Positions 1 to 64,000 of a stretch of 64,000 nt of DNA are shown piece after piece. The notes under the pieces were generated by a model. The model made no database searches, was not told the origin of the DNA, and saw nothing but the letters and a program-made list of their open reading frames with translations. Both the position numbers and the translations under genes were made by a program. The DNA is taken from the NCBI GenBank assembly GCA_963794305.1, contig CAWCDQ010000024.1, forward strand, positions 43,648 through 107,647. The letters are read 5' to 3'. This DNA comes from an uncultured Acidobacteriota bacterium (lineage in GTDB: Bacteria; Acidobacteriota; Vicinamibacteria; Vicinamibacterales; CAVVIG01). Within the stretch, counting starts at the first letter, position 1; every line of letters begins with the position of its first letter.

Positions 1-621
1 GACAACCAGTCGATGATGTTCCACTGGAAGTACGCCGACGAGCGATCGACGCCGAAGGGACAGATCGGCTGGCTGGTCACGAAGATCGACAACCCCGATC
101 GCGCGACACAGATTGCGGGCGCCATCGACGCGAAGTTCGAGAACTCGCCGTACGAGACGAAAACCCAGACCGAGCAGGCGTTCTCGGCGTCGTTCGCCTC
201 GATGCTCGGCAACCTGAACCTGCTGCTCGGCAGCGTGGCGCTGGCGGTCGTGCTCACGACGCTGTTCGTGGCCGGCAACACGATGGCGATGTCGGTCCGC
301 GAGCGGACGACGGAAATCGCCGTGATGCGCACGCTGGGGTTCCCGTCCGCGACGATCTTCGTCCTGGTGGTCGGTGAAGGGCTCCTCGTGTCGGTGCTCG
401 GCGGCGCGGCAGGCGCGGCGCTTGCCAGGATGATCGTGAACGGCGAGGCGCTCGGGCTGACCGGCGGCTTCATTCCGGCGTTCGGCGTCAACAACGGCAA
501 CCTGATCGTCGGTCTCGGACTGAGCGTGCTCATCGGACTGCTGGCGGCCGTCCTGCCGGCGTCGATGGCCTCGCGCTTGAAGATCGTGGACGCGCTGCGA
601 GCGGGTGGCCTGCGACACAGT
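1..621 (+). CDS. ABC transporter permease (MacB/FtsX family), 5'-truncated
   Basis: SVRERTTEIAVMRTLGF motif and four hydrophobic helices; reads into the next permease, probably through an indel near 600-615. Confidence 0.85.
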
Positions 622-1789
622 ATGGGTCTGATAGCCAGCTACAATCTGCGCTCGATGACGGTCCGCAAGGGGACCGCGGCGATGACGGCCATGGGCATCG
701 CGATGGTCGTCGCCGTCTTCGTCATGACGATGGCGATCGCGCAAGGCTTCAACGGCGCGCTGGTCGCGAGCGGTTCCAACGAGAATGCGATCCTGCTGCG
801 CAAGGGCGCGACGTCGGAAACGGTCAGCGGCGTGCTGCGATCGCAGCTGCCGTTGATCGAGGCGATGCCCCAGGTCGCTCGCGCCCCCGACGGCCACGTC
901 CTCGCGTCGCCGGAACTGGTCGTCATCATCGCGCTGCCGCGTGTCTCCGACAATCAGCCCGCCAACGTTCCGGCGCGCGGCGTCGGACCGCTCGCCTTCG
1001 AGATTCGCAACACGATGAAATTCGTCGAAGGACGCCGTTTCACGCCGGGCACGCGCGAGATCAACGTCGGCAAGCAGGCGACCGTCCGGTTCAAGGGGCT
1101 GACGCTGGGCAGCGACGTCAAGTTCGGCGGCTCGATCTGGAAAGTCGTCGGCATCTTCACCGACGACGACGCGTCGTTCGAGTCGGAGGTGTGGGGTGAC
1201 GTCGATCTGATGATGCCGGCGTTCCAGCGCAACGGCTATCAGTCGGTGACGTTGAAGCTGACCGATCCCTCGGCCTTCGAATCGTTCGCCGCGGCGCTGG
1301 GCGCCGATCCGCGCCTCGATCTCAAGCCGTATCCCGAACGGGACTATTATCAGGGTCAGTCCGAGACCACGGGCACCCTGATACGCGTGTTCGCCACCTT
1401 CGTCACGGCCATCCTCTCGATCGGCGCGGTCTTCGGCGCGGTGAACACCATGTACGCCGCCGTCGCCTACCGCACGCGCGAAATCGGCACCCTGCGGGCG
1501 CTCGGTTTCTCGAGGGCCCGCATCGTCTCCGCGTTTCTGGCGGAGTCGGTCGCGCTGGCGCTCGTCGGCGGCGTCATCGGCTGCCTGCTCGCGCTTCCCG
1601 TGCACGGTCTGTCGACCGGCGCGATGAACATGACCAGCTTCAGCGAACTGGCGTTCAAGTTCCGGATTACGCCCGGGCTTCTCGTCGAACGGCCTCGTGT
1701 TTTCCGCGGTGATGGGGGCGGTCGGCGGCCTGCTCCCGGCACTCCGTGCGGCCCGCATCCCTGTCGCCCGCGCCCTGCGAGAGATATAA
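622..1789 (+). CDS. ABC transporter permease (MacB/FtsX family), frameshift near 1688
   Basis: ATG at 622; AVAYRTREIGTLRALGF motif; natural C-terminus ...ARALREI-TAA at 1787-1789 in another frame. Confidence 0.85.
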
Positions 1790-1791
1790 AC

Positions 1792-2692
1792 GTGCTTCCG
1801 AACGTCATTCAAATCAGCATTTTCTGGATCGTGCAGGCGTCGGCACTGCTCGTCTTCACCGTGCCCTTCCGCTGGCCGCTCGTCGCGCTTGTGGGCCGCG
1901 TCGCATTTCGTGCGCGCCATCGGCCTGACGTTGATCTTCCATCGCTACCTTGCGCACCGCGCGTTCAAGATGAACCGCGCCGCGCGCTTCGTCTGGGCGT
2001 TCATCGGCACCGCGGCGATGCAGAAGGGACCGCTGTGGTGGGCGGGACACCACGTGAACCACCACAAGTACGCCGATCGCGACGGCGATCCGCACAGCCC
2101 GATGATCAGCGGCTTCTACTACGCGCACATCGGCTGGTTCCTGCACGACACGAAGTACGACAAGCTCGAAGCCAGCAATCCCGTGATGCGCGACTTCGGC
2201 AAGGCGCCGGAGCTCGCCTTCCTCGAGCGGTTCTTCTTCCTGCCGCCGGCGATCTTCGCCGCCGCGCTGTACCTGGCCGGTGGATGGCCGTGGCTGGTCT
2301 ACGGGTTCTGCCTGCCGACGATGACGCTGGCGCACGCGACCTTCTGCATCAACACCGTGAACCACCTGTTCGGCTCGCGCCGGTTCGACACGATGGACGA
2401 ATCGCGCAACAACCCGTTCACGGCGTTCTTCGCCGTGGGCGAGGGATGGCACAACAACCACCACCGGTATCAGCGCGCCGCGCGCAACGGGTTCTACTGG
2501 TGGGAGTACGATCTCACCTGGTACGTGATCCGCGCGATGGCCGCCGTCGGCCTGGTGTGGGATATCCAGGCCGTGCCGGATCGGATCTACGACGAGGCGC
2601 GTGCGGTGAAAACGCGCCGCGCCGCCGCGACCGTGCCGAGCGTCGTCGACGCACCGGCGCTGGCGCTCGAACTCGCAGAAGAGCCCGACTAG
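1792..2692 (+). CDS. Delta-9 acyl-CoA/fatty acid desaturase, frameshift near 1890
   Basis: His boxes HRYLAH, HVNHH and GEGWHNNHH; DGDPHSP motif. Confidence 0.9.
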
Positions 2693-2693
2693 A

Positions 2694-2767
2694 GAAACCG
2701 CCGAGACCGCTGAGTTGCCGAGAAACCGATCGATCTTCTCTGCGTGTTTTGCGCTCTCCGCGGTTTC
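2694..2767. repeat. Gene-less inverted-repeat element with 9-nt periodic arms (AACCGCnGAG family)
   Basis: Left arm gaaaccgccgag-accgctgag; right arm reverse complement gaaaccgcggag-agcgcaaaa-cacgcagaga; lies between convergent genes. Confidence 0.75.
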
Positions 2768-3501
2768 ATCCGATCCGTATGTCCGCGACGATCGGCAGAT
2801 GATCGGACGCGACCAGCGATACCCGGGTGCGCGGAAGCTCGACGCCGATCACTTCGACCTTGCCGGAGTAGTAGATGTGATCGAGGTGGAGGACCGGGAA
2901 GAGGCCGGGATATGTCCGCTGCGTCCGCTTGCGCGGAAGAAAATCCCTCAGATCGACGCTGCGCAGTTTCTCGTTCAGCAGTGACGTCGCCAGCCCGCGC
3001 ATCCACTCGTTGAAATCGCCCAGCACCAGCTTCGGTCCCGTGACGTGGCGATCGGAGACGATCGCCGCGAGGCGCTTCGCCTGGTGGCGGCGCTCGAGGA
3101 TGGCCGTGCCGAGATGGACGTTGTAGAGATGCAGCGTGCACCCGTCGGCGGCAATGTCGACGCGCTGCATGCGCCGCGCCTCGCACGTCTTCCACGAGAG
3201 ATCGTGCTCGAGATGATGGGTGATCGGGAGCCGGCTCAGGACGGCGTTGCCGTACTGATGGCCCCGGAACTGCCGTGCCGCGCGCCATCACCCAGCCCAT
3301 GCCCAGGGCCGCGCCGAGTTCCTCGGCGTGCCCGCCGCCGTTGGGACCCGCGCCCACCACTTCCTGAAGCGCCACCACGTCGGCGTCGATTCCCTGCAAC
3401 ACGGCGGCGATCCGATCGGGGCGCGTGCGCCCGTCGAGTCCGCGGCACCGATGCACGTTGTAGGTCGCGATGCGCAGCGTCGGCCGCGCGCCTGGATTCA
3501 C
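2766..3501 (-). CDS. Endonuclease/exonuclease/phosphatase family protein (YbhP-like), frameshifted
   Basis: [26 protein letters not shown] and ASDHLP motifs across two frames. Confidence 0.88.
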
Positions 3502-3517
3502 TACGCTATGATAGTCC

Positions 3518-3898
3518 GTGCTTCGTCGAGCGTCGGCCGTGGGCTTCGTCGTGTGCATCGCGGTCGCTGCGGCTTGCCGCCAGCCGCCGCCGGTGGAACC
3601 GCTCAAGCTGGACGGCAACATGTTGACGGTCGACAATCGATCGTCGAGTGACTGGAATGACGTCGTGATTCTGTTGAACCGGAACCACAGCGTCCGCGCG
3701 GCCTCGATTCCGGCCGGCGGCCGTCTCCAGGTGCCGCTCGACACGTTCGTCGCCGGTTTCGGCCAGCGGTTCAACTATCGTCGCACGCAGATCACGGATC
3801 TTCGTCTGAAGGCCACGCTGGCCGATGGCACACCGCTCGAGTTGAAGAAGGACTTCATGGTCGGTGGACTCGAGGGCGTCCTGGGAGGGAAGCGCTGA
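3518..3898 (+). CDS. Hypothetical lipoprotein
   Basis: Hydrophobic signal ending AAAC; stop overlaps the next start. Confidence 0.7.
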
Positions 3899-4200
3899 TG
3901 GCTCGGCTGAAATCGGAACTCGAAGTGGCGTGCCCCTGCTGTCAGACGGTCCTCGTCATCGACACGAATCTCGGACGTGTCGTCTCGCACAAGGAGCCCG
4001 ACCGCGGGAACAAGCCCGAACTGAGCGACGCGCAGAAGATTCTCGCCGCCGAAGCCGCGCGGCGCGAGGCGATCTTTCAGCAGTCGGTCGACTCTGAAAA
4101 GAATCGCGGGGATGCGTTGTCGAAACGGTTCGATGAGGCGCTGCGTCAGGCCAAGGAAGAGCCGGTCACCAAGCCGATGCGGGATTTCGACCTCGACTAG
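3898..4200 (+). CDS. Hypothetical protein, N-terminal CPCC (Zn-ribbon-like) motif plus helical C-terminus
   Basis: EVACPCCQTVLVID; translationally coupled to the upstream gene. Confidence 0.75.
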   Translation: MARLKSELEVACPCCQTVLVIDTNLGRVVSHKEPDRGNKPELSDAQKILAAEAARREAIFQQSVDSEKNRGDALSKRFDEALRQAKEEPVTKPMRDFDLD

Positions 4201-4319
4201 TCGTCTTCATCCCGCCGGCGCCATCGCCGCTGCCACTCGTTCTCGCGCCACCATCGCCTGCCCAGGTCGACCACGAAGATGCCGACCAGCAGGACGACGA
4301 TGAAAACTGTGGCTTCCAC
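4197..4319 (-). CDS. Putative 40-aa single-pass membrane microprotein
   Basis: GTG-start ORF MEATVFIVVLLVGIFVVDLGRRWWRENEWQRRWRRRDEDD, too short for the ORF track; fills the gap between genes. Confidence 0.55.
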   Translation of the reverse strand: MEATVFIVVLLVGIFVVDLGRRWWRENEWQRRWRRRDEDD

Positions 4320-4355
4320 GAGGAAAACCAAGAATAAACAAGGCTCAACCCAATA

Positions 4356-5024
4356 TCAACCGTCGTAGTCGAACTCGGGCGGCAGCGGCGTCCATCGTTC
4401 GCGTCCGCCGTAGAAGACGGGCTTGCGGCCGGGAAAGGCCGCGCGGAACGCGCGATACCGCGATCGCAGCCGCTTGACGCGTTCGTCCGACGACCGAAGC
4501 GGCTGGTGCGGGTAATCGAGCAGGACGCGCTCCACCTTCCACACATTGCCGCTCGCCAGACGCCAGTCGTAATCGCCCATCAGCTCCGCGATGTTCACGA
4601 CGGCGAAGCCCGTCACCCGGCCCGTGAAGTCCACGTACGGATCCATGTAGCTGCGCGCGAGCGCGCGAGGTGATGCGAATAGCGGCCGCCGGCCATGGAG
4701 ACCCGGATCGCGCGAGCGTGCGATCGACCCCCAGCGTCCGCGGCGCTGGTAGACGTGAATCACGTGGTCGAGTCGATCGATCGACTCGAAGCTGAGAAGA
4801 AGCGGGGGATAGCCGTGCGCTTCGAGCGTGACGGCCGAAAAGAGCGCGGCCTCGAGGCAGTGCGCACAGCCTTCGCGGACGACGCCGCGAAAGCTGCGCA
4901 GGGTGGCGCGTCCGCCCGGCTCCTGGTTGTAGGGCAGCGCGTTCAGGTAGCGCTGGACCGCCGCCGGCGTCCGCAGCCTCGCGATGAGCCGTCGCTCGCG
5001 GGGCGTGTATCCGTTAGTTGCCAG
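4356..5024 (-). CDS. Hypothetical protein, transglutaminase-like (start uncertain)
   Basis: YLNALPYN...AHCLEAA...DHV...WGSIARS pattern with candidate Cys/His catalytic residues. Confidence 0.65.
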   Translation of the reverse strand: MATNGYTPRERRLIARLRTPAAVQRYLNALPYNQEPGGRATLRSFRGVVREGCAHCLEAALFSAVTLEAHGYPPLLLSFESIDRLDHVIHVYQRRGRWGSIARSRDPGLHGRRPLFASPRALARSYMDPYVDFTGRVTGFAVVNIAELMGDYDWRLASGNVWKVERVLLDYPHQPLRSSDERVKRLRSRYRAFRAAFPGRKPVFYGGRERWTPLPPEFDYDG

Positions 5025-5904
5025 TCCCCAGCTCCCGGAGGTCCTTGAGGATCTGTTCGGGCGTCCAGTCGTTGCCCGTATAGACCTTCGCCAGCTTGCC
5101 GTCCGCGTTGACGATGGCGGTCCGAAGATTGTGCGTGATGTCGCGCGCGTCGTTGAGCGCACGATCGACCGACACTCCAAAACGCGCGGCGAACTGATCC
5201 ACCTCGTCGCGATCGCCGGTGAGGAACGTCCAGCGGGTGAAGTCGGCGTCAAGACTTCTGGCGTGCTTCTTCAGGACCGGTGGCGTATCGGTCGTCGGAT
5301 CGAAACTCACGGTGACGAGGTGCACGTTCTGGAGCGCCGCATCCGACTTCAGCGATTTCTGAAGCGCCGCGAAGTGTCGATCCATGAGGGGACAGAACGT
5401 CGGAAGGGGGCAGCGGGTGTAGATGAATGTCAGGACGACGGTCGATCCCTTGAACGCGCCGAAATGCCGGGCCTTGCCGTCCTGATCGAGGAATTTTGTG
5501 TCTGGCACTGCCTCGCCTGGCTTCAGCAATTCGAAGCCGGCCGAAGCGGTGGGCGGGTTGGGCACGTCGGCCGGCGGTTTCTCGAGCGGCGCGGTGCCGA
5601 CTTTCCTGATGTCGACGAGCCGTGCGCCATTCGAGAAGATGACCAGCTTCGAGTTGATCAAGTCGCCCGGCGCGAGTCCGTCGAGGGCCTTGGCGTCGGC
5701 CACTTCGTAGGGCATGGTCATCGCCGGCATGAAGCCGACGATCTCTTCGTGTTTGACCGTGACCAGCTTGCGGGGCAGATCGAGTGACTGTACCTGGCCC
5801 TGCAGCGTGAATGTCCGCTGCTCGGGCGCCCTGCTGCACGCCGCGGCCGCGAGCGCCAGGCACAGGGACAAAACGCGGGGAAGCAAAACGAAGCGAGCGC
5901 GCAT
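5014..5904 (-). CDS. SCO1/SenC copper chaperone with N-terminal CusF-like domain, lipoprotein
   Basis: KHEEIVGFMPAMTM (CusF-like); FIYTRCPLPTFCP; SFDPTTD; ITHNL. Confidence 0.92.
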   Translation of the reverse strand: MRARFVLLPRVLSLCLALAAAACSRAPEQRTFTLQGQVQSLDLPRKLVTVKHEEIVGFMPAMTMPYEVADAKALDGLAPGDLINSKLVIFSNGARLVDIRKVGTAPLEKPPADVPNPPTASAGFELLKPGEAVPDTKFLDQDGKARHFGAFKGSTVVLTFIYTRCPLPTFCPLMDRHFAALQKSLKSDAALQNVHLVTVSFDPTTDTPPVLKKHARSLDADFTRWTFLTGDRDEVDQFAARFGVSVDRALNDARDITHNLRTAIVNADGKLAKVYTGNDWTPEQILKDLRELGTGN

Positions 5905-5919
5905 ATCATCTTAGTGTAG

Positions 5920-6633
5920 ATGATCTGGACAGGCACCTCCGGCTACAACTATCCCGAGTGGAAAGGCAGTTTCTATCCGGCTGACCTCGCGGCGGCCAAG
6001 ATGCTGCCGTACTACGCGGCACGGTTTCCGACCGTCGAGATCAACTACACGTTTTACCGGATGCCGAACGAGAAGATCGTGGCGGGCTGGGCGGCGCAGA
6101 CGCCGTCGCCCTACAAGCTCACGCTGAAGGCGCCCCGGCGGATCACGCACGACAGCCGGCTGAAAAACGTCGGCGATCACGTGCAGGCATTCTGCGGCGT
6201 GGCGGGGACCCTCGGCGAGAAACTCGGCGCCCTGTTGTTCCAGCTTCCGCCGAACCTGAAAAAGGATCTGGGGCTGTTCGACGCGTTCCTCGAAACGCTG
6301 CCGCCGAAGGTCTGCGCGGCATTCGAGTTCCGCCATCCGTCATGGCACGAAGACGACATTTTCGGGAGGCTCGCGGCCCGCAACCTTGCGTTGTGCGTGG
6401 CCGACAGCGAGAAGCTGTCGGCGCCGGTCAAGGTGACGGCAGACTATGCGTACTTCCGGCTGCGCGACGAGGGCTACACGCCGGACGACATCACGCGCTG
6501 GGCCGACACCATCGCGCGGGAGACGGCCGCGTGCAGGGATGTCTTCGTCTATTTCAAGCACGAAGACGAAGGCAAAGGCCCTGAGTTCGCGCAGTTGTTG
6601 ATGAAGCATCTCGGGATAGGAGCGAAGGCGTAA
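5920..6633 (+). CDS. DUF72 domain protein
   Basis: GTSGYNYPEWKGSFYP, VEINYTFY, LLFQLPP. Confidence 0.93.
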   Translation: MIWTGTSGYNYPEWKGSFYPADLAAAKMLPYYAARFPTVEINYTFYRMPNEKIVAGWAAQTPSPYKLTLKAPRRITHDSRLKNVGDHVQAFCGVAGTLGEKLGALLFQLPPNLKKDLGLFDAFLETLPPKVCAAFEFRHPSWHEDDIFGRLAARNLALCVADSEKLSAPVKVTADYAYFRLRDEGYTPDDITRWADTIARETAACRDVFVYFKHEDEGKGPEFAQLLMKHLGIGAKA

Positions 6634-6639
6634 AGAAAA

Positions 6640-8204
6640 ATGGCCGAACCGTTCCTCATCGCAAAGACCGCAACCGGCGACGAGGTCATGTTCCTTCCAT
6701 CGCTGGCCAACCGCCATGGGCTCGTGACCGGCGCCACCGGCACCGGCAAGACCGTGACGCTGCAGATGTTGGCGGAGCATTTCTCGCGCATCGGTGTGCC
6801 GGTGTTCATGGCCGACGTCAAAGGGGATCTCTCAGGCATTGCCGCGGCGGGGGCGACCTCGCCCAAGCTGAGTGAAAGGCTGAAGACGACAGGCTTCGAA
6901 GCCCCGGCCTGGTCGGCGAGCCCGGTCGCGTTCTGGGATGTGTTCGGCAAGCGCGGCGTGCCGGTCCGCGCCACGATCTCGGATCTGGGCCCGCTGCTGC
7001 TGTCGCGGTTGTTCAATCTGAATCCGACGCAGCAAGGCGTGCTCACGCTGATCTTCAAGGTCGCCGACGACAACGGGCTGCTGCTGCTCGACCTGAAGGA
7101 TCTTCGTGCGATGCTGCAGTTCGCCGGCGACAACGCGTCGACCTTCACGACCAAGTACGGCAACATCTCCACGGCGTCGATCGGCGCCATCCAGCGTTCG
7201 CTGCTCGAGGTCGAACAGCAGGGCGGCGCGTCGTTTTTCGGCGAGCCGATGCTCGACGTCGACGATCTGCTGCAGACCGACGCCCAGGGGCGCGGCATGG
7301 TCAACGTCCTCGCAGCGGAGGAGTTGATCCGGTCGCCGAAGCTCTACGCGATCTTCCTGCTGTGGCTGCTGTCGGAGCTGTTCGAGCGGCTGCCCGAGGT
7401 GGGCGATCCCGACAAGCCGACGCTGGTGTTCTTCTTCGACGAGGCGCATCTGCTGTTTACCGATGCGCCGCAGCCGCTCATCGAGAAGATCGAGCAGGTG
7501 GTCCGGCTGATCCGGTCCAAGGGCGTCGGCGTCTATTTCGTCACGCAGAGCCCGGCCGACGTGCCCGACACCGTGCTGGGTCAGCTCGGCAACCGCGTGC
7601 AGCATGCGCTGCGCGCCTTCACGCCGCGCGATCAGAAGGCGGTCAAGACCGCTGCCGAAACGCTGCGGCCGAATCCGAAGGTCGACATCGCACAGGCGAT
7701 CACCGAGCTCGCCGTCGGCGAGGCGCTGGTGTCGATGCTCGACGCCAAGGGCAGCCCGACGATGACCGAGCGCGCCTGGATGGCGCCGCCGGCGTCGCGA
7801 ATCGGGCCGATCACCGATGCCGAGCGAGCGGCTGTTCGCGAGCAAACCAAGCCGCTGTACGGTCACTACGAGCAGGCGATCGATCGCGAGTCGGCGTTCG
7901 AGAAGCTCGCAGGCGGCGGGAGGCGGGGCGGGACAGGCAGGACAGGCGGGAGGGGCAGGAAGGCGGGACAGGCAGGAGCGCCGGGAACCGCCGGCACGCC
8001 GCGGCATCGGCCGGCTCGACGATCACCGACGCGCTGTCTGCAATTCTCCTCGGCACCACCGGGCCGCGCGGCGGCCATCACGACGGTCTGGTCCAGTCGG
8101 CGGCGAAGAGCGCCGCGCGATCAGTCGGCTCCGGCTTCGGCCGCGCGATTCTCCGCGGCGCGCTCGGGTCGATTCTGGGCGGGTCGACTAAACGTAGTCG
8201 ATAG
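6640..8204 (+). CDS. HerA-like ATPase (DUF853/YjgR family), frameshift near the C-terminus
   Basis: [15 protein letters not shown] Walker A; FFFDEAH; [21 protein letters not shown]; C-terminal [14 protein letters not shown] in another frame. Confidence 0.92.
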
Positions 8205-8360
8205 TCTTGAGTCGTTGAGTACGACGTCGTTGGTCGTTAGTCGAGTCGTGTGTCGCGAGTCCGCACCGATGACTCGACTCCCGACTGAGCGACTCGACTC
8301 ATCGACTGATGACTCGACTCTCGACTAACGACTCGTACTATCGACCAAAGACTATCGACT
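8196..8360. repeat. Long imperfect hairpin of AGTCG/CGACT tandem units between convergent genes
   Basis: Left agtcgatagtctt...; right ...aagactatcgact. Confidence 0.75.
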
Positions 8361-9383
8361 CTTCGTGCCCCGTGCCCTTTCCGCGTCGTCTAACGAACCT
8401 GTCTGAAACTGAGCCTGCCGACTGATGAAGTCGACGATCTGATTTTCAGCCCAGTAGCCGTCGTCGTGTGGTGAACTGACGCCGACGAAGCCGCAGTGGC
8501 CGCCGTGCTTGCTGATCCGGAGATCGATGTTCGGGTTGCCGGTGACCTTCGGATCGTGGAACGGCGCTGACGGTACGAACGGGTCGTCTTCCGCCGTGAT
8601 GACGAGCGCCGGCACGCTCACGCGATCGATCACGCGCATCGCGCTCGCCCGATGGTAGTAGTCCTCGGCGCTGCGGAATCCGAAGTAGGGCGCCGTATAG
8701 GTCTCGTCGAACTGCGCGGACGGTGGTGATCGCGTTCAGCGTCGACAGGTCGAACATGCCGGGGTGGCAGCGGCCTTTCGCCGCATGCGCCGCTTCAGGT
8801 CCCGCACGAAATTCCACTGATACACCACATTGCCCGGCCGCTCCAGCGCGCGCGTGCACTGGCTGATCTCGATGATCGGCGACACGGCCGCCACGCCGAT
8901 GAATCCGGCCGGCGCGTGCGCGCCGTACTCGCCCGCCAGCTTCAACGCCAGGTTGCCGCCGAGGGAGTAGCCGGCGACGCCGATCGCGCGAAGGCCGTCG
9001 ACGCGCATCAGCTCGTCCACGACGTGCGCGGCATCCGCCGTCAGGCCGGAATGAAACAGGCCCTCGGACAGGTGCTCGGTGTCTCCGCAGTTGCGCTGGT
9101 TCAGCCGGACGACGTTCATGCCGCGCGCGAATGCCTTCGCCGCGAGGCCGCGCATGTAGTGCGCCTCGCTCGATCCGTTCAGCCCGTGGAGCGCGATGAG
9201 CGTGGTTCGCGTCTGCCGCGCCGGCTGCCAGTGACAATCGGCGACAACACGCGTCCTTCGCGCGACGTCGAAGTAGCGCCGCGTCGGCTTCGGCAGCCGG
9301 GGAAAGTGGCGCGGGTTCCCCCAGCTGTACAAGGTCATGACATGACCATTCTGTAGGGATTCGCGCGGCTCGAAACGCTCCAT
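8352..9383 (-). CDS. Alpha/beta hydrolase (YheT family), frameshifted
   Basis: LHGLNGSS, GYSLGG nucleophile elbow, AEDDPFVP, GGHCGF. Confidence 0.9.
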
Positions 9384-9399
9384 CTCCACGATCATACTT

Positions 9400-9481
9400 G
9401 CAGGGATTCGAGTGGGGAATGGGGATTGGGGATTAGAATGTGCGCGTTGCCAATCCCTGATCCCAAACCCCTAATCCCTGC
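9400..9481. repeat. Hairpin of 7-nt GGGGATT/AATCCCT units between divergent genes
   Basis: gcagggatt...aatccctgc termini. Confidence 0.7.
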
Positions 9482-9494
9482 TGGGGAGGCCTTC

Positions 9495-11133
9495 ATGCGT
9501 ACGTCTCGACTGCTGTTGTTGATCGGCGCCGCGATCGCGCTCACCGTGTCGCTGCCGGCCGCGCAGCAAACAACGCAGCCCCTGCCTGCGCCGCCATCGA
9601 ATCCCCGCACCGATCAGTTCAAGCGCGACGTCGGCATGGAAGTCGACGCGATGGGCGAGAACATCCAGAAGATGAACGACATGGTGTTCAGCTTCGCCGA
9701 GCCCGGCTTCCAGGAGTTCGAAACCTCGAAGTACCTGACGACGATCCTGAAGCAGAACGGCTTCACCATTCAGGAGGGCATCGCCGGCATCCCGACGGCG
9801 TGGACGGCAACGTGGGGCAGCGGCAAGCCGGTCATCGCGCTGGGCTCCGACATCGACGACATCCCGCAGGCGTCGCAGAAGCCGGGCGTCGCCTGGCACG
9901 AGCCGATCATCGAAGGCGCGCCGGGCCACGGCGAGGGACACAACTCGGGCATGCCGCTGCAGATCGCCGCCGCGCTCGCCGTCAAGAAGGTCATGGAGCA
10001 GCAGCACCTGCAGGGCACGCTGAAGCTCTGGCCCGGCGTCGCCGAGGAACTGCTCGGCACCAAGGCGTACTACGTGCGCGCCGGCGTCTTCAAGGACGTC
10101 GACATCTGCATCTTCGCGCACGTCGGCGCGCAGATGAACGTCGGCTGGGGCGACAGCGGCGGCAACGGCATGGTCTCGGTGGAGTACGACTTCAAGGGCG
10201 AGAGCGCGCACGCCGCCGGCGCGCCGTGGCGCGGCCGCTCGGCGCTCGACGCCGTGGAGCTGATGGACATCGGCTGGAACTTCCGCCGCGAGCACCTGCG
10301 CATCCAGCAGCGCTCGCACTACGTCATCCCCAACGGCGGCGATCAGCCCAACGTCGTCCCGCCCAACGCCTCGGTCTGGTACTACTTCCGCGAGACCAGC
10401 TACGAGGAAATCAAGAAGCTGTGGGACATCGGCAACAACATGGCGAAGGCCGCCACGATGATGACCGACACCGAGTACACGATGAAGCTGCTCGGCTCGG
10501 CCTGGCCGGCGCACATGAACAAGACCGTGGCCGAGACGATGCACGCGAACATCGAGAAGGTGGGGCTGCCGACGTGGACGCGAGGCGGACCAGGCGCTCG
10601 CCAAGGCGGTCCAGCGCGAGATGAAGGTGCCGGAGACCGGACTGGCCACGAAAATCAACCCGCTGCGCGGCCGCGAGGTGATTCCCGACGAGGAAAAGCG
10701 CGGCGGCGGCTCGGACGACATCGGCGACATCTCCTGGAACGTGCCGACCGTGACGATCGGCTATCCCGCGAACATCCAGGCCGGTCCTGGCCACAACTGG
10801 GCCAACGCCATCTCGATGGCGACGCCGATCGCGCACAAGGGCGTGCAGTACGGCGCCAAGGTGGTGGCGCTGACCGTGATCGATCTGCTGACGCGGCCCG
10901 AGCTCGTCACGCAGGCGTGGGACTACTTCAACAACGTGCAGACGAAGAACAAGAAGTACGTGCCGTTCCTCCGCCCCGAGGACAAGCCGGCCATCTGGCT
11001 GAACAAGGAGCGGATGGAGAAGTACCGGCCGGAGATGAAGAAGTACTACTACGACCCGACGAAGTACAAGAACTACCTGGAGCAGCTCGGCATCAAGTAT
11101 CCGACGACGGAGAAGCCAGCCACCAAGAATTAG
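9495..11133 (+). CDS. Secreted M20 amidohydrolase (AbgB-like), copy 1, frameshift near 10580
   Basis: Signal peptide; [29 protein letters not shown]. Confidence 0.88.
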
Positions 11134-11165
11134 GAATTAAGCAATTGGGAATTAGGAATTAAGAA
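11127..11165 (+). repeat. Tandem 7-nt repeats (GAATTAG-like) between the paralogues
   Basis: gaattaggaattaagcaattgggaattaggaattaag. Confidence 0.7.
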
Positions 11166-12781
11166 ATGCGCGTTGTGAAATGGTCGGCCGCGGCCGCGGC
11201 CTTTGTCGTCACCGTGTCGTTGAACGCCGCGCCGGCGCCTCAAGCGCCAGCTGCGGCTCCCAATCCGCAGCTCGATCAGAACAAGCGGAACGTCGGCATG
11301 GAAGTCGACGCGATGGGCGAGAACATCCAGAAGATGAACGACCAGGTGTTCAGCTTCGCCGAGCTCGGCTTCCAGGAATACGAGACGACGAAGTACCTCA
11401 CCGGCATCCTCGAGCAGAACGGCTTCAAGATCGAGCGCGGCGTCGCCGGGATTCCGACGGCGTGGACGGCGCGCTGGGGCGCGGGCAAGCCGGTGATCGC
11501 CCTCGGCTCCGACGTCGACTGCATCCCGCAGGCGTCGCAGAAGCCCGGCGTCGCCTACCACGATCCGATCATCGAAGGCGCTCCCGGCCACGGGGAGGGG
11601 CACAACTCGGGCATGCCGCTGCAGATCGCCGCGGCGCTGGCGGTGAAGAAGGTGATGGAGCAGCAGCATCTCCAGGGCACGCTGATGCTCTGGCCCGGCA
11701 TCGCCGAAGAACTGGTCGGCACCAAGGCGTACTACGTGCGCGCCGGCATGTTCAAGGACGTCGACATTTCGATCTTCGCGCACGTCGCCGACAACCTCGG
11801 CGTCAGCTGGGGCGACGGCAACCAGAACGGTCTCGTTTCGGTCGAGTACAAGTTCAAGGGCGAGAGCGCGCACGCGGCGGCGGCGCCGTGGCGCGGGCGG
11901 TCGGCGCTCGACGCGGTGGAGCTGATGGACGTCGGCTGGAATTTCCGCCGCGAGCACCTGCGCATCCAGCAGCGCTCGCACTACGTCATCACCAACGGCG
12001 GCGATCAGCCGAACGTCGTGCCGCCCAACGCGTCGGTCTGGTACTACTTCCGCGAGACCAGCTACGAGGAAATCAAGAAGCTGTGGGACATCGGCGACAA
12101 GATGGCCAAGGCCGCGGCGATGATGACCGACACCGAAGTGACCAGCACCGTGCTCGGCTCCGCCTGGCCCGGCCACTTCAACAAGACGATCGCCGAGACG
12201 ATGTACGCCAACATCGAGAAGGTCGGGCTGCCGCAGTGGACCGAGGCGGACCAGGCGCTCGCGAAGTCGCTGCAGCACGAGCTGAAGGTGCCCGGAGGTC
12301 GGCATGGCGACGAAGCTCCAGCCGCTGCGCGGCCGCGAGGTGGTTCCCGACGATGAAAAACGCGGCGGCGGGTCCGACGACATCGGCGACATCTCGTGGA
12401 ACGTGCCGACCGTCACGCTGCGCTACCCGTCCAACATGGCGGCCGGGCCCGGGCACAACTGGGCGAACGCCATCTCGATGGCGGGCCCGATCGCGCACAA
12501 AGGCATCCAGGCCGGTGCGAAAGTCGTGGCGCTCACGGTCATCGACTTCCTGATGAAGCCGGAGCTGCACGACCCAGGCGTGGGACTACTTCAGGAACGT
12601 GCAGACCAAGACGACGAAGTACACGCCGCTGATCCGGCCCGAGGACAAGCCGGCGATCTGGCTGAACGAGCAGACGATGGCCAAATACAGGCCTGAAATG
12701 AAGAAGTACTACTACGATCCGACCAAGTACAAGAACTACATGGAGCAGCTCGGGATCAAATACCCGACGACTCGTCCTTAG
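11166..12781 (+). CDS. Secreted M20 amidohydrolase (AbgB-like), copy 2, frameshifted
   Basis: Same motifs as copy 1, with long near-identical DNA blocks. Confidence 0.88.
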
Positions 12782-12798
12782 GTTACAATCGAGGACAT

Positions 12799-14013
12799 AT
12801 GAGAAAGCTGATCTTCGTCTCGCTGCTCGCGGTGCCGGTCGCGGCGTTCGCCGCCGACGGCAAACCGGCGCCAACCTTCACCAAGGATGTCGCGCCGATC
12901 TTCAACAAGAGCTGTGTCGAATGTCACCGGCCGACGATGTTCGCGCCGATGTCGCTGACGACGTTCGACGATGCGCGTCCGTGGGCGCGCTCGATCAAGA
13001 CGCAAGTCGTGTCGCGCGCGATGCCGCCGTGGGGCGCCGATCCGGCGCACGGAACGTTCAAGAACGATCCGCGCCTGACCGAGAAGGAAATCGAGACCAT
13101 CGTCGCCTGGGTTGATGCCGGCTCGCCGAAGGGCGACGACAAGGATCTTCCGCCGACGCCGCAATTCGCCGAGGGCTGGACGATCGGAAAGCCCGACGCG
13201 GTTTTCACGATGGACGAGGAGTTCACGATCCCGGCCGAGGGGACGATCCCGTACAAGTACTTCCGGGCGCCGACGGGGCTGACCGAGGACAAGTGGATTC
13301 AGGCCATCGAGATCCATCCGGGCGCGCGGGCGCAGGTCCACCACGTGATCGCGTTCACGCAGCCGGCCGGCAGCGTGCCGAAGCCGGGCGGTGAGCTCGG
13401 GCCGACCAACATCGGCGGCGTGACGCCCAACAAGCCGGGACTCGTGTTCGAGCCGGGAGTCGCCCGCCTGCTGCGCGGCAACTCCGACATCGTCATGCAG
13501 ATTCACTACACGGCGAACGGCAAGGAGGGCAAGGATCGGACGACGGTCGGCGTCATCTACGCCAAGCAGCCGCCGACGAAGATGGCAGCCGGCGGGATGG
13601 CGATCAACCCGCGCTTCGTCATTCCGGCCAACGACGGCAACGCGGAAGTGCGCGCGACGTCGCTGATGAACCGCGACACGATCATCACGGGGTTCACGCC
13701 GCACATGCACGTGCGCGGCAAGGACATGACCTACATCGCGCACTATCCGGACGGGACCGACGAAACGCTGCTGTCGGTGCCGAAGTACGACTTCAACTGG
13801 CAGATCACCTATCTGCTGGCCGAGCCGAAGACGCTGCCGAAGGGCACGCGGGTCGAAGTGATCGCGCACTACGACAACTCGACCGCGAACAAGTTCAATC
13901 CGGACCCGACCAAGGACGTGCGGTGGGGCGATCAGACGTGGGAAGAAATGATGATCGGCTTCTACTCGACGATCGCGCCGGCGGCGGCAGCTCCGGCCAC
14001 GCCTCAGCCTTAG
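12799..14013 (+). CDS. Secreted protein: c-type cytochrome plus copper type II ascorbate-dependent monooxygenase-like domain
   Basis: CVECH heme motif; VHHV; PHMHVRG; YDFNWQ; EEMM. Confidence 0.8.
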
Positions 14014-14019
14014 AACGCG

Positions 14020-14110
14020 TTAGAAGTGTAGAAGTAGAAGTTGAAGTGCAGTGGGCGGACACGCGGGTCCGACTTCTAACTTCGTTCCTTCTACTTCGTC
14101 AATTTCTACA
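14020..14110. repeat. AGAAGT/ACTTCT periodic hairpin with an embedded REP half
   Basis: tagaagtgtagaagtagaagttgaagt...acttctaacttc...ttctac; gggcggacacgcgggtccg at 14053-14071 matches the REP at 23799. Confidence 0.7.
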
Positions 14111-15262
14111 TCGTCGGCTGCCGGCTTGCAGCCGTCCACCAGCGCCTTCTTGATCGACGCAGGCTTCTCGATCGATCCGGAAGAACGCCTCGAGATATTC
14201 CTTCATCTCCCCGCGCACGGCTCGATCCAGATCGCGGCATACGAGTCCATCAGCGCGAGCATCTCGGTCGCGCTTCGCGCGAAACGCGGCGGCGGACGCG
14301 TCGAACTCGTCGGTGCTCCGGCACGGTCCGCGGTAGAGCCGATCGACCACGCTGCGCAGGCCGAGCCGCCGGTCGGGCGTCGCGTACGGCGCGTGGACCA
14401 GCCCTGAGAGATCGAAGTCGTACGGTACGCCGAGCAGCGTGCGATCCGGCTTCTGGACGACCCGGACGTTGTGGAGCGCCCAGATCGAAAAATCGGTGTT
14501 GCCGATCATGTACTCGAACAGCATCATGCGCGTGAGCGTCTGATCCTCGAGGTCCTTGAAGACCAGCCGCGGCAGCTCCACGACGCGGCCTTCGGCGCGG
14601 CGGGCGACGTCGTTCTCGTGCTCGATGAACAGCGCGTAGCGGGCGGCGCTCTTCTTCTTCGACTTCTCGTCGGTGTAGGTCGCGCGCGCCAGCCGCGCGC
14701 GGAACGACAGCGGCGTGACCAGGTTGAACAGCGGGTACTGCAGGTACTCGCGCAGCGTGATCTGCTCGTACTCCTTCGAGTCCTCGCACCCGGTTCCGAG
14801 CTTCAGCGTCGTCTGGCCGTCGAACGGCGTGCCGGCCATGCCGTCCTTGGGGAACTCCACGCGCAGCGGGACGACGCTGCAGTTGCGCGCCATGCGGCGG
14901 AAATGGCCGCGCGCGCTCAGCTTGACCGGGATGTCGCGCGGCGCGCCGTCGCCGGCAGCCACGGTGAGGGTCGCCGGATACCGCGTCGTGCTCTCGGGGT
15001 TGCGATCCTTGTTGATCGCGTTGAAATTGGCGGTCAGCGTGAACTCGATCGGATCGGCGCGCTGGAACAGCGGCCGTGCCTCCGCTTCGAGGCGCCGCGC
15101 CTTGAGGGCGTCCGCATCGGGCCACGGCTCCGCGAGCTTGAGCAGCGGGTTTTTCTTGCCGGCCGCTCCGGCAGGCACGGAGCTTTGCGCGCTGGAGAGC
15201 GGCGCGCCGGCGGCGAATGCAACCGCGATGGCCAGCGAAGAAGCGGCGAGGCGGATGCTCAT
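14106..15262 (-). CDS. Secreted hypothetical protein, CotH-kinase-like motifs, frameshifted C-terminus
   Basis: Signal peptide; LREY, MIGNTD..HN, PYDFD. Confidence 0.6.
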
Positions 15263-15281
15263 GCTGAGCTGGATTGTATAC

Positions 15282-15776
15282 TCACGAGCCTTCGTCGGCC
15301 GACGGTCCGTAGATCGCCGGGACCGGCACGCCGTTCAGACGAAGATAGACGCTCAACTGACCGCGGTGGTGGATGATGTGGTGCAGCACGAAGCTTCGAA
15401 ACGCGGCCACCCGCGGCACCGAGAATATCTGCTGTCCGCCGCGTTTGAGGGTCCACAGCGCGTTGTACTCACCGTCGATCCGGTCCATGCTTGCGCGAGT
15501 CCGCGCCCGTATCTCGTCGAACGACGCCAGAATCTCGGCGCGGGACGTCAGTTCGGCGCCGCCCGGCGGCGTCTCCGCCAGATCGAATGATGGATGTTCG
15601 AGGATGATCGCGCCCCAACTCGGGATGCGGCTCACGTGAGTGGCGAGCTCGCCCATCGACCTCGACCTGTCGTGCGGCCTCCACGACAGCGTGTCGTCGG
15701 GCACGCGCTCGAGGAGGCGGCGCGTGGTGCCCATCTCGTGATCGTAGTCCGCGAGGAGCGCGTCCTTGATCGCCAT
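15282..15776 (-). CDS. DinB family protein
   Basis: WRPHDRSRSMGELATH, HIIHHRGQLSVYLR. Confidence 0.92.
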   Translation of the reverse strand: MAIKDALLADYDHEMGTTRRLLERVPDDTLSWRPHDRSRSMGELATHVSRIPSWGAIILEHPSFDLAETPPGGAELTSRAEILASFDEIRARTRASMDRIDGEYNALWTLKRGGQQIFSVPRVAAFRSFVLHHIIHHRGQLSVYLRLNGVPVPAIYGPSADEGS

Positions 15777-15787
15777 GTCGAGAGTTT

Positions 15788-15941
15788 ACCGAAGACACGG
15801 AGCGACGTGAGCACACAGAGACAGGATCAGCCACAGAGCCACAGAGACACAGAGCAAGATGAGTTCTTGTTCGTTCTCTCTGTGTCTCGGTGTCTCCGTG
15901 GCTCGTGATGCTCTGTGTCCTCTGCGCGCTCTGTGTCTCTC
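15788..15941. repeat. Periodic CACAGAG(A)/CTCTGTG hairpin overlapping the acylase start
   Basis: gccacagagccacagagacacagag...ctctgtgtctcggtgtctccgtggc. Confidence 0.75.
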
Positions 15942-17872
15942 CAGCCTGCCGCCGCGCCGAAGCGCCGCTGCCGCCGCTCGTCGCACAGGTGTCGGGAACG
16001 ATGGCGGTCGACGGCCTGGTTGCGCCCGTGCGGATCGTCCGCGACACCTGGGGCGTGCCGCACATCTACGCGCAGAACGAAGCCGACCTGTTCTTCGCAC
16101 AGGGATTCGTGCAGGCGCAGGACCGCTTGTTCCAGATGGATCTCTGGCGGCGTTCCGCTCAGGGCCGATTGTCCGAGGTCCTCGGCCCGAATTTCATCGA
16201 GCGCGATGCGATGACGCGCCGCATGCAGTTCCGTGGTGACGTCTCCACCGACTGGGAGAGCTACGGATCCGGCACGCACACGATCGCCAGCGATTTCGTC
16301 CGCGGCGTGAACGCCTGGGTCGGCCTCGCGCGCGGCCGGCCGCCTGAAGAGTTTTCGCTCGCCGGCTGGAGACCGGAAGAATGGTCTGCCGACGATCTGT
16401 TGAATCGCACCGATGCGTTCACCGCCAGCGGCGACGCGCTCGACGAGGTCTTTCGCACGAGGCTGATCGCGGCGGTCGGGCTTGCGCGCGCACGCCAGCT
16501 CCTGCCAGGCGACCGCGGCTTCGATGGGGCAGGCGCCTCCGATCCTGCCGCGGTGCCGGATCTCGTCGCCGAGGCCATTCGTCGCGTAGGAACGCCGCCA
16601 TTCTTTCTCGGCCTGGCGGCGCCGATCATCGCCGGTACAGTCCGGCTGAAGCCGGACACTACCGATGCAGGGCCGCATCCAGGTATCGAATCCGGTAGTG
16701 TCCGGCTTCAGCCGGACCTCGAGCGACCACGAACACTCGACCATCCGTCCCTCCGGTACCTCGTCCACCTGAACGCGCCGGGCTGGAACGTGATCGGCGC
16801 GACGGCGCCGTGGCGTCCCGGAGTGGCCGTTGGTCACAACGAGCGCGTGGCGTGGACGGCGGAACCGTTCGACGCCGACACCCAGGACGTGTACGTCGAG
16901 AAGCTGAATCCCGCCAACTCGAGCCAGGTTGAGGACGACGGCCGTTGGGTGGACGTCGAGACGAGCAAGAGCAAGATCGCGGTCCGCGGACGCAAGACGC
17001 CAGTCGATTTCGAGCGCGATACGACGCGGCACGGCGTGGTGGTTGCGTTCGATCGCGAGGGTCACCTGGCCTACGCGCTTCGATGGTCGGGTGCGGAACC
17101 CGGCGCGGCCTCCGAGCTCGTCGCCCTGGCCCTGGACCGTGCCGCATCGTCCTCGGCATTTCTGGAGGCGCTCGCACGTTGGAAGCTGCCGGCACGGCGC
17201 ATGACCTACGTCGACGTCGACGGCGTGCGCGGAGCGGCGATCGCCGCCCTGGTTCCGCAGCGGCGCGGATGGAGCGGCGGACTGCCTGCGGCCGGCTGGT
17301 CTGGATCTCGTGAGTGGTCAGGGTGGGTGCCCGCGGTCTCGCTGCCCGGATCGTCCGAACGGTCGTCGAGTGACCTGACCGCGAAGGTGTTGCTCGAGTC
17401 GATGCGTCTTCATCCCGATCGGGCGGATGCGCTGCTGCAGAAGCTCGCGTCGAGCTCATCGTCTCGCGAGTCGCTGACGCTGCAGCGCGCGGCGATCGTG
17501 GCTGCGCTCGCAGACGCGTTGCGCGAGCGCGAAGTGCCCGTCGGCGTGTCCGTCCTGTTCGCGCACCCGCTCGCGGTGACCGATGCCGCGCGTCGGCGGT
17601 TCAATGTGATCGCACGCGCGCCCGCCAATGCCTCGAGCGATCCGTTCGCGATCGCATTCGATCCGGCCGACTGGGATCGATCGACGGCGATTGCGGCGCC
17701 GGGGCAGTCGGGTTCGCCCGACAGCGCGCACTTTGCCGATCTGGCGAAGCTCTGGTCGGAGGGCAAATCGATCCCGCTCGCATTTACCGAGGCCGCCGTG
17801 CAGTCGCACGCCGACGTGACGCTGATCCTGACACCGAAGGTAGGGACGGCCGCGCGTTGTTCTGCGCAGTAG
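15908..17872 (+). CDS. Penicillin acylase family (Ntn hydrolase) lipoprotein, apparently lacking the catalytic SNNW motif
   Basis: RDTWGVPHIYA, AQGFVQAQDRLFQMD, PSLRYLVHLNAPGWNVIG, PGQSGSPDSAHF. Confidence 0.85.
   Translation: MLCVLCALCVSPACRRAEAPLPPLVAQVSGTMAVDGLVAPVRIVRDTWGVPHIYAQNEADLFFAQGFVQAQDRLFQMDLWRRSAQGRLSEVLGPNFIERDAMTRRMQFRGDVSTDWESYGSGTHTIASDFVRGVNAWVGLARGRPPEEFSLAGWRPEEWSADDLLNRTDAFTASGDALDEVFRTRLIAAVGLARARQLLPGDRGFDGAGASDPAAVPDLVAEAIRRVGTPPFFLGLAAPIIAGTVRLKPDTTDAGPHPGIESGSVRLQPDLERPRTLDHPSLRYLVHLNAPGWNVIGATAPWRPGVAVGHNERVAWTAEPFDADTQDVYVEKLNPANSSQVEDDGRWVDVETSKSKIAVRGRKTPVDFERDTTRHGVVVAFDREGHLAYALRWSGAEPGAASELVALALDRAASSSAFLEALARWKLPARRMTYVDVDGVRGAAIAALVPQRRGWSGGLPAAGWSGSREWSGWVPAVSLPGSSERSSSDLTAKVLLESMRLHPDRADALLQKLASSSSSRESLTLQRAAIVAALADALREREVPVGVSVLFAHPLAVTDAARRRFNVIARAPANASSDPFAIAFDPADWDRSTAIAAPGQSGSPDSAHFADLAKLWSEGKSIPLAFTEAAVQSHADVTLILTPKVGTAARCSAQ
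16640..16717. repeat. GTAG-type REP doublet, in frame within the acylase
   Basis: gtccggctgaagccggacactac (16640-16662) is the exact reverse complement of gtagtgtccggcttcagccggac (16695-16717). Confidence 0.9.
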
Positions 17873-17920
17873 TGCGGCCTTCAGGCCTGCCGTACACGGC
17901 GGCCTGAAGGCCTGCACTAC
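17869..17920. repeat. GTAG-type REP doublet (REPIN-like); supplies the acylase stop codon
   Basis: gtagtgcggcct...aggcctgcactac; near-identical to 45569 and 63483. Confidence 0.9.
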
Positions 17921-17971
17921 CGGATGGACAGTGCCATAGAAGGCCGTCCCTTGTGCAGGATTCTCGTGTCA

Positions 17972-19202
17972 CTACCGAAAGAAACCGCGCGTCACGCTGG
18001 CGCGGCCGTCGTTCTTCGCCGGCGTGATCTGCAGGATCCGGCAGAGCAGATCGTAGATGTGGACGTTTTCGAACGGCGCGACGACGAGCCCTCGCCGGAG
18101 CGGCGGTCCGGCGGCGACGAACAGCGCGCCCATGTTCGGCGTTGTCGGTTCGTAGCCGTGAGCTCCGACGTGCAGCTCCTCTTCGCTCAGGCGCTGTCCG
18201 GTGGTCACGCTCCAGCCGTCGGCGGGAATCCCGATGATGGCGGGAATGCGCGCGTTGTCGCGGAAATGCAGGCGGGCCGGGAGATCCTCTCGCTTGTAGA
18301 TCGCGAGCATCGGATGCCTGCCGTGGAGACGACGGTACAGACCCTCGACGTCGCCGTCACGCGGGTTGATCGCCAGCGTGCTGCCCGATTCGAGAATCTC
18401 AATCGAGCTGATATCGATCATGGCATCGAGATAGACGACGCGATCGTACGAGGTCGGCGTCATGCCGTGATCGGAGACGATCACGATCGACGTTCGATCG
18501 TCGAGGCCGAGACGATGCACGCCCTCGACGAGCTGTCCGAGCGCAGCGTCGAGATGGGACGCCGCGTTCGCCAGTTCCGGAGACCCTGGCCCGAAGTCGT
18601 GACCGGCGGTATCGACCTCCTCGAAGTACAGGCTGACGAACGACGGCCGCTCCGGCGCCGGCAGAGCCAGCCATGCCAGCGCCTGCGTCGACGCGGTCGC
18701 GCGTCGCGAATTTCTTGTCGTAGGGCTTCCAATACGTCGGTCGCACGCCGCCGATTGCGGCCTCGGTGCCGGGCCAGAACATCGTGCCGGCGCGGCGTCC
18801 TTGCCGGATCGCGGTGACCCAGAGCGGCTCGCCGCCCCACCAGCGCGCGTCCTTCGCGGTCTCAGACGATTGCGTGAAGCGCTCCGGCATCGACGCATCG
18901 CGCATCGTGTTGGCGACGACGCCGTGGTGCTCGGGGTAGAGGCCGGTGACGATGGTGTAGTGGTTCGGGAAGGTGAGCACCGGAAACGACGGTATCAACC
19001 GGCTGGCTCGCACCCCGCCGGCCGCGAGCGCTTTCAGGTTCGGCGCCGGCAGGCGATCGATGTAGTCCCAGCGCCAGCCGTCGAACGAGATGAGGATGAG
19101 GATCGGCGGCTCGCCGGACGGCCGCTGCGCCGCGGCGGCGGCACAGGCCAGGACGAGCGCGACGGCGACTGCGACGCGCTGGAATCGCCACCGACGCGAC
19201 AT
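17972..19202 (-). CDS. Ectonucleotide pyrophosphatase/phosphodiesterase, frameshift near 18690
   Basis: ISFDGWRWDY, TFPNHYTIVTGLYPEHHG, SDHGM, GAHGY. Confidence 0.92.
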
Positions 19203-19204
19203 CT

Positions 19205-19618
19205 CTACATGATGTCGTTCGAATGGGCGATTGGCGAGGCAATCGTGACGGCGCTGACGGGGCTCGTAATGATGAACCCGCGCTCGGTGGCCAGTTCGAG
19301 CCGGAACCCGACGTGCACGCTCCGCAGTTTCAGGAAGCTGCCGCCGAGCGAGCAGCCGGCGAGGCGGGCCGGCGTGAAGACCGGGAAGAAGGCGCCACCA
19401 CGCACGAGCACCTCGGCCCGTTCAGGCGCGACCAGGATGATTTCGTACGTGCTGTTGGCGGTGTTGATCACGAGGCGCTCGAGCGCCAGCAGATCGTCGA
19501 CACGAACGCCGCCGCACCAATCGTGGGCGCTCCACGAGCTCAAGAGGCGGCGGGATGGTACGGCAGCCGGGAGGACAGCGGATCGACTGGGGTCGCGACT
19601 CACTGGACTTGATGGCAA
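19205..19618 (-). CDS. Hypothetical protein
   Basis: Co-oriented ORF tightly packed in the operon, beta-rich composition. Confidence 0.65.
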   Translation of the reverse strand: MPSSPVSRDPSRSAVLPAAVPSRRLLSSWSAHDWCGGVRVDDLLALERLVINTANSTYEIILVAPERAEVLVRGGAFFPVFTPARLAGCSLGGSFLKLRSVHVGFRLELATERGFIITSPVSAVTIASPIAHSNDIM

Positions 19619-20528
19619 TGATAACAGCCCAGCGCGCGGCGCGAGCGATTGTATTCGTAGGATTGCGTGAAATCGTACGACGGACGATGGAGGAGGCGAG
19701 ACATTCCAGGTACAACTACCTCACGCATATAGCCGGCTTTGGCCTGGTTGTCCGAGCCGGCCAGGTAGCCGTAGATGGCATTGCGCATCTGCGCGTCGAT
19801 GTTCGTCTTGTAGATTTCCCATCCGCGATCCCTGACGTCGGGCTGCGGAAGCGCCGCGACTGCGGGCATCCGCCATTGCCGAGCCGGGGCGTCCGCGCCG
19901 TGGCACGTTTCGCAGGTGACCCGATCGGCTCCGCCCTTGAGTCGGCCGAGCGTCACGCGCGCCCAGGGCATGACCTCGGCCTCCATGAAGTGGATGATGT
20001 CGGCCTGGCTGCGCTTCTCCCCGTTGGGCGCCAGCGCGTCGTCGGCCGCAAACGTGGCCGCGGCCGTCTTGCCGTGCAAGCCCACGGCGACGGCGACGAT
20101 GGCGATCAGCACGCCGATGAAGCCGGCCAGGGCGCCGCGCAGATCCAGCTGACGGCGTCCGCGGCTCCCAGGCGAGCGCGGCGCGAACCGCGTCGGCGTC
20201 GCGCGGCGCCCGAGGATCGCCGGCGAGCAGCTCCAGCAGCGCCGCGAGTTGCGCGCCGCGGCGGACGGACGCCAGCGTCAGCGGCGCGCCGCCCCGCCGC
20301 CGGATGAACGGCGATGGTCGAGGTGCCGAGCACCCGATCGGTTGGCGATTCCGTCCGGAGAATGTCGCCGACATCGTCGAGCGCGAGCTCAGACGTGATG
20401 GCGCGAGTGATGTGAAGGAGCCGGAAGTCGGTCAGCAGGTACTGCTCACCGGCGAGCAGGCGCGAGAGCCGCCACGGACGGCTGCTCCAGAGCAGCCGTT
20501 CCCACGGCAGGAGAACCTGTGGCGTCAC
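19600..20528 (-). CDS. Membrane protein: PH-like N-terminus, TM helix and diheme c-type cytochrome, frameshift near 20150
   Basis: ERLLWSSRP...YLLTDFRL; CETCH and C-terminal CYHCH. Confidence 0.65.
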
Positions 20529-20537
20529 GGACTCGTG

Positions 20538-21118
20538 TCAGGGCGTCGGCTTGCCGAAGTTGACCTTCGGGACCTGCTTCGCGTCGGCCGGCGCCTGGAA
20601 AAACGGATATTCCTTGAAGCCGAACATTTTTGCCGTCAGGTTCGACGGGAACTGTCCGCGCGACGTGTTGTACGCCTGCACCTTCTCGTTGTAGCGCATG
20701 CGCTCCACCGCGAGACGGTTCTCCGTGCCTGACAGCTCGTCCATCAGCCGGTTGAACTGCTCGTTCGATTTGAGCTGCGGGTAGTTTTCGACCACCGCCA
20801 GCAGGCGTCCGAGTGCGGAGGATCTGCTGGTTCGCCGCCGCAATCGTTTCGTCCGGGCGACTTGGCCGCGAGCAACCGCGAACGCGCGTCGGCGATGTCC
20901 TTGTAGACGGCCTCTTCGTGCTGCGCGAAGCCTTTGGTCGTCTCGACAAGGTTGGGGATCAGGTCGTTGCGCCGCTGGAGCTGGCTCTCGACCTGCGCCC
21001 ACTGCGCCTTGATGGCCTGTTCCTGGCTGACGAACGTGTTGTAGGAGCAGCCGGTCAACGGCGTCGTTGCCACGGCCAGCGCCACCATCTGCATCAGAGC
21101 TCTGCGCGTGATCGTCAT
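20538..21118 (-). CDS. lemA: LemA family lipoprotein, frameshifted
   Basis: GCSYN, WAQVESQLQRRNDLIPNLV, ENYPQLKS, GTENRLAVER. Confidence 0.93.
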
Positions 21119-21127
21119 AAAGTCATT

Positions 21128-22003
21128 CTACCAACTGGAGCCGCCGCCCCCGCCCCCGCTGCTGCCGCCTCCGAATCCGCCGAAGCCGCCGCCGAAGCCG
21201 CCACCGCCGCCGCCGCCGCCGCCGAACCCGCCGCCGAAACCGCCGCCAAACCCGCCGCCGAAGGGACCGATGCCGCTCGACCATCCGCCGCCGCCGAAAC
21301 GGCTGCGGCGGCCGCCGCCTCCGCCGAGCCGGCTGATGATCAGATATGACGATGAAAACGGCGATCGGGAGCCATCCCGGGATGGCGGAGCCTCGCTGCG
21401 CGAGCTCTGCCGGGGCACCCGCACGCCCTCGAGCGTGACCCCGCGGCCTTGCGCGATGCGGCCGATGATCCGTTCAGTGCCCGCGGCCAACCCCGCGCCG
21501 TATCGGCCCTGCTTGAAGTACGGGCTCATCACCTCGCGGCTGGTCTCGCCGGAGAAGCCGTCGGTGATCCATTCCTCGAGGTCGTAGCCGACCTCGACCC
21601 TGACTCGACGCTCCTTGAGCGCGAGCAGGATCAGCAGTCCGTTGTTCTTGCCCTTCTGCCCGATGCCACGGCCGTGGTTCTCGAACAGTTTGACGGCGTA
21701 TTCGTTGATGTCGCCGTACGGCTCGATGGTCGGCACCGTCGCAACCACCACGATGTCGCCGGTCGCCGCCTCAGCGTGCGGATCATCCGATCCATCGCGC
21801 TCGCGCTGTCGGCGTCGATCGACCTTCGCGAAGTCGTTGACCGGCGCGGTCAGTTCGGGAAGCGGATCCGCTGGGCTCGGGCTGGCGACGGCGCGAGACG
21901 CGAGTGCCAGCGATGGCGACCAGCGATCAGATGGCTGATGGCTGAGCTGACGCACGATCGATGCGCGACCATCGCGTCGACTGAGCGACCGCGAAGCTAT
22001 CAC
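21128..22003 (-). CDS. TPM domain protein (YgcG-like) with Gly-rich tail
   Basis: VNDFA, IGQKGKNNG, VRVEVGYDLE, GGFGGGSSGGGGGGSSW. Confidence 0.88.
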   Translation of the reverse strand: MIASRSLSRRDGRASIVRQLSHQPSDRWSPSLALASRAVASPSPADPLPELTAPVNDFAKVDRRRQRERDGSDDPHAEAATGDIVVVATVPTIEPYGDINEYAVKLFENHGRGIGQKGKNNGLLILLALKERRVRVEVGYDLEEWITDGFSGETSREVMSPYFKQGRYGAGLAAGTERIIGRIAQGRGVTLEGVRVPRQSSRSEAPPSRDGSRSPFSSSYLIISRLGGGGGRRSRFGGGGWSSGIGPFGGGFGGGFGGGFGGGGGGGGGFGGGFGGFGGGSSGGGGGGSSW

Positions 22004-22756
22004 CGATGCGCTCCAGCCGTCCACGTAGGTCACGATCCGCTCGACCGCCTCGAGGTAGGGCTTGAAGAGACGCTCGGCATCGGCTGACGAGATGTCGTGC
22101 GCGCCCGCAAGTTTCGTGACTTCCGCCACCGCGCTGTTCGGTGTTCCGAGCGTCCTCTCGACGTGCCGCGCCGCCGACGCGGTGTCGTCGGTGTCGTGTC
22201 CCTCGAGCCGCGCGATGCTGGTCACCAGCGCCGCGAACGCCGCGGCGGATCGGACGATGAGCACGGCGAGCGCATCGGCGCGTCCGCGCGTTTCGAGGAA
22301 GCCTTCGCGCAGGTGGAGCAGATGGCTGCGGGCCTGCACTTCGCACGCGCGGCGAAGATCGGCTGGATCGACGCTGAGCGCATCGAACGGGTTGCTGCCC
22401 GGCGACGACCGAGTGATCGGCGAGGATCGCGCCGAATTCGAGCGGGAACGCGTCGAGCGACTGCGCGAACTCGTGATCGGCGATGAGGAGCGGCGTCGCC
22501 AGCCCCGCGTCGTGCCAGGCGTCGATGCGGACCGCGCACGCGCGCAGATCGGCGGCCGTCATCGAATCGACGACGGCGAGCGTATGCGTCGCCGGCGCAT
22601 CGTGGCCGTGCCCGGCGGCCTGCCCGCCGTGTCCCTCACGTGTGCATGTCCGGCAGCGTGCGTTCGCTGTCCGTAGACGACGAGCGATTGCAACCGGCTG
22701 CCAAAAACGTCGCGGAGCTCGCGCTCCAGCATCTGAACAGCGTCGGAGGAAGCCAT
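22000..22756 (-). CDS. Nucleotidyltransferase-like protein of the LemA/TPM locus, frameshifted
   Basis: VFGSRLQSLVVYG, SLDAFPLEF, HLLHLREGF. Confidence 0.7.
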
Positions 22757-22787
22757 GGCTCTCATTGTACGGTCTACAATGACGGCA
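22757..22787. promoter_or_regulatory. Back-to-back divergent -10 boxes (TACAAT on both strands), each 7 nt from an ATG
   Basis: + TACAAT 22775-22780 then ATG 22788; - TACAAT 22769-22764 then ATG 22756; no SD sequence. Confidence 0.7.
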
Positions 22788-23760
22788 ATGCGCCTGCGCC
22801 AGTTCAACGTCGGCTGCTTCGGTGGCGGCACCGGGCTCCCGAGCCTGCTGGGCGGCTTGAAGCAGAACCCGTGGCTGCACCTCAACGCCGTCGTGACCAT
22901 GTTCGACAGCGGTGGGAGCTCCGGCCAGCTGCGTGACGAGCTCGGGGTCCTGCCGCCCGGCGACATCCTGAAATGCGCGCTCGCCCTGGCGCGCAACGCC
23001 CGTGAGGCGCGCCGCGTCCTGCTCGCCCGGCTTCCAACGCTCGAGCACGCAAAGCTCGGCGGCCATACCGGCGGGAATCTGCTGCTGTCGATGATGCAGC
23101 GCTACAGCGGCGACTTTCTCGACGCCATCGACGGCCTTCGCGCGCTGCTCGGCTGCAAGGGGCGTGTCTGGCCGGTGAGCGTGCAGCAGGCGTCTGTCTG
23201 CGCCGAGTACGGAGACGGCTACGCGACCCGCGGCGAAGTCGAGGTCGACGCCGGGCAGACGTCCGGACGCTTCGTGCGCCGGATCTGGCTCGAGCCTCCC
23301 GTATCGATTCATCCGCTGGTGGCGAAGGCGATCAGCCAGTTCGACGCCGTCATCATCGGTCCCGGCAGCTTCTACACCAGCCTGATGCCGATCTTTCTCG
23401 TTCGAGGCGTCGTCCGAGGCGCTGGCGGAGATGAAGGGGCCGATCATTCTCATCGCCAACCTGCTGACCGAAGGACGCGGCATGCTCGGGTTCACCGCCG
23501 CCGACGCGGTCGCACGGATAGAAGAAGCCACCGGCCGCAAGGTCGACGTGGTGATCACCAACATGAAGTGGCCGTCGCCGCAGGTGCTCAGCCGCTACGC
23601 GCAGGAGCACAAGGAGCCGCTCTCGCCGGGCAGCCTGCCGGCTCATTGCGAGCTGGTCGGCGGGGAATTCTGGACCGGCGAAATCGCCCGCCACGATCGC
23701 CTCCGCCTGGCGTATGCGGTCTGGAGCGTGCTGTCGAAGCGCCTGCTCGCGGGAGACTAA
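22788..23760 (+). CDS. YvcK/CofD-like protein, frameshift near 23412
   Basis: GGGTGL, DSGGSSGQLRDELGVLPPGD, GHTGGNL, GPGSFYTS, RHD. Confidence 0.9.
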
Positions 23761-23765
23761 AGAAG

Positions 23766-23840
23766 GAACCGCGGAGACCGCAAAAAACGCAGAGCGTTGT
23801 AGGGGCGGACCCGCGTGTCTGCCCAGGGGCCGGCCCCTAC
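23766..23840. repeat. AACCGCGGAG periodic arm followed by a GTAG REP doublet
   Basis: gaaccgcggag-accgcaaaa-aacgcagag; gtaggggcggacccgcgtgtctgccc...gcccctac. Confidence 0.75.
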
Positions 23841-23866
23841 ATTGACTAGTTCTGCGACGCGTTCTC

Positions 23867-26800
23867 TTATCGTTTGATCAGATCGGTCACGGAGAACAGC
23901 CGGCCGCCGCGCATCACGCGCTTCACGTCTCTCGTGTTGCGGATGTCCGTCAGCGGATCGCTGCCAAGGAACGTCAGGTCCGCCAGTTTGCCCGTTTCGA
24001 TCGTCCCGACTTCGGCGGCGATGCCCAGGGCCTGCGCCGCGTTGACGGTCGCCGTCTGCAGCGCCTGGAACGGCGTCAGCCCGGCGTGCACGTAGGACTC
24101 GAGCTCCACGTGCAGTCCCAATCCGTACGGCACGATTGGCGAGTCGGTGCCGGCGAGAATCGTCCCGCCTCCCGCGGCGATCGCCTTCAGCGTGGCTTCG
24201 TACGGCGCGATGGCGCGATCGCGGGCGGGATCGCGTTGCGCCGCCGCCAGGTCGGTCAGCTCCGCCACCACGGGAAGCGGAAACAGCGCCAGCCGCGGAT
24301 CGAACAGCAGCGTCTTGTCACCCGCTTCGCGCGCCGCAAACGCGCCCATGATGCCGATGGTCGGCGTGAGCGTGACGCCCGACTTCGCGATCAGATCGAT
24401 CACGTCCTGGTAGGCGCGGCCGGCCGTGCTGAGCTTCGGCGAGTACCCGCGCCGGCTCGTGCCGCTCAGATGTTCGATGCCGTCGACGCCGTACGCGACG
24501 GCGGGGAACAGCTCGTGCGAGGTCACCGGCCTGTTGATGCCGTGCGCAAACTCGACGATGCGCTTTTGCAGCCTGTCCGGCAGACGCACGTACGTCTTGA
24601 AGAAGTCGACGCCCAGCGTGGCCGCGCGGTCGAGCTCTCGATCCGCCTGCTCGTCCGTCGTGACGGACACGCCGCCCGGGTAGTACACACGCGCGCCGTC
24701 GAACGGATCGCCGGCGATGAAGACGCGCGGCCCGGGCCGTCGTCCGGCGTCGAATGCTTCCCGCTGCTCGAGCCCGGCGTATGGGTTGATCGAGGGGATC
24801 CGCAGGCTGGTGATGCCGTACGCCAGCCACACGCGGCCGAAGTTCGCTCCATACCCGTCGTCGAGGTGCGCGTGCATCTCGACCAGGCCGGGGATCACAT
24901 ACTCGCTCGACGCGTCCACGACCGTCCCCACGTGCAGTTCGTCGTGATGCGCCTCGATGCGACGGATGACGCCGGATTCGATCACGATGTCCGACTCGCC
25001 GCGCATCGCTTCCAGTGTGCTGTCGAGCACATGTCCTGCGTGGACGACGATGCGCTCGGGCGTTGCGGCGTTACGCCAGGAGAGATCGAGCGGAATGGAA
25101 TCGGGCAGGCCGCCGTCGGCGAGGACGCGGCGCAGACCTCGCGGCGTCTGGTAGACGATGTGCCGCGAATCGCCTTCCCAGCTGGGCGACTCGGGTTGAT
25201 CCCCGGCAATCGCGTGGGGCGGCGCAGTGGCGCCGCCGCGCTCGTCTACGGGGACGACCCACAGCGTGCCTTCGCTGACAAACGCCATGCGGAAACCGTC
25301 GGGCGACCAGACAGGGCCCGTGTCCTGACGATTGCCGGCGGAGTGTTCCGGGAAGATCACCGACGACGAGACGCCGCTGCTGTTCGCGGAGTACAGCAGC
25401 AGCTGGTTCAATCCCTCGCGATAGCGGTTCGAGTACGGCAGCAGTGCGCCGACCGCGATGGACTCGCTGTCGGCCGACCACGTCGGCCGCCCCAGCTCGC
25501 CATGCGCGGACGTGTCGAACGCGAAGCGATGGGCATCGCGTCGCAGATCGATGGCCGCGAGTGCCCGGTGATCGATCAGGAACGCGATGTGGTTGCCGTC
25601 GGGCGACCATGCCGGGCCCGAGACGCGGCCGCGCTCCTTCGTCAGCTGCGAGAGGCTGTTGTCGCGAAGGTCGCGCAGCCAGAGGTCCATCTTGCCGCCG
25701 CGGTCGCTCGCGAACGCGATCCGCGTGCTGTCGGGCGACCACGCCGGATCGATGTCCATCGCCGCGTCGTTGGTGAGCTGCACCGGCTGCTGGCCGGCCG
25801 GCAGCAGCCACAGATCGCCCATCGCCGTGAAGGCGATCGCGCGGCCGTCCGGAGAGACAACCGGACCGTTGATGCCGGCGAGCTTTTGCGGACCGGAAGG
25901 TTCGAGCGCGCGATGCGCGATCGTGTAGGAGCTTCGTTGCAGCGAGACCCTCGCGCTGAAAGGAACTGACGATGACGCCTCAGTCCGGCGATTTCGCGCC
26001 GCGCATGATGTTGCCGTTTGCGGTGTAGAGGATCTCGGTGGACGAGAGCCACTGCGGCTTGAACGGGAACACATCGTCGTGGGCGGCGTCAGCGGACTCG
26101 CGCCGAGAAACACGACCGCCAGGCCGGCGGCGGTTCGACGTCTGCCGGTGTAGAGCGTTCCTCGCCGGAGACATACGCGATTTGAGCGCCGTTGGCGCTC
26201 CACGCCGCGGCTGCCGGCGTCGTGTCGACAGCACGGTCGCGTTCGACCGGCAGCAGGAGCCGGTCGCGTCCGTTCGAGCTCGCGAACAATGCCGGGAGCG
26301 CGGGCAGCGGATCCCTGGCACTTTGCCCGTCGCTGTCGAGCGCGACGAACGTGAGTCGTGATCGTCCGGCGACCAGGCCGGCATCCAGCCGTCGCGCGTG
26401 CTGATCCGGCTGCACCTCGCCGGTGGCGACCGCGACTTCCAGATGGTGGTGATGCCGCCGTAGCGATCCGACGAGAAGGCGATGCGCGAACCGTCGTGCG
26501 ACCATGCGGGTTCGCGGTCGTCGAACGGCCCGCTCGTGATCGCCTTCGCGTCGCCGCCGTCGCGCGCGATGACGTAGATGTGCCAGGCGCCGTCCTCGTA
26601 GCCCTGGAACGCGATCGACTGGCTGTCGGGCGACCAGGTGGGCTGCCGGGCCTCGAGCAGTTCCGGCGTGATCCTCTTCGCCTCGCCGCCGCGGAACGGA
26701 AGGATCCAGATCGCGCCGAGCAGATCGATCGCGATGGATTGGCCGTCGGGCGACGCCGCGGCCGCCATCGACGTGCCTTGCGTGAGGGTGAGATCGATCT

Positions 26801-26903
26801 GACGGGTGGCGGTGACGTCCTGCCGCGCGCCTGCCGACCCGAGGGTCGCTCCGGCGGCGAGCACGGCAAGCCCGAGAGACAGGACGATGCGTCCTGGAAT
26901 CAT
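23867..26903 (-). CDS. Secreted amidohydrolase with TolB/PD40 beta-propeller repeats, frameshifted
   Basis: Repeated PxWSPDG; PGLVEMHAH; AGTDSP; GKLADL. Confidence 0.88.
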
Positions 26904-27703
26904 TTCTTTTTCGCGGCGCTCTTCCTCGTCGGCGTGGCGGATTTCTGGACCAGCCTTCTTCTTTGGACGCTCCGCGGCGTTCGTGGTCTTCGTGTGCGCG
27001 GCGCTCTGCGCTCTTCGCGCCGCCGGTTCGCGCGGCCTTGATTTCAGCGGCACGCTCGATGATCTGTTCGAACATCGCGCCCGTGTCGCCGCCTTTGGCG
27101 GGCCGGTTCGATTCCCAGATGGCCGGGTTGTCCTCGGCGAGGATGTCCTCGAAGTCGCCGTCGCTCTTGACGCTGCGCGGCGCGAACTCGGCGATGTCGA
27201 CATCGCCCGCCCAGTCGTCGCGGTGCTTGATCAGCAGCCAGCTGCGGTCGCCGCCGCCGCGCGCGCCGGGGTAGCGGCCGCCCGTCTTCACCAGCACCCA
27301 CGAGCCCTTCAGCTTGTAGCCGTCCAGCGTGAACTTCAGATCGCCCTTCTTCAGCGCCGCATCCACATCGTCCTGCTCCGGCGTCCAGGTGCCTCGGTCC
27401 CAGAGCATGACGATGCCGGCGCCGTAGCCTTCGGGGATGACGCCTTCGAACTCGCCGTAGGCGACCGGGTGATCCTCGACGTGCATCGCGAGCCGCTTCG
27501 TCTTCGGATCGAGCGACGGTCCCTTCGGGCACCGCCCACGACAGCAGCACGCCGTTGTGCTCGAGGCGGAAGTCGTAGTGCAGGTGGCTGGCGAGATGCT
27601 TCTGCACGCAGAAGAACCGCTCGGCCCGCTTCGGCGCGACGGTGCCTTCGGGCTCGGGCGTCTTCTTGAAGTCGCGCTTGCGCTTGTATTCTTCGAGTGC
27701 CAT
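26900..27703 (-). CDS. Stand-alone LigD 3'-phosphoesterase domain protein, frameshifted
   Basis: LEEYKRKRDFKKTPEP, QKHLASHLHYDFRLE, LSWAVP, HVEDHP, GYGAG. Confidence 0.9.
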
Positions 27704-27705
27704 GA

Positions 27706-29211
<1,506 letters not shown>

Positions 29212-29240
29212 GGCACGAAGAATACAATGATTGTGTCGAC

Positions 29241-30683
29241 ATGCGCAGTGCGCTCCTCGTCAGCACGTACGAGATGGGACGGCAGCCGTTCGGGCTCGCG
29301 TCGGCCGCGGCGTGGCTGCGCGCCGGCGGCTGGACGGTGGCGTGCGTCGACGCCGCGAAGGAGAAGCTGCGAGCCGAGACGTCTGAGCGGGCCGCAGCTC
29401 ATCGCGTTTCATCTGCCGATGCACACCGCGACGCGGCTGGCCGGTCCGGTGATCGCGGCGGCACGGCGTGCGAACCCGGCGGCGCGCATCTGCGCGTTCG
29501 GTCTGTACGCGCCGCTGAACGCCGAGTGGCTGCGCGGCCTCGGCGTCGACGAGATCTTCGGCGGCGAGTTCGAGGAAGACCTGGCCGCGTGGGCAGGTCG
29601 ACGCTGGAACCGCAGAGCACGCCAGGCACGCAGAGACAAAACCATTCTCTGCGGCCTCTGCGGTACTCCGCGGTTCATGCCGGGCGTCAGCTCTGCCGCG
29701 GATTCACTTCCTCGTCCCCGATCGGACGGGCCTGCCGCCGCTGTCGAAATACGCGACGCTGCAGATGCCCGGCGGCGAGCGCCGGCTGGTCGGCTACACC
29801 GAGGCCAGCCGCGGCTGCCGGCACCTGTGCCGGCACTGTCCGGTCGTGCCGATCTACAACGGACAGTTCCGCGTCGTGCAGCCGGACGTCGTCGCTCGCC
29901 GACATCGCCGCGCAGGTCGCCGGCCGGCGCGCGGCACATCACCTTCGGCGATCCCGACTTCTTCAACGGTCCGACGCACGCGATGCGGATCGTCGACGGC
30001 GCTGCACGAAGCGCACCCGGGCGTCAGCTACGACGTCACGATCAAGGTCGAGCACCTGCTGCAGCATCGCGATCTCGTGCCGCGGCTGGCGGCGACCGGC
30101 TGCGCCTTCGTGACGAGCGCGGTCGAATCGGTCGACGACGAGGTGCTGCGGCGTGTTCGACAAGGGACACACGCGGGCCGACTTCCTCGAGGCCGTCGCG
30201 CTCTGCCGCGAATCGGGCGTCGACGCTCGTGCCGACCTTCGTCGCGTTTCACCCGTGGCTGACGCTGGACGCCTACTGCGACCTGCTCGACACGATCGAC
30301 GCGCTCGATCTGGTCGATCACGTCGCGCCGATTCAGCTCGCCATCCGTCTGCTCGTGCCGCAAGGATCGCGGCTGCTGGAGCTCGACGACATGCGCGTCC
30401 ACCTCGGCGCGTTCGACCCGGAGACGCTGACGTACCGGTGGGCGCATCCCGACGCCGCGCGTCGACGAGCTGCAGCGCGACGTCATGGCCCTGGTCGGCA
30501 CCCGCCTCACGGCGGATCGCCGGCGGTTGTTCGACGAGGTCCGCGGCGCTCGCGCACGAGCGCGCCGGCCGCGCGGTCGCGCCCGATACCCGGCCCGTTC
30601 GTGCGCGTGCGACCGTGCCGTACCTGAACGAACCCTGGTACTGTTGAGCGGAGCCCAATGCAGAGCAGGTGGCTCTGTTGTGA
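29241..30683 (+). CDS. CUAEP-tail radical SAM selenoprotein (TGA 30645-30647 read as Sec), frameshifted
   Basis: [14 protein letters not shown]; CxxxCxx[13 protein letters not shown]; [13 protein letters not shown]; tail [24 protein letters not shown]-stop. Confidence 0.88.
29607..29676. repeat. AACCGCnGAG-family hairpin inserted in the rSAM inter-domain linker
   Basis: gaaccgcagag-cacgccagg-cacgcagaga...tctctgcggc-ctctgcggta-ctccgcggttc. Confidence 0.8.
30648..30678 (+). promoter_or_regulatory. Putative bacterial SECIS element
   Basis: Stem gcagagc/gctctgt (30660-30678) with G-containing loop aggtg, starting about 12 nt after the in-frame UGA. Confidence 0.7.
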
Positions 30684-30689
30684 ACGACG

Positions 30690-31982
30690 ATGCCCCGTGT
30701 CTTACTGTTAGCGACGACGACCGGCTACCAGACGCGCGCGTTCGGCGACGCCGCCGCGCGGCTCGGGATCGAACTCGTCTTCGCGACGGATCGGTGTCAC
30801 CTGATCGAGGATCCGTGGCAGGACCACGCGATTCCGATCCGCTTCTACGACGAGGACGCGTCCGTGGCCGCCATCCTCGAGTCGGCTGCCGCCCGGCCGC
30901 TCGACGGCCTGATCGTGGTTGGCGATCGGCCGACCGTCATCGCGGCCCGCGTCGCCGGAGCATCTCGGGTTGCCGTGGCATCCCGCCGAAGGCGCGGCCG
31001 CGGCCCGGCACAAGCTGCTGACGCGCGAACGGCTCCGCGATGCGGGCCTGCCCGTGCCGTGGTTCGTTCCCGTGGCCATCGACCATGAGCCATCAGCCAT
31101 CAGCCATCAGCCATTGACGTATCCCTGCGTCCTCAAGCCGGTCGCGCTGTCGGGCAGCCGCGGCGTGATGCGGGCCGACAACGCCGAAGGGCTCGTCGCG
31201 GCGTTCGCGCGGCTGCAGGCGCTCATGCGGCAGCCGGACGTGCTGCGCCGAGCGGAACGAGGCGCACACGACGGCGCTCATCGAAGGATTCATTCCCGGC
31301 CGTGAGTACGCGCTCGAAGGGCTGCTGACCGGCGGCAGGCTGCACACGCTCGCGATCTTCGACAAGCCCGATCCGCTGGACGGCCCGTTCTTCGAGGAGA
31401 CGATCTATCTCACGCCCTCGTCCGCAACCGACGACGTGCAGCGCGCCATCGTCGGCAGTGTCGGCCGCGCCGCCGCCGCGCTCGGCTTGCGCCACGGTCC
31501 GATCCACGCCGAGTGCCGGGTGAACGCTGAAGGCGTCTTCGTGCTCGAAGTCGCCGCCCGGCCGATCGGCGGCCTGTGTGCGCGCGCGCTGCGCTTCCAG
31601 TCTCAATCCGCAATCCGCAATCCGCAATCCGCAATGTCTCTCGAGGAGCTCCTCCTTCGTCACGCGCTTGGCGAAGATCCCGACCGCGTACGTGCGCGAA
31701 TCGCCGGCGTCCGGCGTCATGATGATTCCCATTCCGCAGCGCGGCGTGTATCGCCGGGTCGACGGCGTGGACGACGCGCGCGGTGTCGCCGGCGTGGACG
31801 ACATTCAGATCACGGCGAAGCCGGACCAGCTGCTGGTGCCGCTGCCGGAGGGCGCGAGCTATCTGGGATTCATCTTCGCGCGCGGCGCCGATTCGAGCGA
31901 CGTCGAGCGCGCGCTGCGCGACGCGCACGCGCGGCTCGTGTTCACCGTCGATGCCGAGTTGCCGGTGCTCGCGGCACGCTAA
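30690..31982 (+). CDS. ATP-grasp domain protein (amino-acid ligase-like), frameshifted
   Basis: YPCVLKPVALSGSRGV, IEGFIPGREY, FDKPDPLDGPFFEETIY, HAE, LEVAARPIGG. Confidence 0.88.
31604..31635 (+). repeat. (CAATCCG)4 tandem repeat inside the ATP-grasp CDS
   Basis: caatccgcaatccgcaatccgcaatccgcaat, encoding QSAIRNPQSA. Confidence 0.85.
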
Positions 31983-32001
31983 GTACACTACAATCGCCAC
32001 C

Positions 32002-32336
32002 ATGGCTGATTCCTGCGGACCCTCCGGCCCGCCGCGCCCGGCGCCGCATCGACCAACACCAGCGGCCGCAAGGTGATGTGCGTGAAGTTCCAGAAGGAGC
32101 TGCCCGGGCTCGACGCGGTGCCCTGGCCCGGTGAGCTCGGTCAGCGCATCTACGACAACGTGTCGAAGGACGCCTGGAAGCTCTGGGAAGAGCGGATGAA
32201 GATGATCCTCAACGAGTACCGCCTGATGCCCTGGCAGAAGGAAGCGCAGGACCTCGTGGCCAAGCACATGGAAGATTTTTTCTTCGGAGACGGCGCCGCG
32301 TTACCACCTGGATACGTCCCGCAGCAGGCCAAATAG
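32002..32336 (+). CDS. yggX: Oxidative damage protection / Fe(II)-trafficking protein (YggX family)
   Basis: CVKFQKELPGLD..PWPGELGQRIYDNVSKDAW...MILNEYRL; N-terminus in a shifted frame. Confidence 0.88.
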
Positions 32337-32706
32337 GGTCCTCGGCTCTCCGCAGTCATTCGCTACTTTCTACAAGCCCTTCTGTAGCAAACCACTGCAA
32401 CTCTGCAGTAGGCGGCCATTTTTCATCATCGAATAAGTCCCATAAAATCAGCTAGTTGCGGGTGGCCTTCTCGGAGGCCGTCGGGCACAGAGTTTGATAA
32501 TCGTCCAGGTGCGATGGGAGTGCATCTGAGCGGCGTCGGCCGACGGCTACCGGTGCAACGCGGCTCCGGATGAGCCAGGCGACGTGCAGCGATTCGGAGG
32601 AAACGCCCTGTCGAGGTCGAGTAAAAAGGGGCAGCGCGCCGTTTATGCATAGTCGCGGCTGAAGAGATTGGGCAGAGTGTTAGCAACGAATACGGAGGGA
32701 TAATCG

Positions 32707-32937
32707 GTGACTACAGGTGAACGCAAGGAACGGCGGGGATTCGCGTCGATGTCGGCCGAGAAGCAGCGCGAGATTGCCAGCAAGGGCGGGCGCGCTGCGC
32801 ACGAGAAGGGCACGGCTCACGAGTGGACCGCCGACGAGGCCAGAAACGCCGGCCGCAAGGGCGGTCAGGTGAGCCGCGGCGGACGAGGCCGGCTCATCGT
32901 TCCGTCCGACGCGCCGCAACCAGAGACGACTGTCTGA
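32707..32937 (+). CDS. KGG-repeat general stress protein
   Basis: RGFASMSAEKQREIASKGG, HEWTADEARNAGRKGG; SD ggaggga upstream. Confidence 0.92.
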   Translation: MTTGERKERRGFASMSAEKQREIASKGGRAAHEKGTAHEWTADEARNAGRKGGQVSRGGRGRLIVPSDAPQPETTV

Positions 32938-33003
32938 AGGTGCGGCGGAAAATCGTGCAGAATGACCCGTTCGATCGAGCGAACGCTTTGGAGGCGACTA
33001 ACA

Positions 33004-34735
33004 ATGGCAAGACGCGTCGCCGTGATCTGTGCGTTGACGCTCGCCGTGGCGGCGAGCGCACGCGCACAGAGCGGCTCTTCAGGGACATCCACGGGGCAGA
33101 GTACCACCGCCACCCAAGCGTCGTCCTCGTCGACCGCGGAGGAGACGCGGCCGGCGACGACGACGTTCAACGGAGACACTGGTCTGTGGTTTGTGCCGAC
33201 CGGCGAGGTTCTCGGTAAGGGGCAATGGTCGACGAGCGTCTATCGCCGAGGCACGAACTGGATACAGGGCTACACGAACGTCGCTGACTTCGCGGGAACC
33301 TTTGCCTATGGCTTCGGTGGCCGCACCGAAGTCTTCGGGTCGTTCCTCGTCGACACCCGCATCGACCGCGACATCAGGCCCATCTTCGTGAACGATCCCG
33401 CCTTCGGCGGCTTCATCGATCGTTACCCCAAGGTCAATCAGGTACTGGACCGGCGACAACGTCGGCGACTTCTACGTTGGCGCGAAGTACAACATCTGGT
33501 CGGAATCCCGGAAGAATCCGGCGGCGATCGCCATCCGCGGCATGATCAAGCTGCCAACCGGCAACGCCGATGCGGGCGTGAGCACCGGCAAGGCGGATTT
33601 CTCCGTTGACGGGGTCGTCAGCAAGGAAACCAAGAAGAACGTGGAAGTGTCGGGGTACGGCGGCTACGAATGGCGTGGCAGTCCCGACGGATTCAATATT
33701 CCGGGCGGCGCATTCCGCTGGGGCTTCGGCGGGGCGTTTCCGTCGCGCAACCCCCTCCGGCTCAACGCCGAGTTGAACGGCTACGTGCCGTCGAGCGACG
33801 TGGCAACGACCACCACGCCGCTCATCGGTGTCGGATCTGAGCCGCGCGCCGCTGACCTCCAATACCGAGAACATCACCCGCGCCACGCTCGGCGTCACCT
33901 ATCAGACCAAGAAGGGTGTCTTCTTCGGCGCGGGTCTCAGCTGGAACGTCCCCACGCGCGCGACGCAGCGGAGCGTTCACCGACGAGCCCGACGTGATCG
34001 GCGACTACTACGACTGGCAGTTCCGGATCGGTTATCACCCGGGAGTGAAGACGTACGCACCGCCGCCGCCACCGGCTGCGGCACCCACGCCGGCTCCGGC
34101 GATTCCGGCGCCCGTGCACAACCTGAGCGTCAAGGCGGCGTGCGATCCGTGCACGGTCGAAGTCGGGAAGACGTCGACGGTGACGGCGACCGTGACCGAT
34201 TCGATCAGCTGCTCCGTGACGTATCGCTGGACCGCCCCGGGCGGCACGCTGGCGCAGCCGTCGGAACGTTCGACGATCTGGACGGCGCCGCAGCAGGAAG
34301 GCAGCGTGCCGGTGACGGTCACCGTGACCTGCCCGTCGGACAACAAGACCGCGTCCGACACGGTCAACATCCAGGTGACGCGTCCGCCGGTGCGGAACTA
34401 CACGTTCGAGGACGTCTACTTCGACTTCGACCGCTACTCGCTGCGGCCGGAAGCGACGCGCGTGCTCGACGAAGCGATCGCCGCGCTGCGGGAGAATCGC
34501 GACCCTGCGCGTGGAGATCGAAGGCCACACCTGCAGCATCGGCACGGCCGAGTACAACCTCGCGCTCGGCGACCGCCGCGCGAATGCCGTGAAGGACTAC
34601 CTCGTCAGCCGGGGCATCACCGCGGATCGGTTGCGGACGGTGAGCTACGGCGAGGAGAGGCCGAAGTACGACAACAGCCGCGAAGAAACGCGTCGTCTGA
34701 ACCGGCGCGCCGCTCTCGTGGTCAATCTGCGGTAG
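33004..34735 (+). CDS. OmpA family outer membrane protein (beta-barrel, Ig/PKD-like domain, OmpA C-domain), frameshifted
   Basis: Signal peptide; VYFDFDRY, IEGHT, YNLALGDRRA, SYGEERP, NRRA. Confidence 0.88.
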
Positions 34736-34744
34736 ACACAGACA

Positions 34745-34805
34745 GGGCTGAGGGACTGGGGGCTCGAGGGCTGGAGAGCACCTGAGCCTCCAGCCCTTGG
34801 CCACT
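34745..34805. repeat. GGGCTGA/AGCCC periodic hairpin after ompA (possible terminator)
   Basis: agggctgagggactggggctcgagggctgga...tgagcctccagccct. Confidence 0.55.
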
Positions 34806-34835
34806 GACGTCCCTCGGTTCCCACCGGAGGATCCT

Positions 34836-35024
34836 ATGCGCTTCATCCACCTCTTCCTGGTCGGTTACTTCCTCCTGGTTCTCGGCGCCGCGCTGGCGCT
34901 GTGGAAGGCCGGCGTTCTCGCTCACGTGAGTGGAACGTGGATGGCGATCGGCGCCATCATCGTCGTTGGCCTTGGCATCATGGTCGCGGTGTCGTCGGCC
35001 AAACCCGCCATTACTCGCGAATAA
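34836..35024 (+). CDS. Small two-TM membrane protein
   Basis: SD ggagg then ATG 34836; two hydrophobic helices. Confidence 0.75.
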   Translation: MRFIHLFLVGYFLLVLGAALALWKAGVLAHVSGTWMAIGAIIVVGLGIMVAVSSAKPAITRE

Positions 35025-35098
35025 GCCGTCGCCCAACGCCGCTGCAAGCCATTCGCCTGTCCTTCCCGCCACGGGATGGCACGCGTTATGGTTCTGTA

Positions 35099-36973
35099 AT
35101 GCGCGCCATGCGTCTCGCGATCGCGTCCGCCGCCGTTGCGCTTGCGGCTCTGTCCGCCGGCTGCAAGGAAGGCGGCACGATCAACGTTCACAGTCTTTCT
35201 TTCAAGGGCGTTCAGGCCGTCGATGAAGGCCGCCTGAAGGACGCGCTGGCGACACACCAGAGCTCGAAGATCCCGTGGGGCAAGAAGTCTTTCTTCGACC
35301 GCTCGCGCTTCGATGCCGACCTGAAACGCATTCAGGCGTTCTACGCGGACCGCGGATTCCCGGACGCGCGCGTAACGGGGTTCGACGTAAAGCTCAACGA
35401 CAAGCAGGACGAAGTCGATCTCACGGTGACGATCGCCGAAGGCGAGCCGGTGGTCGTGAAGTCGATTGCCTTCTCTGGATTCGACGTCGTGCCGGCCGCG
35501 CACCTCGACGATCTCAAGAACCGGCTGCCGGTGAAAGTCGGGCAGCCGCGCGATCGCCAGCTCGTGGTGAGCGCGCACGAGATGGCGGTGAACGAGCTCA
35601 AGGACCACGGCTTTCCCTACGGCAAGGTCTCCACCGCGGAAGACGATGGGAGCGACGGCAAGCAGGCGGTGCTGACGTTCACAGCCGAGCCTGGCCTGCT
35701 CGCACATTTCGGGAAGGTGGAAGTCGTCGGCAACAAGAGCGTCGACGAGCACATCATCCGCCGCCAGTTGACGTTCAAGCCGGGCGAGCTCTATCAGCGC
35801 AACCTGGTGCAGGACTCGCAGCGGCGGCTGTACGGGCTCGAGCTGTTCCAGTTCGCCAACGTCGAGTCGCTGAACCAGGAGCAGCAGCCGGAAGAGGTGC
35901 CGGTTCGCGTGACCGTGGCTGAAGGGAACCACCAGCGCGTGAACTTCGGCGTCGGGTACGGGACGGAGGAGAAGGCGCGCGTCGACGCCGAGTACCACCA
36001 CGTCAATTTTCTCGGCGGAGCGCGGACGGCCGGCGCGCACGTGCGCTGGTCGTCGCTCGATCGGGGCATCCGGCTGGACTTCAACCAGCCGTACTTCATG
36101 AGCCCGCACTTTTCGCTCGGCGCGGAGGGGCAGCAGTGGTACACCTACACGCCCGCGTACACGCGCGGTGACGTCCGGCGCAAAGCTGACGCTGACGCAC
36201 AAATCGAGCGCGCAGACATCGTGGGGCGCATCGATCACGAGCGAGCACGACGTCAGCTCGATCACGGACGAGGCCTTCAACGATCCCACGCTTCGCAACT
36301 ACTTCATCGCGCTCGGTCTCGATCCCACGACGAAGGAGCAGAACGGCACGCTCAACGCGCTGGGCGCCGATTTCCAGCACTCGACGGCCGACAACCTCCT
36401 GAACGCGCACCACGGGTTCCAGATCGCTCTGCACGCCGAGGAAGCGGGCCTCGTCGTGCCTGGCAGTTTCAACTTCTACGCAGGATCGGTGGACGTCCGG
36501 CAGTACCTGCCGCTCGGGGACAGCCTCGTCCTCGCGAGCCGCGCTGCAGGCCGGCAACATCCGGCCGAGCAATGACGATCCGGCGAACGTGCCGTTCGGG
36601 AAGAAGTACTTCCTCGGCGGCGCGACGAGCATCCGCGGATGGGGACGCTACGAGGTCAGCCCGCTCGTGTCGGGCGAGGCGGTGGGCGGCAACAGCATGC
36701 TCGCGTTCAGCGAAGAGCTGCGTGCCGTGTTGCACGGCAACTTCGGCGCTGTGGCGTTCTTCGACGGGGGCAATGTCTGGGCCCGGTCGGTACGGCTTCG
36801 ACCTTCACGATCTGCGATACGCCATCGGTGCGGGACTCAGGTATCAGACGCCGGTCGGTCCCATCCGCTTCGACTACGGGTACCAGCTGAATCCCATTCC
36901 GGATCTGCTCGTCAACGGAGCTCCGCAGACGCGGCGGTATCGCCTGCATTTCAGCATCGGGCAGGCGTTTTGA
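35099..36973 (+). CDS. BamA/TamA family outer membrane protein, frameshifted
   Basis: POTRA-like segments, FLGGATSIRGW, FFDGGNV, GLRYQTPVGPIRFDYG, FSIGQAF. Confidence 0.9.
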   Translation: MRAMRLAIASAAVALAALSAGCKEGGTINVHSLSFKGVQAVDEGRLKDALATHQSSKIPWGKKSFFDRSRFDADLKRIQAFYADRGFPDARVTGFDVKLNDKQDEVDLTVTIAEGEPVVVKSIAFSGFDVVPAAHLDDLKNRLPVKVGQPRDRQLVVSAHEMAVNELKDHGFPYGKVSTAEDDGSDGKQAVLTFTAEPGLLAHFGKVEVVGNKSVDEHIIRRQLTFKPGELYQRNLVQDSQRRLYGLELFQFANVESLNQEQQPEEVPVRVTVAEGNHQRVNFGVGYGTEEKARVDAEYHHVNFLGGARTAGAHVRWSSLDRGIRLDFNQPYFMSPHFSLGAEGQQWYTYTPAYTRGDVRRKADADAQIERADIVGRIDHERARRQLDHGRGLQRSHASQLLHRARSRSHDEGAERHAQRAGRRFPALDGRQPPERAPRVPDRSARRGSGPRRAWQFQLLRRIGGRPAVPAARGQPRPREPRCRPATSGRAMTIRRTCRSGRSTSSAARRASADGDATRSARSCRARRWAATACSRSAKSCVPCCTATSALWRSSTGAMSGPGRYGFDLHDLRYAIGAGLRYQTPVGPIRFDYGYQLNPIPDLLVNGAPQTRRYRLHFSIGQAF

Positions 36974-36975
36974 GC

Positions 36976-37015
36976 AGGGTTCGACGGTTCGAGGGTTCCA
37001 GGGTTCCAGGGTTCC
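36976..37015 (+). repeat. 8-nt tandem repeat (AGGGTTCC) between the TamA-like and TamB genes
   Basis: agggttcgacggttcgagggttccagggttccagggttcc. Confidence 0.75.
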
Positions 37016-37018
37016 GCG

Positions 37019-40000
37019 ATGAGCATCCTGCGACGCGTGACACACGTACTGATCCTCGTGCTGACGCTGCTCGTCGGGGCCGCGGCGGCGGCGGTCATCG
37101 TGTCGCAAACGGCCTGGTTCAAGAACTGGTTGCGCGGCTACATCGTGCGGGAGGCGCAGCAGTATCTGAACGGCACGCTGTCCATCGAGCGCCTTGGCGG
37201 GAATCTGTTTTTCGGCATCGAGATGGAGAACGTCGGGTTGTCGATGGACGGCAGCCAGGTGGTCGCGGTGCAGGATCTCGGCCTCGACTACAACGTCTTC
37301 GAGCTGCTCACCAAAGGCCTGTCCGTCGACAACATTCGTCTCAACAAGCCGGTCGTGTACCTGAGGCGCGAGGGCGATACCTGGTCGCTGAGCCGCCTGG
37401 TCAAGAAACAGGAATCGGAGGCCGACCGCAGCGGTCCCGAGAAGCCGATCGCGATTGACACGATCGGCATCACCGATGGATCGATCGTGGTCGAATCGCC
37501 GGTCGCGACGACGGGCGTCGAGGTGCCGAAGCGGATCGACCATCTCGACGCCCGGCTCTCGTTCAAGTACGAGCCCGTGCGGTATTCGATCGAGATCACC
37601 CAGGTGTCGTTCCGTGGATCCGAGCCGGCGCTCGCGCTCAACGCGCTGTCCGGCGGCATCGCGGTGAAGGACGACACGCTGTTCGTGCAGAAGCTTGCGC
37701 TGCGCACGCCGGAAACATCGCTGTCCTTCGACGGCGCCATCCAGAACTACCTCACCAGGCCGGTCTTCCGTCTCAGCATCAGCTCGGACAAGCTGTCGGT
37801 TCCTGAAATCGCGCGGATCGTGCCGGCGTTGTCCGGCATCGCGCCTTCAGCCGTCGTTCAACGTCAAGACCGACGGCCCGCTCGATCGCCTTGCGGTCGA
37901 GATGCACGTGCAGTCGTCTGCGGGGGCGGCGAGCGGAACACTCGTTGCCGATCTCGAGGAGCCCGGACAGTCGGTCAAGGGTGATCTCTCGGTGCGTCAC
38001 CTCGATCTCTCGGCGCTGATGAACGACCCGAAGCAGAAGAGCGACATCACCGCGAATGCCCGCGTGGACCTGAGCGGCGCGGCGTTGTCGAACGTGAACT
38101 CGCTGCGCGGAAGCGTTTCGCTCGATTCTCCTCGGACGATGGTGGCCGGGTATGTCGCCGAGCGCGTGCGCGCGAATGCCAGGATCGACGGACGGTCGGA
38201 TCGGCATCGACGGCAGCGCCGCCGCGTACGGTGCGTCAGCGACCGTCGCCGGCAACTGTCACGCTCCCGGATCTGGAGCAGCAGGCACGAACCGTGGGCT
38301 TCGATGTCCACGGCAAGGTGCGTGGCGTGAATCTCGCGTCAGCTGCCGCGCGAGCTGGCGATCCCGCCGGCTGTCACGGATGTGAATGCCGACTACCACG
38401 CCGTCGGGTCGGTTCGGTCCGGCTCAAGCCGGACGCTACCGGAACCTAAAACTGCTGCGCCTGCGAGCACTTCGGTAGTGTCCGGCTTGAGCCGGACCAA
38501 CGTGGATCTCCGCTTTCAGCCGTCAACTGTCGCGGGCGCGCGAATTGCCGCTGGCAGTACCGCGGGCGTCACGGTAAACGGCTCGGACATCGCCTATCGG
38601 GCGGATGCGACCGTCGCGAATCTCGATCTCCAGGGTATCGGCGAGCAGTTCCACGTGCCGGCTCTGGCCGATGGCCGCTACAAGAGCGCTATCAACGGCC
38701 ACGTCACCGCGGAAGGAAGGGGCACGACGCCGGCTGCACTGACACTGACGGCCAGCGGCACGCTGAACGATTCGTCGATCCTCGGAGGAACGATTCCGCA
38801 GCTGTCCTTCACCGCGGACGTCGCAGACGACACCGCACATGTGACCGCGTCCGGCGAGTTCGCGGAGTTCGACCCCGCCGCGGCGACGGGCAAGCCGGGG
38901 ATGAAAGGGGATGTCGCCGGCGCGCTCGATGTCGACGCGACGCTGGGTCACCTCTCGAGCGGCGTCACAGCCGACAGCGTGCAGGCCGACGGCAGGCTGA
39001 CGCTGCAACCCTCAACAATCGGCGGCCTCGAGATCGCTCGCGCGTCCCTCGATGGTGGCTATCACGAGTCAGTCGGCAACATCCGGACTCTCGACATCGC
39101 CGGCCGCGATCTGAACGTGAAGGCGAGCGGCACGGTGGCGCTGAACGACACCGGTCAGTCGAACCTCAAGATCCACGCCGACTCTCCGGATCTCGAGACG
39201 ATCGGGAAGCTCGTGGACATGCCGATCACGCGGCATCGGCTCGATCGACGCGACGGTGACCGGCAACCGGCGCGAGTTGAAGGCCGCGGGCCATCTTGTG
39301 GGCGACGGGCTGAAGTACGGCGACAACGGCGCGCTGACCGTCTCGAGTAACTTCGACGCGGCAGTTCCGGATCTCGACATCGCCGAGGCCACCGTGGCCG
39401 GCAACACCCATGCGACGTTCGTTTCCGTCGCCGGTCAGGACATCAACGAGCTCGACGCAAAGACGACGTACAAGCGGAAGCAGCTCGACTTCGACGCGAC
39501 GGCCAAACAGCCGCAGCGATCGCTGGGAGCCGCCGGTTCGCTCGTGCTTCATCCGGACCATCAGGAAGTCCATCTTCAGCGGCTTGGTCTCCAGGCGCAG
39601 GGGCAGTCGTGGCAGCTCGCGCAAGGTTCGCAGACCACGTTCAACTACGGCCACGACACGGTGGCCGTGCACGACCTCGCGCTCGTCAACGGCAGTCAGC
39701 GTATTACGGCCGACGGCGCGTTCGGCCATGCGGGTGAAGCGTTGAACGTGACGCTGACGAGCGTCGATCTGGCGAGCGTCGATACGCTGCTGCTGCGTCC
39801 GCCTCAACTCACCGGAAAGCTCACCGCCTCCAGTACCGTGACCGGCACGACCGACGCGCCCGAGATCGCCGCCGAGTTCCGCGTCGAGAACGGCGGCTTC
39901 CAGCAGTACCGCTACGATTCGTTCGGCGGGACCGTGAAGTACGCCGGCGCGGGGGTGACCGTCGACACCAGGCTGCAGCAGAACCCGACGACCTATCTGA

Positions 40001-41479
40001 CCGCCAAGGGCTACGTGCCGACAGCGCTCTTCAAGGGTGGCGGCACGGCTGAAGCGCGTGCCGCCGCGCACGACGCGCCGGTCGCGGCAGGCGATCGAAT
40101 CGATCTCCACATCGACAGCACGCCGATCGACCTCGGCGTGGTGCAGAGTTTCATGCCGGCGCTGACCAAGGTCACCGGCACGGTGCAGGCGAAGATCGAC
40201 GTCGCCGGCTCCGCGTCCGATCCCCATCCGACCGGCGTCGTCACCGTCGACAAGGCGGGGTTCACCGTCCAGCCTACCGGCGTCACGTACTCGAACATGC
40301 AAGGCAAGATCGACCTGCAGCCGGACAAGGTGCACATCGACAACATCTATGTGCTCGACAATCACCACAGCGCGTTGTCGCTCACAGGCGATCTGGCGAT
40401 CCACGAGCTGGAGGTTGGCGGCGTGGAGTTGTTCGTCACCGCGAGCGATTTCAAGGTCGTCGACAACAAGCTCGGCAACGTGCGCGTGAACAGCAACCTG
40501 GAGATCGCGGGCGAGCTTCGCGCGCCGCGCATCGAAGGGGACTTCGGGATCTCGACCGGTCAGGTGAATCTCGATCAGATTCTCGCCCTTGCCAGCGACT
40601 CGGCGTACGCGACGGAGCAGACCGAATACGTGACGAAGCCGGATGACGGCGCCGCTCCGGCCTCGCCGTCGCCGATGGATGCGCTGAAGATGGACGTGCG
40701 CGTCACGGTTCCGGAGGATCTGGTCGTCAAGGCGAGCGAGCTGCGGACACCCGGCGCGCCGGTGAGCCTCGGCGCCATCAACGTCACGCTCGGGGGCGAT
40801 CTTCGCGCGACGAAGGCCGCCGGGCAGCAGCTCGTGCTCGTCGGCGCCGTCAACACCGTGCGAGGGACTTACGACTTCCAGGGCCGCCGGTTCGAAATCC
40901 TCAGGGATGGGACGATCCGCTTCGCGGGAGATGCCATTGAACGACATGGATCCGCTCCTCGACATCCGCACGCGGCGGCTGATTCAAGGCGTCGAGGCGC
41001 GGGTCAACGTCCGCGGCACGCTGAGGCAGCCCGACATCGTCCTCACCAGCACGCCGCCGCTCGAGCAGGCCGACATCCTGTCGCTCATCGTGTTCAACCA
41101 GCCGATCAACTCGCTGGGCGAGGGACAACAGGTCTCGCTCGCGCAGCGCGCGCAGCAGCTGGCGACCGGCACGCTGGCCAGCGCGCTGTCGTCGTCGATC
41201 GAGAACGCGCTCGGCGTCGACACGTTCGAAATCAGCACGGCGCCCGAAAGCGGCGCGAACGCGTCGGTCACGGTCGGACAGCAGGTAGGCCAGAACCTCT
41301 ACGTCAAGGTGGAGCAGGGAATCGGCGGGTACAACGATACCAACTTCATCTTCGAGTACGAGCTCACGCGATGGCTTCGCCTGAGGACCAACGTGCTGCA
41401 GGGGTCCGCCACGCAGCAGGTGCAGTTCCAGCGCGTGCAGGGAAGCGGCGCGGACCTGCTGTTCTTCTTCAGCTATTGA
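37019..41479 (+). CDS. TamB translocation/assembly module protein, several frameshifts
   Basis: N-terminal TM anchor, about 1480 codons of beta-taco sequence, C-terminal DUF490-like region ending FFFSY; follows the TamA-like gene. Confidence 0.88.
38416..38498. repeat. GTAG-type REP doublet inside the TamB CDS
   Basis: ggtccggctcaagccggacgctaccg...cggtagtgtccggcttgagccggacc; same family as 16640. Confidence 0.88.
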
Positions 41480-41484
41480 ATACA

Positions 41485-41540
41485 GAATTGGCGAATTGGT
41501 GAATGAATTCGCCAATCTATCAACTCGACCAATTCGCCAA
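41485..41540. repeat. GAATTGGC/GCCAATTC periodic hairpin between convergent genes
   Basis: gaattggcgaattggtgaat...attcgccaat...ccaattcgccaa. Confidence 0.7.
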
Positions 41541-43599
41541 CTATGCGTTTGCGAGCGAAGCGACCTGCACCCGTGCGTCGTTGAAGCAGGCGCCGCCGCC
41601 GAGATCGGTCAGCGTGTCGGGCACCAGCGCCGTGCCCGTGACGTTGTTTCGCGTGCTGCGCCGCCAGATGCCCTTCGGCAGGCTGACGGTGCCTGGACGA
41701 ATGGCCGGCGCGACCGTCAGCGGGCAATGGACTTCGCCCAGCTCGTTGAAGATCCGCACCACGTCGTTCTCCTCGAGTCCGCGCGCCCGCGCATCGTCGG
41801 GATGCATCAGCAGCTTGACGTCGGCACGCGGTAGTTCGCCCAGCGTCGAGCTGATCGTGCGATCGCTGGCCGGCGAAATGAGGGCCAGCGGATAGCGATC
41901 GGTTTCAGGATCCGGCTGGTAACGATACAGCCCCATCGGCGTCGTCGGATCGAGCGCCGCCGGGAACAGGTGGACCTTCCTGTCCGGTGTGTTGGGGAAG
42001 ACGTCCACGAACTGCACCGGCGCCGGCCCGCACGGCGGCGACGCCATGATGCCTTCGCCGAGGTCCCGCCCGATCGGCCTGCGGCAACTGCTTCAACACC
42101 GTCACCATCAGATCGAGCTCGCCGGTCGGCTCCTCGTCCTTGAGCAGCCCCAGCCGGCTGCACAATGCGCCGAACACGTCCGCATTGGTCCGTGCTTCGC
42201 CGACTGCATCGATGACTGGACGACCGAGGTCGAGGGTGATCGAGCCGTAGCCCTTTGCGAAATCGTACCCTTCCAGGAACGTCGTGTTCGGCAGCACCAG
42301 GTCGGCGTACAGCGCCGTGTCCGTCATCACCTGCTCGAACACGACGGTGAACAGATCCTCGCGCTCCAGGCCCCGGATGACGCGGCGCTGGTCCGGTACG
42401 GTTGCGGCCGGATTGCAGTTGTAGACGAACAGCACGTTGACCGGCGGGTCGTCGTACTCGGTGAGCGCGCGGCCGAGGTGGTTCATGTTGACGATGCGCG
42501 TCTCCGGTTCAGGTGCGTCGATCCACGTGCGCTCGATGTTCCACGACGCGGAGTTGCTCATGGAATAGCCGCCGCCTCGAATGCCGAATTTGCCGCCGAC
42601 CGCGGGCAGCGCGAGAACCGCGAGCGCGGCGTTGCCGCCGTTGCGGTTGCGCTCGAGGCCCCATCCGCACTTGATGAGTGCCGGCGAGCTCCTGGCGTAG
42701 AGCGTCGCGAGCGCTTCGATTGCGGACGCGTCCACTCCCGACACTTCCGCCGCGCGCTCGAATGTCCACGGTTCGGCGCGTTCCCTCAGCATGTCCGCGC
42801 CGCTGGCGTGCTCGCTCAGGAACGCCTTGTCCGCGTAGCCGTTCTCGAAGAGATACCGATGGACCGCGAGCGCGACGACAACGTCGGTGCCGGTCTTGAT
42901 CGCGAGGTGCATGTCGGCGCCGCGCGCGAGCGGCGTGGCGCGGGGATCGATGACGACGAGCTTGGCGCCGCGCTTCTGCGCTTCGCGCAGGTACGGGATG
43001 ATGTGAATCCCCGAGGCGGACGGGTTGACGCCCCAGAGAATGATCAGCCTGGCCTCAGGGTAATCCCCATACGTGACCGACGCCATCTTCCCGTACAGCG
43101 CCATGTTGGCTGCTCCGGTCGGCGCCGCGCAGAGAGTACGAGCCAGGCGCGACGTGCCGAACCGCCGCCACAACTGCGCGTCGATGTTGTCCTGAGTCAG
43201 CAGGCCGTTCGAACCACCGTAGGAATAGGGGAGGATCGATTCGGCGCCGGCAGTCGCCTTCGCTTGCTCGAACCGCGACGCAACGAGATCGATGGCTTCG
43301 TCCCACGTCACCCGCTTGAACTGTCCCGAGCCTTTGCGTCCGCTCCGGACGGCCGGATAGAGCAGACGATCCGCTCCGTACACGCGCTCACCGAACCGGC
43401 GCACTTTCGCGCAGATGTAGCCGTCGGTGACCGGGTTCTTGCGAGACCCGTCGATCTTCACGATCTTCCGCTGCTGAACCGTGACGGCAAGGCTGCACGC
43501 GTCGGGACAATCGAGCGGGCAGGCTGTCTCCACGACGGTGGTGACGCCGCCGAGCGCCTGGTCGCGCGTCAACCGTTCAGGTTTCACTGTTGAAGCCAT
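41541..43599 (-). CDS. Molybdopterin-dependent oxidoreductase, frameshift near 42080
   Basis: ACPLDCPDAC...ICAK 4Fe-4S motif; RLLYP; CNPA; MTDTALYADLVLP. Confidence 0.9.
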
Positions 43600-43621
43600 G
43601 GGGCTACGATAACATCTCTCG

Positions 43622-44881
43622 GTGTCTACTCCTCGTGTCGTCATCGTCGGCGGAGGTTTCGGCGGCCTGAACGCGGCCCGCGCTCTCGCGGGAGCCGATG
43701 TCAGCGTCACGCTGCTCGACCGGCACAACTATCACCTCTTTCAGCCGCTGCTCTACCAGGTCGCGACGGCGTCGCTGTCGCCCGGCGACGTGGCGTCGCC
43801 GATCCGCTGGATCCTGCGTCATCAGAAAAATGTCGAGGTGCTGCTGGCCAACGTCCAGGCGATCGATCCGGCGGGCAACCGCGTGCTGATCGACGGCGGG
43901 GAGTCGGTGCCGTACGACTACCTCGTGGTGGCATCGGGCGCGGCGCACGCGTACTTCGGTCATCCCGAATGGGCCCAGCGCGCTCCCGGCCTGAAGACGC
44001 TGGACGATGCGCTCGAGATGCGGCGGCGTGTGCTCCGCGCCTTTGAAGCGGCCGAACGGGAGGGCGATGCCGAAAAGCAGCGGCGTCTGCTGACGTTCGT
44101 CATCGTCGGTGCGGGGCCGACGGGCGTCGAACTGGCCGGCGCCTTGTCAGAGATCGCGAGGCAATCGCTGCGAAAGGACTTTCGCCGCATCCATCCCGAA
44201 TCGGCGCGTATCGTGCTGCTCGAAGGTGGTCCGTTCGTGCTGGCGCCGTTTTCGGAGCCGCTGCGCGCTGCCGCCCGGCGATCTCTCGAGCGTCTTGGCG
44301 TCGAAGTGCGCACGGGGTCGGTCGTGACCGGCGTCGATGAGGACGGTGTCCTGATCGGTTCCGAACGCATCTCCGCCGGGACCGTGCTGTGGGCGGCCGG
44401 CGTCGCGGCATCGCCGATCGCGCGCTCGCTCGGCGTCCCGCTCGATCGCGCGGGACGCGTGACGCCGGAACCGACGCTCGCCTTGGCCGTGCACCCGAAC
44501 ATCTTCGTGATCGGCGACATCTGCGTGTTCGTGGAAAACGGCAAGCCGCTGCCGGGCGTGGCGCAGGTCGCGATGCAGCAGGGCACCTGCGCCGGCAAGA
44601 ACATCGTGCGCGCCATTTCGGGTCGTCCGCTCGAGGCGTTCCGCTACAAGAACTACGGCATCATGGCCACGATCGGCCGCGGCGCCGCGGTCGGCGACGT
44701 CTTCGGCCTGAAGATCTCGGGGTTCTTCGCGTGGCTCTTCTGGATCTTCCTGCACATTTTCTGGTTGATTGGCTTCCGCAACCGTTTCGTCGTGATGACG
44801 GAATGGGCGTGGGCATACTTCTCGCTCCAGCGCCGGGTCCGGCTGATTACCGGCGAGTCATCACATTCCGCTCAATCCTGA
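43622..44881 (+). CDS. Type II NADH dehydrogenase family flavoprotein
   Basis: VIVGGGFGG, HLFQPLLYQVAT, VGAGPTGVELAG, WAAGV. Confidence 0.93.
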   Translation: MSTPRVVIVGGGFGGLNAARALAGADVSVTLLDRHNYHLFQPLLYQVATASLSPGDVASPIRWILRHQKNVEVLLANVQAIDPAGNRVLIDGGESVPYDYLVVASGAAHAYFGHPEWAQRAPGLKTLDDALEMRRRVLRAFEAAEREGDAEKQRRLLTFVIVGAGPTGVELAGALSEIARQSLRKDFRRIHPESARIVLLEGGPFVLAPFSEPLRAAARRSLERLGVEVRTGSVVTGVDEDGVLIGSERISAGTVLWAAGVAASPIARSLGVPLDRAGRVTPEPTLALAVHPNIFVIGDICVFVENGKPLPGVAQVAMQQGTCAGKNIVRAISGRPLEAFRYKNYGIMATIGRGAAVGDVFGLKISGFFAWLFWIFLHIFWLIGFRNRFVVMTEWAWAYFSLQRRVRLITGESSHSAQS

Positions 44882-45010
44882 CGTCGCAGTTCTTGCGGGC
44901 TTCCCTCAACCGAGCGGTGCAATCGCTGCGACGTTTTCCGTTCGGTCGAGCGTTTTCCCAATGATTCCAGGCGGCATGCTGCTCGCATCGACGATGCTAA
45001 AATGGCGGGC

Positions 45011-45566
45011 GTGAAGGCTGCGCAGGAGCGCGTGAGCTACGCGGATCTGGAGCGATGGCCCGAGGATGGCCGCCGGTACGAACTGTACAACGGCGAGGTC
45101 TTCGAGATTCCATCTCCAATTCTGCTCCACCAGTTCGTCCTCGGGCGCCTGCATCTGGTGCTCTCCGCGTACGTGCAGGCGCACGGAGGGTCGGTCTTCG
45201 TAGCGCCGGTTGACATCGTGCTGACCGACTACGACGTGGTGCAGCCGGATGTGCTGTTGTTCATGCCCGAGCGGGAGCATCTGCTCGACATGCGCACGGC
45301 CACGCGCCACGCGCCGGACCTCGCCATCGAGATCCTCTCGCCCGGCACATCGCGCAACGACCGTGGACGGAAGCTCCGATTGTTCGAGCGGCATCGGGTG
45401 CAGGAGTACTGGCTGGTCGAGCCCGACGGGCCATCCGTCGAGGTGTACCGACTATCCGGTACGCGACTCGTTCTGACGTCGACGGCGCGGGCATGGCGGG
45501 CGGGTCGAGTCGGCGCTGCTGCCGGAACTCGAGATCACTCCGACGCGAACTTCTGCCGAACCGTAG
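45011..45566 (+). CDS. Uma2 family endonuclease
   Basis: RYELYNGE, VVQPD, PDLAIEILSPGT, VQEYWLV; fused to the next gene in the ORF track by a frameshift. Confidence 0.88.
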
Positions 45567-45568
45567 AA

Positions 45569-45622
45569 GTAGTGCGGACCTTCAGGTCCGCCGTGTCGGG
45601 CAGGCCTGAAGGCCTGCACTAC
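45569..45622. repeat. GTAG-type REP doublet
   Basis: gtagtgcggaccttcaggtccgcc...gggcaggcctgaaggcctgcactac. Confidence 0.9.
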
Positions 45623-45685
45623 ATCAGGGTCCGGCACCTGCGGGTCGCTCACGGTCGCCGCGTCCTGGTCCATAATCGGCTGCCT

Positions 45686-46967
45686 ATGAGCAAAGACATC
45701 GCGTTCGAGATGGCCGTTTCCAGCGTGCGCTTCGGCGTCGGTGTGACGCGCGAGGTCGGCATGGACCTGGCCGAGATGGGCGCGCGGCTGGCGCTCGTCG
45801 TCACCGACTCCGTGCTTGCGCGACTGCCGCCGGTCCGCACGGTGCTCGAGTCTCTGGATCAGAACAAGATTCCGTACGCGCTGTACGATCGCGTGCGCGT
45901 CGAACCGAGCGACGAGTCGTTCCTCGACGCGATCGCCTTCGCCAATGCTCGACCGTTCGATGCGATCGTCGCCGTCGGCGGCGGCTCGGTGATCGACACC
46001 GCGAAGGCCGTCAATCTCTACACCACCTATCCGCCTGCCGACTTTCTCGACTACGTGAACCCGCCGATCGGCAAGGGGCTGCCTGTGCCCGGGCCGCTGA
46101 AACCGCTGCTCGCGATTCCGACGACCGCGGGGACCGGAAGCGAGACGACCGGCGTCACGATTTTCGACTACAAGAAACTCCGCGCGAAGACCGGCATCGC
46201 CAACCGCCGGCTCAAGCCGACGCTGGGCTATCTCGATCCCGAGAACACGCGGACCATGCCGCCAGCAGGTGGCCGCGTCTACCGGCCTCGACATTCTGAG
46301 TCACGCGATCGAGTCGTTCACGGCGATGCCGTACACCGATCGGCCGATGCCCGACCGGCCGGCGATGCGGCCCGCCTACCAGGGATCGAATCCGATCAGC
46401 GACATCTGGTCGATGCAGGCGCTGCGCATGGTGAACCGCTTCCTCGTGCGCGCGTTCGACGACACGTCGGACGACGAGGCGCGTGCGAACATGCTGCTGG
46501 CGGCGTCGTACGCAGGCGTCGGATTCGGGAACGCCGGCGTCCACCTGCCGCACGGCATGTCGTATCCGGTGTCGGGGAACGTGAAGAGCTACACGGCGCC
46601 GGGCTACGCCGCCGATCATCCGATCGTGCCGCACGGCATGTCCGTGATTCTCAATGCTCCGGCGGTGTTCCGGTTCACCGCGAGCGCGAACGCCGCGAGG
46701 CATCTCGAGGCCGCCGAGGCGCTGGGCGCCAACGTCACCGGCGCGAAATCGGAGGACGCCGGGAAGATTCTCGCCGATCGCATCACCTGGTTCATGCAGC
46801 GGCTGCAGATGCCCAACGGCCTCAAGGCGATCGGCTATTCGTCGTCGGATATTCCGTCGCTCGTCGAGGGAACGCTGCCGCAGCATCGCGTGACGAAGCT
46901 GTCGCCGCGGCCGGCCGGCCCCGAGGAGCTCGCGCTGCTGTTCGAGGGTTCGATGGTGGCGTGGTGA
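45686..46967 (+). CDS. Hydroxyacid-oxoacid transhydrogenase (iron-containing ADH family), frameshift near 46265
   Basis: VGGGSVIDTAKA, DFLDYVNPPIGKG, PTTAGTGSE, RPAYQGSNPISD, GVHLPHGMSYP. Confidence 0.9.
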
Positions 46968-46998
46968 CAAGAAGAAACCGCAAAGAGCTCGTCGGTCA

Positions 46999-47529
46999 GT
47001 GTCCGGCTTGAGCCGGCCGCTCGATCTCCGCACCGCGCTGCTGCCGGCCTGGCGGACCAGCAATCGGATCACCGTCGAACTGATCGAGGGTCTTCCAACT
47101 CCTCTGTGGTCGGCCGAGGTCCCCGGCTCGCCGCGGCGCACGATCCGGATGATTGCGGCGCACCTCCACAATTCGCGCTGCGGCTGGATCCGAACGTTGG
47201 GACGCGAGCACGGCGTGACCACGCCGGAGCGGGTCGATCGTTATGCGGTGACTCGCCGTCAGCTGAGCGCTGCGCTGAAGCGCAGCAGCCGTGGGATGGA
47301 AGAACTGCTGGAGTTGGGCTTCGCCGCCGGCGGCATCCTGCCGCCGTCGAAGGGCTATGTGTGGCGCAATCTGCCGCTGGACGTCGGGCACGTGCTGACG
47401 TACTTCGTCGCGCACGAGGCTCACCACCGTGGACAGATCGTCATGATCGCGCGACAGCTCAATCAAAGACTGCCGCCAGAAGTGACCAACGGCCTGTGGT
47501 GGTTTTCGGGACGGGCCAAACGCGGCTGA
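46999..47529 (+). CDS. DinB family protein; candidate start lies within a REP copy (46995-47018)
   Basis: IAAHLHNSR, YFVAHEAHHRGQ. Confidence 0.8.
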   Translation: MSGLSRPLDLRTALLPAWRTSNRITVELIEGLPTPLWSAEVPGSPRRTIRMIAAHLHNSRCGWIRTLGREHGVTTPERVDRYAVTRRQLSAALKRSSRGMEELLELGFAAGGILPPSKGYVWRNLPLDVGHVLTYFVAHEAHHRGQIVMIARQLNQRLPPEVTNGLWWFSGRAKRG

Positions 47530-47540
47530 AGCGCCACGAT

Positions 47541-48240
47541 TCATTCGTATCGCAGCTTCGGATGCCAGGTGGTCCCGCGTCCCTCCGGCGTGAGGTCCAG
47601 CAGGTTCCAGAGCGGCCAGATCAGATCGACGTGCCGGCCATCCTGGCCGCGATCCGGCGGGAGGAACAGCAGTTCGCTGCTCCAGGTGTGATACATGCCG
47701 CCCTTTCCGCCGCGTGAAGACATTCATCGTCGGGATCTGTGCGCCGCCTTCGGTTTCGCCGTGGTAGTCGTGGTTGTAGGTATTGCCGGCGGACGACAGC
47801 AGTCGCAGGTTTCGCCAGCCCCGCCCCTGCGCAAATTCCCTGATCCGCTCGATCGGGGACTTGGCGACGACGACCATGTTCAGACGTTGCGTGACGTGGG
47901 GCGCCTGGCCGTCGAGGCCATCGAGAATCGACGTGCACGAACTGCAGGCTGACTTCATGTCCGGGCCGAACATGAAGCTGTACACGAGCAGCGTGTTCTT
48001 GTCGTCGGTAAACAGCTCCGACATGGAGACCGTCCTGCCGCCTTCGTTGAAGACATAGTTCTCCTTCAGCGCGCCGCCGGGCGGCAGCTTGCGGCGCATC
48101 GCGGCGACCGTCTCCACCTGGCGCCTCAGCGCGATCTCGGCCTTGAGCAGCTTGTCGCGCGCGGCGCGATAGGCCGGCTTTTCGTTCGGAAAGCGAGTGG
48201 AGTGCAGTCCCCGAGTCGCTCGTGCCTGCTTCTTCGCCAT
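47541..48240 (-). CDS. DUF899 family (thioredoxin-like) protein, frameshifted
   Basis: ARDKLLKAE, LLVYSFMFGP..ACSSC, LLDLTPEGR. Confidence 0.9.
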
Positions 48241-48242
48241 GT

Positions 48243-49821
48243 CTACCTCCGATCCGGTGTCACCACGCGTCCGCCCATCTTGCCCGTGAAAGCGTCAGCG
48301 TCCTTCTCGATGATGCCGTTCACCAGGACGTAGTCCATGCCCTCGGACAGCTGGTGCGGTTCCAGGTAGGTGGCCGCGTCCCGCACCTTCGCGGGATCGA
48401 AAATCAACACGTCGGCCCATGCGCCCGGACGCAGGGTTCCGCGATCCTTCAAGCCGAAGACGCCCGCGGGCAGGCTCGTCATCGAGCGGATCGCGAACGG
48501 CAGATCGATGGTGCCGCGCTCGTTCACGTAGACATGGATCTTCCGCGCGAACGCGCCGTTGCCGCGGGGATGCGGCTTGCCCTGACCGAAGGGAACCAGG
48601 TCGCCGTCCGTGCATGTCATGGTGAACGGTCTGCCGCATGATCAGCTCGATGTCGCCTTCCGTCATGTTGAAGGACACGAGGCTCGCGTCGCCCTTCAGC
48701 AGGAGCTCCATGGCCGTCTCGTCGGCAGGCTTGCCGAGCGCCTTCGCGACCTGCGCGAGCGACTGGCCTTCATACGACGGGTTCGGCGCATAGCGTGAGA
48801 TCACGAGCTTCTCCGGGCCGCCGCGCCGCTCGAAGTTGCGGCGGATGTCGGCCGCGAGCCGGTCGTGGTCCGCGCCCTGAATCCGTCCGAGCAGCTCGTT
48901 GCGGCCGCCGACCTCCGCCCAACGCGGGATGAGCGCGCCGACGATGCCGGTGCCGCTCGCGTCGTAGGGATACTGATCCGCGTACACCTCGACACCGCGA
49001 TCGCGCGCCTGCTTGATCCGCTCCACGAGCGCCATCGACAGTCCCCAGCTCGCCGGCCCGAGCGCTTTCATGTGCGCCACGATGCCCGGCAAGTGGCCTT
49101 CTTCCGCGATCCGAATCACTTCCTGCACGGCGCCGACGACGCCGATGTTGTAGTCGGCCTCGTCGCGGATGTGGCTTTCGTAGACGCCGCCCATCTCGCC
49201 GACGACCTTCGCGATCGCGATCACCTCTTCGGTCTTCGCATAGCTGCCTGGCGCGTAGTACAGGCCCGACGACAGTCCGATGCCCCCGGCTTCCATGCCA
49301 TTTCTGGCCATCGCGATCATCCGGTCGAGCTCGGCCGCCGTCGGCGCTCGATCGGCCATGCCGACGATCTCGCGACGAATGGCTCCATGCGGAACGTACA
49401 GCGCCACGTTCACGCCGACGCCTCGCTGCTCGAAGCCGGCGCGCTGCGTCCGCAGATCCGGCGTGCCGCCGCCGTCCGGGTTCAACGCGACCGTGGTGAT
49501 GCCTTGCGCAATCAGCTGGCGCGCCTCCTTCAGGGATCCTTCGAGCCCCTGGGACGCATGCGAATGCACGTCGATGAAACCGGGCGATACCGTTCGTCCC
49601 TGGGCATCGATCACACGGGACGCCGCGGCGTTTCCGAGGCGGCCCATGTCCACGATCCGTCCACCGCGGATGCCGATGTCGGTGGCGATCCACGGGTTGC
49701 CGCTTCCGTCGAGCACGCGGCCGTTGCGAATCAGAACGTCGTAAGACGCCGGACTTTGTGTGAAGGGCGAGGCTGTGAACGCGAGCAGAATGAGGGCGAA
49801 GAGGATGAGCCGTGTCCGCAC
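48243..49821 (-). CDS. N-acyl-D-amino-acid deacylase (D-aminoacylase) family, frameshifted
   Basis: PGFIDVHSH, SGLYYAPG, SHIRDE, ADQYPY, HPRGNG. Confidence 0.9.
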
Positions 49822-49850
49822 GGCGTCATTCTTGCTCAAACACGACTGGG

Positions 49851-50846
49851 ATGGCGAAACGGAAGATCTCGACTGTCGGCGGTCTGCGCCACGTGTCCGA
49901 CGGGCAAACCACCGGAATCAGACGCGTGGGCACCCCGGGTCGATTTCGTTACGTGCGCCCGAACGGCCGCCCGGTTGGCGCGGCCGAGCTGAAGCGCATC
50001 AAGGCGCTTGTCATCCCGCCCGCGTGGACCGACGTCTGGATCTGCCCTGATGCGCGCGGGCATCTGCAGGCGACCGGCCGGGATGCACGCGGCCGCAAAC
50101 AGTATCGCTATCACGCGCGCTTCCGCCGGATGCGCGACGAGGTGAAGTACAACCGCCTGCCGGCCTTTGCCCAGGCCCTGCGCCGAATTCGCCGGCGCAC
50201 CGCGGCCGACGTTCGCAAGGCCGGGCTTCCTCGAGTGAAGGTGCTCGCGGCTGCCGTCCAGCTCCTCGAGAAGACCCTGATCCGCATCGGCAACGAGGAA
50301 TACGCGCGCGCGAACGGGTCGGTCGGGCTCACGACGATGCGCGATCGCCACGCGAGAATCGATGGCGCGTCGGTTCGATTCGAGTTTCGCGGCAAGAGTG
50401 GCATCTCGCACGCCGTCGATCTTCACGACGCTCGCCTCGCGCGCATCGTCAAGGCGTGCCGCGATCTGCCCGGGCATGAGCTGTTCCAGTACGTCGACGA
50501 GCAAGGCGAGCGGCAGACGATCGGCTCCGACGATGTGAACGCGTACCTGCGCGAGGTGAGCGGCGACGACTTCACCGCCAAGGACTTCCGCACCTGGGCC
50601 GGGACCGTGCTGGCCGCGCAGGCCCTCGCGCGCCTTGCGCGGTTCACGTCGCATACGGAAGCCAGACGGAACGTGACGCGGGCGATTGCGTGCGTCGCCG
50701 ATCGGCTCGGCAACACCAGGGCGGTGTGCCGCAAGGCGTACATCCACCCCGCGGTCGTGGCGGCCTACATGGACGGCAGACCGATGGCGACCGACGAGGC
50801 CGGAGTCGCCGCGATGATCGGCCGGCGCCGACCTCATTACGTATAA
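49851..50846 (+). CDS. Bacterial DNA topoisomerase IB
   Basis: IPPAWTDVWI, GRDARGRKQYRYH, IRIGNEEY, FRGKSG, AKDFRTW, LGNTRAVCRKAYIHP. Confidence 0.93.
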   Translation: MAKRKISTVGGLRHVSDGQTTGIRRVGTPGRFRYVRPNGRPVGAAELKRIKALVIPPAWTDVWICPDARGHLQATGRDARGRKQYRYHARFRRMRDEVKYNRLPAFAQALRRIRRRTAADVRKAGLPRVKVLAAAVQLLEKTLIRIGNEEYARANGSVGLTTMRDRHARIDGASVRFEFRGKSGISHAVDLHDARLARIVKACRDLPGHELFQYVDEQGERQTIGSDDVNAYLREVSGDDFTAKDFRTWAGTVLAAQALARLARFTSHTEARRNVTRAIACVADRLGNTRAVCRKAYIHPAVVAAYMDGRPMATDEAGVAAMIGRRRPHYV

Positions 50847-50854
50847 TCAGCGCG

Positions 50855-53239
50855 ATGCCTCGCGCGACGTCGGCGGTTGGTCGCAACGTGCTCCGGAAGG
50901 AAGGCTCGTTGAAGACCGCCGGCTCAGCGAAGTACATCGACGACATCACGTTCCCGGACATCCTCCACGGGCGCACGATCCGCTCGACGATTCCCGCCGG
51001 TGAGATCTCGTCGATCCGCTGCAACTTCGACACGGCCGGTTTCACCATCGTCGACGTCCGCGATATTCCTGGGCGCAACGTTGTCGCGCTGATCGAAGAC
51101 GATCAGCCCTGTCTGGCGGAGCGCGCGATACGGCATTTCGCGGAACCGATCCTGCTGCTGGCCCACGAGGATCGCGACAGGCTGCATGCAGCCGACGTCC
51201 AGATCGAATACGTGCCGTCGACGCCGCTCTACGACGCAGAGGCGTCGCCCACCGTGTTCAAGACGATCAGCATCGAGAAAGGCAGCGTCGCCGACGGCTT
51301 CGCGCTCGCCGACCACGTGATCGAGGGCGAATACCGGATGGGGCATCAGGAGCAGCTCTACATCGAGCCGAACGGGGTCATCGCCGTGCCGGGCAACGGG
51401 GTACCGGACGACGTCGACGGGATCACGGTGTACGGATCGATGCAGTGCCCGTACTACGTGCACCGCGCGCTGATGGTGTTGCTCGGCCTTCCCGGCGACA
51501 AGGTTCGGGTGGTCCAGACGGAGACGGGCGGCGGCTTCGGCGGCAAGGAGGAATACCCGTCGATGATCGCCGGCCACGCGGCGCTGCTCGCCAGGAAAGC
51601 CGGGCGGCCGGTGAAGCTGATCTACGACCGCGTCGAGGACATGGTGGCGACGACCAAGCGCCATCCGGCGATCATTCGGCACAGGACCGGCGTCACGCGC
51701 GACGGCAGGCTCACGGCGATCGACATCGACGCGGTGTTCGACGGCGGCGCCTATGCGACGCTGAGCGCCGTCGTCCTGTCTCGCGGCGTGATTCACGCGA
51801 GCGGTCCCTATCGCTGCGACCACATCCGGATCCACGGCCGCGCGACGATGACCAACACGCCGCCCAACGGGGCGTTCCGCGGGTTCGGCGCGCCGCAGAC
51901 GCAGTTCGCGGCCGAGGTCCACATGGATCGGATCGCCGCCCAACTTGGCCTCGATCCCGTTCGCCTGCGCGAAATCAATGCCTTGCGACCCGGCGACACC
52001 ACGGCCACCGGTCAGCGCCTCGGCAAGGACTGCAGCGCCCTCCAGGTGCTGCGCGACGCCGTGAAGCGGACCGGGTTCAGGAAACGCAGGCGGGAGATAG
52101 CGCTCGCGAATCGTCTGGCGTCATCGCCACGAAACCGGAGCGGGACAGCCGCAGGCCATCAGCCGCTGCGGGGAATCGGTCTCTCTCTCTTTTTTCATGG
52201 CTCGGGGTTCACCGGCGGCGGCGAGGTCAAGCTGGCGTCGAAGGCGTCGCTGGCCCTCACCGACCGCGGCGCTCGCGTGCTCGTTGCGAGCACCGAGATC
52301 GGTCAGGGCACGCGGACGATGCACGCGCAGATTGTCGCCGACACGCTCGGCCTTCCTTACGACTGCATCGACGTCAATGCGGCCGATACGGCAGCCGTCC
52401 CCGACAGCGGGCCGACGGTGGCCTCGCGGACGTGCATGGTGGTGGGGCGCATCCTGCAGCGCTGCGCGGAAGAGATGAAGGAGCGGCTCGGCGCGCTGAC
52501 GCCGAAGGAATATCTCCGGCTGCACGGCCCGCTCGTGATCACGAAGGAGTACGAACGGCCCGGCGAGATGACCTGGGACGACGCCAGCTATCGCGGCGAT
52601 GCGTATGGCAGCTATGGGTGGGGCTGCGACGTCGTGGAACTCGCCGTCGACCGCGACACCTGGGAGGTGCAGCCGGTTTCGTTTCTCACGGTCCACGAGA
52701 TTGGCCGGGCGATTCATCCCATGCTCGCCACCGGGCAAATCGAAGGCGGCAGCGCGCAGGGGCTCGGCTACGCCCTGCTCGAGGAGGTCGTGATGCGCGA
52801 GGGCCGGATGGCCAACGCGTCGCTGACCAACTACATCATCCCGACCACGCTCGACTCGCCCGAGATGAAGGTCTTCATGCTGGAGAACCCGTACGCGCAC
52901 GGTCCCTTTGGCGCGAAGGGTGTCGGAGAGATGCCCATCGACGGTCCGGCGCCGGCGGTCGTCAACGCGCTGCGTCACGCGGGCTTCGATGTCCGCGCGA
53001 TTCCGGCGACGCCGGAGCGCATCATGGCGGCGTCGCCGGCTGCGCCGGCTCCACCGAAACAAAGGACACAAAGGAGACAAGGACACGAAGGAAAGGCAGT
53101 CGCCGTTGACCTCTGTGTCCTTTGTGTCCTTTGTGTTGAATGGCCGGCGCAGGAAGCTCGCTGTTCATCCGATGCGACGGCTGCTCGACGTGCTGCGCGA
53201 GGAATGCGCGCTGACCGGAACAAAGGAAGGGTGCGGTGA
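50855..53239 (+). CDS. Xanthine dehydrogenase family molybdopterin-binding subunit (conserved part ends near 53040)
   Basis: QEQLYIEP, GGGFGGKE, AFRGFGAPQ, EIGQG, GQIEGG, GAKGVGE. Confidence 0.92.
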   Translation: MPRATSAVGRNVLRKEGSLKTAGSAKYIDDITFPDILHGRTIRSTIPAGEISSIRCNFDTAGFTIVDVRDIPGRNVVALIEDDQPCLAERAIRHFAEPILLLAHEDRDRLHAADVQIEYVPSTPLYDAEASPTVFKTISIEKGSVADGFALADHVIEGEYRMGHQEQLYIEPNGVIAVPGNGVPDDVDGITVYGSMQCPYYVHRALMVLLGLPGDKVRVVQTETGGGFGGKEEYPSMIAGHAALLARKAGRPVKLIYDRVEDMVATTKRHPAIIRHRTGVTRDGRLTAIDIDAVFDGGAYATLSAVVLSRGVIHASGPYRCDHIRIHGRATMTNTPPNGAFRGFGAPQTQFAAEVHMDRIAAQLGLDPVRLREINALRPGDTTATGQRLGKDCSALQVLRDAVKRTGFRKRRREIALANRLASSPRNRSGTAAGHQPLRGIGLSLFFHGSGFTGGGEVKLASKASLALTDRGARVLVASTEIGQGTRTMHAQIVADTLGLPYDCIDVNAADTAAVPDSGPTVASRTCMVVGRILQRCAEEMKERLGALTPKEYLRLHGPLVITKEYERPGEMTWDDASYRGDAYGSYGWGCDVVELAVDRDTWEVQPVSFLTVHEIGRAIHPMLATGQIEGGSAQGLGYALLEEVVMREGRMANASLTNYIIPTTLDSPEMKVFMLENPYAHGPFGAKGVGEMPIDGPAPAVVNALRHAGFDVRAIPATPERIMAASPAAPAPPKQRTQRRQGHEGKAVAVDLCVLCVLCVEWPAQEARCSSDATAARRAARGMRADRNKGRVR
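53057..53137. repeat. 9-nt periodic ACACAAAGG/CCTTTGTGT hairpin at the Mo-subunit/2Fe-2S junction
   Basis: acaaaggacacaaaggagacaaggacac...ctctgtgtcctttgtgtcctttgtgtt. Confidence 0.8.
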
Positions 53240-53645
53240 AGGGGAGTGCGGCGCGTGCACGGTGTTGATCGACGGCGTTCCCGTGAACTCGTGCCTTGTC
53301 CCGGTCGCGCAGGTGGCAGGAAGGCGCGTGACGACGATTGAAGGGCTGAACGGCCGGCATCCGCTTCAGCACGCCTTCGTGGAACACGGCGGCGCGCAGT
53401 GCGGCATCTGCACGCCCGGAATGATCCTGGCCGCCGTGGCGCTCGGCAAGAATCCGACAATCGATCAAATGAAGACCGGCCTCGCCGGCAATCTGTGTCG
53501 ATGCACTGGCTACTCGGCGATCTATCGATCGATCGAAGCGGCTGGCATTAACCGCAGAGTCCGCGGAGCACGCGGATCAAGAAATCTTCAACGATCAGCT
53601 GGTCAAAAGCGTCGAATCAACAAGAACGCTCGGAGAAAGGCGTGA
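53106..53645 (+). CDS. XDH family 2Fe-2S subunit
   Basis: GTKEGCGEGECGACTV, QCGICTPG, GNLCRCTGY. Confidence 0.92.
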   Translation: MTSVSFVSFVLNGRRRKLAVHPMRRLLDVLREECALTGTKEGCGEGECGACTVLIDGVPVNSCLVPVAQVAGRRVTTIEGLNGRHPLQHAFVEHGGAQCGICTPGMILAAVALGKNPTIDQMKTGLAGNLCRCTGYSAIYRSIEAAGINRRVRGARGSRNLQRSAGQKRRINKNARRKA

Positions 53646-54123
53646 TCGTGATCTGTCACTGCTCTTGCAGCCCCGCCTCGCATGGAACACACCGCGAGCG
53701 CGTTGAACAAGCTGACCGAGCAGATCATCGGAGCCGCCATCCACGTGCATCGGACGCTGGGCCCGGGATTGCTGGAATCGGCGTACGAAGCCTGCCTGCA
53801 TCAGGAGTTGGTCACTCGAGGAATGGCGGTCGAGAGACAGAAACCTCTCCCGCTCTCATACGGCGATGTCGCTCTGGACTGCGTCTACCGGATGGATATG
53901 GTGGTCGAGAACGCCGTGGTCGTGGAGGTGAAGTCGGTCACCAAGCTCGATCGGGTGCACGAAGCGCAGCTGCTGTCGTATCTCAAACTGTCGAAGAAGT
54001 GTGTCGGTCTCATGATCAATTTCAACGTCAACGTGCTGACGGAAAATGGAATCAAGCGCCGTGTGAACGGTTTTCCCGAGTAGTCCGTCGTCTCAGCGGG
54101 CTCGGCGGGCTCCGCGGTTAATG
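53546..54123 (+). mobile_element. Candidate element: GxxExxY gene bounded by 31-bp imperfect inverted repeats
   Basis: Left cattaaccgcagagtccgcggagcacgcgga vs reverse complement of right cattaaccgcggagcccgccgagcccgctga (26/31 identical); interrupts the XDH subunit genes. Confidence 0.6.
53682..54083 (+). CDS. GxxExxY protein (PD-(D/E)XK-like)
   Basis: IIGAAIHVHRTLGPGLLESAYE, YRMDMVVE, VEVK, HEAQLLSYLK, GLMINF. Confidence 0.93.
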   Translation: MEHTASALNKLTEQIIGAAIHVHRTLGPGLLESAYEACLHQELVTRGMAVERQKPLPLSYGDVALDCVYRMDMVVENAVVVEVKSVTKLDRVHEAQLLSYLKLSKKCVGLMINFNVNVLTENGIKRRVNGFPE

Positions 54124-54126
54124 TAG

Positions 54127-55006
54127 ATGGCTGTGTCGATATCACACCGCACGCTGCTCGAGCCCAGGTCGCTCGCTGGCGCCTTGAAGATGCTGCGCGA
54201 CGAGGGGCCGCTCGTGCCGATGGCGGGCTGTACCGACCTCTTCGTCTCGCTCAATTTCGGCACGTTGAAGGACACGCGCTTCCTGAACCTGTGGGCGCTC
54301 GACGCGCTCCGGGCGATCGAGATGCGGAACGGCCTGCTCTTCATCGGCGCGCTGGCGACGTATACCGATCTCATCCGATCCCCGCTCGTTCGTCGTCGAA
54401 TCCCCATGCTGGCCGCCGCGGCGCGCGAGGTCGGAGGCGTGCAGATTCAGAATCGCGGAACGCTCGGCGGCAACGTCGCCAACGCCTCGCCGGCTGGCGA
54501 CACGTTGCCGGTGCTCGCCGCCGCCGAGGCGGTCGTCGTGCTCCGCAGCGCGGCCGCTTCGCGCCGCGTACCGTTCGCCGCGTTCTACACGGGATACCGC
54601 CAGTCGGTCAGACGTCCGGACGAGCTGATCGTCGGGTTCGAAATTCCCGCGATCGGCGGCGAACAGTGGTTCCGAAAAGTCGGGACGCGCGCGGCGCAAG
54701 CCATTTCGAAAGTCGTCGTGGCCGCAGTGGCGCCTTCCGCTTCCACGCGCGGCAGGCGCCGGGCCGGCGGTTCAGGGCGATCTCGACGGCGCCGTGCGGA
54801 TCGCTCTGGGCAGCGTCGGCCCAACCGTCGTGCGGGCGGTGCGAACCGAAGAGGCGCTGGCGGGCGGCGCCTCCCTCGTCGATGCGCAGCGCATTCTCGT
54901 CGAGGAGATCGCGCCAATCGACGACATTCGCTCCACGGCCGAGTACCGCCGGCGCGTCGCGTCCAACCTCCTCGCGCGGTTTTGGACCGACACGCAACGC
55001 AGGTAG
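54127..55006 (+). CDS. XDH family FAD-binding subunit, frameshift near 54770
   Basis: AGCTDL, QIQNRGTLGGNVANASPAGD, PIDDIRSTAEYR. Confidence 0.92.
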
Positions 55007-55040
55007 AATAATCCTCGCCCCCGTCACTCGACCTTCCTGA

Positions 55041-56291
55041 ATGAGAGCCGCCGTCGTCTGCCTCGGAGACCTGGGACGCAGCGCCCGCATGCGGTACCAC
55101 GCGCACGCGCTGGCGCGCAACGGCGTCGACGTCGACCTCGTCGGCCTCGAAGGGACGCCGCTCCCTCAGGCGATCGCGGAAGAATCCCGCATCAAGGTCC
55201 ACCGCCTGGAGAACCCGCGACTGAAAATCCGCGGAGACCTGATCGGCTCGCCGTACGCCGTGGCCGGGCTGTTCGACGCGATGCGCATCGGCTTCCGGCT
55301 CTGGCGCATCCTGCGGACGCTGCCCCGGCCGGATCTGGTGCTCGTCCAGAATCCGCCTGCCTTTCCGACGCTGGCGGTCAGCTGGTTCGCGCTGAGGCGT
55401 CGCGGCGTGCGGTTCGTCATCGACTGGCACAACCTCGGCTACACCCTGCTGCAATTGCGGCTGGGCCGGTGGCACCCGGCGGTGCGGCTCGCGCGCTGGT
55501 ACGAGCGGCGCGATGCGCGAGTCGTCGATGCGAACCTCTGCGTGTCGCGCGGGCTCGCGGCGTTCCTGGAGAGCCGCTTCGGCGTGACGCATGCGCAGGT
55601 GCTGTACGACCGTCCGGCGTCCGCGTTCGCGCCAATCGATCGCGCCGAGCGCGAACGCTTCCGGCAGGCGTTGTTCGCGCGGCTCGGGATCCGGGCGAAC
55701 ACCGTCGGGTTCATCGTGTGTCCCACGAGCTGGACGGAGGACGAGGATTTCGACGTCGTCATCGAAACGGTGATGCGTCTGGAGGAGCGCATTCGCGGCT
55801 GGGAAGCCGGCGAATCCGGCCGGCGCTTTCCGGATCTCGTGATTCTGGTGACCGGCGACGGCGCGCGACGCGCGGAGTTCGAGCGGCGCTTTGCCGGCCT
55901 GCCGGCGCGACGCATTCAGCTGCGCGCGCGCTTTCTCGAGCCCGAGGACTATCCGCGCGTGGTCGGCAGCGCGGATCTGGGTCTGTGTCTCCATCGCTCA
56001 TCGTCGGGGCTCGACATCCCGATGAAGATTGCCGATCTGTTCGGTGCCGGCGTGCCGGTCTGCGCGCTGGACTACGGCGCGTGCCTGGCGGAGCGGGTGC
56101 GCCACGGCGACAACGGTCTCCTCTTCTCGAACGGGCGCCAGCTCGCCGACATCCTCTTCGAGCTCTTCGAGGCGTTCCCCGCGGATCAGAAAGCGCTCGA
56201 GCGCTTGCGGACCGGCGCCCGCAAGCTCGCGCGGCCGACCTGGGAAGAAGGCTGGACGCGCGAAGCCCGCCCGGTGCTGCTCCCGCAGTAG
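55041..56291 (+). CDS. ALG1-like (GT33) beta-1,4-mannosyltransferase homologue
   Basis: LGDLGRSARMRYHA, QNPPAFP, IDWHNLGY, TSWTEDEDF, DYPRVVGSADLGLCLHRSSSGLDIPMK. Confidence 0.85.
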   Translation: MRAAVVCLGDLGRSARMRYHAHALARNGVDVDLVGLEGTPLPQAIAEESRIKVHRLENPRLKIRGDLIGSPYAVAGLFDAMRIGFRLWRILRTLPRPDLVLVQNPPAFPTLAVSWFALRRRGVRFVIDWHNLGYTLLQLRLGRWHPAVRLARWYERRDARVVDANLCVSRGLAAFLESRFGVTHAQVLYDRPASAFAPIDRAERERFRQALFARLGIRANTVGFIVCPTSWTEDEDFDVVIETVMRLEERIRGWEAGESGRRFPDLVILVTGDGARRAEFERRFAGLPARRIQLRARFLEPEDYPRVVGSADLGLCLHRSSSGLDIPMKIADLFGAGVPVCALDYGACLAERVRHGDNGLLFSNGRQLADILFELFEAFPADQKALERLRTGARKLARPTWEEGWTREARPVLLPQ

Positions 56292-56324
56292 CTATAATGG
56301 GCGCCGTTTCAAGGGCTCTAGCCG

Positions 56325-57708
<1,384 letters not shown>

Positions 57709-57733
57709 GGCAGCCCTTCGAGTGCCCATCTAG

Positions 57734-59273
57734 ATGCCGTTCGTCGAATCGGTGCTAGTCGTCCGCAGCAACCGCATCGTCCTGCCGGAAGGGGAGCGGT
57801 CTGCCGCGCTGCACATCTCCGGCGGCGTCATCGAACGGATCGTCGAATACGCAAGCGAAGACCCGACCGGCGCGAGAGTGTTCAACGTGCCCGACCTGGT
57901 GATCTCGCCGGGCCTGGTCGACACGCACGTGCACATCAACGAGCCGGGGCGTACCGAGTGGGAAGGCTTCGATACGGCCACGCGGGCCGCGGCGTGCGGC
58001 GGCGTCACGACACTCGTCGACATGCCGCTCAACAGCGTGCCGGCGACCACCTGCGTCGCCGGACTGCACGCGAAGATGCGGGCGGCACGGGCACAGTGTC
58101 ATGTCGACGTGGGATTCTGGGGCGGTGTCGTTCCGGGGAATGCGGCGGAGCTCGATCCGCTGATCGACGCCGGCGTGCGCGGGTTCAAGTGCTTTCTCGT
58201 GCCGTCCGGCGTCGACGAATTTCCGCCGGTTACGGAGGACGACCTGCGCCGTGCGCTGCCCATTCTCGCGCGCCGCAACATGCCGCTGCTGGTGCACGCC
58301 GAACTCATTGCGGATCGCGGATTGCGGACTGCGGATTCGACTCCGCAACCCGATCCGCAATCCAATCCGCAATCCGCAATCCACAACCCGCAATACGCCT
58401 CGTACCTCGCCTCCCGTCCGGCGGGGATGGAGCTGGACGCCATCCGCCTGCTGATCCGGCTGGCCGAGGAATTCCGGACGCGCATTCACGTCGTGCACGT
58501 GTCGTCGGCCGAAGGCGCCGCGGCGATTGCCGGCGCCAAGGCGGCCTGGGTGCCGATCACCGCGGAGACGTGTCCTCACTACCTGACGTTCGCGGCCGAC
58601 GAGATCCCCGACGGCGCCACGCAGTTCAAGTGCGCGCCTCCGATTCGTGAGGCGTCGCATCGCCAGGCGCTGTGGGAGCGACTGGCGAGCGGGGCGCTGG
58701 ATTTGATCGCCACCGATCACTCGCCCTCTCCGCCCGCGCTCAAGACGCCCGGCGATTTCTCGACCGCATGGGGCGGGATCGCGTCGATGGAGCTGTCGCT
58801 GCCCGCCGTCTGGACCGCGTACCGTGAGGCTGTCGCGCGGGGCGTTCCAACGTCGGTCACGCAGACGTCTGCATCCGGCGCGGCCAGCGACGATCGCTCC
58901 GCTGGGCATGCGGCTGCCGGTCGCACCCGCGACGAGCGGGACGAAGCGTGGGCTCGCGGCGCCGGCGCTGCCCGCCGCGGCGCAGACGGCTGCGCGCGTC
59001 GACCTCGCCCGATGGATGAGCTCGGCCCCGGCGGCGCTCGCGGGACTCGGCCATCGAAAGGGGCGCATCGCCGAGGGGCTGGATGCCGATCTGGTCGTAT
59101 GGGATCCGGATCTGGAATTCTGTGTCGAGTCTTCGCGGCTGCAGCAGCGTCACAAGCTGACGCCGTACGCCGGGCGATGGCTGTTCGGGACGGTGCTCAC
59201 CACGTTCGTGCGCGGCGAGCGTGTGTGGGACAAGAACAGGCTGACGCGAGCCTACGGCGGCCAGCTGCTATGA
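57734..59273 (+). CDS. allB: Allantoinase, with insertions and a frameshift
   Basis: DTHVHINEPGRTEWEGF, DMPLNS, ETCPHYL, FKCAPPIR, AWGGIAS, HKLTPY. Confidence 0.92.
58307..58394. repeat. ATTGCGG/CCGCAAT 7-nt periodic hairpin in frame within allB
   Basis: attgcggatcgcggattgcggactgcgga...aatccgcaatccgcaatccacaacccgcaat. Confidence 0.85.
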
Positions 59274-60259
59274 GCGCATCGTTTCTCGAACTGATCGATC
59301 TCGCCTCCGTGCGCCTTGGCGCGTCGGTGGTCGCCGCCAACGACGAGTTCTTCGCGGAGAAGGAAAACCTGATCAAGTCGGCCGCGCCGGTGTGGCGCGA
59401 AGGCGAGTACACCGATCGCGGCAAGTGGATGGACGGCTGGGAGACGCGCCGCCGCCGCGACCTGGGTCCCGACGCGCACGACTGGTGCATCGTGCGGCTG
59501 GGCACGAGGGGAATTGCACGCGGCGTCGACGTGAACACCGCGTTCTTCACCGGCAACTATCCGGAGTCGTGCGCGATCGATGGCTGCGATCTGCCCGGCA
59601 CGCCAACGCCGGAGGCGCTCGTGCGGGCGGCGTGGCGCGAGTTGATGCCGCGCGGTCCGCTCAAAGGCGACGCGCACAACATCATCGCCATCGACAACGC
59701 TCCGGCGGCGACACACCTGAGGCTTCGCATCTACCCGGACGGCGGCGTTGCGCGCCTGCGCGTCCACGGCGAAGTCGTCGCCGATTGGGATCGGCTGCGC
59801 CGTCACGGAGACGTCGACCTGGCCGCCGCCGAGCATGGCGGAACCGTCGTCGCGTGCAGCGACATGTTCTACGGATCGCGGCACAATCTGATCATGCCCG
59901 GCGAGGCGACGCACATGGGCGACGGATGGGAAACGAAGCGGCGCCGCGGTCCCGGCAACGACTGGACGATCGTCCGGCTCGGCGCCGAAGGGACGATCCG
60001 GCGGGTTGACGTCGATACGCGTCATTTCAAAGGGAACGCGCCCGGCGAATGCAGCGTCGACGCGGTCCGGCTCGCGGAGGGTCAGCTGCTCGAGAACGCG
60101 GCGTGGCATGAGCTGCTGCCACGCACGCCGCTGCAGCCTCATACCCGTCATGCGTTCGAAGAAGAGCTGCGGGATGTCGGCGACGCCACGCACGCGCGCC
60201 TCAACATTTTTCCCGACGGCGGCATCGCGCGCCTGCGGCTCTGGGGACGACCGCGATGA
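59270..60259 (+). CDS. alc: Allantoicase
   Basis: Two repeats of DGWET(R/K)RRR; PDGGVARLRVHG. Confidence 0.93.
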   Translation: MSASFLELIDLASVRLGASVVAANDEFFAEKENLIKSAAPVWREGEYTDRGKWMDGWETRRRRDLGPDAHDWCIVRLGTRGIARGVDVNTAFFTGNYPESCAIDGCDLPGTPTPEALVRAAWRELMPRGPLKGDAHNIIAIDNAPAATHLRLRIYPDGGVARLRVHGEVVADWDRLRRHGDVDLAAAEHGGTVVACSDMFYGSRHNLIMPGEATHMGDGWETKRRRGPGNDWTIVRLGAEGTIRRVDVDTRHFKGNAPGECSVDAVRLAEGQLLENAAWHELLPRTPLQPHTRHAFEEELRDVGDATHARLNIFPDGGIARLRLWGRPR

Positions 60260-60334
60260 GCCGGCAGACGAAGCTCTTGCGATTGCACACGCGCGCCGTG
60301 TTCACGCGTGGCGCGGCCTCCACCGGTTGACGAG

Positions 60335-60874
60335 ATGCGCCTCGCCGAACTCAACGCGCTCGATGAGAACAGGGCGGCGGACGAATTGCGGCGTTGCTGC
60401 GGGTCGTCGCGGTGGGCGCGGCAGATGGCTCAGGCGCGGCCGTTCGACGGCATCGACGCGCTGACCGCCGCGGCGGACTCGGTCTGGAGGGCGTTGGATC
60501 GGGCCGACTGGCTCGAAGCCTTCGCGGCGCATCCTCGGATTGGCGCGGGCTCTGCCGGGAGATCGGAAACCGACGCGAGCTCCCGGCCGGACGGGACCGC
60601 CGCCTGGTCGGACGCGGAGCAGGCCGGGGTTTCCGGGTCGGCGGAGCGGACGCGCCGGCGGCTCGTCGAGGCCAACGAGGACTACCTGGCCCGCTTCGGA
60701 TACATTTTCATCGTCTGTGCGACCGGCAGGACCGGCGACGAGATGCTCGACATCCTCGAGGCGCGGCTGCGCAACGATCCCGATCGGGAGCTGCGCATCG
60801 CGGGCGAGGAGCAGCGAAAAATCACGCGGCTGCGGCTGGCAAAACTAGTCGGAGAGGAACCGGATACTCCATGA
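60335..60874 (+). CDS. uraD: OHCU decarboxylase
   Basis: CCGSSRW, EAFAAHPRIG, EQAG, RFGYIFIVCATG, EQRKITRLRL. Confidence 0.92.
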   Translation: MRLAELNALDENRAADELRRCCGSSRWARQMAQARPFDGIDALTAAADSVWRALDRADWLEAFAAHPRIGAGSAGRSETDASSRPDGTAAWSDAEQAGVSGSAERTRRRLVEANEDYLARFGYIFIVCATGRTGDEMLDILEARLRNDPDRELRIAGEEQRKITRLRLAKLVGEEPDTP

Positions 60875-61203
60875 TCACGACACACGTGCTCGACATCGCG
60901 CGCGGACAGCCCGCCGGAGGCGTGACGGTGATCCTCGAGTTGCGTCAGGCCAGCGAGTGGACGCCGGTCGGCCGGGGAACCACCGACGAGAAGGGCCGCT
61001 TGAACTCGTTGACCGACGGCCCCGTGTCGCCGGGCACGTATCGTCTGACGTTCGACATCGGCGCCTTCCATCGCAGCCAGGGGCTCGCCGTCGCGTTTTT
61101 TCCGGAGGTCAAGATCACGTTCAACGTCCGCGATCCGGACGAGCACTTCCACGTGCCCCTGCTGCTCAGCCCGTTCGGTTACAGCACCTACCGGGGGGCC
61201 TAG
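60871..61203 (+). CDS. uraH: 5-hydroxyisourate hydrolase
   Basis: ITTHVLD, HFHVPLLLSPFGYSTYRGA. Confidence 0.93.
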   Translation: MITTHVLDIARGQPAGGVTVILELRQASEWTPVGRGTTDEKGRLNSLTDGPVSPGTYRLTFDIGAFHRSQGLAVAFFPEVKITFNVRDPDEHFHVPLLLSPFGYSTYRGA

Positions 61204-61204
61204 A

Positions 61205-61304
61205 CGCCACCACGGAGCTCTCCGCCACGGTGAACACGGCGGACGCAGAGGTAGAATCCTGTACAGTCTGAACCTCAGTGTCTCCGTGTCCCGCAGTGGT
61301 GGCG
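61205..61304. repeat. Periodic CACGGAG/CTCCGTG-type hairpin between uraH and uricase
   Basis: cgccaccacggag...cacggcggacgcagagg...cctcagtgtctccgtgtcc...gtggtggcg. Confidence 0.7.
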
Positions 61305-61314
61305 AGTTTTTCTG

Positions 61315-62200
61315 ATGTCAGATCTGTCCTGGAACCGTTACGGCAAGTCGCGTATCCGGCTGGTCAAGGTGCGCCGGCCCCGGGCTGGTGCCGGGACTGC
61401 CGGTTCCCACGGGGCGGATGCCCCGCACGAGCTCGTCGACCTGACGATCGACGTGCAGCTCGAGGGCGACTTCGGCGCTGTTTACGTGGACGGCGACAAC
61501 ACGCCGTGCCTGGCGACAGACACGATGAAGAACACCGTCTACGCCATGGCGCGGCACGATCCCATCGACCATGTCGAAGCCTTCGCGTCGAGGCTCGCCG
61601 CGCATTTCCTGACGAAGCCGGCCGTGTCGCGCGTTCGCATCAGCGCCGTCGAGCAGCCGTGGGATCGTCTATCGGTCCGACGGACAGCCGCACCCCCACG
61701 CCTTCGTGCAGCCGGGGGGCGAGCAGTGGACCGCGGAGGTGACGTGCGACGCGCGCGGGATCGACATCGTCTCCGGACTGGCGAACCTCGTCGTGCTGAA
61801 GACGTCGGATTCCGCGTTTGCGGGGTTTCCGCGCGACGAGTACACGACGCTGCCGGACACCGACGATCGGATCATGGCGACCTCGATCCGCGCGGCCTGG
61901 ACGTATCGCCGAGGTTCAATCGACTTCTCGGTTCGAGCGGCCGTGCGCCGGGCGCTCCTCGAAACGTTCGCCGCGCACGTCAGCCGCTCGGTCCAGCACA
62001 CGCTGTATGCGATGGGGGAGGCGGCCTTGTCCGCATGCCCCGACGTCACGGACATCACGCTCTCGCTGCCGAACCGGCATCACCTGCTCGTCGACCTGAA
62101 ACCGTTCGGCCTCGACAACCCGAACGAGATCTTCGTGGCGACGGACCAGCCGTTCGGTCTGATCGAGGCGACGATCAGACGTGCTGAAGGGACGGCCTGA
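61315..62200 (+). CDS. pucL: Factor-independent urate hydroxylase (uricase), frameshift near 61680
   Basis: YGKSRIRLVKV, ATDTMKNT, LKTSDSAF, DEYTTL, SVQHTLY, PNRHH, PFGLIE. Confidence 0.92.
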
Positions 62201-62314
62201 AGGCCGTCCCCTACGTTTTGTGTCCAGTGTCCGCTTCGTGTCGTAGTGTCGTAGTAGGGACCGGACGTAAGGCCGGCCTGTCGTAGTCGTAGGGACCGGC
62301 CTTCAGGCCGGTCC
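62189..62314. repeat. Cluster of GTAG-type REP palindromes
   Basis: gggacggcctgaaggccgtcccctac; gtagggaccggccttcaggccggtcc. Confidence 0.8.
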
Positions 62315-62343
62315 GAACCGTACGGAGCCCAGGAGAGTTCACT

Positions 62344-63465
62344 ATGCCCGCCGACTTGTCCACGACATTCACCGGCGTTCGATTTCAGAATCCGTTTCTG
62401 CTGTCATCCGCGCCGCCGACCGAGTCGGAATCGAACATCGTCCGGGCGTTCGAGGCCGGCTGGGGAGGTGTCGTGACGAAGACCATCGGGCTGCACCCGG
62501 TGGTCAACGTGCTCGGACCGAAGACGAAGTTCCTGCGCGCCGATGTCGATTCGGCGCGGCTCTCCATGAAGAAGCGCCCCGGCGCGGCGCTGCACTCGTC
62601 GTGGAACTGGGAGCTGATCTCGGACAAGACGCTCGACTGGTGGGTGCCTCGGCTCGGCCGCATCAAGAAAGCATTTCCTCAACACGCGGTCGTCGCTTCG
62701 ATCATGGCCGGTTCCGGGAACGACACAGAGCTGCGGCATTGGCAGGAGCTTGCGCTGGCGTGCGAACAGCAGGGTTGCGACGCGCTGGAGCTCAACTTGT
62801 CCTGTCCGCACATGGATCGTCCGGACATGGGATCCAACGTCGGCAAGGACAAGGAACTCGTGTCGATCGTGACGAAAGTGGTGAAGGAGGTGGCGAAGAT
62901 TCCGGTGTGGGCCAAGCTCACGCCGTCGACCACCGACATCGTTGTCGAGGCGCGCGGCGCGTTCCTCGGCGGCGCAGACGCGATCGTGTCGTCGAATACG
63001 TTCACCTCGCTGCCGCTGATCGACAGCGACACGCTCGAGTTCGAGGTCCAGGTGGACGGTTTCGTCTCGACGGGTGGACTCGGCGGCCCGGCGATCCTTC
63101 CGCTGTCGCTCGCGAAGATGTCGCAGCTCACGCAGGCGCTCCCCGACAGGAGCTTCTCGGGCATCGGCGGCATCTCGACGTTCGATCACGCCCTGAATTA
63201 CTTTCTGCTGGGGTGCGGCACGGTGCAGGTCTGCACCGCCGCGATGCTCGATCACGCGATCGGTCCGAACATCATCAAGGGCCTGAACGAAGGACTCGCG
63301 CGCTTTCTCGAAAAGCACGCCGACAAGGGATGGACGCGGGTCGACGACTTCGTCGGACTTCGCCGCGACCGGGTCGTGCTGCAATCGAAGATCCGCCGCG
63401 CCGACGAGAAGGACTATCGCGGCGGCTACGACAGAGAAGGCTACGCCGAGCCGACGCCCGCCTGA
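62344..63465 (+). CDS. preA: Dihydropyrimidine dehydrogenase PreA-like subunit without the C-terminal ferredoxin
   Basis: NPFLLSSAPPT, GWGGVVTKT, NWELISD, ELNLSCPH, WAKLTP, SGIGGI, VQVCT. Confidence 0.85.
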   Translation: MPADLSTTFTGVRFQNPFLLSSAPPTESESNIVRAFEAGWGGVVTKTIGLHPVVNVLGPKTKFLRADVDSARLSMKKRPGAALHSSWNWELISDKTLDWWVPRLGRIKKAFPQHAVVASIMAGSGNDTELRHWQELALACEQQGCDALELNLSCPHMDRPDMGSNVGKDKELVSIVTKVVKEVAKIPVWAKLTPSTTDIVVEARGAFLGGADAIVSSNTFTSLPLIDSDTLEFEVQVDGFVSTGGLGGPAILPLSLAKMSQLTQALPDRSFSGIGGISTFDHALNYFLLGCGTVQVCTAAMLDHAIGPNIIKGLNEGLARFLEKHADKGWTRVDDFVGLRRDRVVLQSKIRRADEKDYRGGYDREGYAEPTPA

Positions 63466-63482
63466 GCGTGTTTCAAACCGAT

Positions 63483-63540
63483 GTAGTGCGGACCTTCAGG
63501 TCCGCCGTGGTGTGTGGGCAGGCCTGAAGGCCTGCACTAC
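63483..63540. repeat. GTAG-type REP doublet
   Basis: gtagtgcggaccttcaggtccgcc...gggcaggcctgaaggcctgcactac. Confidence 0.9.
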
Positions 63541-63561
63541 ACGGACTGAAATCATTCCTTC

Positions 63562-64000
63562 ATGAAGCCTCTGCTGTTGACTCTCGCAATGCTATTTGCG
63601 CTGCCGCCGGCCGCGTACGCCGACGGTCAGCATTGGGGCATGACGGTCTGGGGTTTGAGCTATCACGTGGATCGCAGTGTCGACTACAACGAGGACAACT
63701 GGGGGCTCGGGCTTCGGTACTACCTGAAGCCCGAGCGCTTCTTCGTCGAAGCCGACGCGCTGCGCAACAGCAACCGTGGACTGGTGTTGCCGGTCTCGGC
63801 CGGCGCGGAGTTCAGGATTGCGCCGCTTCCCGCCGGCTGCCGGCTCCTGGGAGTTGGCGCGCTGACGCTCGCGTACTATCAATACCCGAACAGAAATACC
63901 ACCGACATCAAGTTCGGTCCGGTGCCGGGCGTCGCCGTCGGCTGCGGGCATGTCAAGGCGAACCTCATGGCGGTGCTGCGAAAATCCTCTGAACCGCTCG
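63562..64000 (+). CDS. Secreted/outer-membrane beta-barrel protein (PagP-like), 3'-truncated
   Basis: MKPLLLTLAMLFALPPAAYA signal; SYHVDRSVDYNEDNWGLGLRY; open to the window end. Confidence 0.6.
   Translation, partial: MKPLLLTLAMLFALPPAAYADGQHWGMTVWGLSYHVDRSVDYNEDNWGLGLRYYLKPERFFVEADALRNSNRGLVLPVSAGAEFRIAPLPAGCRLLGVGALTLAYYQYPNRNTTDIKFGPVPGVAVGCGHVKANLMAVLRKSSEPL

What the first reader, a model, noticed from the sequence alone, without database searches (positions are those of the whole stretch)
53546..54123. GxxExxY gene boxed by terminal inverted repeats inside the XDH operon: candidate undescribed mobile element
Seen: the GxxExxY ORF (53682-54083) is enclosed by 31-bp imperfect inverted repeats (26/31 identical). 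Both begin CATTAACCGC(A/G)GAG and consist of three 9-nt periodic units. The cassette separates the 2Fe-2S and FAD subunit genes of xanthine dehydrogenase, and the 2Fe-2S ORF runs into the left arm. Known: GxxExxY proteins are PD-(D/E)XK-like, often multi-copy and of unknown function; they are not classical transposases. Inference: this is an autonomous-like element whose nuclease-fold protein recognises or mobilises periodic inverted repeats, analogous to RAYT/REPIN.
Basis: partly seen in the sequence, partly recalled or inferred. Interest (0 to 1): 0.85.

Follow-up and report, generated by a model that had tools for sequence, protein, structure and literature searches.

The report
Hairpin-boxed GxxExxY nuclease gene cassette
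A small nuclease gene wedged between two xanthine dehydrogenase genes is boxed by inverted arrays of 9-base repeats, and the same box surrounds this gene family in many bacterial phyla, so it looks like an undescribed kind of selfish DNA element.

Summary
A 31-nt inverted repeat (26/31) made of three 9-nt units encloses a GxxExxY/PDDEXK_3 gene between the 2Fe-2S and FAD subunit genes.

This is not a local oddity:
- All 3 GxxExxY genes of this genome carry such flanks.
- So do 36 of 44 scored loci in relatives, against 5 of 400 random controls.
- So do 58 of 79 loci from many phyla, against 0 of 790 shuffles.
- The arms share a conserved end, TTMAC followed by tandem CRCNGAG units of 8-9 nt.

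Gene-less hairpins built from the same units are dispersed in the genome (64 here), mostly at gene 3' ends.

At the XDH site, relatives show several states: a compact empty site, a hairpin alone, an ORF-deleted remnant, and an occupied site.

Repeat arrays go with the gene. In 301 genomes of the phylum, 77 of 109 gene-bearing genomes hold at least 5 arrays, against 16 of 192 without the gene.

My best reading is a REP/RAYT-like or MITE-like selfish cassette whose minimal PD-(D/E)XK nuclease acts on its own repeats. The insertion and the association are shown. Mobilisation by the protein is inferred.

Two points weaken that reading. Unrelated four-helix-bundle (23S IVS/Avd-like) genes sit in analogous boxes made of other repeats. 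No target duplication or recent jump was found.

I found no description of this in Rfam or in the papers searched.

The parts
53546..54123 (+). Whole cassette (578 nt): left arm, leader, GxxExxY gene, right arm.
   Evidence: Bounds come from the inverted repeat. Relatives lack all or parts of this stretch at the same site. One soil-metagenome contig joins 53541 to 54146; this is a weak hint.
53546..53576 (.). Left terminal arm: CATTAAC followed by three 9-nt units (CGCAGAGT-C / CGCGGAGC-A / CGCGGA).
   Evidence: It fits the cross-phylum end consensus TTMAC + CRCNGAG units.
53577..53681 (+). 105-nt leader between the left arm and the start codon. It also carries the read-through tail of the 2Fe-2S frame, which stops at 53643-53645.
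   Evidence: No sigma-70-like promoter was found in 52900-54300, so the gene is probably co-transcribed with the operon (inference).
53682..54083 (+). GxxExxY / PDDEXK_3 gene, 133 aa. The D72, E82, K84 catalytic triad is intact.
   Evidence: HMM matches. Invariant columns in a 20-protein alignment. AlphaFold2 model with pLDDT 92.6. Weak fold matches to Cas4 and Hjc cores.
54093..54123 (.). Right terminal arm, the inverted copy of the left arm. It begins 9 nt after the stop codon and ends 3 nt before the FAD-subunit start codon.
53136..53645 (+). 2Fe-2S subunit gene of the xanthine dehydrogenase-type operon. Its native end is replaced, and the frame reads about 33 codons into the cassette.
   Evidence: In relatives with empty sites the protein ends 6-20 codons after the conserved ...YRSI... 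motif.
54127..55011 (+). FAD-binding subunit gene directly downstream. Its frame appears to shift near 54700-54790.
53056..53137 (.). Gene-less hairpin of the same class in the next intergenic gap (Mo subunit | 2Fe-2S). Arms are built of ACAAAGGAC units with a 20-nt loop. The Mo-subunit frame reads through it.
   Evidence: Copies of this family occur elsewhere in this genome and in relatives. In relatives the same unit type flanks GxxExxY genes (L037, L039, L045, L048, L050).

Best explanation
The stretch 53546-54123 is one copy of a widespread, so far undescribed class of selfish cassettes. Each cassette is a minimal PD-(D/E)XK nuclease gene (GxxExxY) boxed by terminal inverted repeats. Each repeat is a conserved end (TTMAC) followed by two to four tandem 8-9-nt units of the form CRCNGAG.

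The cassette inserted into the spacer between two genes of an operon and replaced the upstream stop codon. Internal deletions turn such cassettes into short gene-less hairpins. These hairpins also exist as dozens of dispersed copies at gene 3' ends.

The proposed mechanism is inferred. The nuclease recognises the tandem units in the arms, either as duplex DNA or as an extruded or single-stranded hairpin. It makes breaks there, and host repair or replication then copies or relocates the arms. It would act in cis on its own cassette and in trans on gene-less hairpins, as RAYT does for REP/REPIN and an autonomous transposon does for its MITEs.

Shown: the anatomy, its generality, the insertion polymorphism, the decay series, the co-occurrence of gene and arrays, and the match between protein clade and unit type.

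Not shown: binding, cleavage, or any transposition event.
For: 1. Architecture is general.
- All 3 GxxExxY genes of this genome are flanked by inverted arrays of 9-nt units, each of a different unit type.
- 58 of 79 loci from many phyla reach that score, against 0 of 790 shuffled flanks.
- Named examples show it too: Bacteroides finegoldii NZ_OY725952.1 has a 30-nt arm pair at 90%. Gemmatirosa kalamazoonensis NZ_CP007129.1 has a perfect 35-nt-arm hairpin on its left side and a perfect 21-nt-arm hairpin on its right.

2. Arm sequence, not only complementarity, is conserved across genomes of 34-67% GC.
- The five bases before the first unit are T 75%, T 63%, A or C, A 85%, C 79% (126 arms).
- CACAGAG occurs in the arms of 34 of the 58 repeat-positive loci, CACGGAG in 21, CGCAGAG in 12.

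3. Insertion and decay at the XDH site.
- Compact empty spacers of 20-52 nt occur in G012, G003, G017, G018, G022, G032 and G027.
- The site is occupied in G000, G008, G004 and G002. G011 has a degraded copy. G036, from another family of the same order, is also occupied.
- In G009 the ORF alone is missing, with otherwise co-linear flanks at about 92% identity to G004.
- G006 has an ORF-internal deletion. G005 has a short-loop hairpin. G010 has a hairpin of a different family.

4. Dispersed gene-less copies.
- This genome holds 432 arrays of at least 2 units, against 103 in the backwards-read control.
- 80 adjacent array pairs converge and 12 diverge. 64 are short-loop hairpins.
- About 35 copies form one family with extended conserved ends, ACGAtcAGAAGGAAC...GTTyCTTCTgATCGT.
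- Of 42 hairpins that could be classified, 18 lie between convergent genes, 23 between tandem genes and 1 between divergent genes. Genome-wide gaps number 344, 1328 and 345 respectively.

5. Co-occurrence of arrays with the gene.
- Among 41 relatives, the 18 genomes without the gene hold 0-12 arrays, except one with 169. The 23 genomes with gene matches hold 3-203.
- In 301 genomes of the phylum, 77 of 109 gene-bearing genomes hold at least 5 arrays, against 16 of 192 others (odds ratio 26, not corrected for phylogeny).

6. Protein clades match unit types: CACGAAR 96/91, CACGAAA 100/99, 8-mer CACRGAG 99/97, CAAAGG 97/94.

7. The catalytic D-ExK triad is invariant in 20 of 20 aligned proteins, and the fold model is confident.

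8. Arm mismatches show no bias towards G-U-compatible changes on the sense RNA (84 against 83, plus 173 transversions, in 94 cassettes). This fits a strand-symmetric, DNA-level role.
Against: - No act of movement was caught. No target duplication, no clean filled/empty pair at high identity and no near-identical copies at different loci turned up.
- A 125-135-aa PD-(D/E)XK core has no known strand-transfer chemistry, so any mobility must lean on host repair.
- Four-helix-bundle genes (TIGR02436, Avd-like, no nuclease fold) are boxed in the same way by other tandem repeats: 4 of 4 in this genome and 20 of 29 loci in relatives. So the box does not need a nuclease inside it.
- There are exceptions to the co-occurrence. 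G037 has 169 arrays and no gene match, at 86% completeness. G013 and G015 have 150 and 165 arrays but only fragmentary or frameshifted genes. 11 of 192 gene-less genomes of the phylum have at least 10 arrays, and 20 of 109 gene-bearing genomes have none under this strict pattern.
- 8 of 44 loci in relatives and 21 of 79 diverse loci lack a repeat score of 30 or more.
- The XDH-site copies of the genus form one clade (83/76). This copy has therefore probably sat here since before those species split.
- A match between protein clade and unit type is also what simple co-inheritance of a cassette would give.
Confidence: 0.5

Rival explanations
1. Homing into hairpins. The tandem-repeat hairpins are an independent REP-like repeat class. 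The GxxExxY gene is a homing-type passenger: its nuclease cuts gene-less hairpins, and repair templated on a gene-bearing copy, using the arms as homology, places the ORF in the loop. The protein spreads the gene, not the hairpins.
For: - G004 and G009 differ by an exact ORF-sized indel of 413 nt between the leader and the right arm, with co-linear flanks.
- Gene-less and gene-bearing copies share the same arms.
- Hairpin sites turn over. Three different hairpin families occupy the Mo|2Fe-2S gap in G000, G004 and G009, and two occupy the L184 site.
- Nested or mosaic arrays occur.
- PD-(D/E)XK homing endonucleases exist (recalled: I-Ssp6803I).
Against: - G006 keeps the first ~30 nt of the ORF, and G005 is a shorter remnant. 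Gene-less states at this site are therefore better read as deletions than as never-occupied targets.
- Arms of 25-35 nt are short for recombinational repair.
- This model does not explain why arrays are nearly missing from genomes without the gene.
Confidence: 0.2
2. RNA-level insulation, like a 23S rRNA intervening sequence. The arms matter because they pair in the transcript into a long stem that RNase III cuts. This excises the passenger mRNA and lets the cassette sit harmlessly inside operons or stable RNAs. The protein has some other role and does not move the element.
For: - The arms close the whole cassette in both the minimum-energy and centroid RNA folds of 53530-54140.
- No own promoter was found.
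- The Coxiella IVS is a 428-nt element with a small ORF, a 28-bp terminal stem and RNase III cleavage. This comes from passages of PMC4990558.
- Four-helix-bundle genes, the IVS ORF family, have the same boxed layout here.
- Hairpins lie at gene 3' ends.
Against: - RNase III needs no specific sequence, yet the arm sequence is conserved across phyla.
- Arm mismatches show no G-U bias on the sense strand (84 against 83) and half are transversions.
- The fold z-score is only -1.39.
- This model explains tolerance of the cassette, not its spread or the gene-array co-occurrence.
- It may well hold in addition to the main reading.
Confidence: 0.15
3. Host-serving repeats. The hairpins are REP-like host elements, such as mRNA stabilisers, terminators or protein-binding sites. 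GxxExxY is a host factor or regulator that binds them, for example to autoregulate, and nothing selfish or mobile is involved.
For: - The 3'-end bias is like that of REPs.
- The copy has been kept vertically at the XDH site within the genus.
- The family is rare on plasmids (7 of 72,556 records) and was not found in 50,697 phage records.
Against: - Presence is patchy, with 0-6 gene copies among 41 relatives.
- Empty alleles exist and different hairpin families replace one another at the same site.
- Frequent pseudogenes and deletions occur.
- Insertions overwrite host stop codons.
- Steczkiewicz et al. 2012 list PDDEXK_3 as 'Unknown' with 'multiple transfers, mixed clades'. I saw the table passage of PMC3424549.
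Confidence: 0.1

Closest known systems
REP / REPIN elements with their RAYT genes (recalled: Nunvar 2010; Bertels and Rainey 2011)
   Same: - A single small gene is flanked by inverted copies of a short repeat.
- The same repeat is dispersed in tens of extragenic copies as hairpin-forming inverted pairs at gene 3' ends.
- The repeats are largely confined to genomes that carry the gene.
- Each gene clade has its own repeat variant.
   Different: - The protein is a PD-(D/E)XK nuclease, not an HUH/Y1 IS200/IS605-type transposase.
- The arms are tandem arrays of 8-9-nt units behind a TTMAC end, not a single REP palindrome.
- The gene is multi-copy (0-10 per genome) and patchy.
- No biochemistry exists for this family.
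23S rRNA intervening sequences with an S23p / four-helix-bundle ORF (PMC4990558, passages read)
   Same: - An element of about 430-580 nt carries one small ORF and is closed by a stem of about 30 bp formed by terminal inverted repeats.
- Distribution is sporadic.
- It has long been suspected to be a mobile element whose ORF serves mobility.
- The four-helix-bundle genes of this genome have the same boxed layout.
   Different: - This cassette lies in an mRNA operon, not in 23S rRNA. The 23S genes of 5 relatives are 2975-2994 nt with no insert.
- The ORF family differs.
- The arms are periodic and conserved in sequence.
- Many gene-less derivatives exist.
Autonomous transposon / MITE pairs
   Same: - There are terminal inverted repeats.
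- Short non-coding derivatives share those ends.
- Derivatives arise by internal deletion, seen here in G009, G006 and G005.
   Different: - There is no DDE, HUH or serine/tyrosine recombinase.
- No target-site duplication was found.
Cyanobacterial STRR heptamer arrays and E. coli BIMEs (recalled; STRR appeared only in search listings)
   Same: - Tandem 7-nt units occur in intergenic, hairpin-forming arrays. This resembles the heptamer arrays around four-helix-bundle genes here.
- Different repeat types form mosaics.
   Different: - As far as I recall and could search, neither has been tied to a boxed GxxExxY or four-helix-bundle gene.
- This link was not tested here in cyanobacteria beyond 3 cyanobacterial loci.

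Membership tests
GxxExxY / PDDEXK_3 (TIGR04256, PF13366) | Profile score above the curated cut-offs. | tested here: met
   PF13366 gives 139.7 bits against a cut-off of 22. TIGR04256 gives 144 bits against a cut-off of 35.
GxxExxY / PDDEXK_3 (TIGR04256, PF13366) | PD-(D/E)XK catalytic core (D ... E-x-K) and the G-x-x-E-x-x-Y motif. | tested here: met
   D72, E82, K84, G29 and E32 are invariant, and Y35 is at least 90% conserved, in 20 aligned proteins. The model has pLDDT 92.6. The best, weak, fold matches are Cas4 4ic1 and Hjc 2wiw.
REP/REPIN-RAYT system | The associated gene is an IS200/IS605-like HUH (Y1) transposase. | tested here: not met
   The protein matches only PDDEXK_3 and, weakly, Cas4.
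REP/REPIN-RAYT system | The gene is flanked by inverted copies of the repeat. | tested here: met
REP/REPIN-RAYT system | The same repeat is dispersed extragenically as hairpin-forming inverted pairs. | tested here: met
   This genome has 64 short-loop hairpins, with 80 convergent and 12 divergent array pairs, and a 3'-end bias.
REP/REPIN-RAYT system | The repeat population depends on the presence of the gene. | tested here: inconclusive
   The association is strong: 77 of 109 against 16 of 192. It is not corrected for phylogeny, and array-rich genomes without an intact gene exist (G037, G013, G015).
Transposon / MITE | Terminal inverted repeats shared by long coding forms and short non-coding forms. 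| tested here: met
Transposon / MITE | A target-site duplication at the ends. | tested here: inconclusive
   No clean filled/empty pair turned up among the 7 G004 sites compared with G009 (the XDH locus plus 6 hairpin loci, of 9 fetched). The empty XDH sites are too diverged to read to the base.
Transposon / MITE | Encodes a known transposase class (DDE, HUH, or serine/tyrosine recombinase). | tested here: not met
23S rRNA intervening sequence | Located in a helix of 23S rRNA. | tested here: not met
   The cassette lies between protein-coding genes. The 23S genes of 5 relatives carry no insert.
23S rRNA intervening sequence | Terminal inverted repeats form a closing stem around a small ORF. 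| tested here: met
23S rRNA intervening sequence | The stem is cut by RNase III. | not testable with these tools
   Only contigs of one RNA run could be laid, and these cannot show RNA ends.
Homing endonuclease gene | The nuclease cleaves the allele that lacks the gene. | not testable with these tools
   Only the exact ORF-sized indel between G004 and G009 hints at this.

The most novel reading that the evidence does not exclude
GxxExxY cassettes are the autonomous members of a pan-bacterial class of mobile elements. These would be driven by a minimal PD-(D/E)XK nuclease that reads tandem 8-9-bp units behind a TTMAC end. That would be the first system generating REP- or MITE-like repeats that uses neither an HUH, a DDE nor a recombinase enzyme.

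Together with the four-helix-bundle (Avd/S23p-like) cassettes boxed by heptamer arrays, they would form a wider super-class of 'hairpin-boxed small genes'. That super-class would explain the origin of 23S rRNA intervening sequences and of short tandemly repeated intergenic arrays such as the cyanobacterial STRRs.
Probability: 0.3. Interest if true: 0.9.

Novelty: new variant of a known kind. Interest (0 to 1): 0.8.

Why it matters
- GxxExxY/PDDEXK_3 is a large family of unknown function. It was present in 109 of 301 sampled genomes of this phylum, and 589 relatives were confirmed among the first 600 pattern matches of one collection scan.
- Tying it to a conserved, sequence-specific repeat box and to dispersed hairpin repeats gives the family a testable job and a defined nucleic-acid substrate.
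- If the nuclease acts on the repeats, this adds a new enzymatic route to REP/MITE-like genome repeats. It would also offer a compact sequence-reading nuclease.
- The parallel with four-helix-bundle cassettes makes the 30-year-old question of where rRNA intervening sequences come from directly approachable.
- For annotation, these hairpins overwrite stop codons and lengthen host ORFs. Both upstream genes are affected here, so gene callers will mis-set ends around them.

Tried and rejected
- Rfam, 10 loci in E-value mode: only sub-threshold plant and animal miRNA-hairpin noise. No known RNA family covers the arms.
- PDB by sequence with the 20-protein profile: 0 hits. Foldseek against the PDB: nothing at E <= 0.001. 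The weak Cas4, Hjc and lambda-exonuclease-like rows only confirm a minimal nuclease core.
- Complex prediction, two copies of the protein: no verdict. Not used either way.
- Hunt for a target duplication. G004 and G009 are about 92% identical. I fetched 9 G004 hairpin loci and compared 6 of them with G009. At 4 the match runs uninterrupted across the hairpin (L181, L182, L183, L188). One holds a hairpin of a different family in G009 (L184). One has the same arms with a 112-nt internal deletion in G009 (L186). No clean empty site was found, so no boundary could be read to the base.
- 23S rRNA of G005, G010, G011, G023 and G034: full-length, 2975-2994 nt, no intervening sequence. No direct rRNA link in this group.
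- Reads.
  - Contigs of the RNA run give no cover inside 53588-54105, and one contig starts at 54130. Contigs cannot show RNA ends or absence, so I draw nothing from this.
  - One DNA contig of X3 joins 53541 to 54146. It was laid at 88% likeness with a 30-nt side, so it may come from another organism. I treat it as a hint only.
  - X1 and X2 contigs bridge both cassette junctions, so the occupied allele occurs in other soil samples.
- An early inference of mine, that the purine-rich arm always lies upstream on the gene's strand, is withdrawn. A hairpin reads the same on both strands, so this says nothing about gene orientation.
- The backwards-read control for the unit pattern (18 of 79) is not valid. 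A tandem CACAGAG array read backwards contains the same word. The shuffle control (0 of 790) stands.
- My gene calls are crude, with a coding fraction of 0.72. 18 of 64 hairpins could not be classified.
- Phages gave no match. Plasmids gave 7 of 72,556 records, mostly very large replicons. Known vehicles therefore do not explain the spread.
- Literature.
  - 'GxxExxY' is in 3 papers, only in passing.
  - 'PDDEXK_3'/'PF13366' is in 1 paper, listed as unknown.
  - Four arm strings used as text gave 0 papers.
  - STRR terms gave nothing relevant in the listing.
  - Supplements were not opened. Those of PMC3424549 may say more on PDDEXK_3.
Full report
**What is at the coordinates**

The inverted repeat is real. 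Arms lie at 53546-53576 and 54093-54123, are 31 nt long and 84% complementary, and are 516 nt apart. Each arm reads CATTAAC followed by three 9-nt units of the form CGCNGAG plus two bases.

Between the arms lie a 105-nt leader, a 133-aa ORF (53682-54083) and 9 nt of spacer. The ORF matches PF13366 PDDEXK_3 (E 7e-41) and TIGR04256 GxxExxY (E 2e-42).

Upstream is a 2Fe-2S subunit gene and downstream an FAD_binding_5 subunit gene. The 2Fe-2S frame has lost its own stop and reads about 33 codons into the cassette. The FAD gene's ATG follows the right arm by 3 nt.

The repeat scores 37 in a local alignment of the flanks. In 400 random placements in the same genome the mean was 21.4, sd 2.8 and maximum 34.

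**The protein**

An alignment of 20 family members from this genome and its relatives has D72, E82 and K84 (the D...ExK triad) invariant. H23, G27, G29, E32, Y60, Q96, N113 and R126 are invariant as well.

The AlphaFold2 model is confident (pLDDT 92.6, pTM 0.87). Foldseek finds no strong PDB neighbour. The best rows are Cas4 SSO0001 (E 3e-3), Hjc resolvase (7e-3) and an Argonaute-associated Cas4-family protein. PADLOC gives weak Cas4 matches. No solved structure matches by sequence. So it is a minimal, apparently active PD-(D/E)XK nuclease core with no extra domain.

**The box is a property of the gene family**

The window's genome (6.13 Mb, 66% GC, 48 contigs) has three GxxExxY genes. All three are flanked by inverted arrays of 9-nt units, each with a different unit: CCGCGGAGC here, ACGCGGATT on C32 and ACACGAAAC on C45.

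In 40 relatives the gene is patchy. 23 of 41 genomes have matches, with 0-6 per genome.
- 44 could be scored.
- 2 lacked a flank at a contig end (L056, L065).
- 1 (L070) had no tblastn match.
- 36 of the 44 have a flanking inverted repeat scoring 30 or more.

A scan of one genome per species with the family alignment returned 80 loci. They come from Chloroflexota, Bacteroidota, Acidobacteriota, Planctomycetota, Verrucomicrobiota, Cyanobacteria, Chlamydiota, several proteobacterial classes and others. 79 were scorable (L124 lacked a flank). 58 reach a score of 30 and 48 reach 34. None of 790 shuffled flank pairs reaches 30; their maximum was 29.

The right arm typically starts 0-20 nt after the stop codon. 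The left arm typically ends 0-60 nt before the start codon.

**The arms are conserved in sequence, not only in complementarity**

Conservation holds across genomes of 34-67% GC. The five bases before the first unit are T (95 of 126 arms), T (80), A or C (92), A (107), C (100).

A k-mer count on arms found by complementarity alone puts CACAGAG in 34 of the 58 repeat-positive loci, CACGGAG in 21 and CGCAGAG in 12. 45 of the 58 have at least two CRCNRAR units in both arms.

The consensus end is therefore 5'-TTMAC-(CRCNGAG-N1-2)n.

Two public records of named organisms show it plainly:
- In Bacteroides finegoldii NZ_OY725952.1 an annotated GxxExxY gene between radA and an FAD-dependent protein gene is boxed by TTCACCACAGAGGACGCAGAGGACACGGAG and its 90% complement.
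- In Gemmatirosa kalamazoonensis NZ_CP007129.1 the gene is flanked by a complete, perfect hairpin on each side, with 35-nt arms on the left and 21-nt arms on the right.

**Gene-less hairpins**

Period-9 self-similar arrays number 85 in this genome and period-8 arrays 82. At the same relative threshold, period 10 gives 0 and period 11 gives 6.

Arrays of at least 2 CRCRRAK units number 432, against 103 when the sequence is read backwards. Adjacent opposite-strand arrays converge in 80 pairs and diverge in 12. 64 are hairpins with loops of 120 nt or less.

About 35 of these form one family with ends extending beyond the arrays: cACGAtcAGAAGGAAC | CGCGGAGACCGCAAAGAnCGCAGAG - loop - complement | GTTyCTTCTgATCGTg. 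A CACGAAG family ends in CTACATTAAC ... GTTAAGG.

One such hairpin (ACAAAGGAC units, 53056-53137) fills the neighbouring gap of the same operon. It also swallows the upstream stop codon.

With crude gene calls, 42 hairpins could be classified: 18 lie between convergent genes, 23 between tandem genes and 1 between divergent genes. All gaps of 40-400 nt in the genome number 344, 1328 and 345 respectively. This is a REP-like bias towards 3' ends. Mosaic and nested arrangements of different unit types occur.

**The XDH site in relatives**

| State at the 2Fe-2S / FAD gap | Genomes |
|---|---|
| Compact spacer of 20-52 nt, no hairpin | G012, G003, G017, G018, G022, G032, G027 |
| Occupied | G000, G008, G004, G002 |
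| Occupied, degraded by frameshifts | G011 |
| Occupied, in another family of the same order | G036 |
| Arms and leader kept, ORF alone missing | G009 |
| Arms plus the first ~30 nt of the ORF | G006 |
| Short-loop hairpin | G005 |
| Hairpin of a different family (CACGAAG) | G010 |

In G009 the flanks are co-linear with G004 at about 92% identity, and L004 1841-2253 is absent.

So the cassette is an insertion, and gene-less hairpins arise from it in place by internal deletion.

In a tree of 33 proteins the four intact genus copies at this site form one clade (support 83/76), and the G036 copy falls outside it. This suggests one old insertion in the genus plus a second event, or an older one, elsewhere.

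Soil metagenome contigs from two studies bridge both junctions of the occupied allele. One contig in a third run joins 53541 to 54146, which is a weak hint.

**Turnover**

G004 and G009 are about 92% identical. Their Mo|2Fe-2S gap and a second orthologous gap each hold hairpins of different families. A third site differs by an internal deletion between identical arms. I found no clean empty/filled pair, so no target duplication could be read.

**Gene and arrays travel together**

Among 41 relatives I counted three-unit arrays against gene matches:
- The 18 genomes without a match hold 0-12 arrays, except G037 with 169 at 86% completeness.
- The 23 with matches hold 3-203.
- G013 and G015 hold 150 and 165 arrays but only fragmentary or frameshifted genes.

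In an even sample of 301 genomes of the phylum, 109 carry the gene at E <= 1e-15. At least 5 arrays are found in 77 of these 109 and in 16 of the other 192. The odds ratio is 26 and the Fisher p-value about 1e-29. This is not corrected for shared ancestry and includes two unpublished genomes.

Exceptions run both ways. 11 gene-less genomes have at least 10 arrays. 20 gene-bearing genomes have none under this strict pattern.

Protein clades match unit types. Co-evolution and plain co-inheritance both predict this.

**A second gene family in the same kind of box**

The four TIGR02436 four-helix-bundle genes of this genome are each flanked by inverted tandem arrays of period 7, 8 or 9, built of unrelated units.

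In relatives the family is in 31 of 41 genomes, with up to 17 copies. 20 of 29 loci examined have such flanks, mostly diverse G-rich heptamers.

This family is the ORF of 23S rRNA intervening sequences and is related to the Avd protein of diversity-generating retroelements (PHROG 3206).

The Coxiella IVS is described as a 428-nt selfish element with such an ORF, closed by a 28-bp stem that RNase III cuts. Its origin is unclear, and there is an old proposal that the ORF serves mobility (PMC4990558, passages read).

The box is therefore a wider architecture. The CRCNGAG arms are the GxxExxY-specific version of it.

**DNA or RNA?**

The arms close the cassette in the predicted RNA fold, and no promoter-like site precedes the gene. 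An IVS-like stem in the operon transcript is therefore plausible.

Against a mainly RNA-level role, mismatches between the arms of 94 cassettes show no excess of changes that would remain G-U pairs in the sense RNA (84 against 83). Half of all mismatches are transversions (173 of 340). RNase III also would not demand the conserved TTMAC-CRCNGAG sequence. I read the arms as protein-recognition arrays in inverted orientation, possibly doubling as an RNA stem.

**Verdict**

What is shown: a discrete inserted cassette of a large, conserved and apparently undescribed class, with dispersed non-coding derivatives and a gene-repeat association of the REP/RAYT kind.

What is inferred: that the GxxExxY nuclease itself reads and cuts the arms and thereby spreads them (confidence 0.5).

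The rivals are homing of the gene into pre-existing hairpins (0.2), a purely RNA-level insulation role for the arms (0.15) and host-serving repeats (0.1).

The cassette is not a member of the RAYT, transposase or IVS families, because defining features were tested and not met. It does work like them in layout.

I found no prior description. Rfam has no family. The family name appears only in passing in the searched library. The 2012 survey of the superfamily lists PDDEXK_3 as unknown.

Noticed in passing
window 53056-53137: A gene-less hairpin of ACAAAGGAC units lies between the Mo-subunit and 2Fe-2S genes. The Mo-subunit frame has no stop before it and reads through it for about 60 codons, overlapping the start of the 2Fe-2S gene. 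Both intergenic gaps of this operon are filled by elements of this class.
   Followed up: partly
window 15832-15935: Another hairpin of the class lies here, with CACAGAG units and further degenerate arrays around it (genome C24:59479-59582).
   Followed up: no
window about 54700-54790: The FAD-subunit gene changes frame. Frame 0 carries the FAD_binding_5 part, and frame +1 carries what looks like the C-terminal domain. One soil contig differs by a 1-nt deletion at 54782. This is either a pseudogene or an assembly error.
   Followed up: partly
genome C21:38273-38548, C36:13315-13638, C6:175349-175663, C17:10010-10189: All four four-helix-bundle (TIGR02436, IVS/Avd-like) genes are boxed by inverted tandem arrays of period 9, 7, 8 and 8 (GGGCAGGAG, GGCTGAT, GGGTTCAG, GGTAATCG). 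20 of 29 loci in relatives show the same, mostly with heptamers.
   Followed up: partly
genome, about 30 places, e.g. C37:171657-171813 and C38:84039-84234: The most numerous period-9 family in this genome is GGGCAGGAR. It forms hairpins and flanks one four-helix-bundle gene (C21). It is not of the CRCNGAG type.
   Followed up: no
genome C31:95308-95566, C5:45209-45478, C32:16968-17823; L186 (G004:C104): A 170-200-nt GC-rich, strongly palindromic insert sits between CGCGGAT or CACAGAG arms. Two copies bracket the GxxExxY gene on C32. G009 has a 112-nt internal deletion of it. It may be a nested element or a structured RNA.
   Followed up: no
L004 against L016; L184 against L194 (G004 against G009): Genomes about 92% identical carry hairpins of different unit families at the same intergenic site, at two sites. 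Hairpins are therefore replaced quickly, or new ones target old ones.
   Followed up: partly
genome C46:100360-101100: A nucleotidyltransferase/HEPN-like gene pair, judged by reading only, lies just before a GGGCAGGAT array. It was not tested against any profile.
   Followed up: no
G037 (relative, 86% complete): This genome has 169 three-unit arrays but no GxxExxY match. It is the clearest exception to the gene-array association.
   Followed up: no

Follow-up and report, generated by a model that had tools for sequence, protein, structure and literature searches.

An ALG1-type glycosyltransferase gene in an acidobacterial purine operon, set apart from the partner genes that accompany it in other bacteria

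The window analyzed here, a stretch of 64,000 nucleotides from an uncultured soil acidobacterium of the order Vicinamibacterales (contig CAWCDQ010000024.1, positions 43,648 to 107,647), carries an intact gene for a glycosyltransferase of the ALG1 type inside a purine-catabolism operon. In eukaryotes, ALG1 transfers the first mannose of the N-glycan. We take CAZy GT33 (EC 2.4.1.142) to be the family name for this type. The explanation that we favor, with moderate confidence and on the basis of sequence comparison, is that the encoded protein, P0001, is a bacterial ALG1 with ALG1 chemistry that lost its partners in the window's family within the Vicinamibacterales (f1). Its product would then serve a glycoconjugate that does not depend on STT3, and its position among purine genes, where it is probably co-transcribed, would be inherited.

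The origin of ALG1 was given as unknown in 2016 (Lombard 2016, PMC4973528). The main text of a recent preprint (Xu et al., bioRxiv 10.1101/2025.10.15.682550) traces it to bacteria, with the eukaryotes nested in a bacterial radiation, and reports that three of five bacterial homologues form Man-GlcNAc2-PP-lipid and complement yeast alg1-delta. The active beta-1,4-mannosyltransferases came from Gammaproteobacteria, Polyangia, and Binatia, and the two inactive homologues from Deltaproteobacteria and Methylomirabilota; no member from Acidobacteriota, no gene context, and no native role is mentioned in that main text. Bacterial ALG1 relatives with activity were already known from that work, and P0001 adds an acidobacterial clade to them. 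Among the matches listed in a search of titles and abstract openings in the open-access literature, there was no description of bacterial ALG-like clusters with STT3.

The features of the operon and its surroundings are as follows.

49812..50846, + strand: bacterial type IB DNA topoisomerase, TopIB (PF01028 6.4e-42, PF21338 4.6e-25)
50690..53239, + strand: xanthine dehydrogenase (XDH)-family molybdopterin subunit (PF02738 5e-84, PF20256 2.1e-54)
52908..53645, + strand: ORF with the XDH [2Fe-2S] subunit (PF01799 5.3e-24, PF00111; pucE-like 6e-48)
54127..55011, + strand: XDH FAD-binding subunit (PF00941 6.7e-41), ending 29 nt before the GT33 gene
55041..56291, + strand: predicted GT33/ALG1-family glycosyltransferase P0001 (416 aa, intact, without an N-terminal transmembrane segment)
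56325..57705, + strand: dihydropyrimidinase/hydantoinase-like amidohydrolase, hydA (TIGR02033 5.9e-53, residues 4-149 only)
57752..60253, + strand: allantoinase, then allantoicase (allantoinase 4.4e-129, allantoicase 9.5e-129)
60308..60874, + strand: OHCU decarboxylase (PF09349 2e-45)
61315..62191, + strand: urate oxidase (first half alone matches; two frames)
62189..62210, + strand: terminator-like hairpin after uricase (9 pairs, 8 of them GC)

TopIB lies upstream of the XDH genes and does not adjoin the GT33 gene, which sits where a preliminary description of this DNA had placed it, flanked by the XDH FAD subunit (54127-55011) and hydA (56325 onward); the latter begins 33 nt past the GT33 stop. 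The molybdopterin-subunit ORF is pucD-like (1.5e-138, under the equivalog cut-off) and its true start is probably later than 50690, and the [2Fe-2S] domains occupy residues 73-213 of their ORF. In this assembly, hydA is frameshifted near 56761-56765 (it matches the orthologues from L001 and L007 in two HSPs that lie in different frames, and other strains differ by 1 nt at 56759/56760), and urate oxidase is frameshifted near 61677-61682. A single 841-aa ORF at 57734-60259 proved to be a read-through artefact: the allantoinase C-terminus is in another frame (HSP frames 3, 1, 3). Terminator-like sites are no more numerous in total than in shuffles, and none lies between XDH-FAD, GT33, and hydA. 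A single promoter-like site, at 54983-55012, was found in 14.3 kb, where 0.9 would be expected by chance, and we do not count it as evidence. A divergent ORF at 49836-50837 on the - strand, considered as a conserved partner of the glycosyltransferase gene, is an antisense shadow of the + strand TopIB gene.

The ORF itself was found as first described, 416 aa from an ATG at 55041 to 56291 on the + strand with no internal stops, and the strand opposite is interrupted by a stop. All five ALG1 motifs noted earlier can be read in the translation (GDLGRSARMRYHA, QNPP, IDWHNLGY, TSWTEDEDF, and SADLGLCLHRSSSGLDIPMK), and the host-like codon style is reflected in a GC3 of 0.87, compared with 0.82-0.83 in TopIB, XDH-Mo, and OHCU decarboxylase. 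The absence of an N-terminal transmembrane helix was also borne out. Only 29 nt separate the stop of the FAD gene from the ATG, and in the predicted model the first beta-strand begins at residue 2, so there is no room for such a helix. Residue 2 aligns with residue 28 of the eukaryotic Syssomonas homologue (P0190). The model has a GT-B two-Rossmann fold (pLDDT 94.3, pTM 0.93), its best PDB structural matches by Foldseek are GT-B enzymes, and neither a single-sequence nor a family-profile search found a sequence relative in the PDB. NCBIfam gave no equivalog. We propose that this bacterial member of the ALG1 family is a GT-B glycosyltransferase that is either soluble or bound peripherally to the membrane.

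Assignment to ALG1 (GT33), the central claim of the preliminary description, held up under wider comparison. In an exhaustive phmmer search with P0001 as the query (954 clusters at E<=1e-30), named eukaryotic ALG1s matched P0001 over its full length at 38-44% identity, with E values of 3e-82 to 5e-73; these were a Globisporangium "Beta-1,4-mannosyltransferase" and proteins of Syssomonas, Paulinella, and Chloropicon. Close homologues of P0001 carry the JGI label "beta-1,4-mannosyltransferase." Fifty-three positions are at least 90% conserved across 39 diverse bacterial members and common to 4 eukaryotes, and P0001 retains 50 of them, the three changes being A->V, T->A, and L->I; it also holds all 21 invariant columns of a 53-sequence alignment. 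The N-terminal transmembrane anchor of the eukaryotic form is missing, but we do not treat it as family-defining, because the bacterial relatives found are mostly near P0001 in length (380-450 aa).

An ordinary bacterial GT4 enzyme with a superficial likeness to ALG1 could look similar at first sight, given that Pfam yields only generic GT-B/GT4-type domains (2e-15 or weaker) and that the closest solved structures are GT4. However, Pfam contains no ALG1-specific model, and the full-length matches to the eukaryotic ALG1 clade reach 1e-73 to 1e-88, where the generic domain models give 1e-15. GT33 rows were monophyletic with a support of 100 against a GT4 outgroup, which consisted of three GT4 domains on a long branch, and no GT4 paralogue in the window's genome matches P0001 at E<=0.001. 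We consider the GT4 reading extremely improbable. On sequence grounds, P0001 is a genuine GT33/ALG1-family protein, separate from ordinary bacterial GT4 proteins.

That description offered two origins for the gene, an old transfer from a eukaryote to a bacterium or a bacterial sister clade with a new acceptor. In our tree, the eukaryotic ALG1s form a single clade (support 99) nested inside a bacterial clade of 27 rows (support 95), and the window's clade is placed at a distance from the eukaryotes, in the company of diverse sequences from other bacteria. P0001 is of bacterial and not eukaryotic ancestry and belongs to a wide radiation of bacterial sequences that has eukaryotic ALG1 nested within it. 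The high identity to eukaryotic ALG1 and a nearest Atlas cluster labeled 66% Eukaryota would fit horizontal acquisition from a eukaryote, but a tree that forces the window's clade together with the eukaryotes is rejected (delta lnL 52, p-AU 0.018). The host-like codon composition, the presence of the gene in at least 77 related species, and the location of bacterial copies in bacterial-type clusters also argue against such a transfer, which we regard as very unlikely. The sister-clade alternative survives roughly, as a broad radiation with the eukaryotes inside it; the new acceptor is neither shown nor favored, since the family-conserved positions are retained in P0001.

In other bacteria, GT33 genes have partners. 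Complete WecA/STT3/MurG-like/GT33/GT4/ABC clusters are present in loci L143, L158, and L171, a WecA-like gene divergently adjoins GT33 in 15 of the 16 L080-clade loci with upstream sequence, and there are GT33-GT4 fusion proteins (P0167, P0187, and P0203). These arrangements speak for a lipid-linked acceptor. The WecA of these clusters is ALG7-like, the MurG-like protein is ALG13/14-like, and the GT4 is ALG2-like, with an ABC exporter and STT3 in addition. GT33 is one component of this package elsewhere among bacteria, further families of the Vicinamibacterales included. Homologues of ALG7, ALG13/14, ALG2, flippase, and STT3 are clustered with bacterial ALG1 relatives, and the eukaryotic clade nests among those relatives. 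These clusters lie outside the window, and they bear on how the eukaryotic N-glycan pathway was assembled.

The window's copy has different company. Its neighbors there are TopIB, XDH, and purine genes, with no WecA-like, MurG-like, GT4, ABC exporter, or STT3 gene. Whole-genome searches with PF00953, PF02516, PF08660, PF04101, PF02397, PF00535, and PF00534 gave no match within positions 43648-107647 of the contig, and for these seven Pfam families the earlier statement that the window holds no other glycosylation genes is correct. The preliminary description had also proposed looking for ALG13/14 and STT3 homologues beyond it: the genome, which is 90% complete, yielded no STT3 and no Alg14, only MraY and MurG, and no orthologue of the WecA, GT4, ABC, or MurG-like genes of the clusters. 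No STT3 scored above the family cut-off in any of the 11 f1 genomes with GT33 (0/6 and 0/5), and strong STT3 and WecA-like matches were present in 5/5 non-f1 GT33 genomes of the order. A small number of f1-type copies still have a remnant partner next to them, which is ABC at L060 and L064 and GT4 at L116.

We propose that f1 lost the partner package and kept GT33 alone. With the STT3 package gone and GT33 retained, the product probably contributes to a glycoconjugate whose attachment does not involve an STT3-type enzyme; it could be a surface polysaccharide or glycolipid that another phosphoglycosyl transferase initiates. Other pathways are available elsewhere in the window's genome, which has two phosphoglycosyl transferases of the Bac_transf type and numerous GT2/GT4 genes; type-II GDP-mannose pyrophosphorylase, searched for with TIGR01479 only, was not found. 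Against this explanation stand the two inactive proteins among the five bacterial homologues (Xu et al., 10.1101/2025.10.15.682550, main text) and the GlcNAc2-PP-lipid acceptor, for which no source was found in the genome: its sole PF00953 enzyme is MraY. A second, generic PF00953 gene is present in four of five close relatives.

The loss of partner genes, together with the frameshifts in neighboring genes of this assembly, might suggest that the gene is a decaying, functionless relic of a lost N-glycosylation cluster. Yet the ORF is intact and has 50 of the 53 conserved positions, and at least 77 species have retained the gene. The dN/dS of the GT33 gene was 0.04-0.23 in 23 comparisons, equally low in loci with and without purine neighbors; the gene in f1 is under strong purifying selection, and a relic is highly improbable. 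A large, well-conserved acidobacterial clade keeps ALG1 after the loss of the oligosaccharyltransferase and other early-pathway genes, and its ALG1 chemistry probably serves something other than STT3-dependent protein glycosylation.

A bolder idea, which we think unlikely, is that the ALG1-type enzyme of f1, an abundant soil family, uncoupled from protein N-glycosylation, mannosylates a different lipid-linked acceptor, with its expression tied to purine and nitrogen scavenging. The boldest candidate would be Lipid II, because it is the only HexNAc-beta1,4-HexNAc-PP-polyprenol whose synthetic enzymes (MraY and MurG) are in the genome. Lipid II is GlcNAc-beta1,4-MurNAc-PP-undecaprenol. If true, this would give the ALG1 fold a new physiological role, and capped peptidoglycan strands or a new glycolipid might be made by this route.

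We return to the purine operon. Among 73 f1-type loci from independently assembled related species, the gene directly upstream of GT33 was XDH-FAD in 27, NDH-2 in 20, TopIB in 13, and another gene in 13; in f1-type metagenome contigs, XDH-FAD was directly upstream in 32 of 53. This recurring order shows that the contig is not chimeric, a possibility named in the preliminary description. The purine-operon setting is real here but not general, extending to about a third of related species. The upstream neighbor changed state at least six times on the tree of the glycosyltransferase gene, which are not species-tree events. Purine context also reaches the early-branching f1 members L066 and L060, so it may have been long retained through selection; insertion of an XDH cassette in one subclade was rejected on the same observation and on the number of state changes. 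RNA-library contigs bridge both the FAD-GT and the GT-hydA junctions, although these are assembled contigs without a DNA-carry-over control, and 53600-54040 was essentially uncovered in all four runs.

Tight same-strand packing, these bridging contigs, and an XDH-FAD neighbor in 27/73 species, early-branching ones included, and in 32/53 metagenome contigs could indicate that P0001 was recruited to purine catabolism, where it would glycosylate a purine- or ureide-derived metabolite or modify or mature XDH. Such recruitment would explain its position between XDH and the ring-opening enzymes, and the nearest solved folds include the small-molecule GT4 enzymes MshA and BshA. On the other hand, 46 of the 73 loci have no XDH directly upstream and an equally low dN/dS, and the positions conserved in P0001 are those in common with ALG1s that use lipid-linked acceptors. 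Both apparent XDH-FAD-GT33 fusions were artefacts: P0237 is an ORF full of frameshifts, where genuine GT segments take turns with stretches read in the wrong frame, and the 738-aa open frame in G077 consists of high-GC sequence that is likewise out of frame, the FAD being in frame 1 and the GT in frame 3. We know of no purine pathway step that needs a glycosyltransferase. Recruitment is therefore unlikely, and the data do not support a part for the gene in purine catabolism, since it is kept equally well outside the purine setting. With XDH directly upstream in so few of the related species, the link looks positional. Our preferred explanation is that the place of GT33 inside the XDH-to-uricase operon would be inherited local gene order, the gene probably being co-transcribed with the operon yet independent of purine catabolism.

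Among known systems, the GT4 enzymes MshA and BshA (PDB 3c4q, 3mbo, and 5d00) show the top structural likeness to P0001 (TM about 0.63-0.74, Foldseek E about 1e-15), but at only 14-18% identity, and they belong to a different family. Their mechanism is retaining, unlike that of the ALG1 type. Eukaryotic ALG1 (chitobiosyldiphosphodolichol beta-1,4-mannosyltransferase) aligns colinearly with P0001 throughout the catalytic region, with 38-44% identity, and has the signature positions and GT-B fold in common with it. It differs in that P0001 has no N-terminal membrane anchor and its genome no dolichol pathway partners or OST, and in forming its own clade, separate from that of P0001. The GT33 proteins of cluster loci L143, L158, and L171 are homologous to P0001 at 43-48% identity, and the genome that carries L171 belongs to the same order; the window's copy differs from them in that such partners are absent both from its vicinity and from the rest of its genome. 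By the criterion given in the main text of Xu et al. (10.1101/2025.10.15.682550), that of BLASTp relatives of ALG1, P0001 would belong to the same family as their bacterial homologues. Activity was demonstrated for the active members there, and by analogy P0001 would carry out the same chemistry.

The gene for P0001, a GT33 (ALG1-family) protein of 416 aa, lies among purine-catabolism genes in the window.

Features around the GT33 gene in the window
49812-50846, + strand: bacterial type IB topoisomerase (TopIB; Topoisom_I and Top1B_N_bact domains), just upstream of the XDH genes
54127-55011, + strand: XDH FAD-binding subunit (FAD; PF00941, 6.7e-41), with its stop 29 nt before the GT33 gene
55041-56291, + strand: GT33/ALG1-type glycosyltransferase P0001 (ORF and homology)
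56325-57705, + strand: dihydropyrimidinase-like amidohydrolase (hydA-like), 33 nt after the GT33 gene

The ORF has 416 codons, starts with ATG and translates with zero internal stops, and the strand opposite it is not open. The preliminary description had reported an intact frame with five motifs and a host-like codon style between the XDH FAD subunit and a hydA-like gene. These points were borne out: the motifs are all readable in the translation, GC3 is 0.87 for the gene and 0.82-0.83 in three neighbours, and only the short gaps listed separate it from the two flanking genes. The upstream side also holds the XDH molybdopterin and 2Fe-2S subunits, and the downstream side holds allantoinase, allantoicase, OHCU decarboxylase and uricase.

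Several other reading frames in this region were assessed. The stretch separating the XDH 2Fe-2S gene from the FAD gene contains a 159-aa ORF (53642-54121, +) that is probably not a real gene in that frame; its GC3 is as low as 0.40, Pfam and NCBIfam gave no match, and tblastn matched it in 0/80 related loci. A 333-aa ORF antisense to TopIB was rejected as a conserved neighbour of GT33, being a shadow ORF of TopIB. Judged against orthologues in two related loci, L001 and L007, frame changes are present in this assembly in the hydA-like gene (near 56761), allantoinase (57752-59270; between about 58876 and 58998) and uricase (61315-62191; near 61680). RNA-library contigs of other strains show a 1-nt difference at 56759/56760. 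Given the allantoinase frame change, an 841-aa "allantoinase-allantoicase fusion" ORF is a read-through artefact. The frame changes may be assembly indel errors or real gene decay.

Pfam recognized only generic GT-B domains in P0001 (Glyco_trans_4_4, 2.2e-15; Glyco_trans_1_4, 1.6e-8), and there was no NCBIfam equivalog. An exhaustive phmmer search over 1.84 billion representatives gave 3284 matches at E<=1e-3 and 954 at E<=1e-30; names were checked for ten, of which four were eukaryotic, two were JGI "beta-1,4-mannosyltransferase" and four had no name. A Globisporangium ultimum "Beta-1,4-mannosyltransferase" is 44% identical to P0001 (E 3e-82), and proteins of Syssomonas, Paulinella and Chloropicon are 38-39% identical (E 2e-78 to 5e-73). 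Many of the 120 closest homologues are named beta-1,4-mannosyltransferase by JGI. Of the 53 positions with a conservation of 90% or more across 39 diverse bacterial members, P0001 keeps 50, the changes being A to V, T to A and L to I, and nearly all 53 are common to the four eukaryotes. An AlphaFold2 model built from a 53-sequence alignment has a confident GT-B fold (pLDDT 94.3, pTM 0.93). Its nearest solved structures are the GT4 enzymes MshA and BshA, at 14-18% identity; no PDB chain matched P0001 by sequence, family profile included, so this comparison had no GT33 structure.

Two trees were computed, a 147-row FastTree and a 61-row IQ-TREE with a site-heterogeneous model. With three GT4 domains as root, every GT33-like row stood apart from the outgroup at a support of 100 in both, so the alternative that P0001 groups with ordinary GT4 proteins does not hold. 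Judged from sequence, through its eukaryotic ALG1 matches, conserved positions and separation from GT4, the claimed ALG1 homology of P0001 is real.

The preliminary description had also raised an old eukaryote-to-bacterium transfer. Named eukaryotes formed one clade in both trees (support 97 in FastTree, 99 in IQ-TREE), with the unnamed rows of this clade assigned after the first tree was seen and with a long outgroup branch. In IQ-TREE, the eukaryotic clade fell inside a 27-row clade (95) that also contained P0149, a Terriglobia MAG protein, and bacterial sequences whose clusters include STT3. The clade of f1, the window's family (99), was placed elsewhere, beside the unlabelled bacterial representatives P0125 and P0137, and forcing it together with the eukaryotic clade lowered the log-likelihood by 52 (p-AU 0.018). 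On these trees, we reject the eukaryotic transfer.

GT33 is single-copy in the window's genome (6.13 Mb in 48 contigs, 90% complete). A species-representative genome collection yielded 99 relatives, and among the best 80 of these, 77 are 63-92% identical to P0001, almost all labelled Acidobacteriota, Vicinamibacteria or Vicinamibacterales MAGs. Some loci (L034, L040, L049, L056, L057, L074, L078 and L079) are titled Bifidobacterium/Bifidobacteriaceae, Casimicrobiaceae, Acidimicrobiales or cyanobacterium MAGs; their GT33 is of the Vicinamibacterales type or the type of locus L080, and these titles appear to result from mis-binning or mislabelling. Of 81 genomes sampled evenly across the order, 11 had GT33 at E<=1e-30: six belong to f1 (68-100% identity) and five to families f2, f8 and f9 (44-49%).

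The contexts of GT33 in other bacteria suggest what it acts on. In loci of the L080 clade, whose GT33 is 42-47% identical to P0001, a WecA/ALG7-family transferase (PF00953, 2.8e-39 in L080) divergently adjoins GT33; the one in L079 is 65% identical to that of L080. Such a neighbour occurs in 15/16 L080-clade metagenome loci with upstream sequence, the exception being L085, and GT33 of this clade also has an ABC exporter and a MatE protein nearby. A third set of loci (n=9), as distant from P0001 as the L080 clade, has fuller clusters.

Genes around GT33 in other bacteria
L143, 1574-11036: WecA-like, STT3-like, MurG-like, GT33, GT4, ABC
L156: STT3/PglB-like gene (PF02516, 1.7e-16) immediately 5' of GT33
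L158, 189-11314: two tandem STT3-like, MurG-like GT28, GT33, GT4, ABC exporter
L162: STT3-like, MurG-like, GT33, GT4, ABC
L171, 2377-13199 (genome G069, of the window's order): GT4, ABC, WecA-like, MurG-like, GT33

The L171 contig also has an STT3 match about 2.3 kb away from GT33. The eukaryotic ALG1 clade nests among GT33s of L143/L158/L171-type clusters in IQ-TREE. Three proteins of 718-798 aa (P0167, P0187 and P0203) fuse a GT33 domain to a second, GT4-type glycosyltransferase domain. These contexts and fusions support a polyprenyl-diphosphate-linked HexNAc as the probable acceptor of the family.

The window's copy is an orphan without such partners. Among the GT33 genomes of the order sample, which like the other relatives compared are kin and not independent samples, all five outside f1 combined a strong STT3 match (E 2e-16 to 8e-30) with a WecA-like orthologue (48-62% identity), both within a few kb of GT33 in 4/5. 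One genome, G048, has STT3 and WecA-like genes and no GT33. STT3 was found in 0/6 f1 GT33 genomes of the sample and, above cut-off, in 0/5 further close relatives traced from their loci. Of the former, only 3/6 have a weak PF00953 paralogue, generic and of a type widespread in the order, and 4/5 of the latter have a second PF00953 gene, so the lack of an initiating enzyme cannot be claimed for f1. In the window's genome there is no STT3 and no Alg14, and the sole PF00953 match is identified as MraY by its location 4 kb from MurG. A cluster-type WecA query found MraY alone (28% identity) and no cluster orthologue, and cluster-type MurG-like, GT4 and ABC queries found only MurG, GT4 matches that were partial (E 1e-9 to 1e-15) and ABC-protein matches confined to the nucleotide-binding domain. 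Within the window, the whole-genome searches gave no match to GT2, GT4, GT28, PF00953, Bac_transf, Alg14 or STT3; for these families, the earlier observation that no further glycosylation genes are present holds. A few f1-type copies still have partner remnants beside them (L060 and L064 an orthologous ABC exporter, L116 a GT4), which fits a putative descent from a cluster-embedded ancestor.

The purine setting was evaluated over 78 f1-type loci (77 genome loci and the window). Directly upstream of GT33, in the 73 with upstream sequence, were XDH-FAD (27), NDH-2 (20), TopIB (13) and others (13); XDH-FAD was upstream in 32/53 f1-type metagenome contigs. Immediately downstream were aldehyde dehydrogenase (17/81 loci) and the hydA-like gene (10/81). 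The aldehyde dehydrogenase (L060 9297-10781, PF00171 1.6e-141, and 16 other loci) lies between GT33 and the hydA-like gene and is absent from the window. The XDH-upstream state requires at least 6 changes on the GT tree and is already found in early-branching members. TopIB immediately precedes XDH wherever XDH is present, and thus TopIB and GT33 form a fixed frame, with purine genes on either side that vary in presence. Estimates of dN/dS were 0.04-0.23 (Nei-Gojobori, 23 comparisons) and equally low in pairs without purine neighbours, so GT33 is maintained independently of them. GT33 does lie in the purine operon, as first described, but its membership looks positional.

In the window, FAD, GT33 and hydA have no terminator-like site between them, and a strong one stands 3' of uricase. 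Contigs from four soil metatranscriptome libraries, with few differences from the window, cover GT33. Some of them bridge the FAD-GT33 junction (library X17 record 10, 54809-55357; X19 record 17, 54912-55219) and the GT33-hydA junction (X15 record 6, 56039-56534; X17 record 13; X20 record 28). This is consistent with co-transcription of the three genes, though assembled contigs cannot prove a single transcript.

Family membership, conserved positions and, for relatives, both assays and gene contexts make it probable that P0001 is a peripheral membrane enzyme of the GT-B type, which would move mannose from GDP-mannose, in beta-1,4 linkage, onto a HexNAc-terminated polyprenyl-diphosphate glycan. 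With STT3 above cut-off in 0/11 f1 GT33 genomes, the product likely enters a glycoconjugate other than an STT3-attached one. The window's genome has two Bac_transf initiating transferases and 28 GT2-type and 30 GT4-type matches. Outside the window, contig C4 of the same genome (about 26400-38700) carries a surface-glycan-type cluster with a Bac_transf phosphoglycosyl transferase, an ABC exporter and several GT4/GT2 matches, one of which has an in-frame TGA; the orphan GT33 might feed into this cluster as an alternative pathway.

In the account of Lombard (2016; PMC4973528), prokaryotic relatives of ALG1 were not found and its origin was called unknown. The main text of Xu et al. (bioRxiv 10.1101/2025.10.15.682550) contains none of the terms Acidobacter, Vicinamibacter, operon, gene cluster, purine or physiological. 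As described there, 204 bacterial ALG1 homologues were identified (E 6e-22 to 1e-104), along with one unreliable archaeal match. Homologues from Gammaproteobacteria, Polyangia and Binatia complemented yeast alg1-delta and yielded Man1GlcNAc2-PP-phytanyl in vitro; two others were inactive. The window's GT33 adds a new member to this recently described kind, one whose orphan state is unusual.
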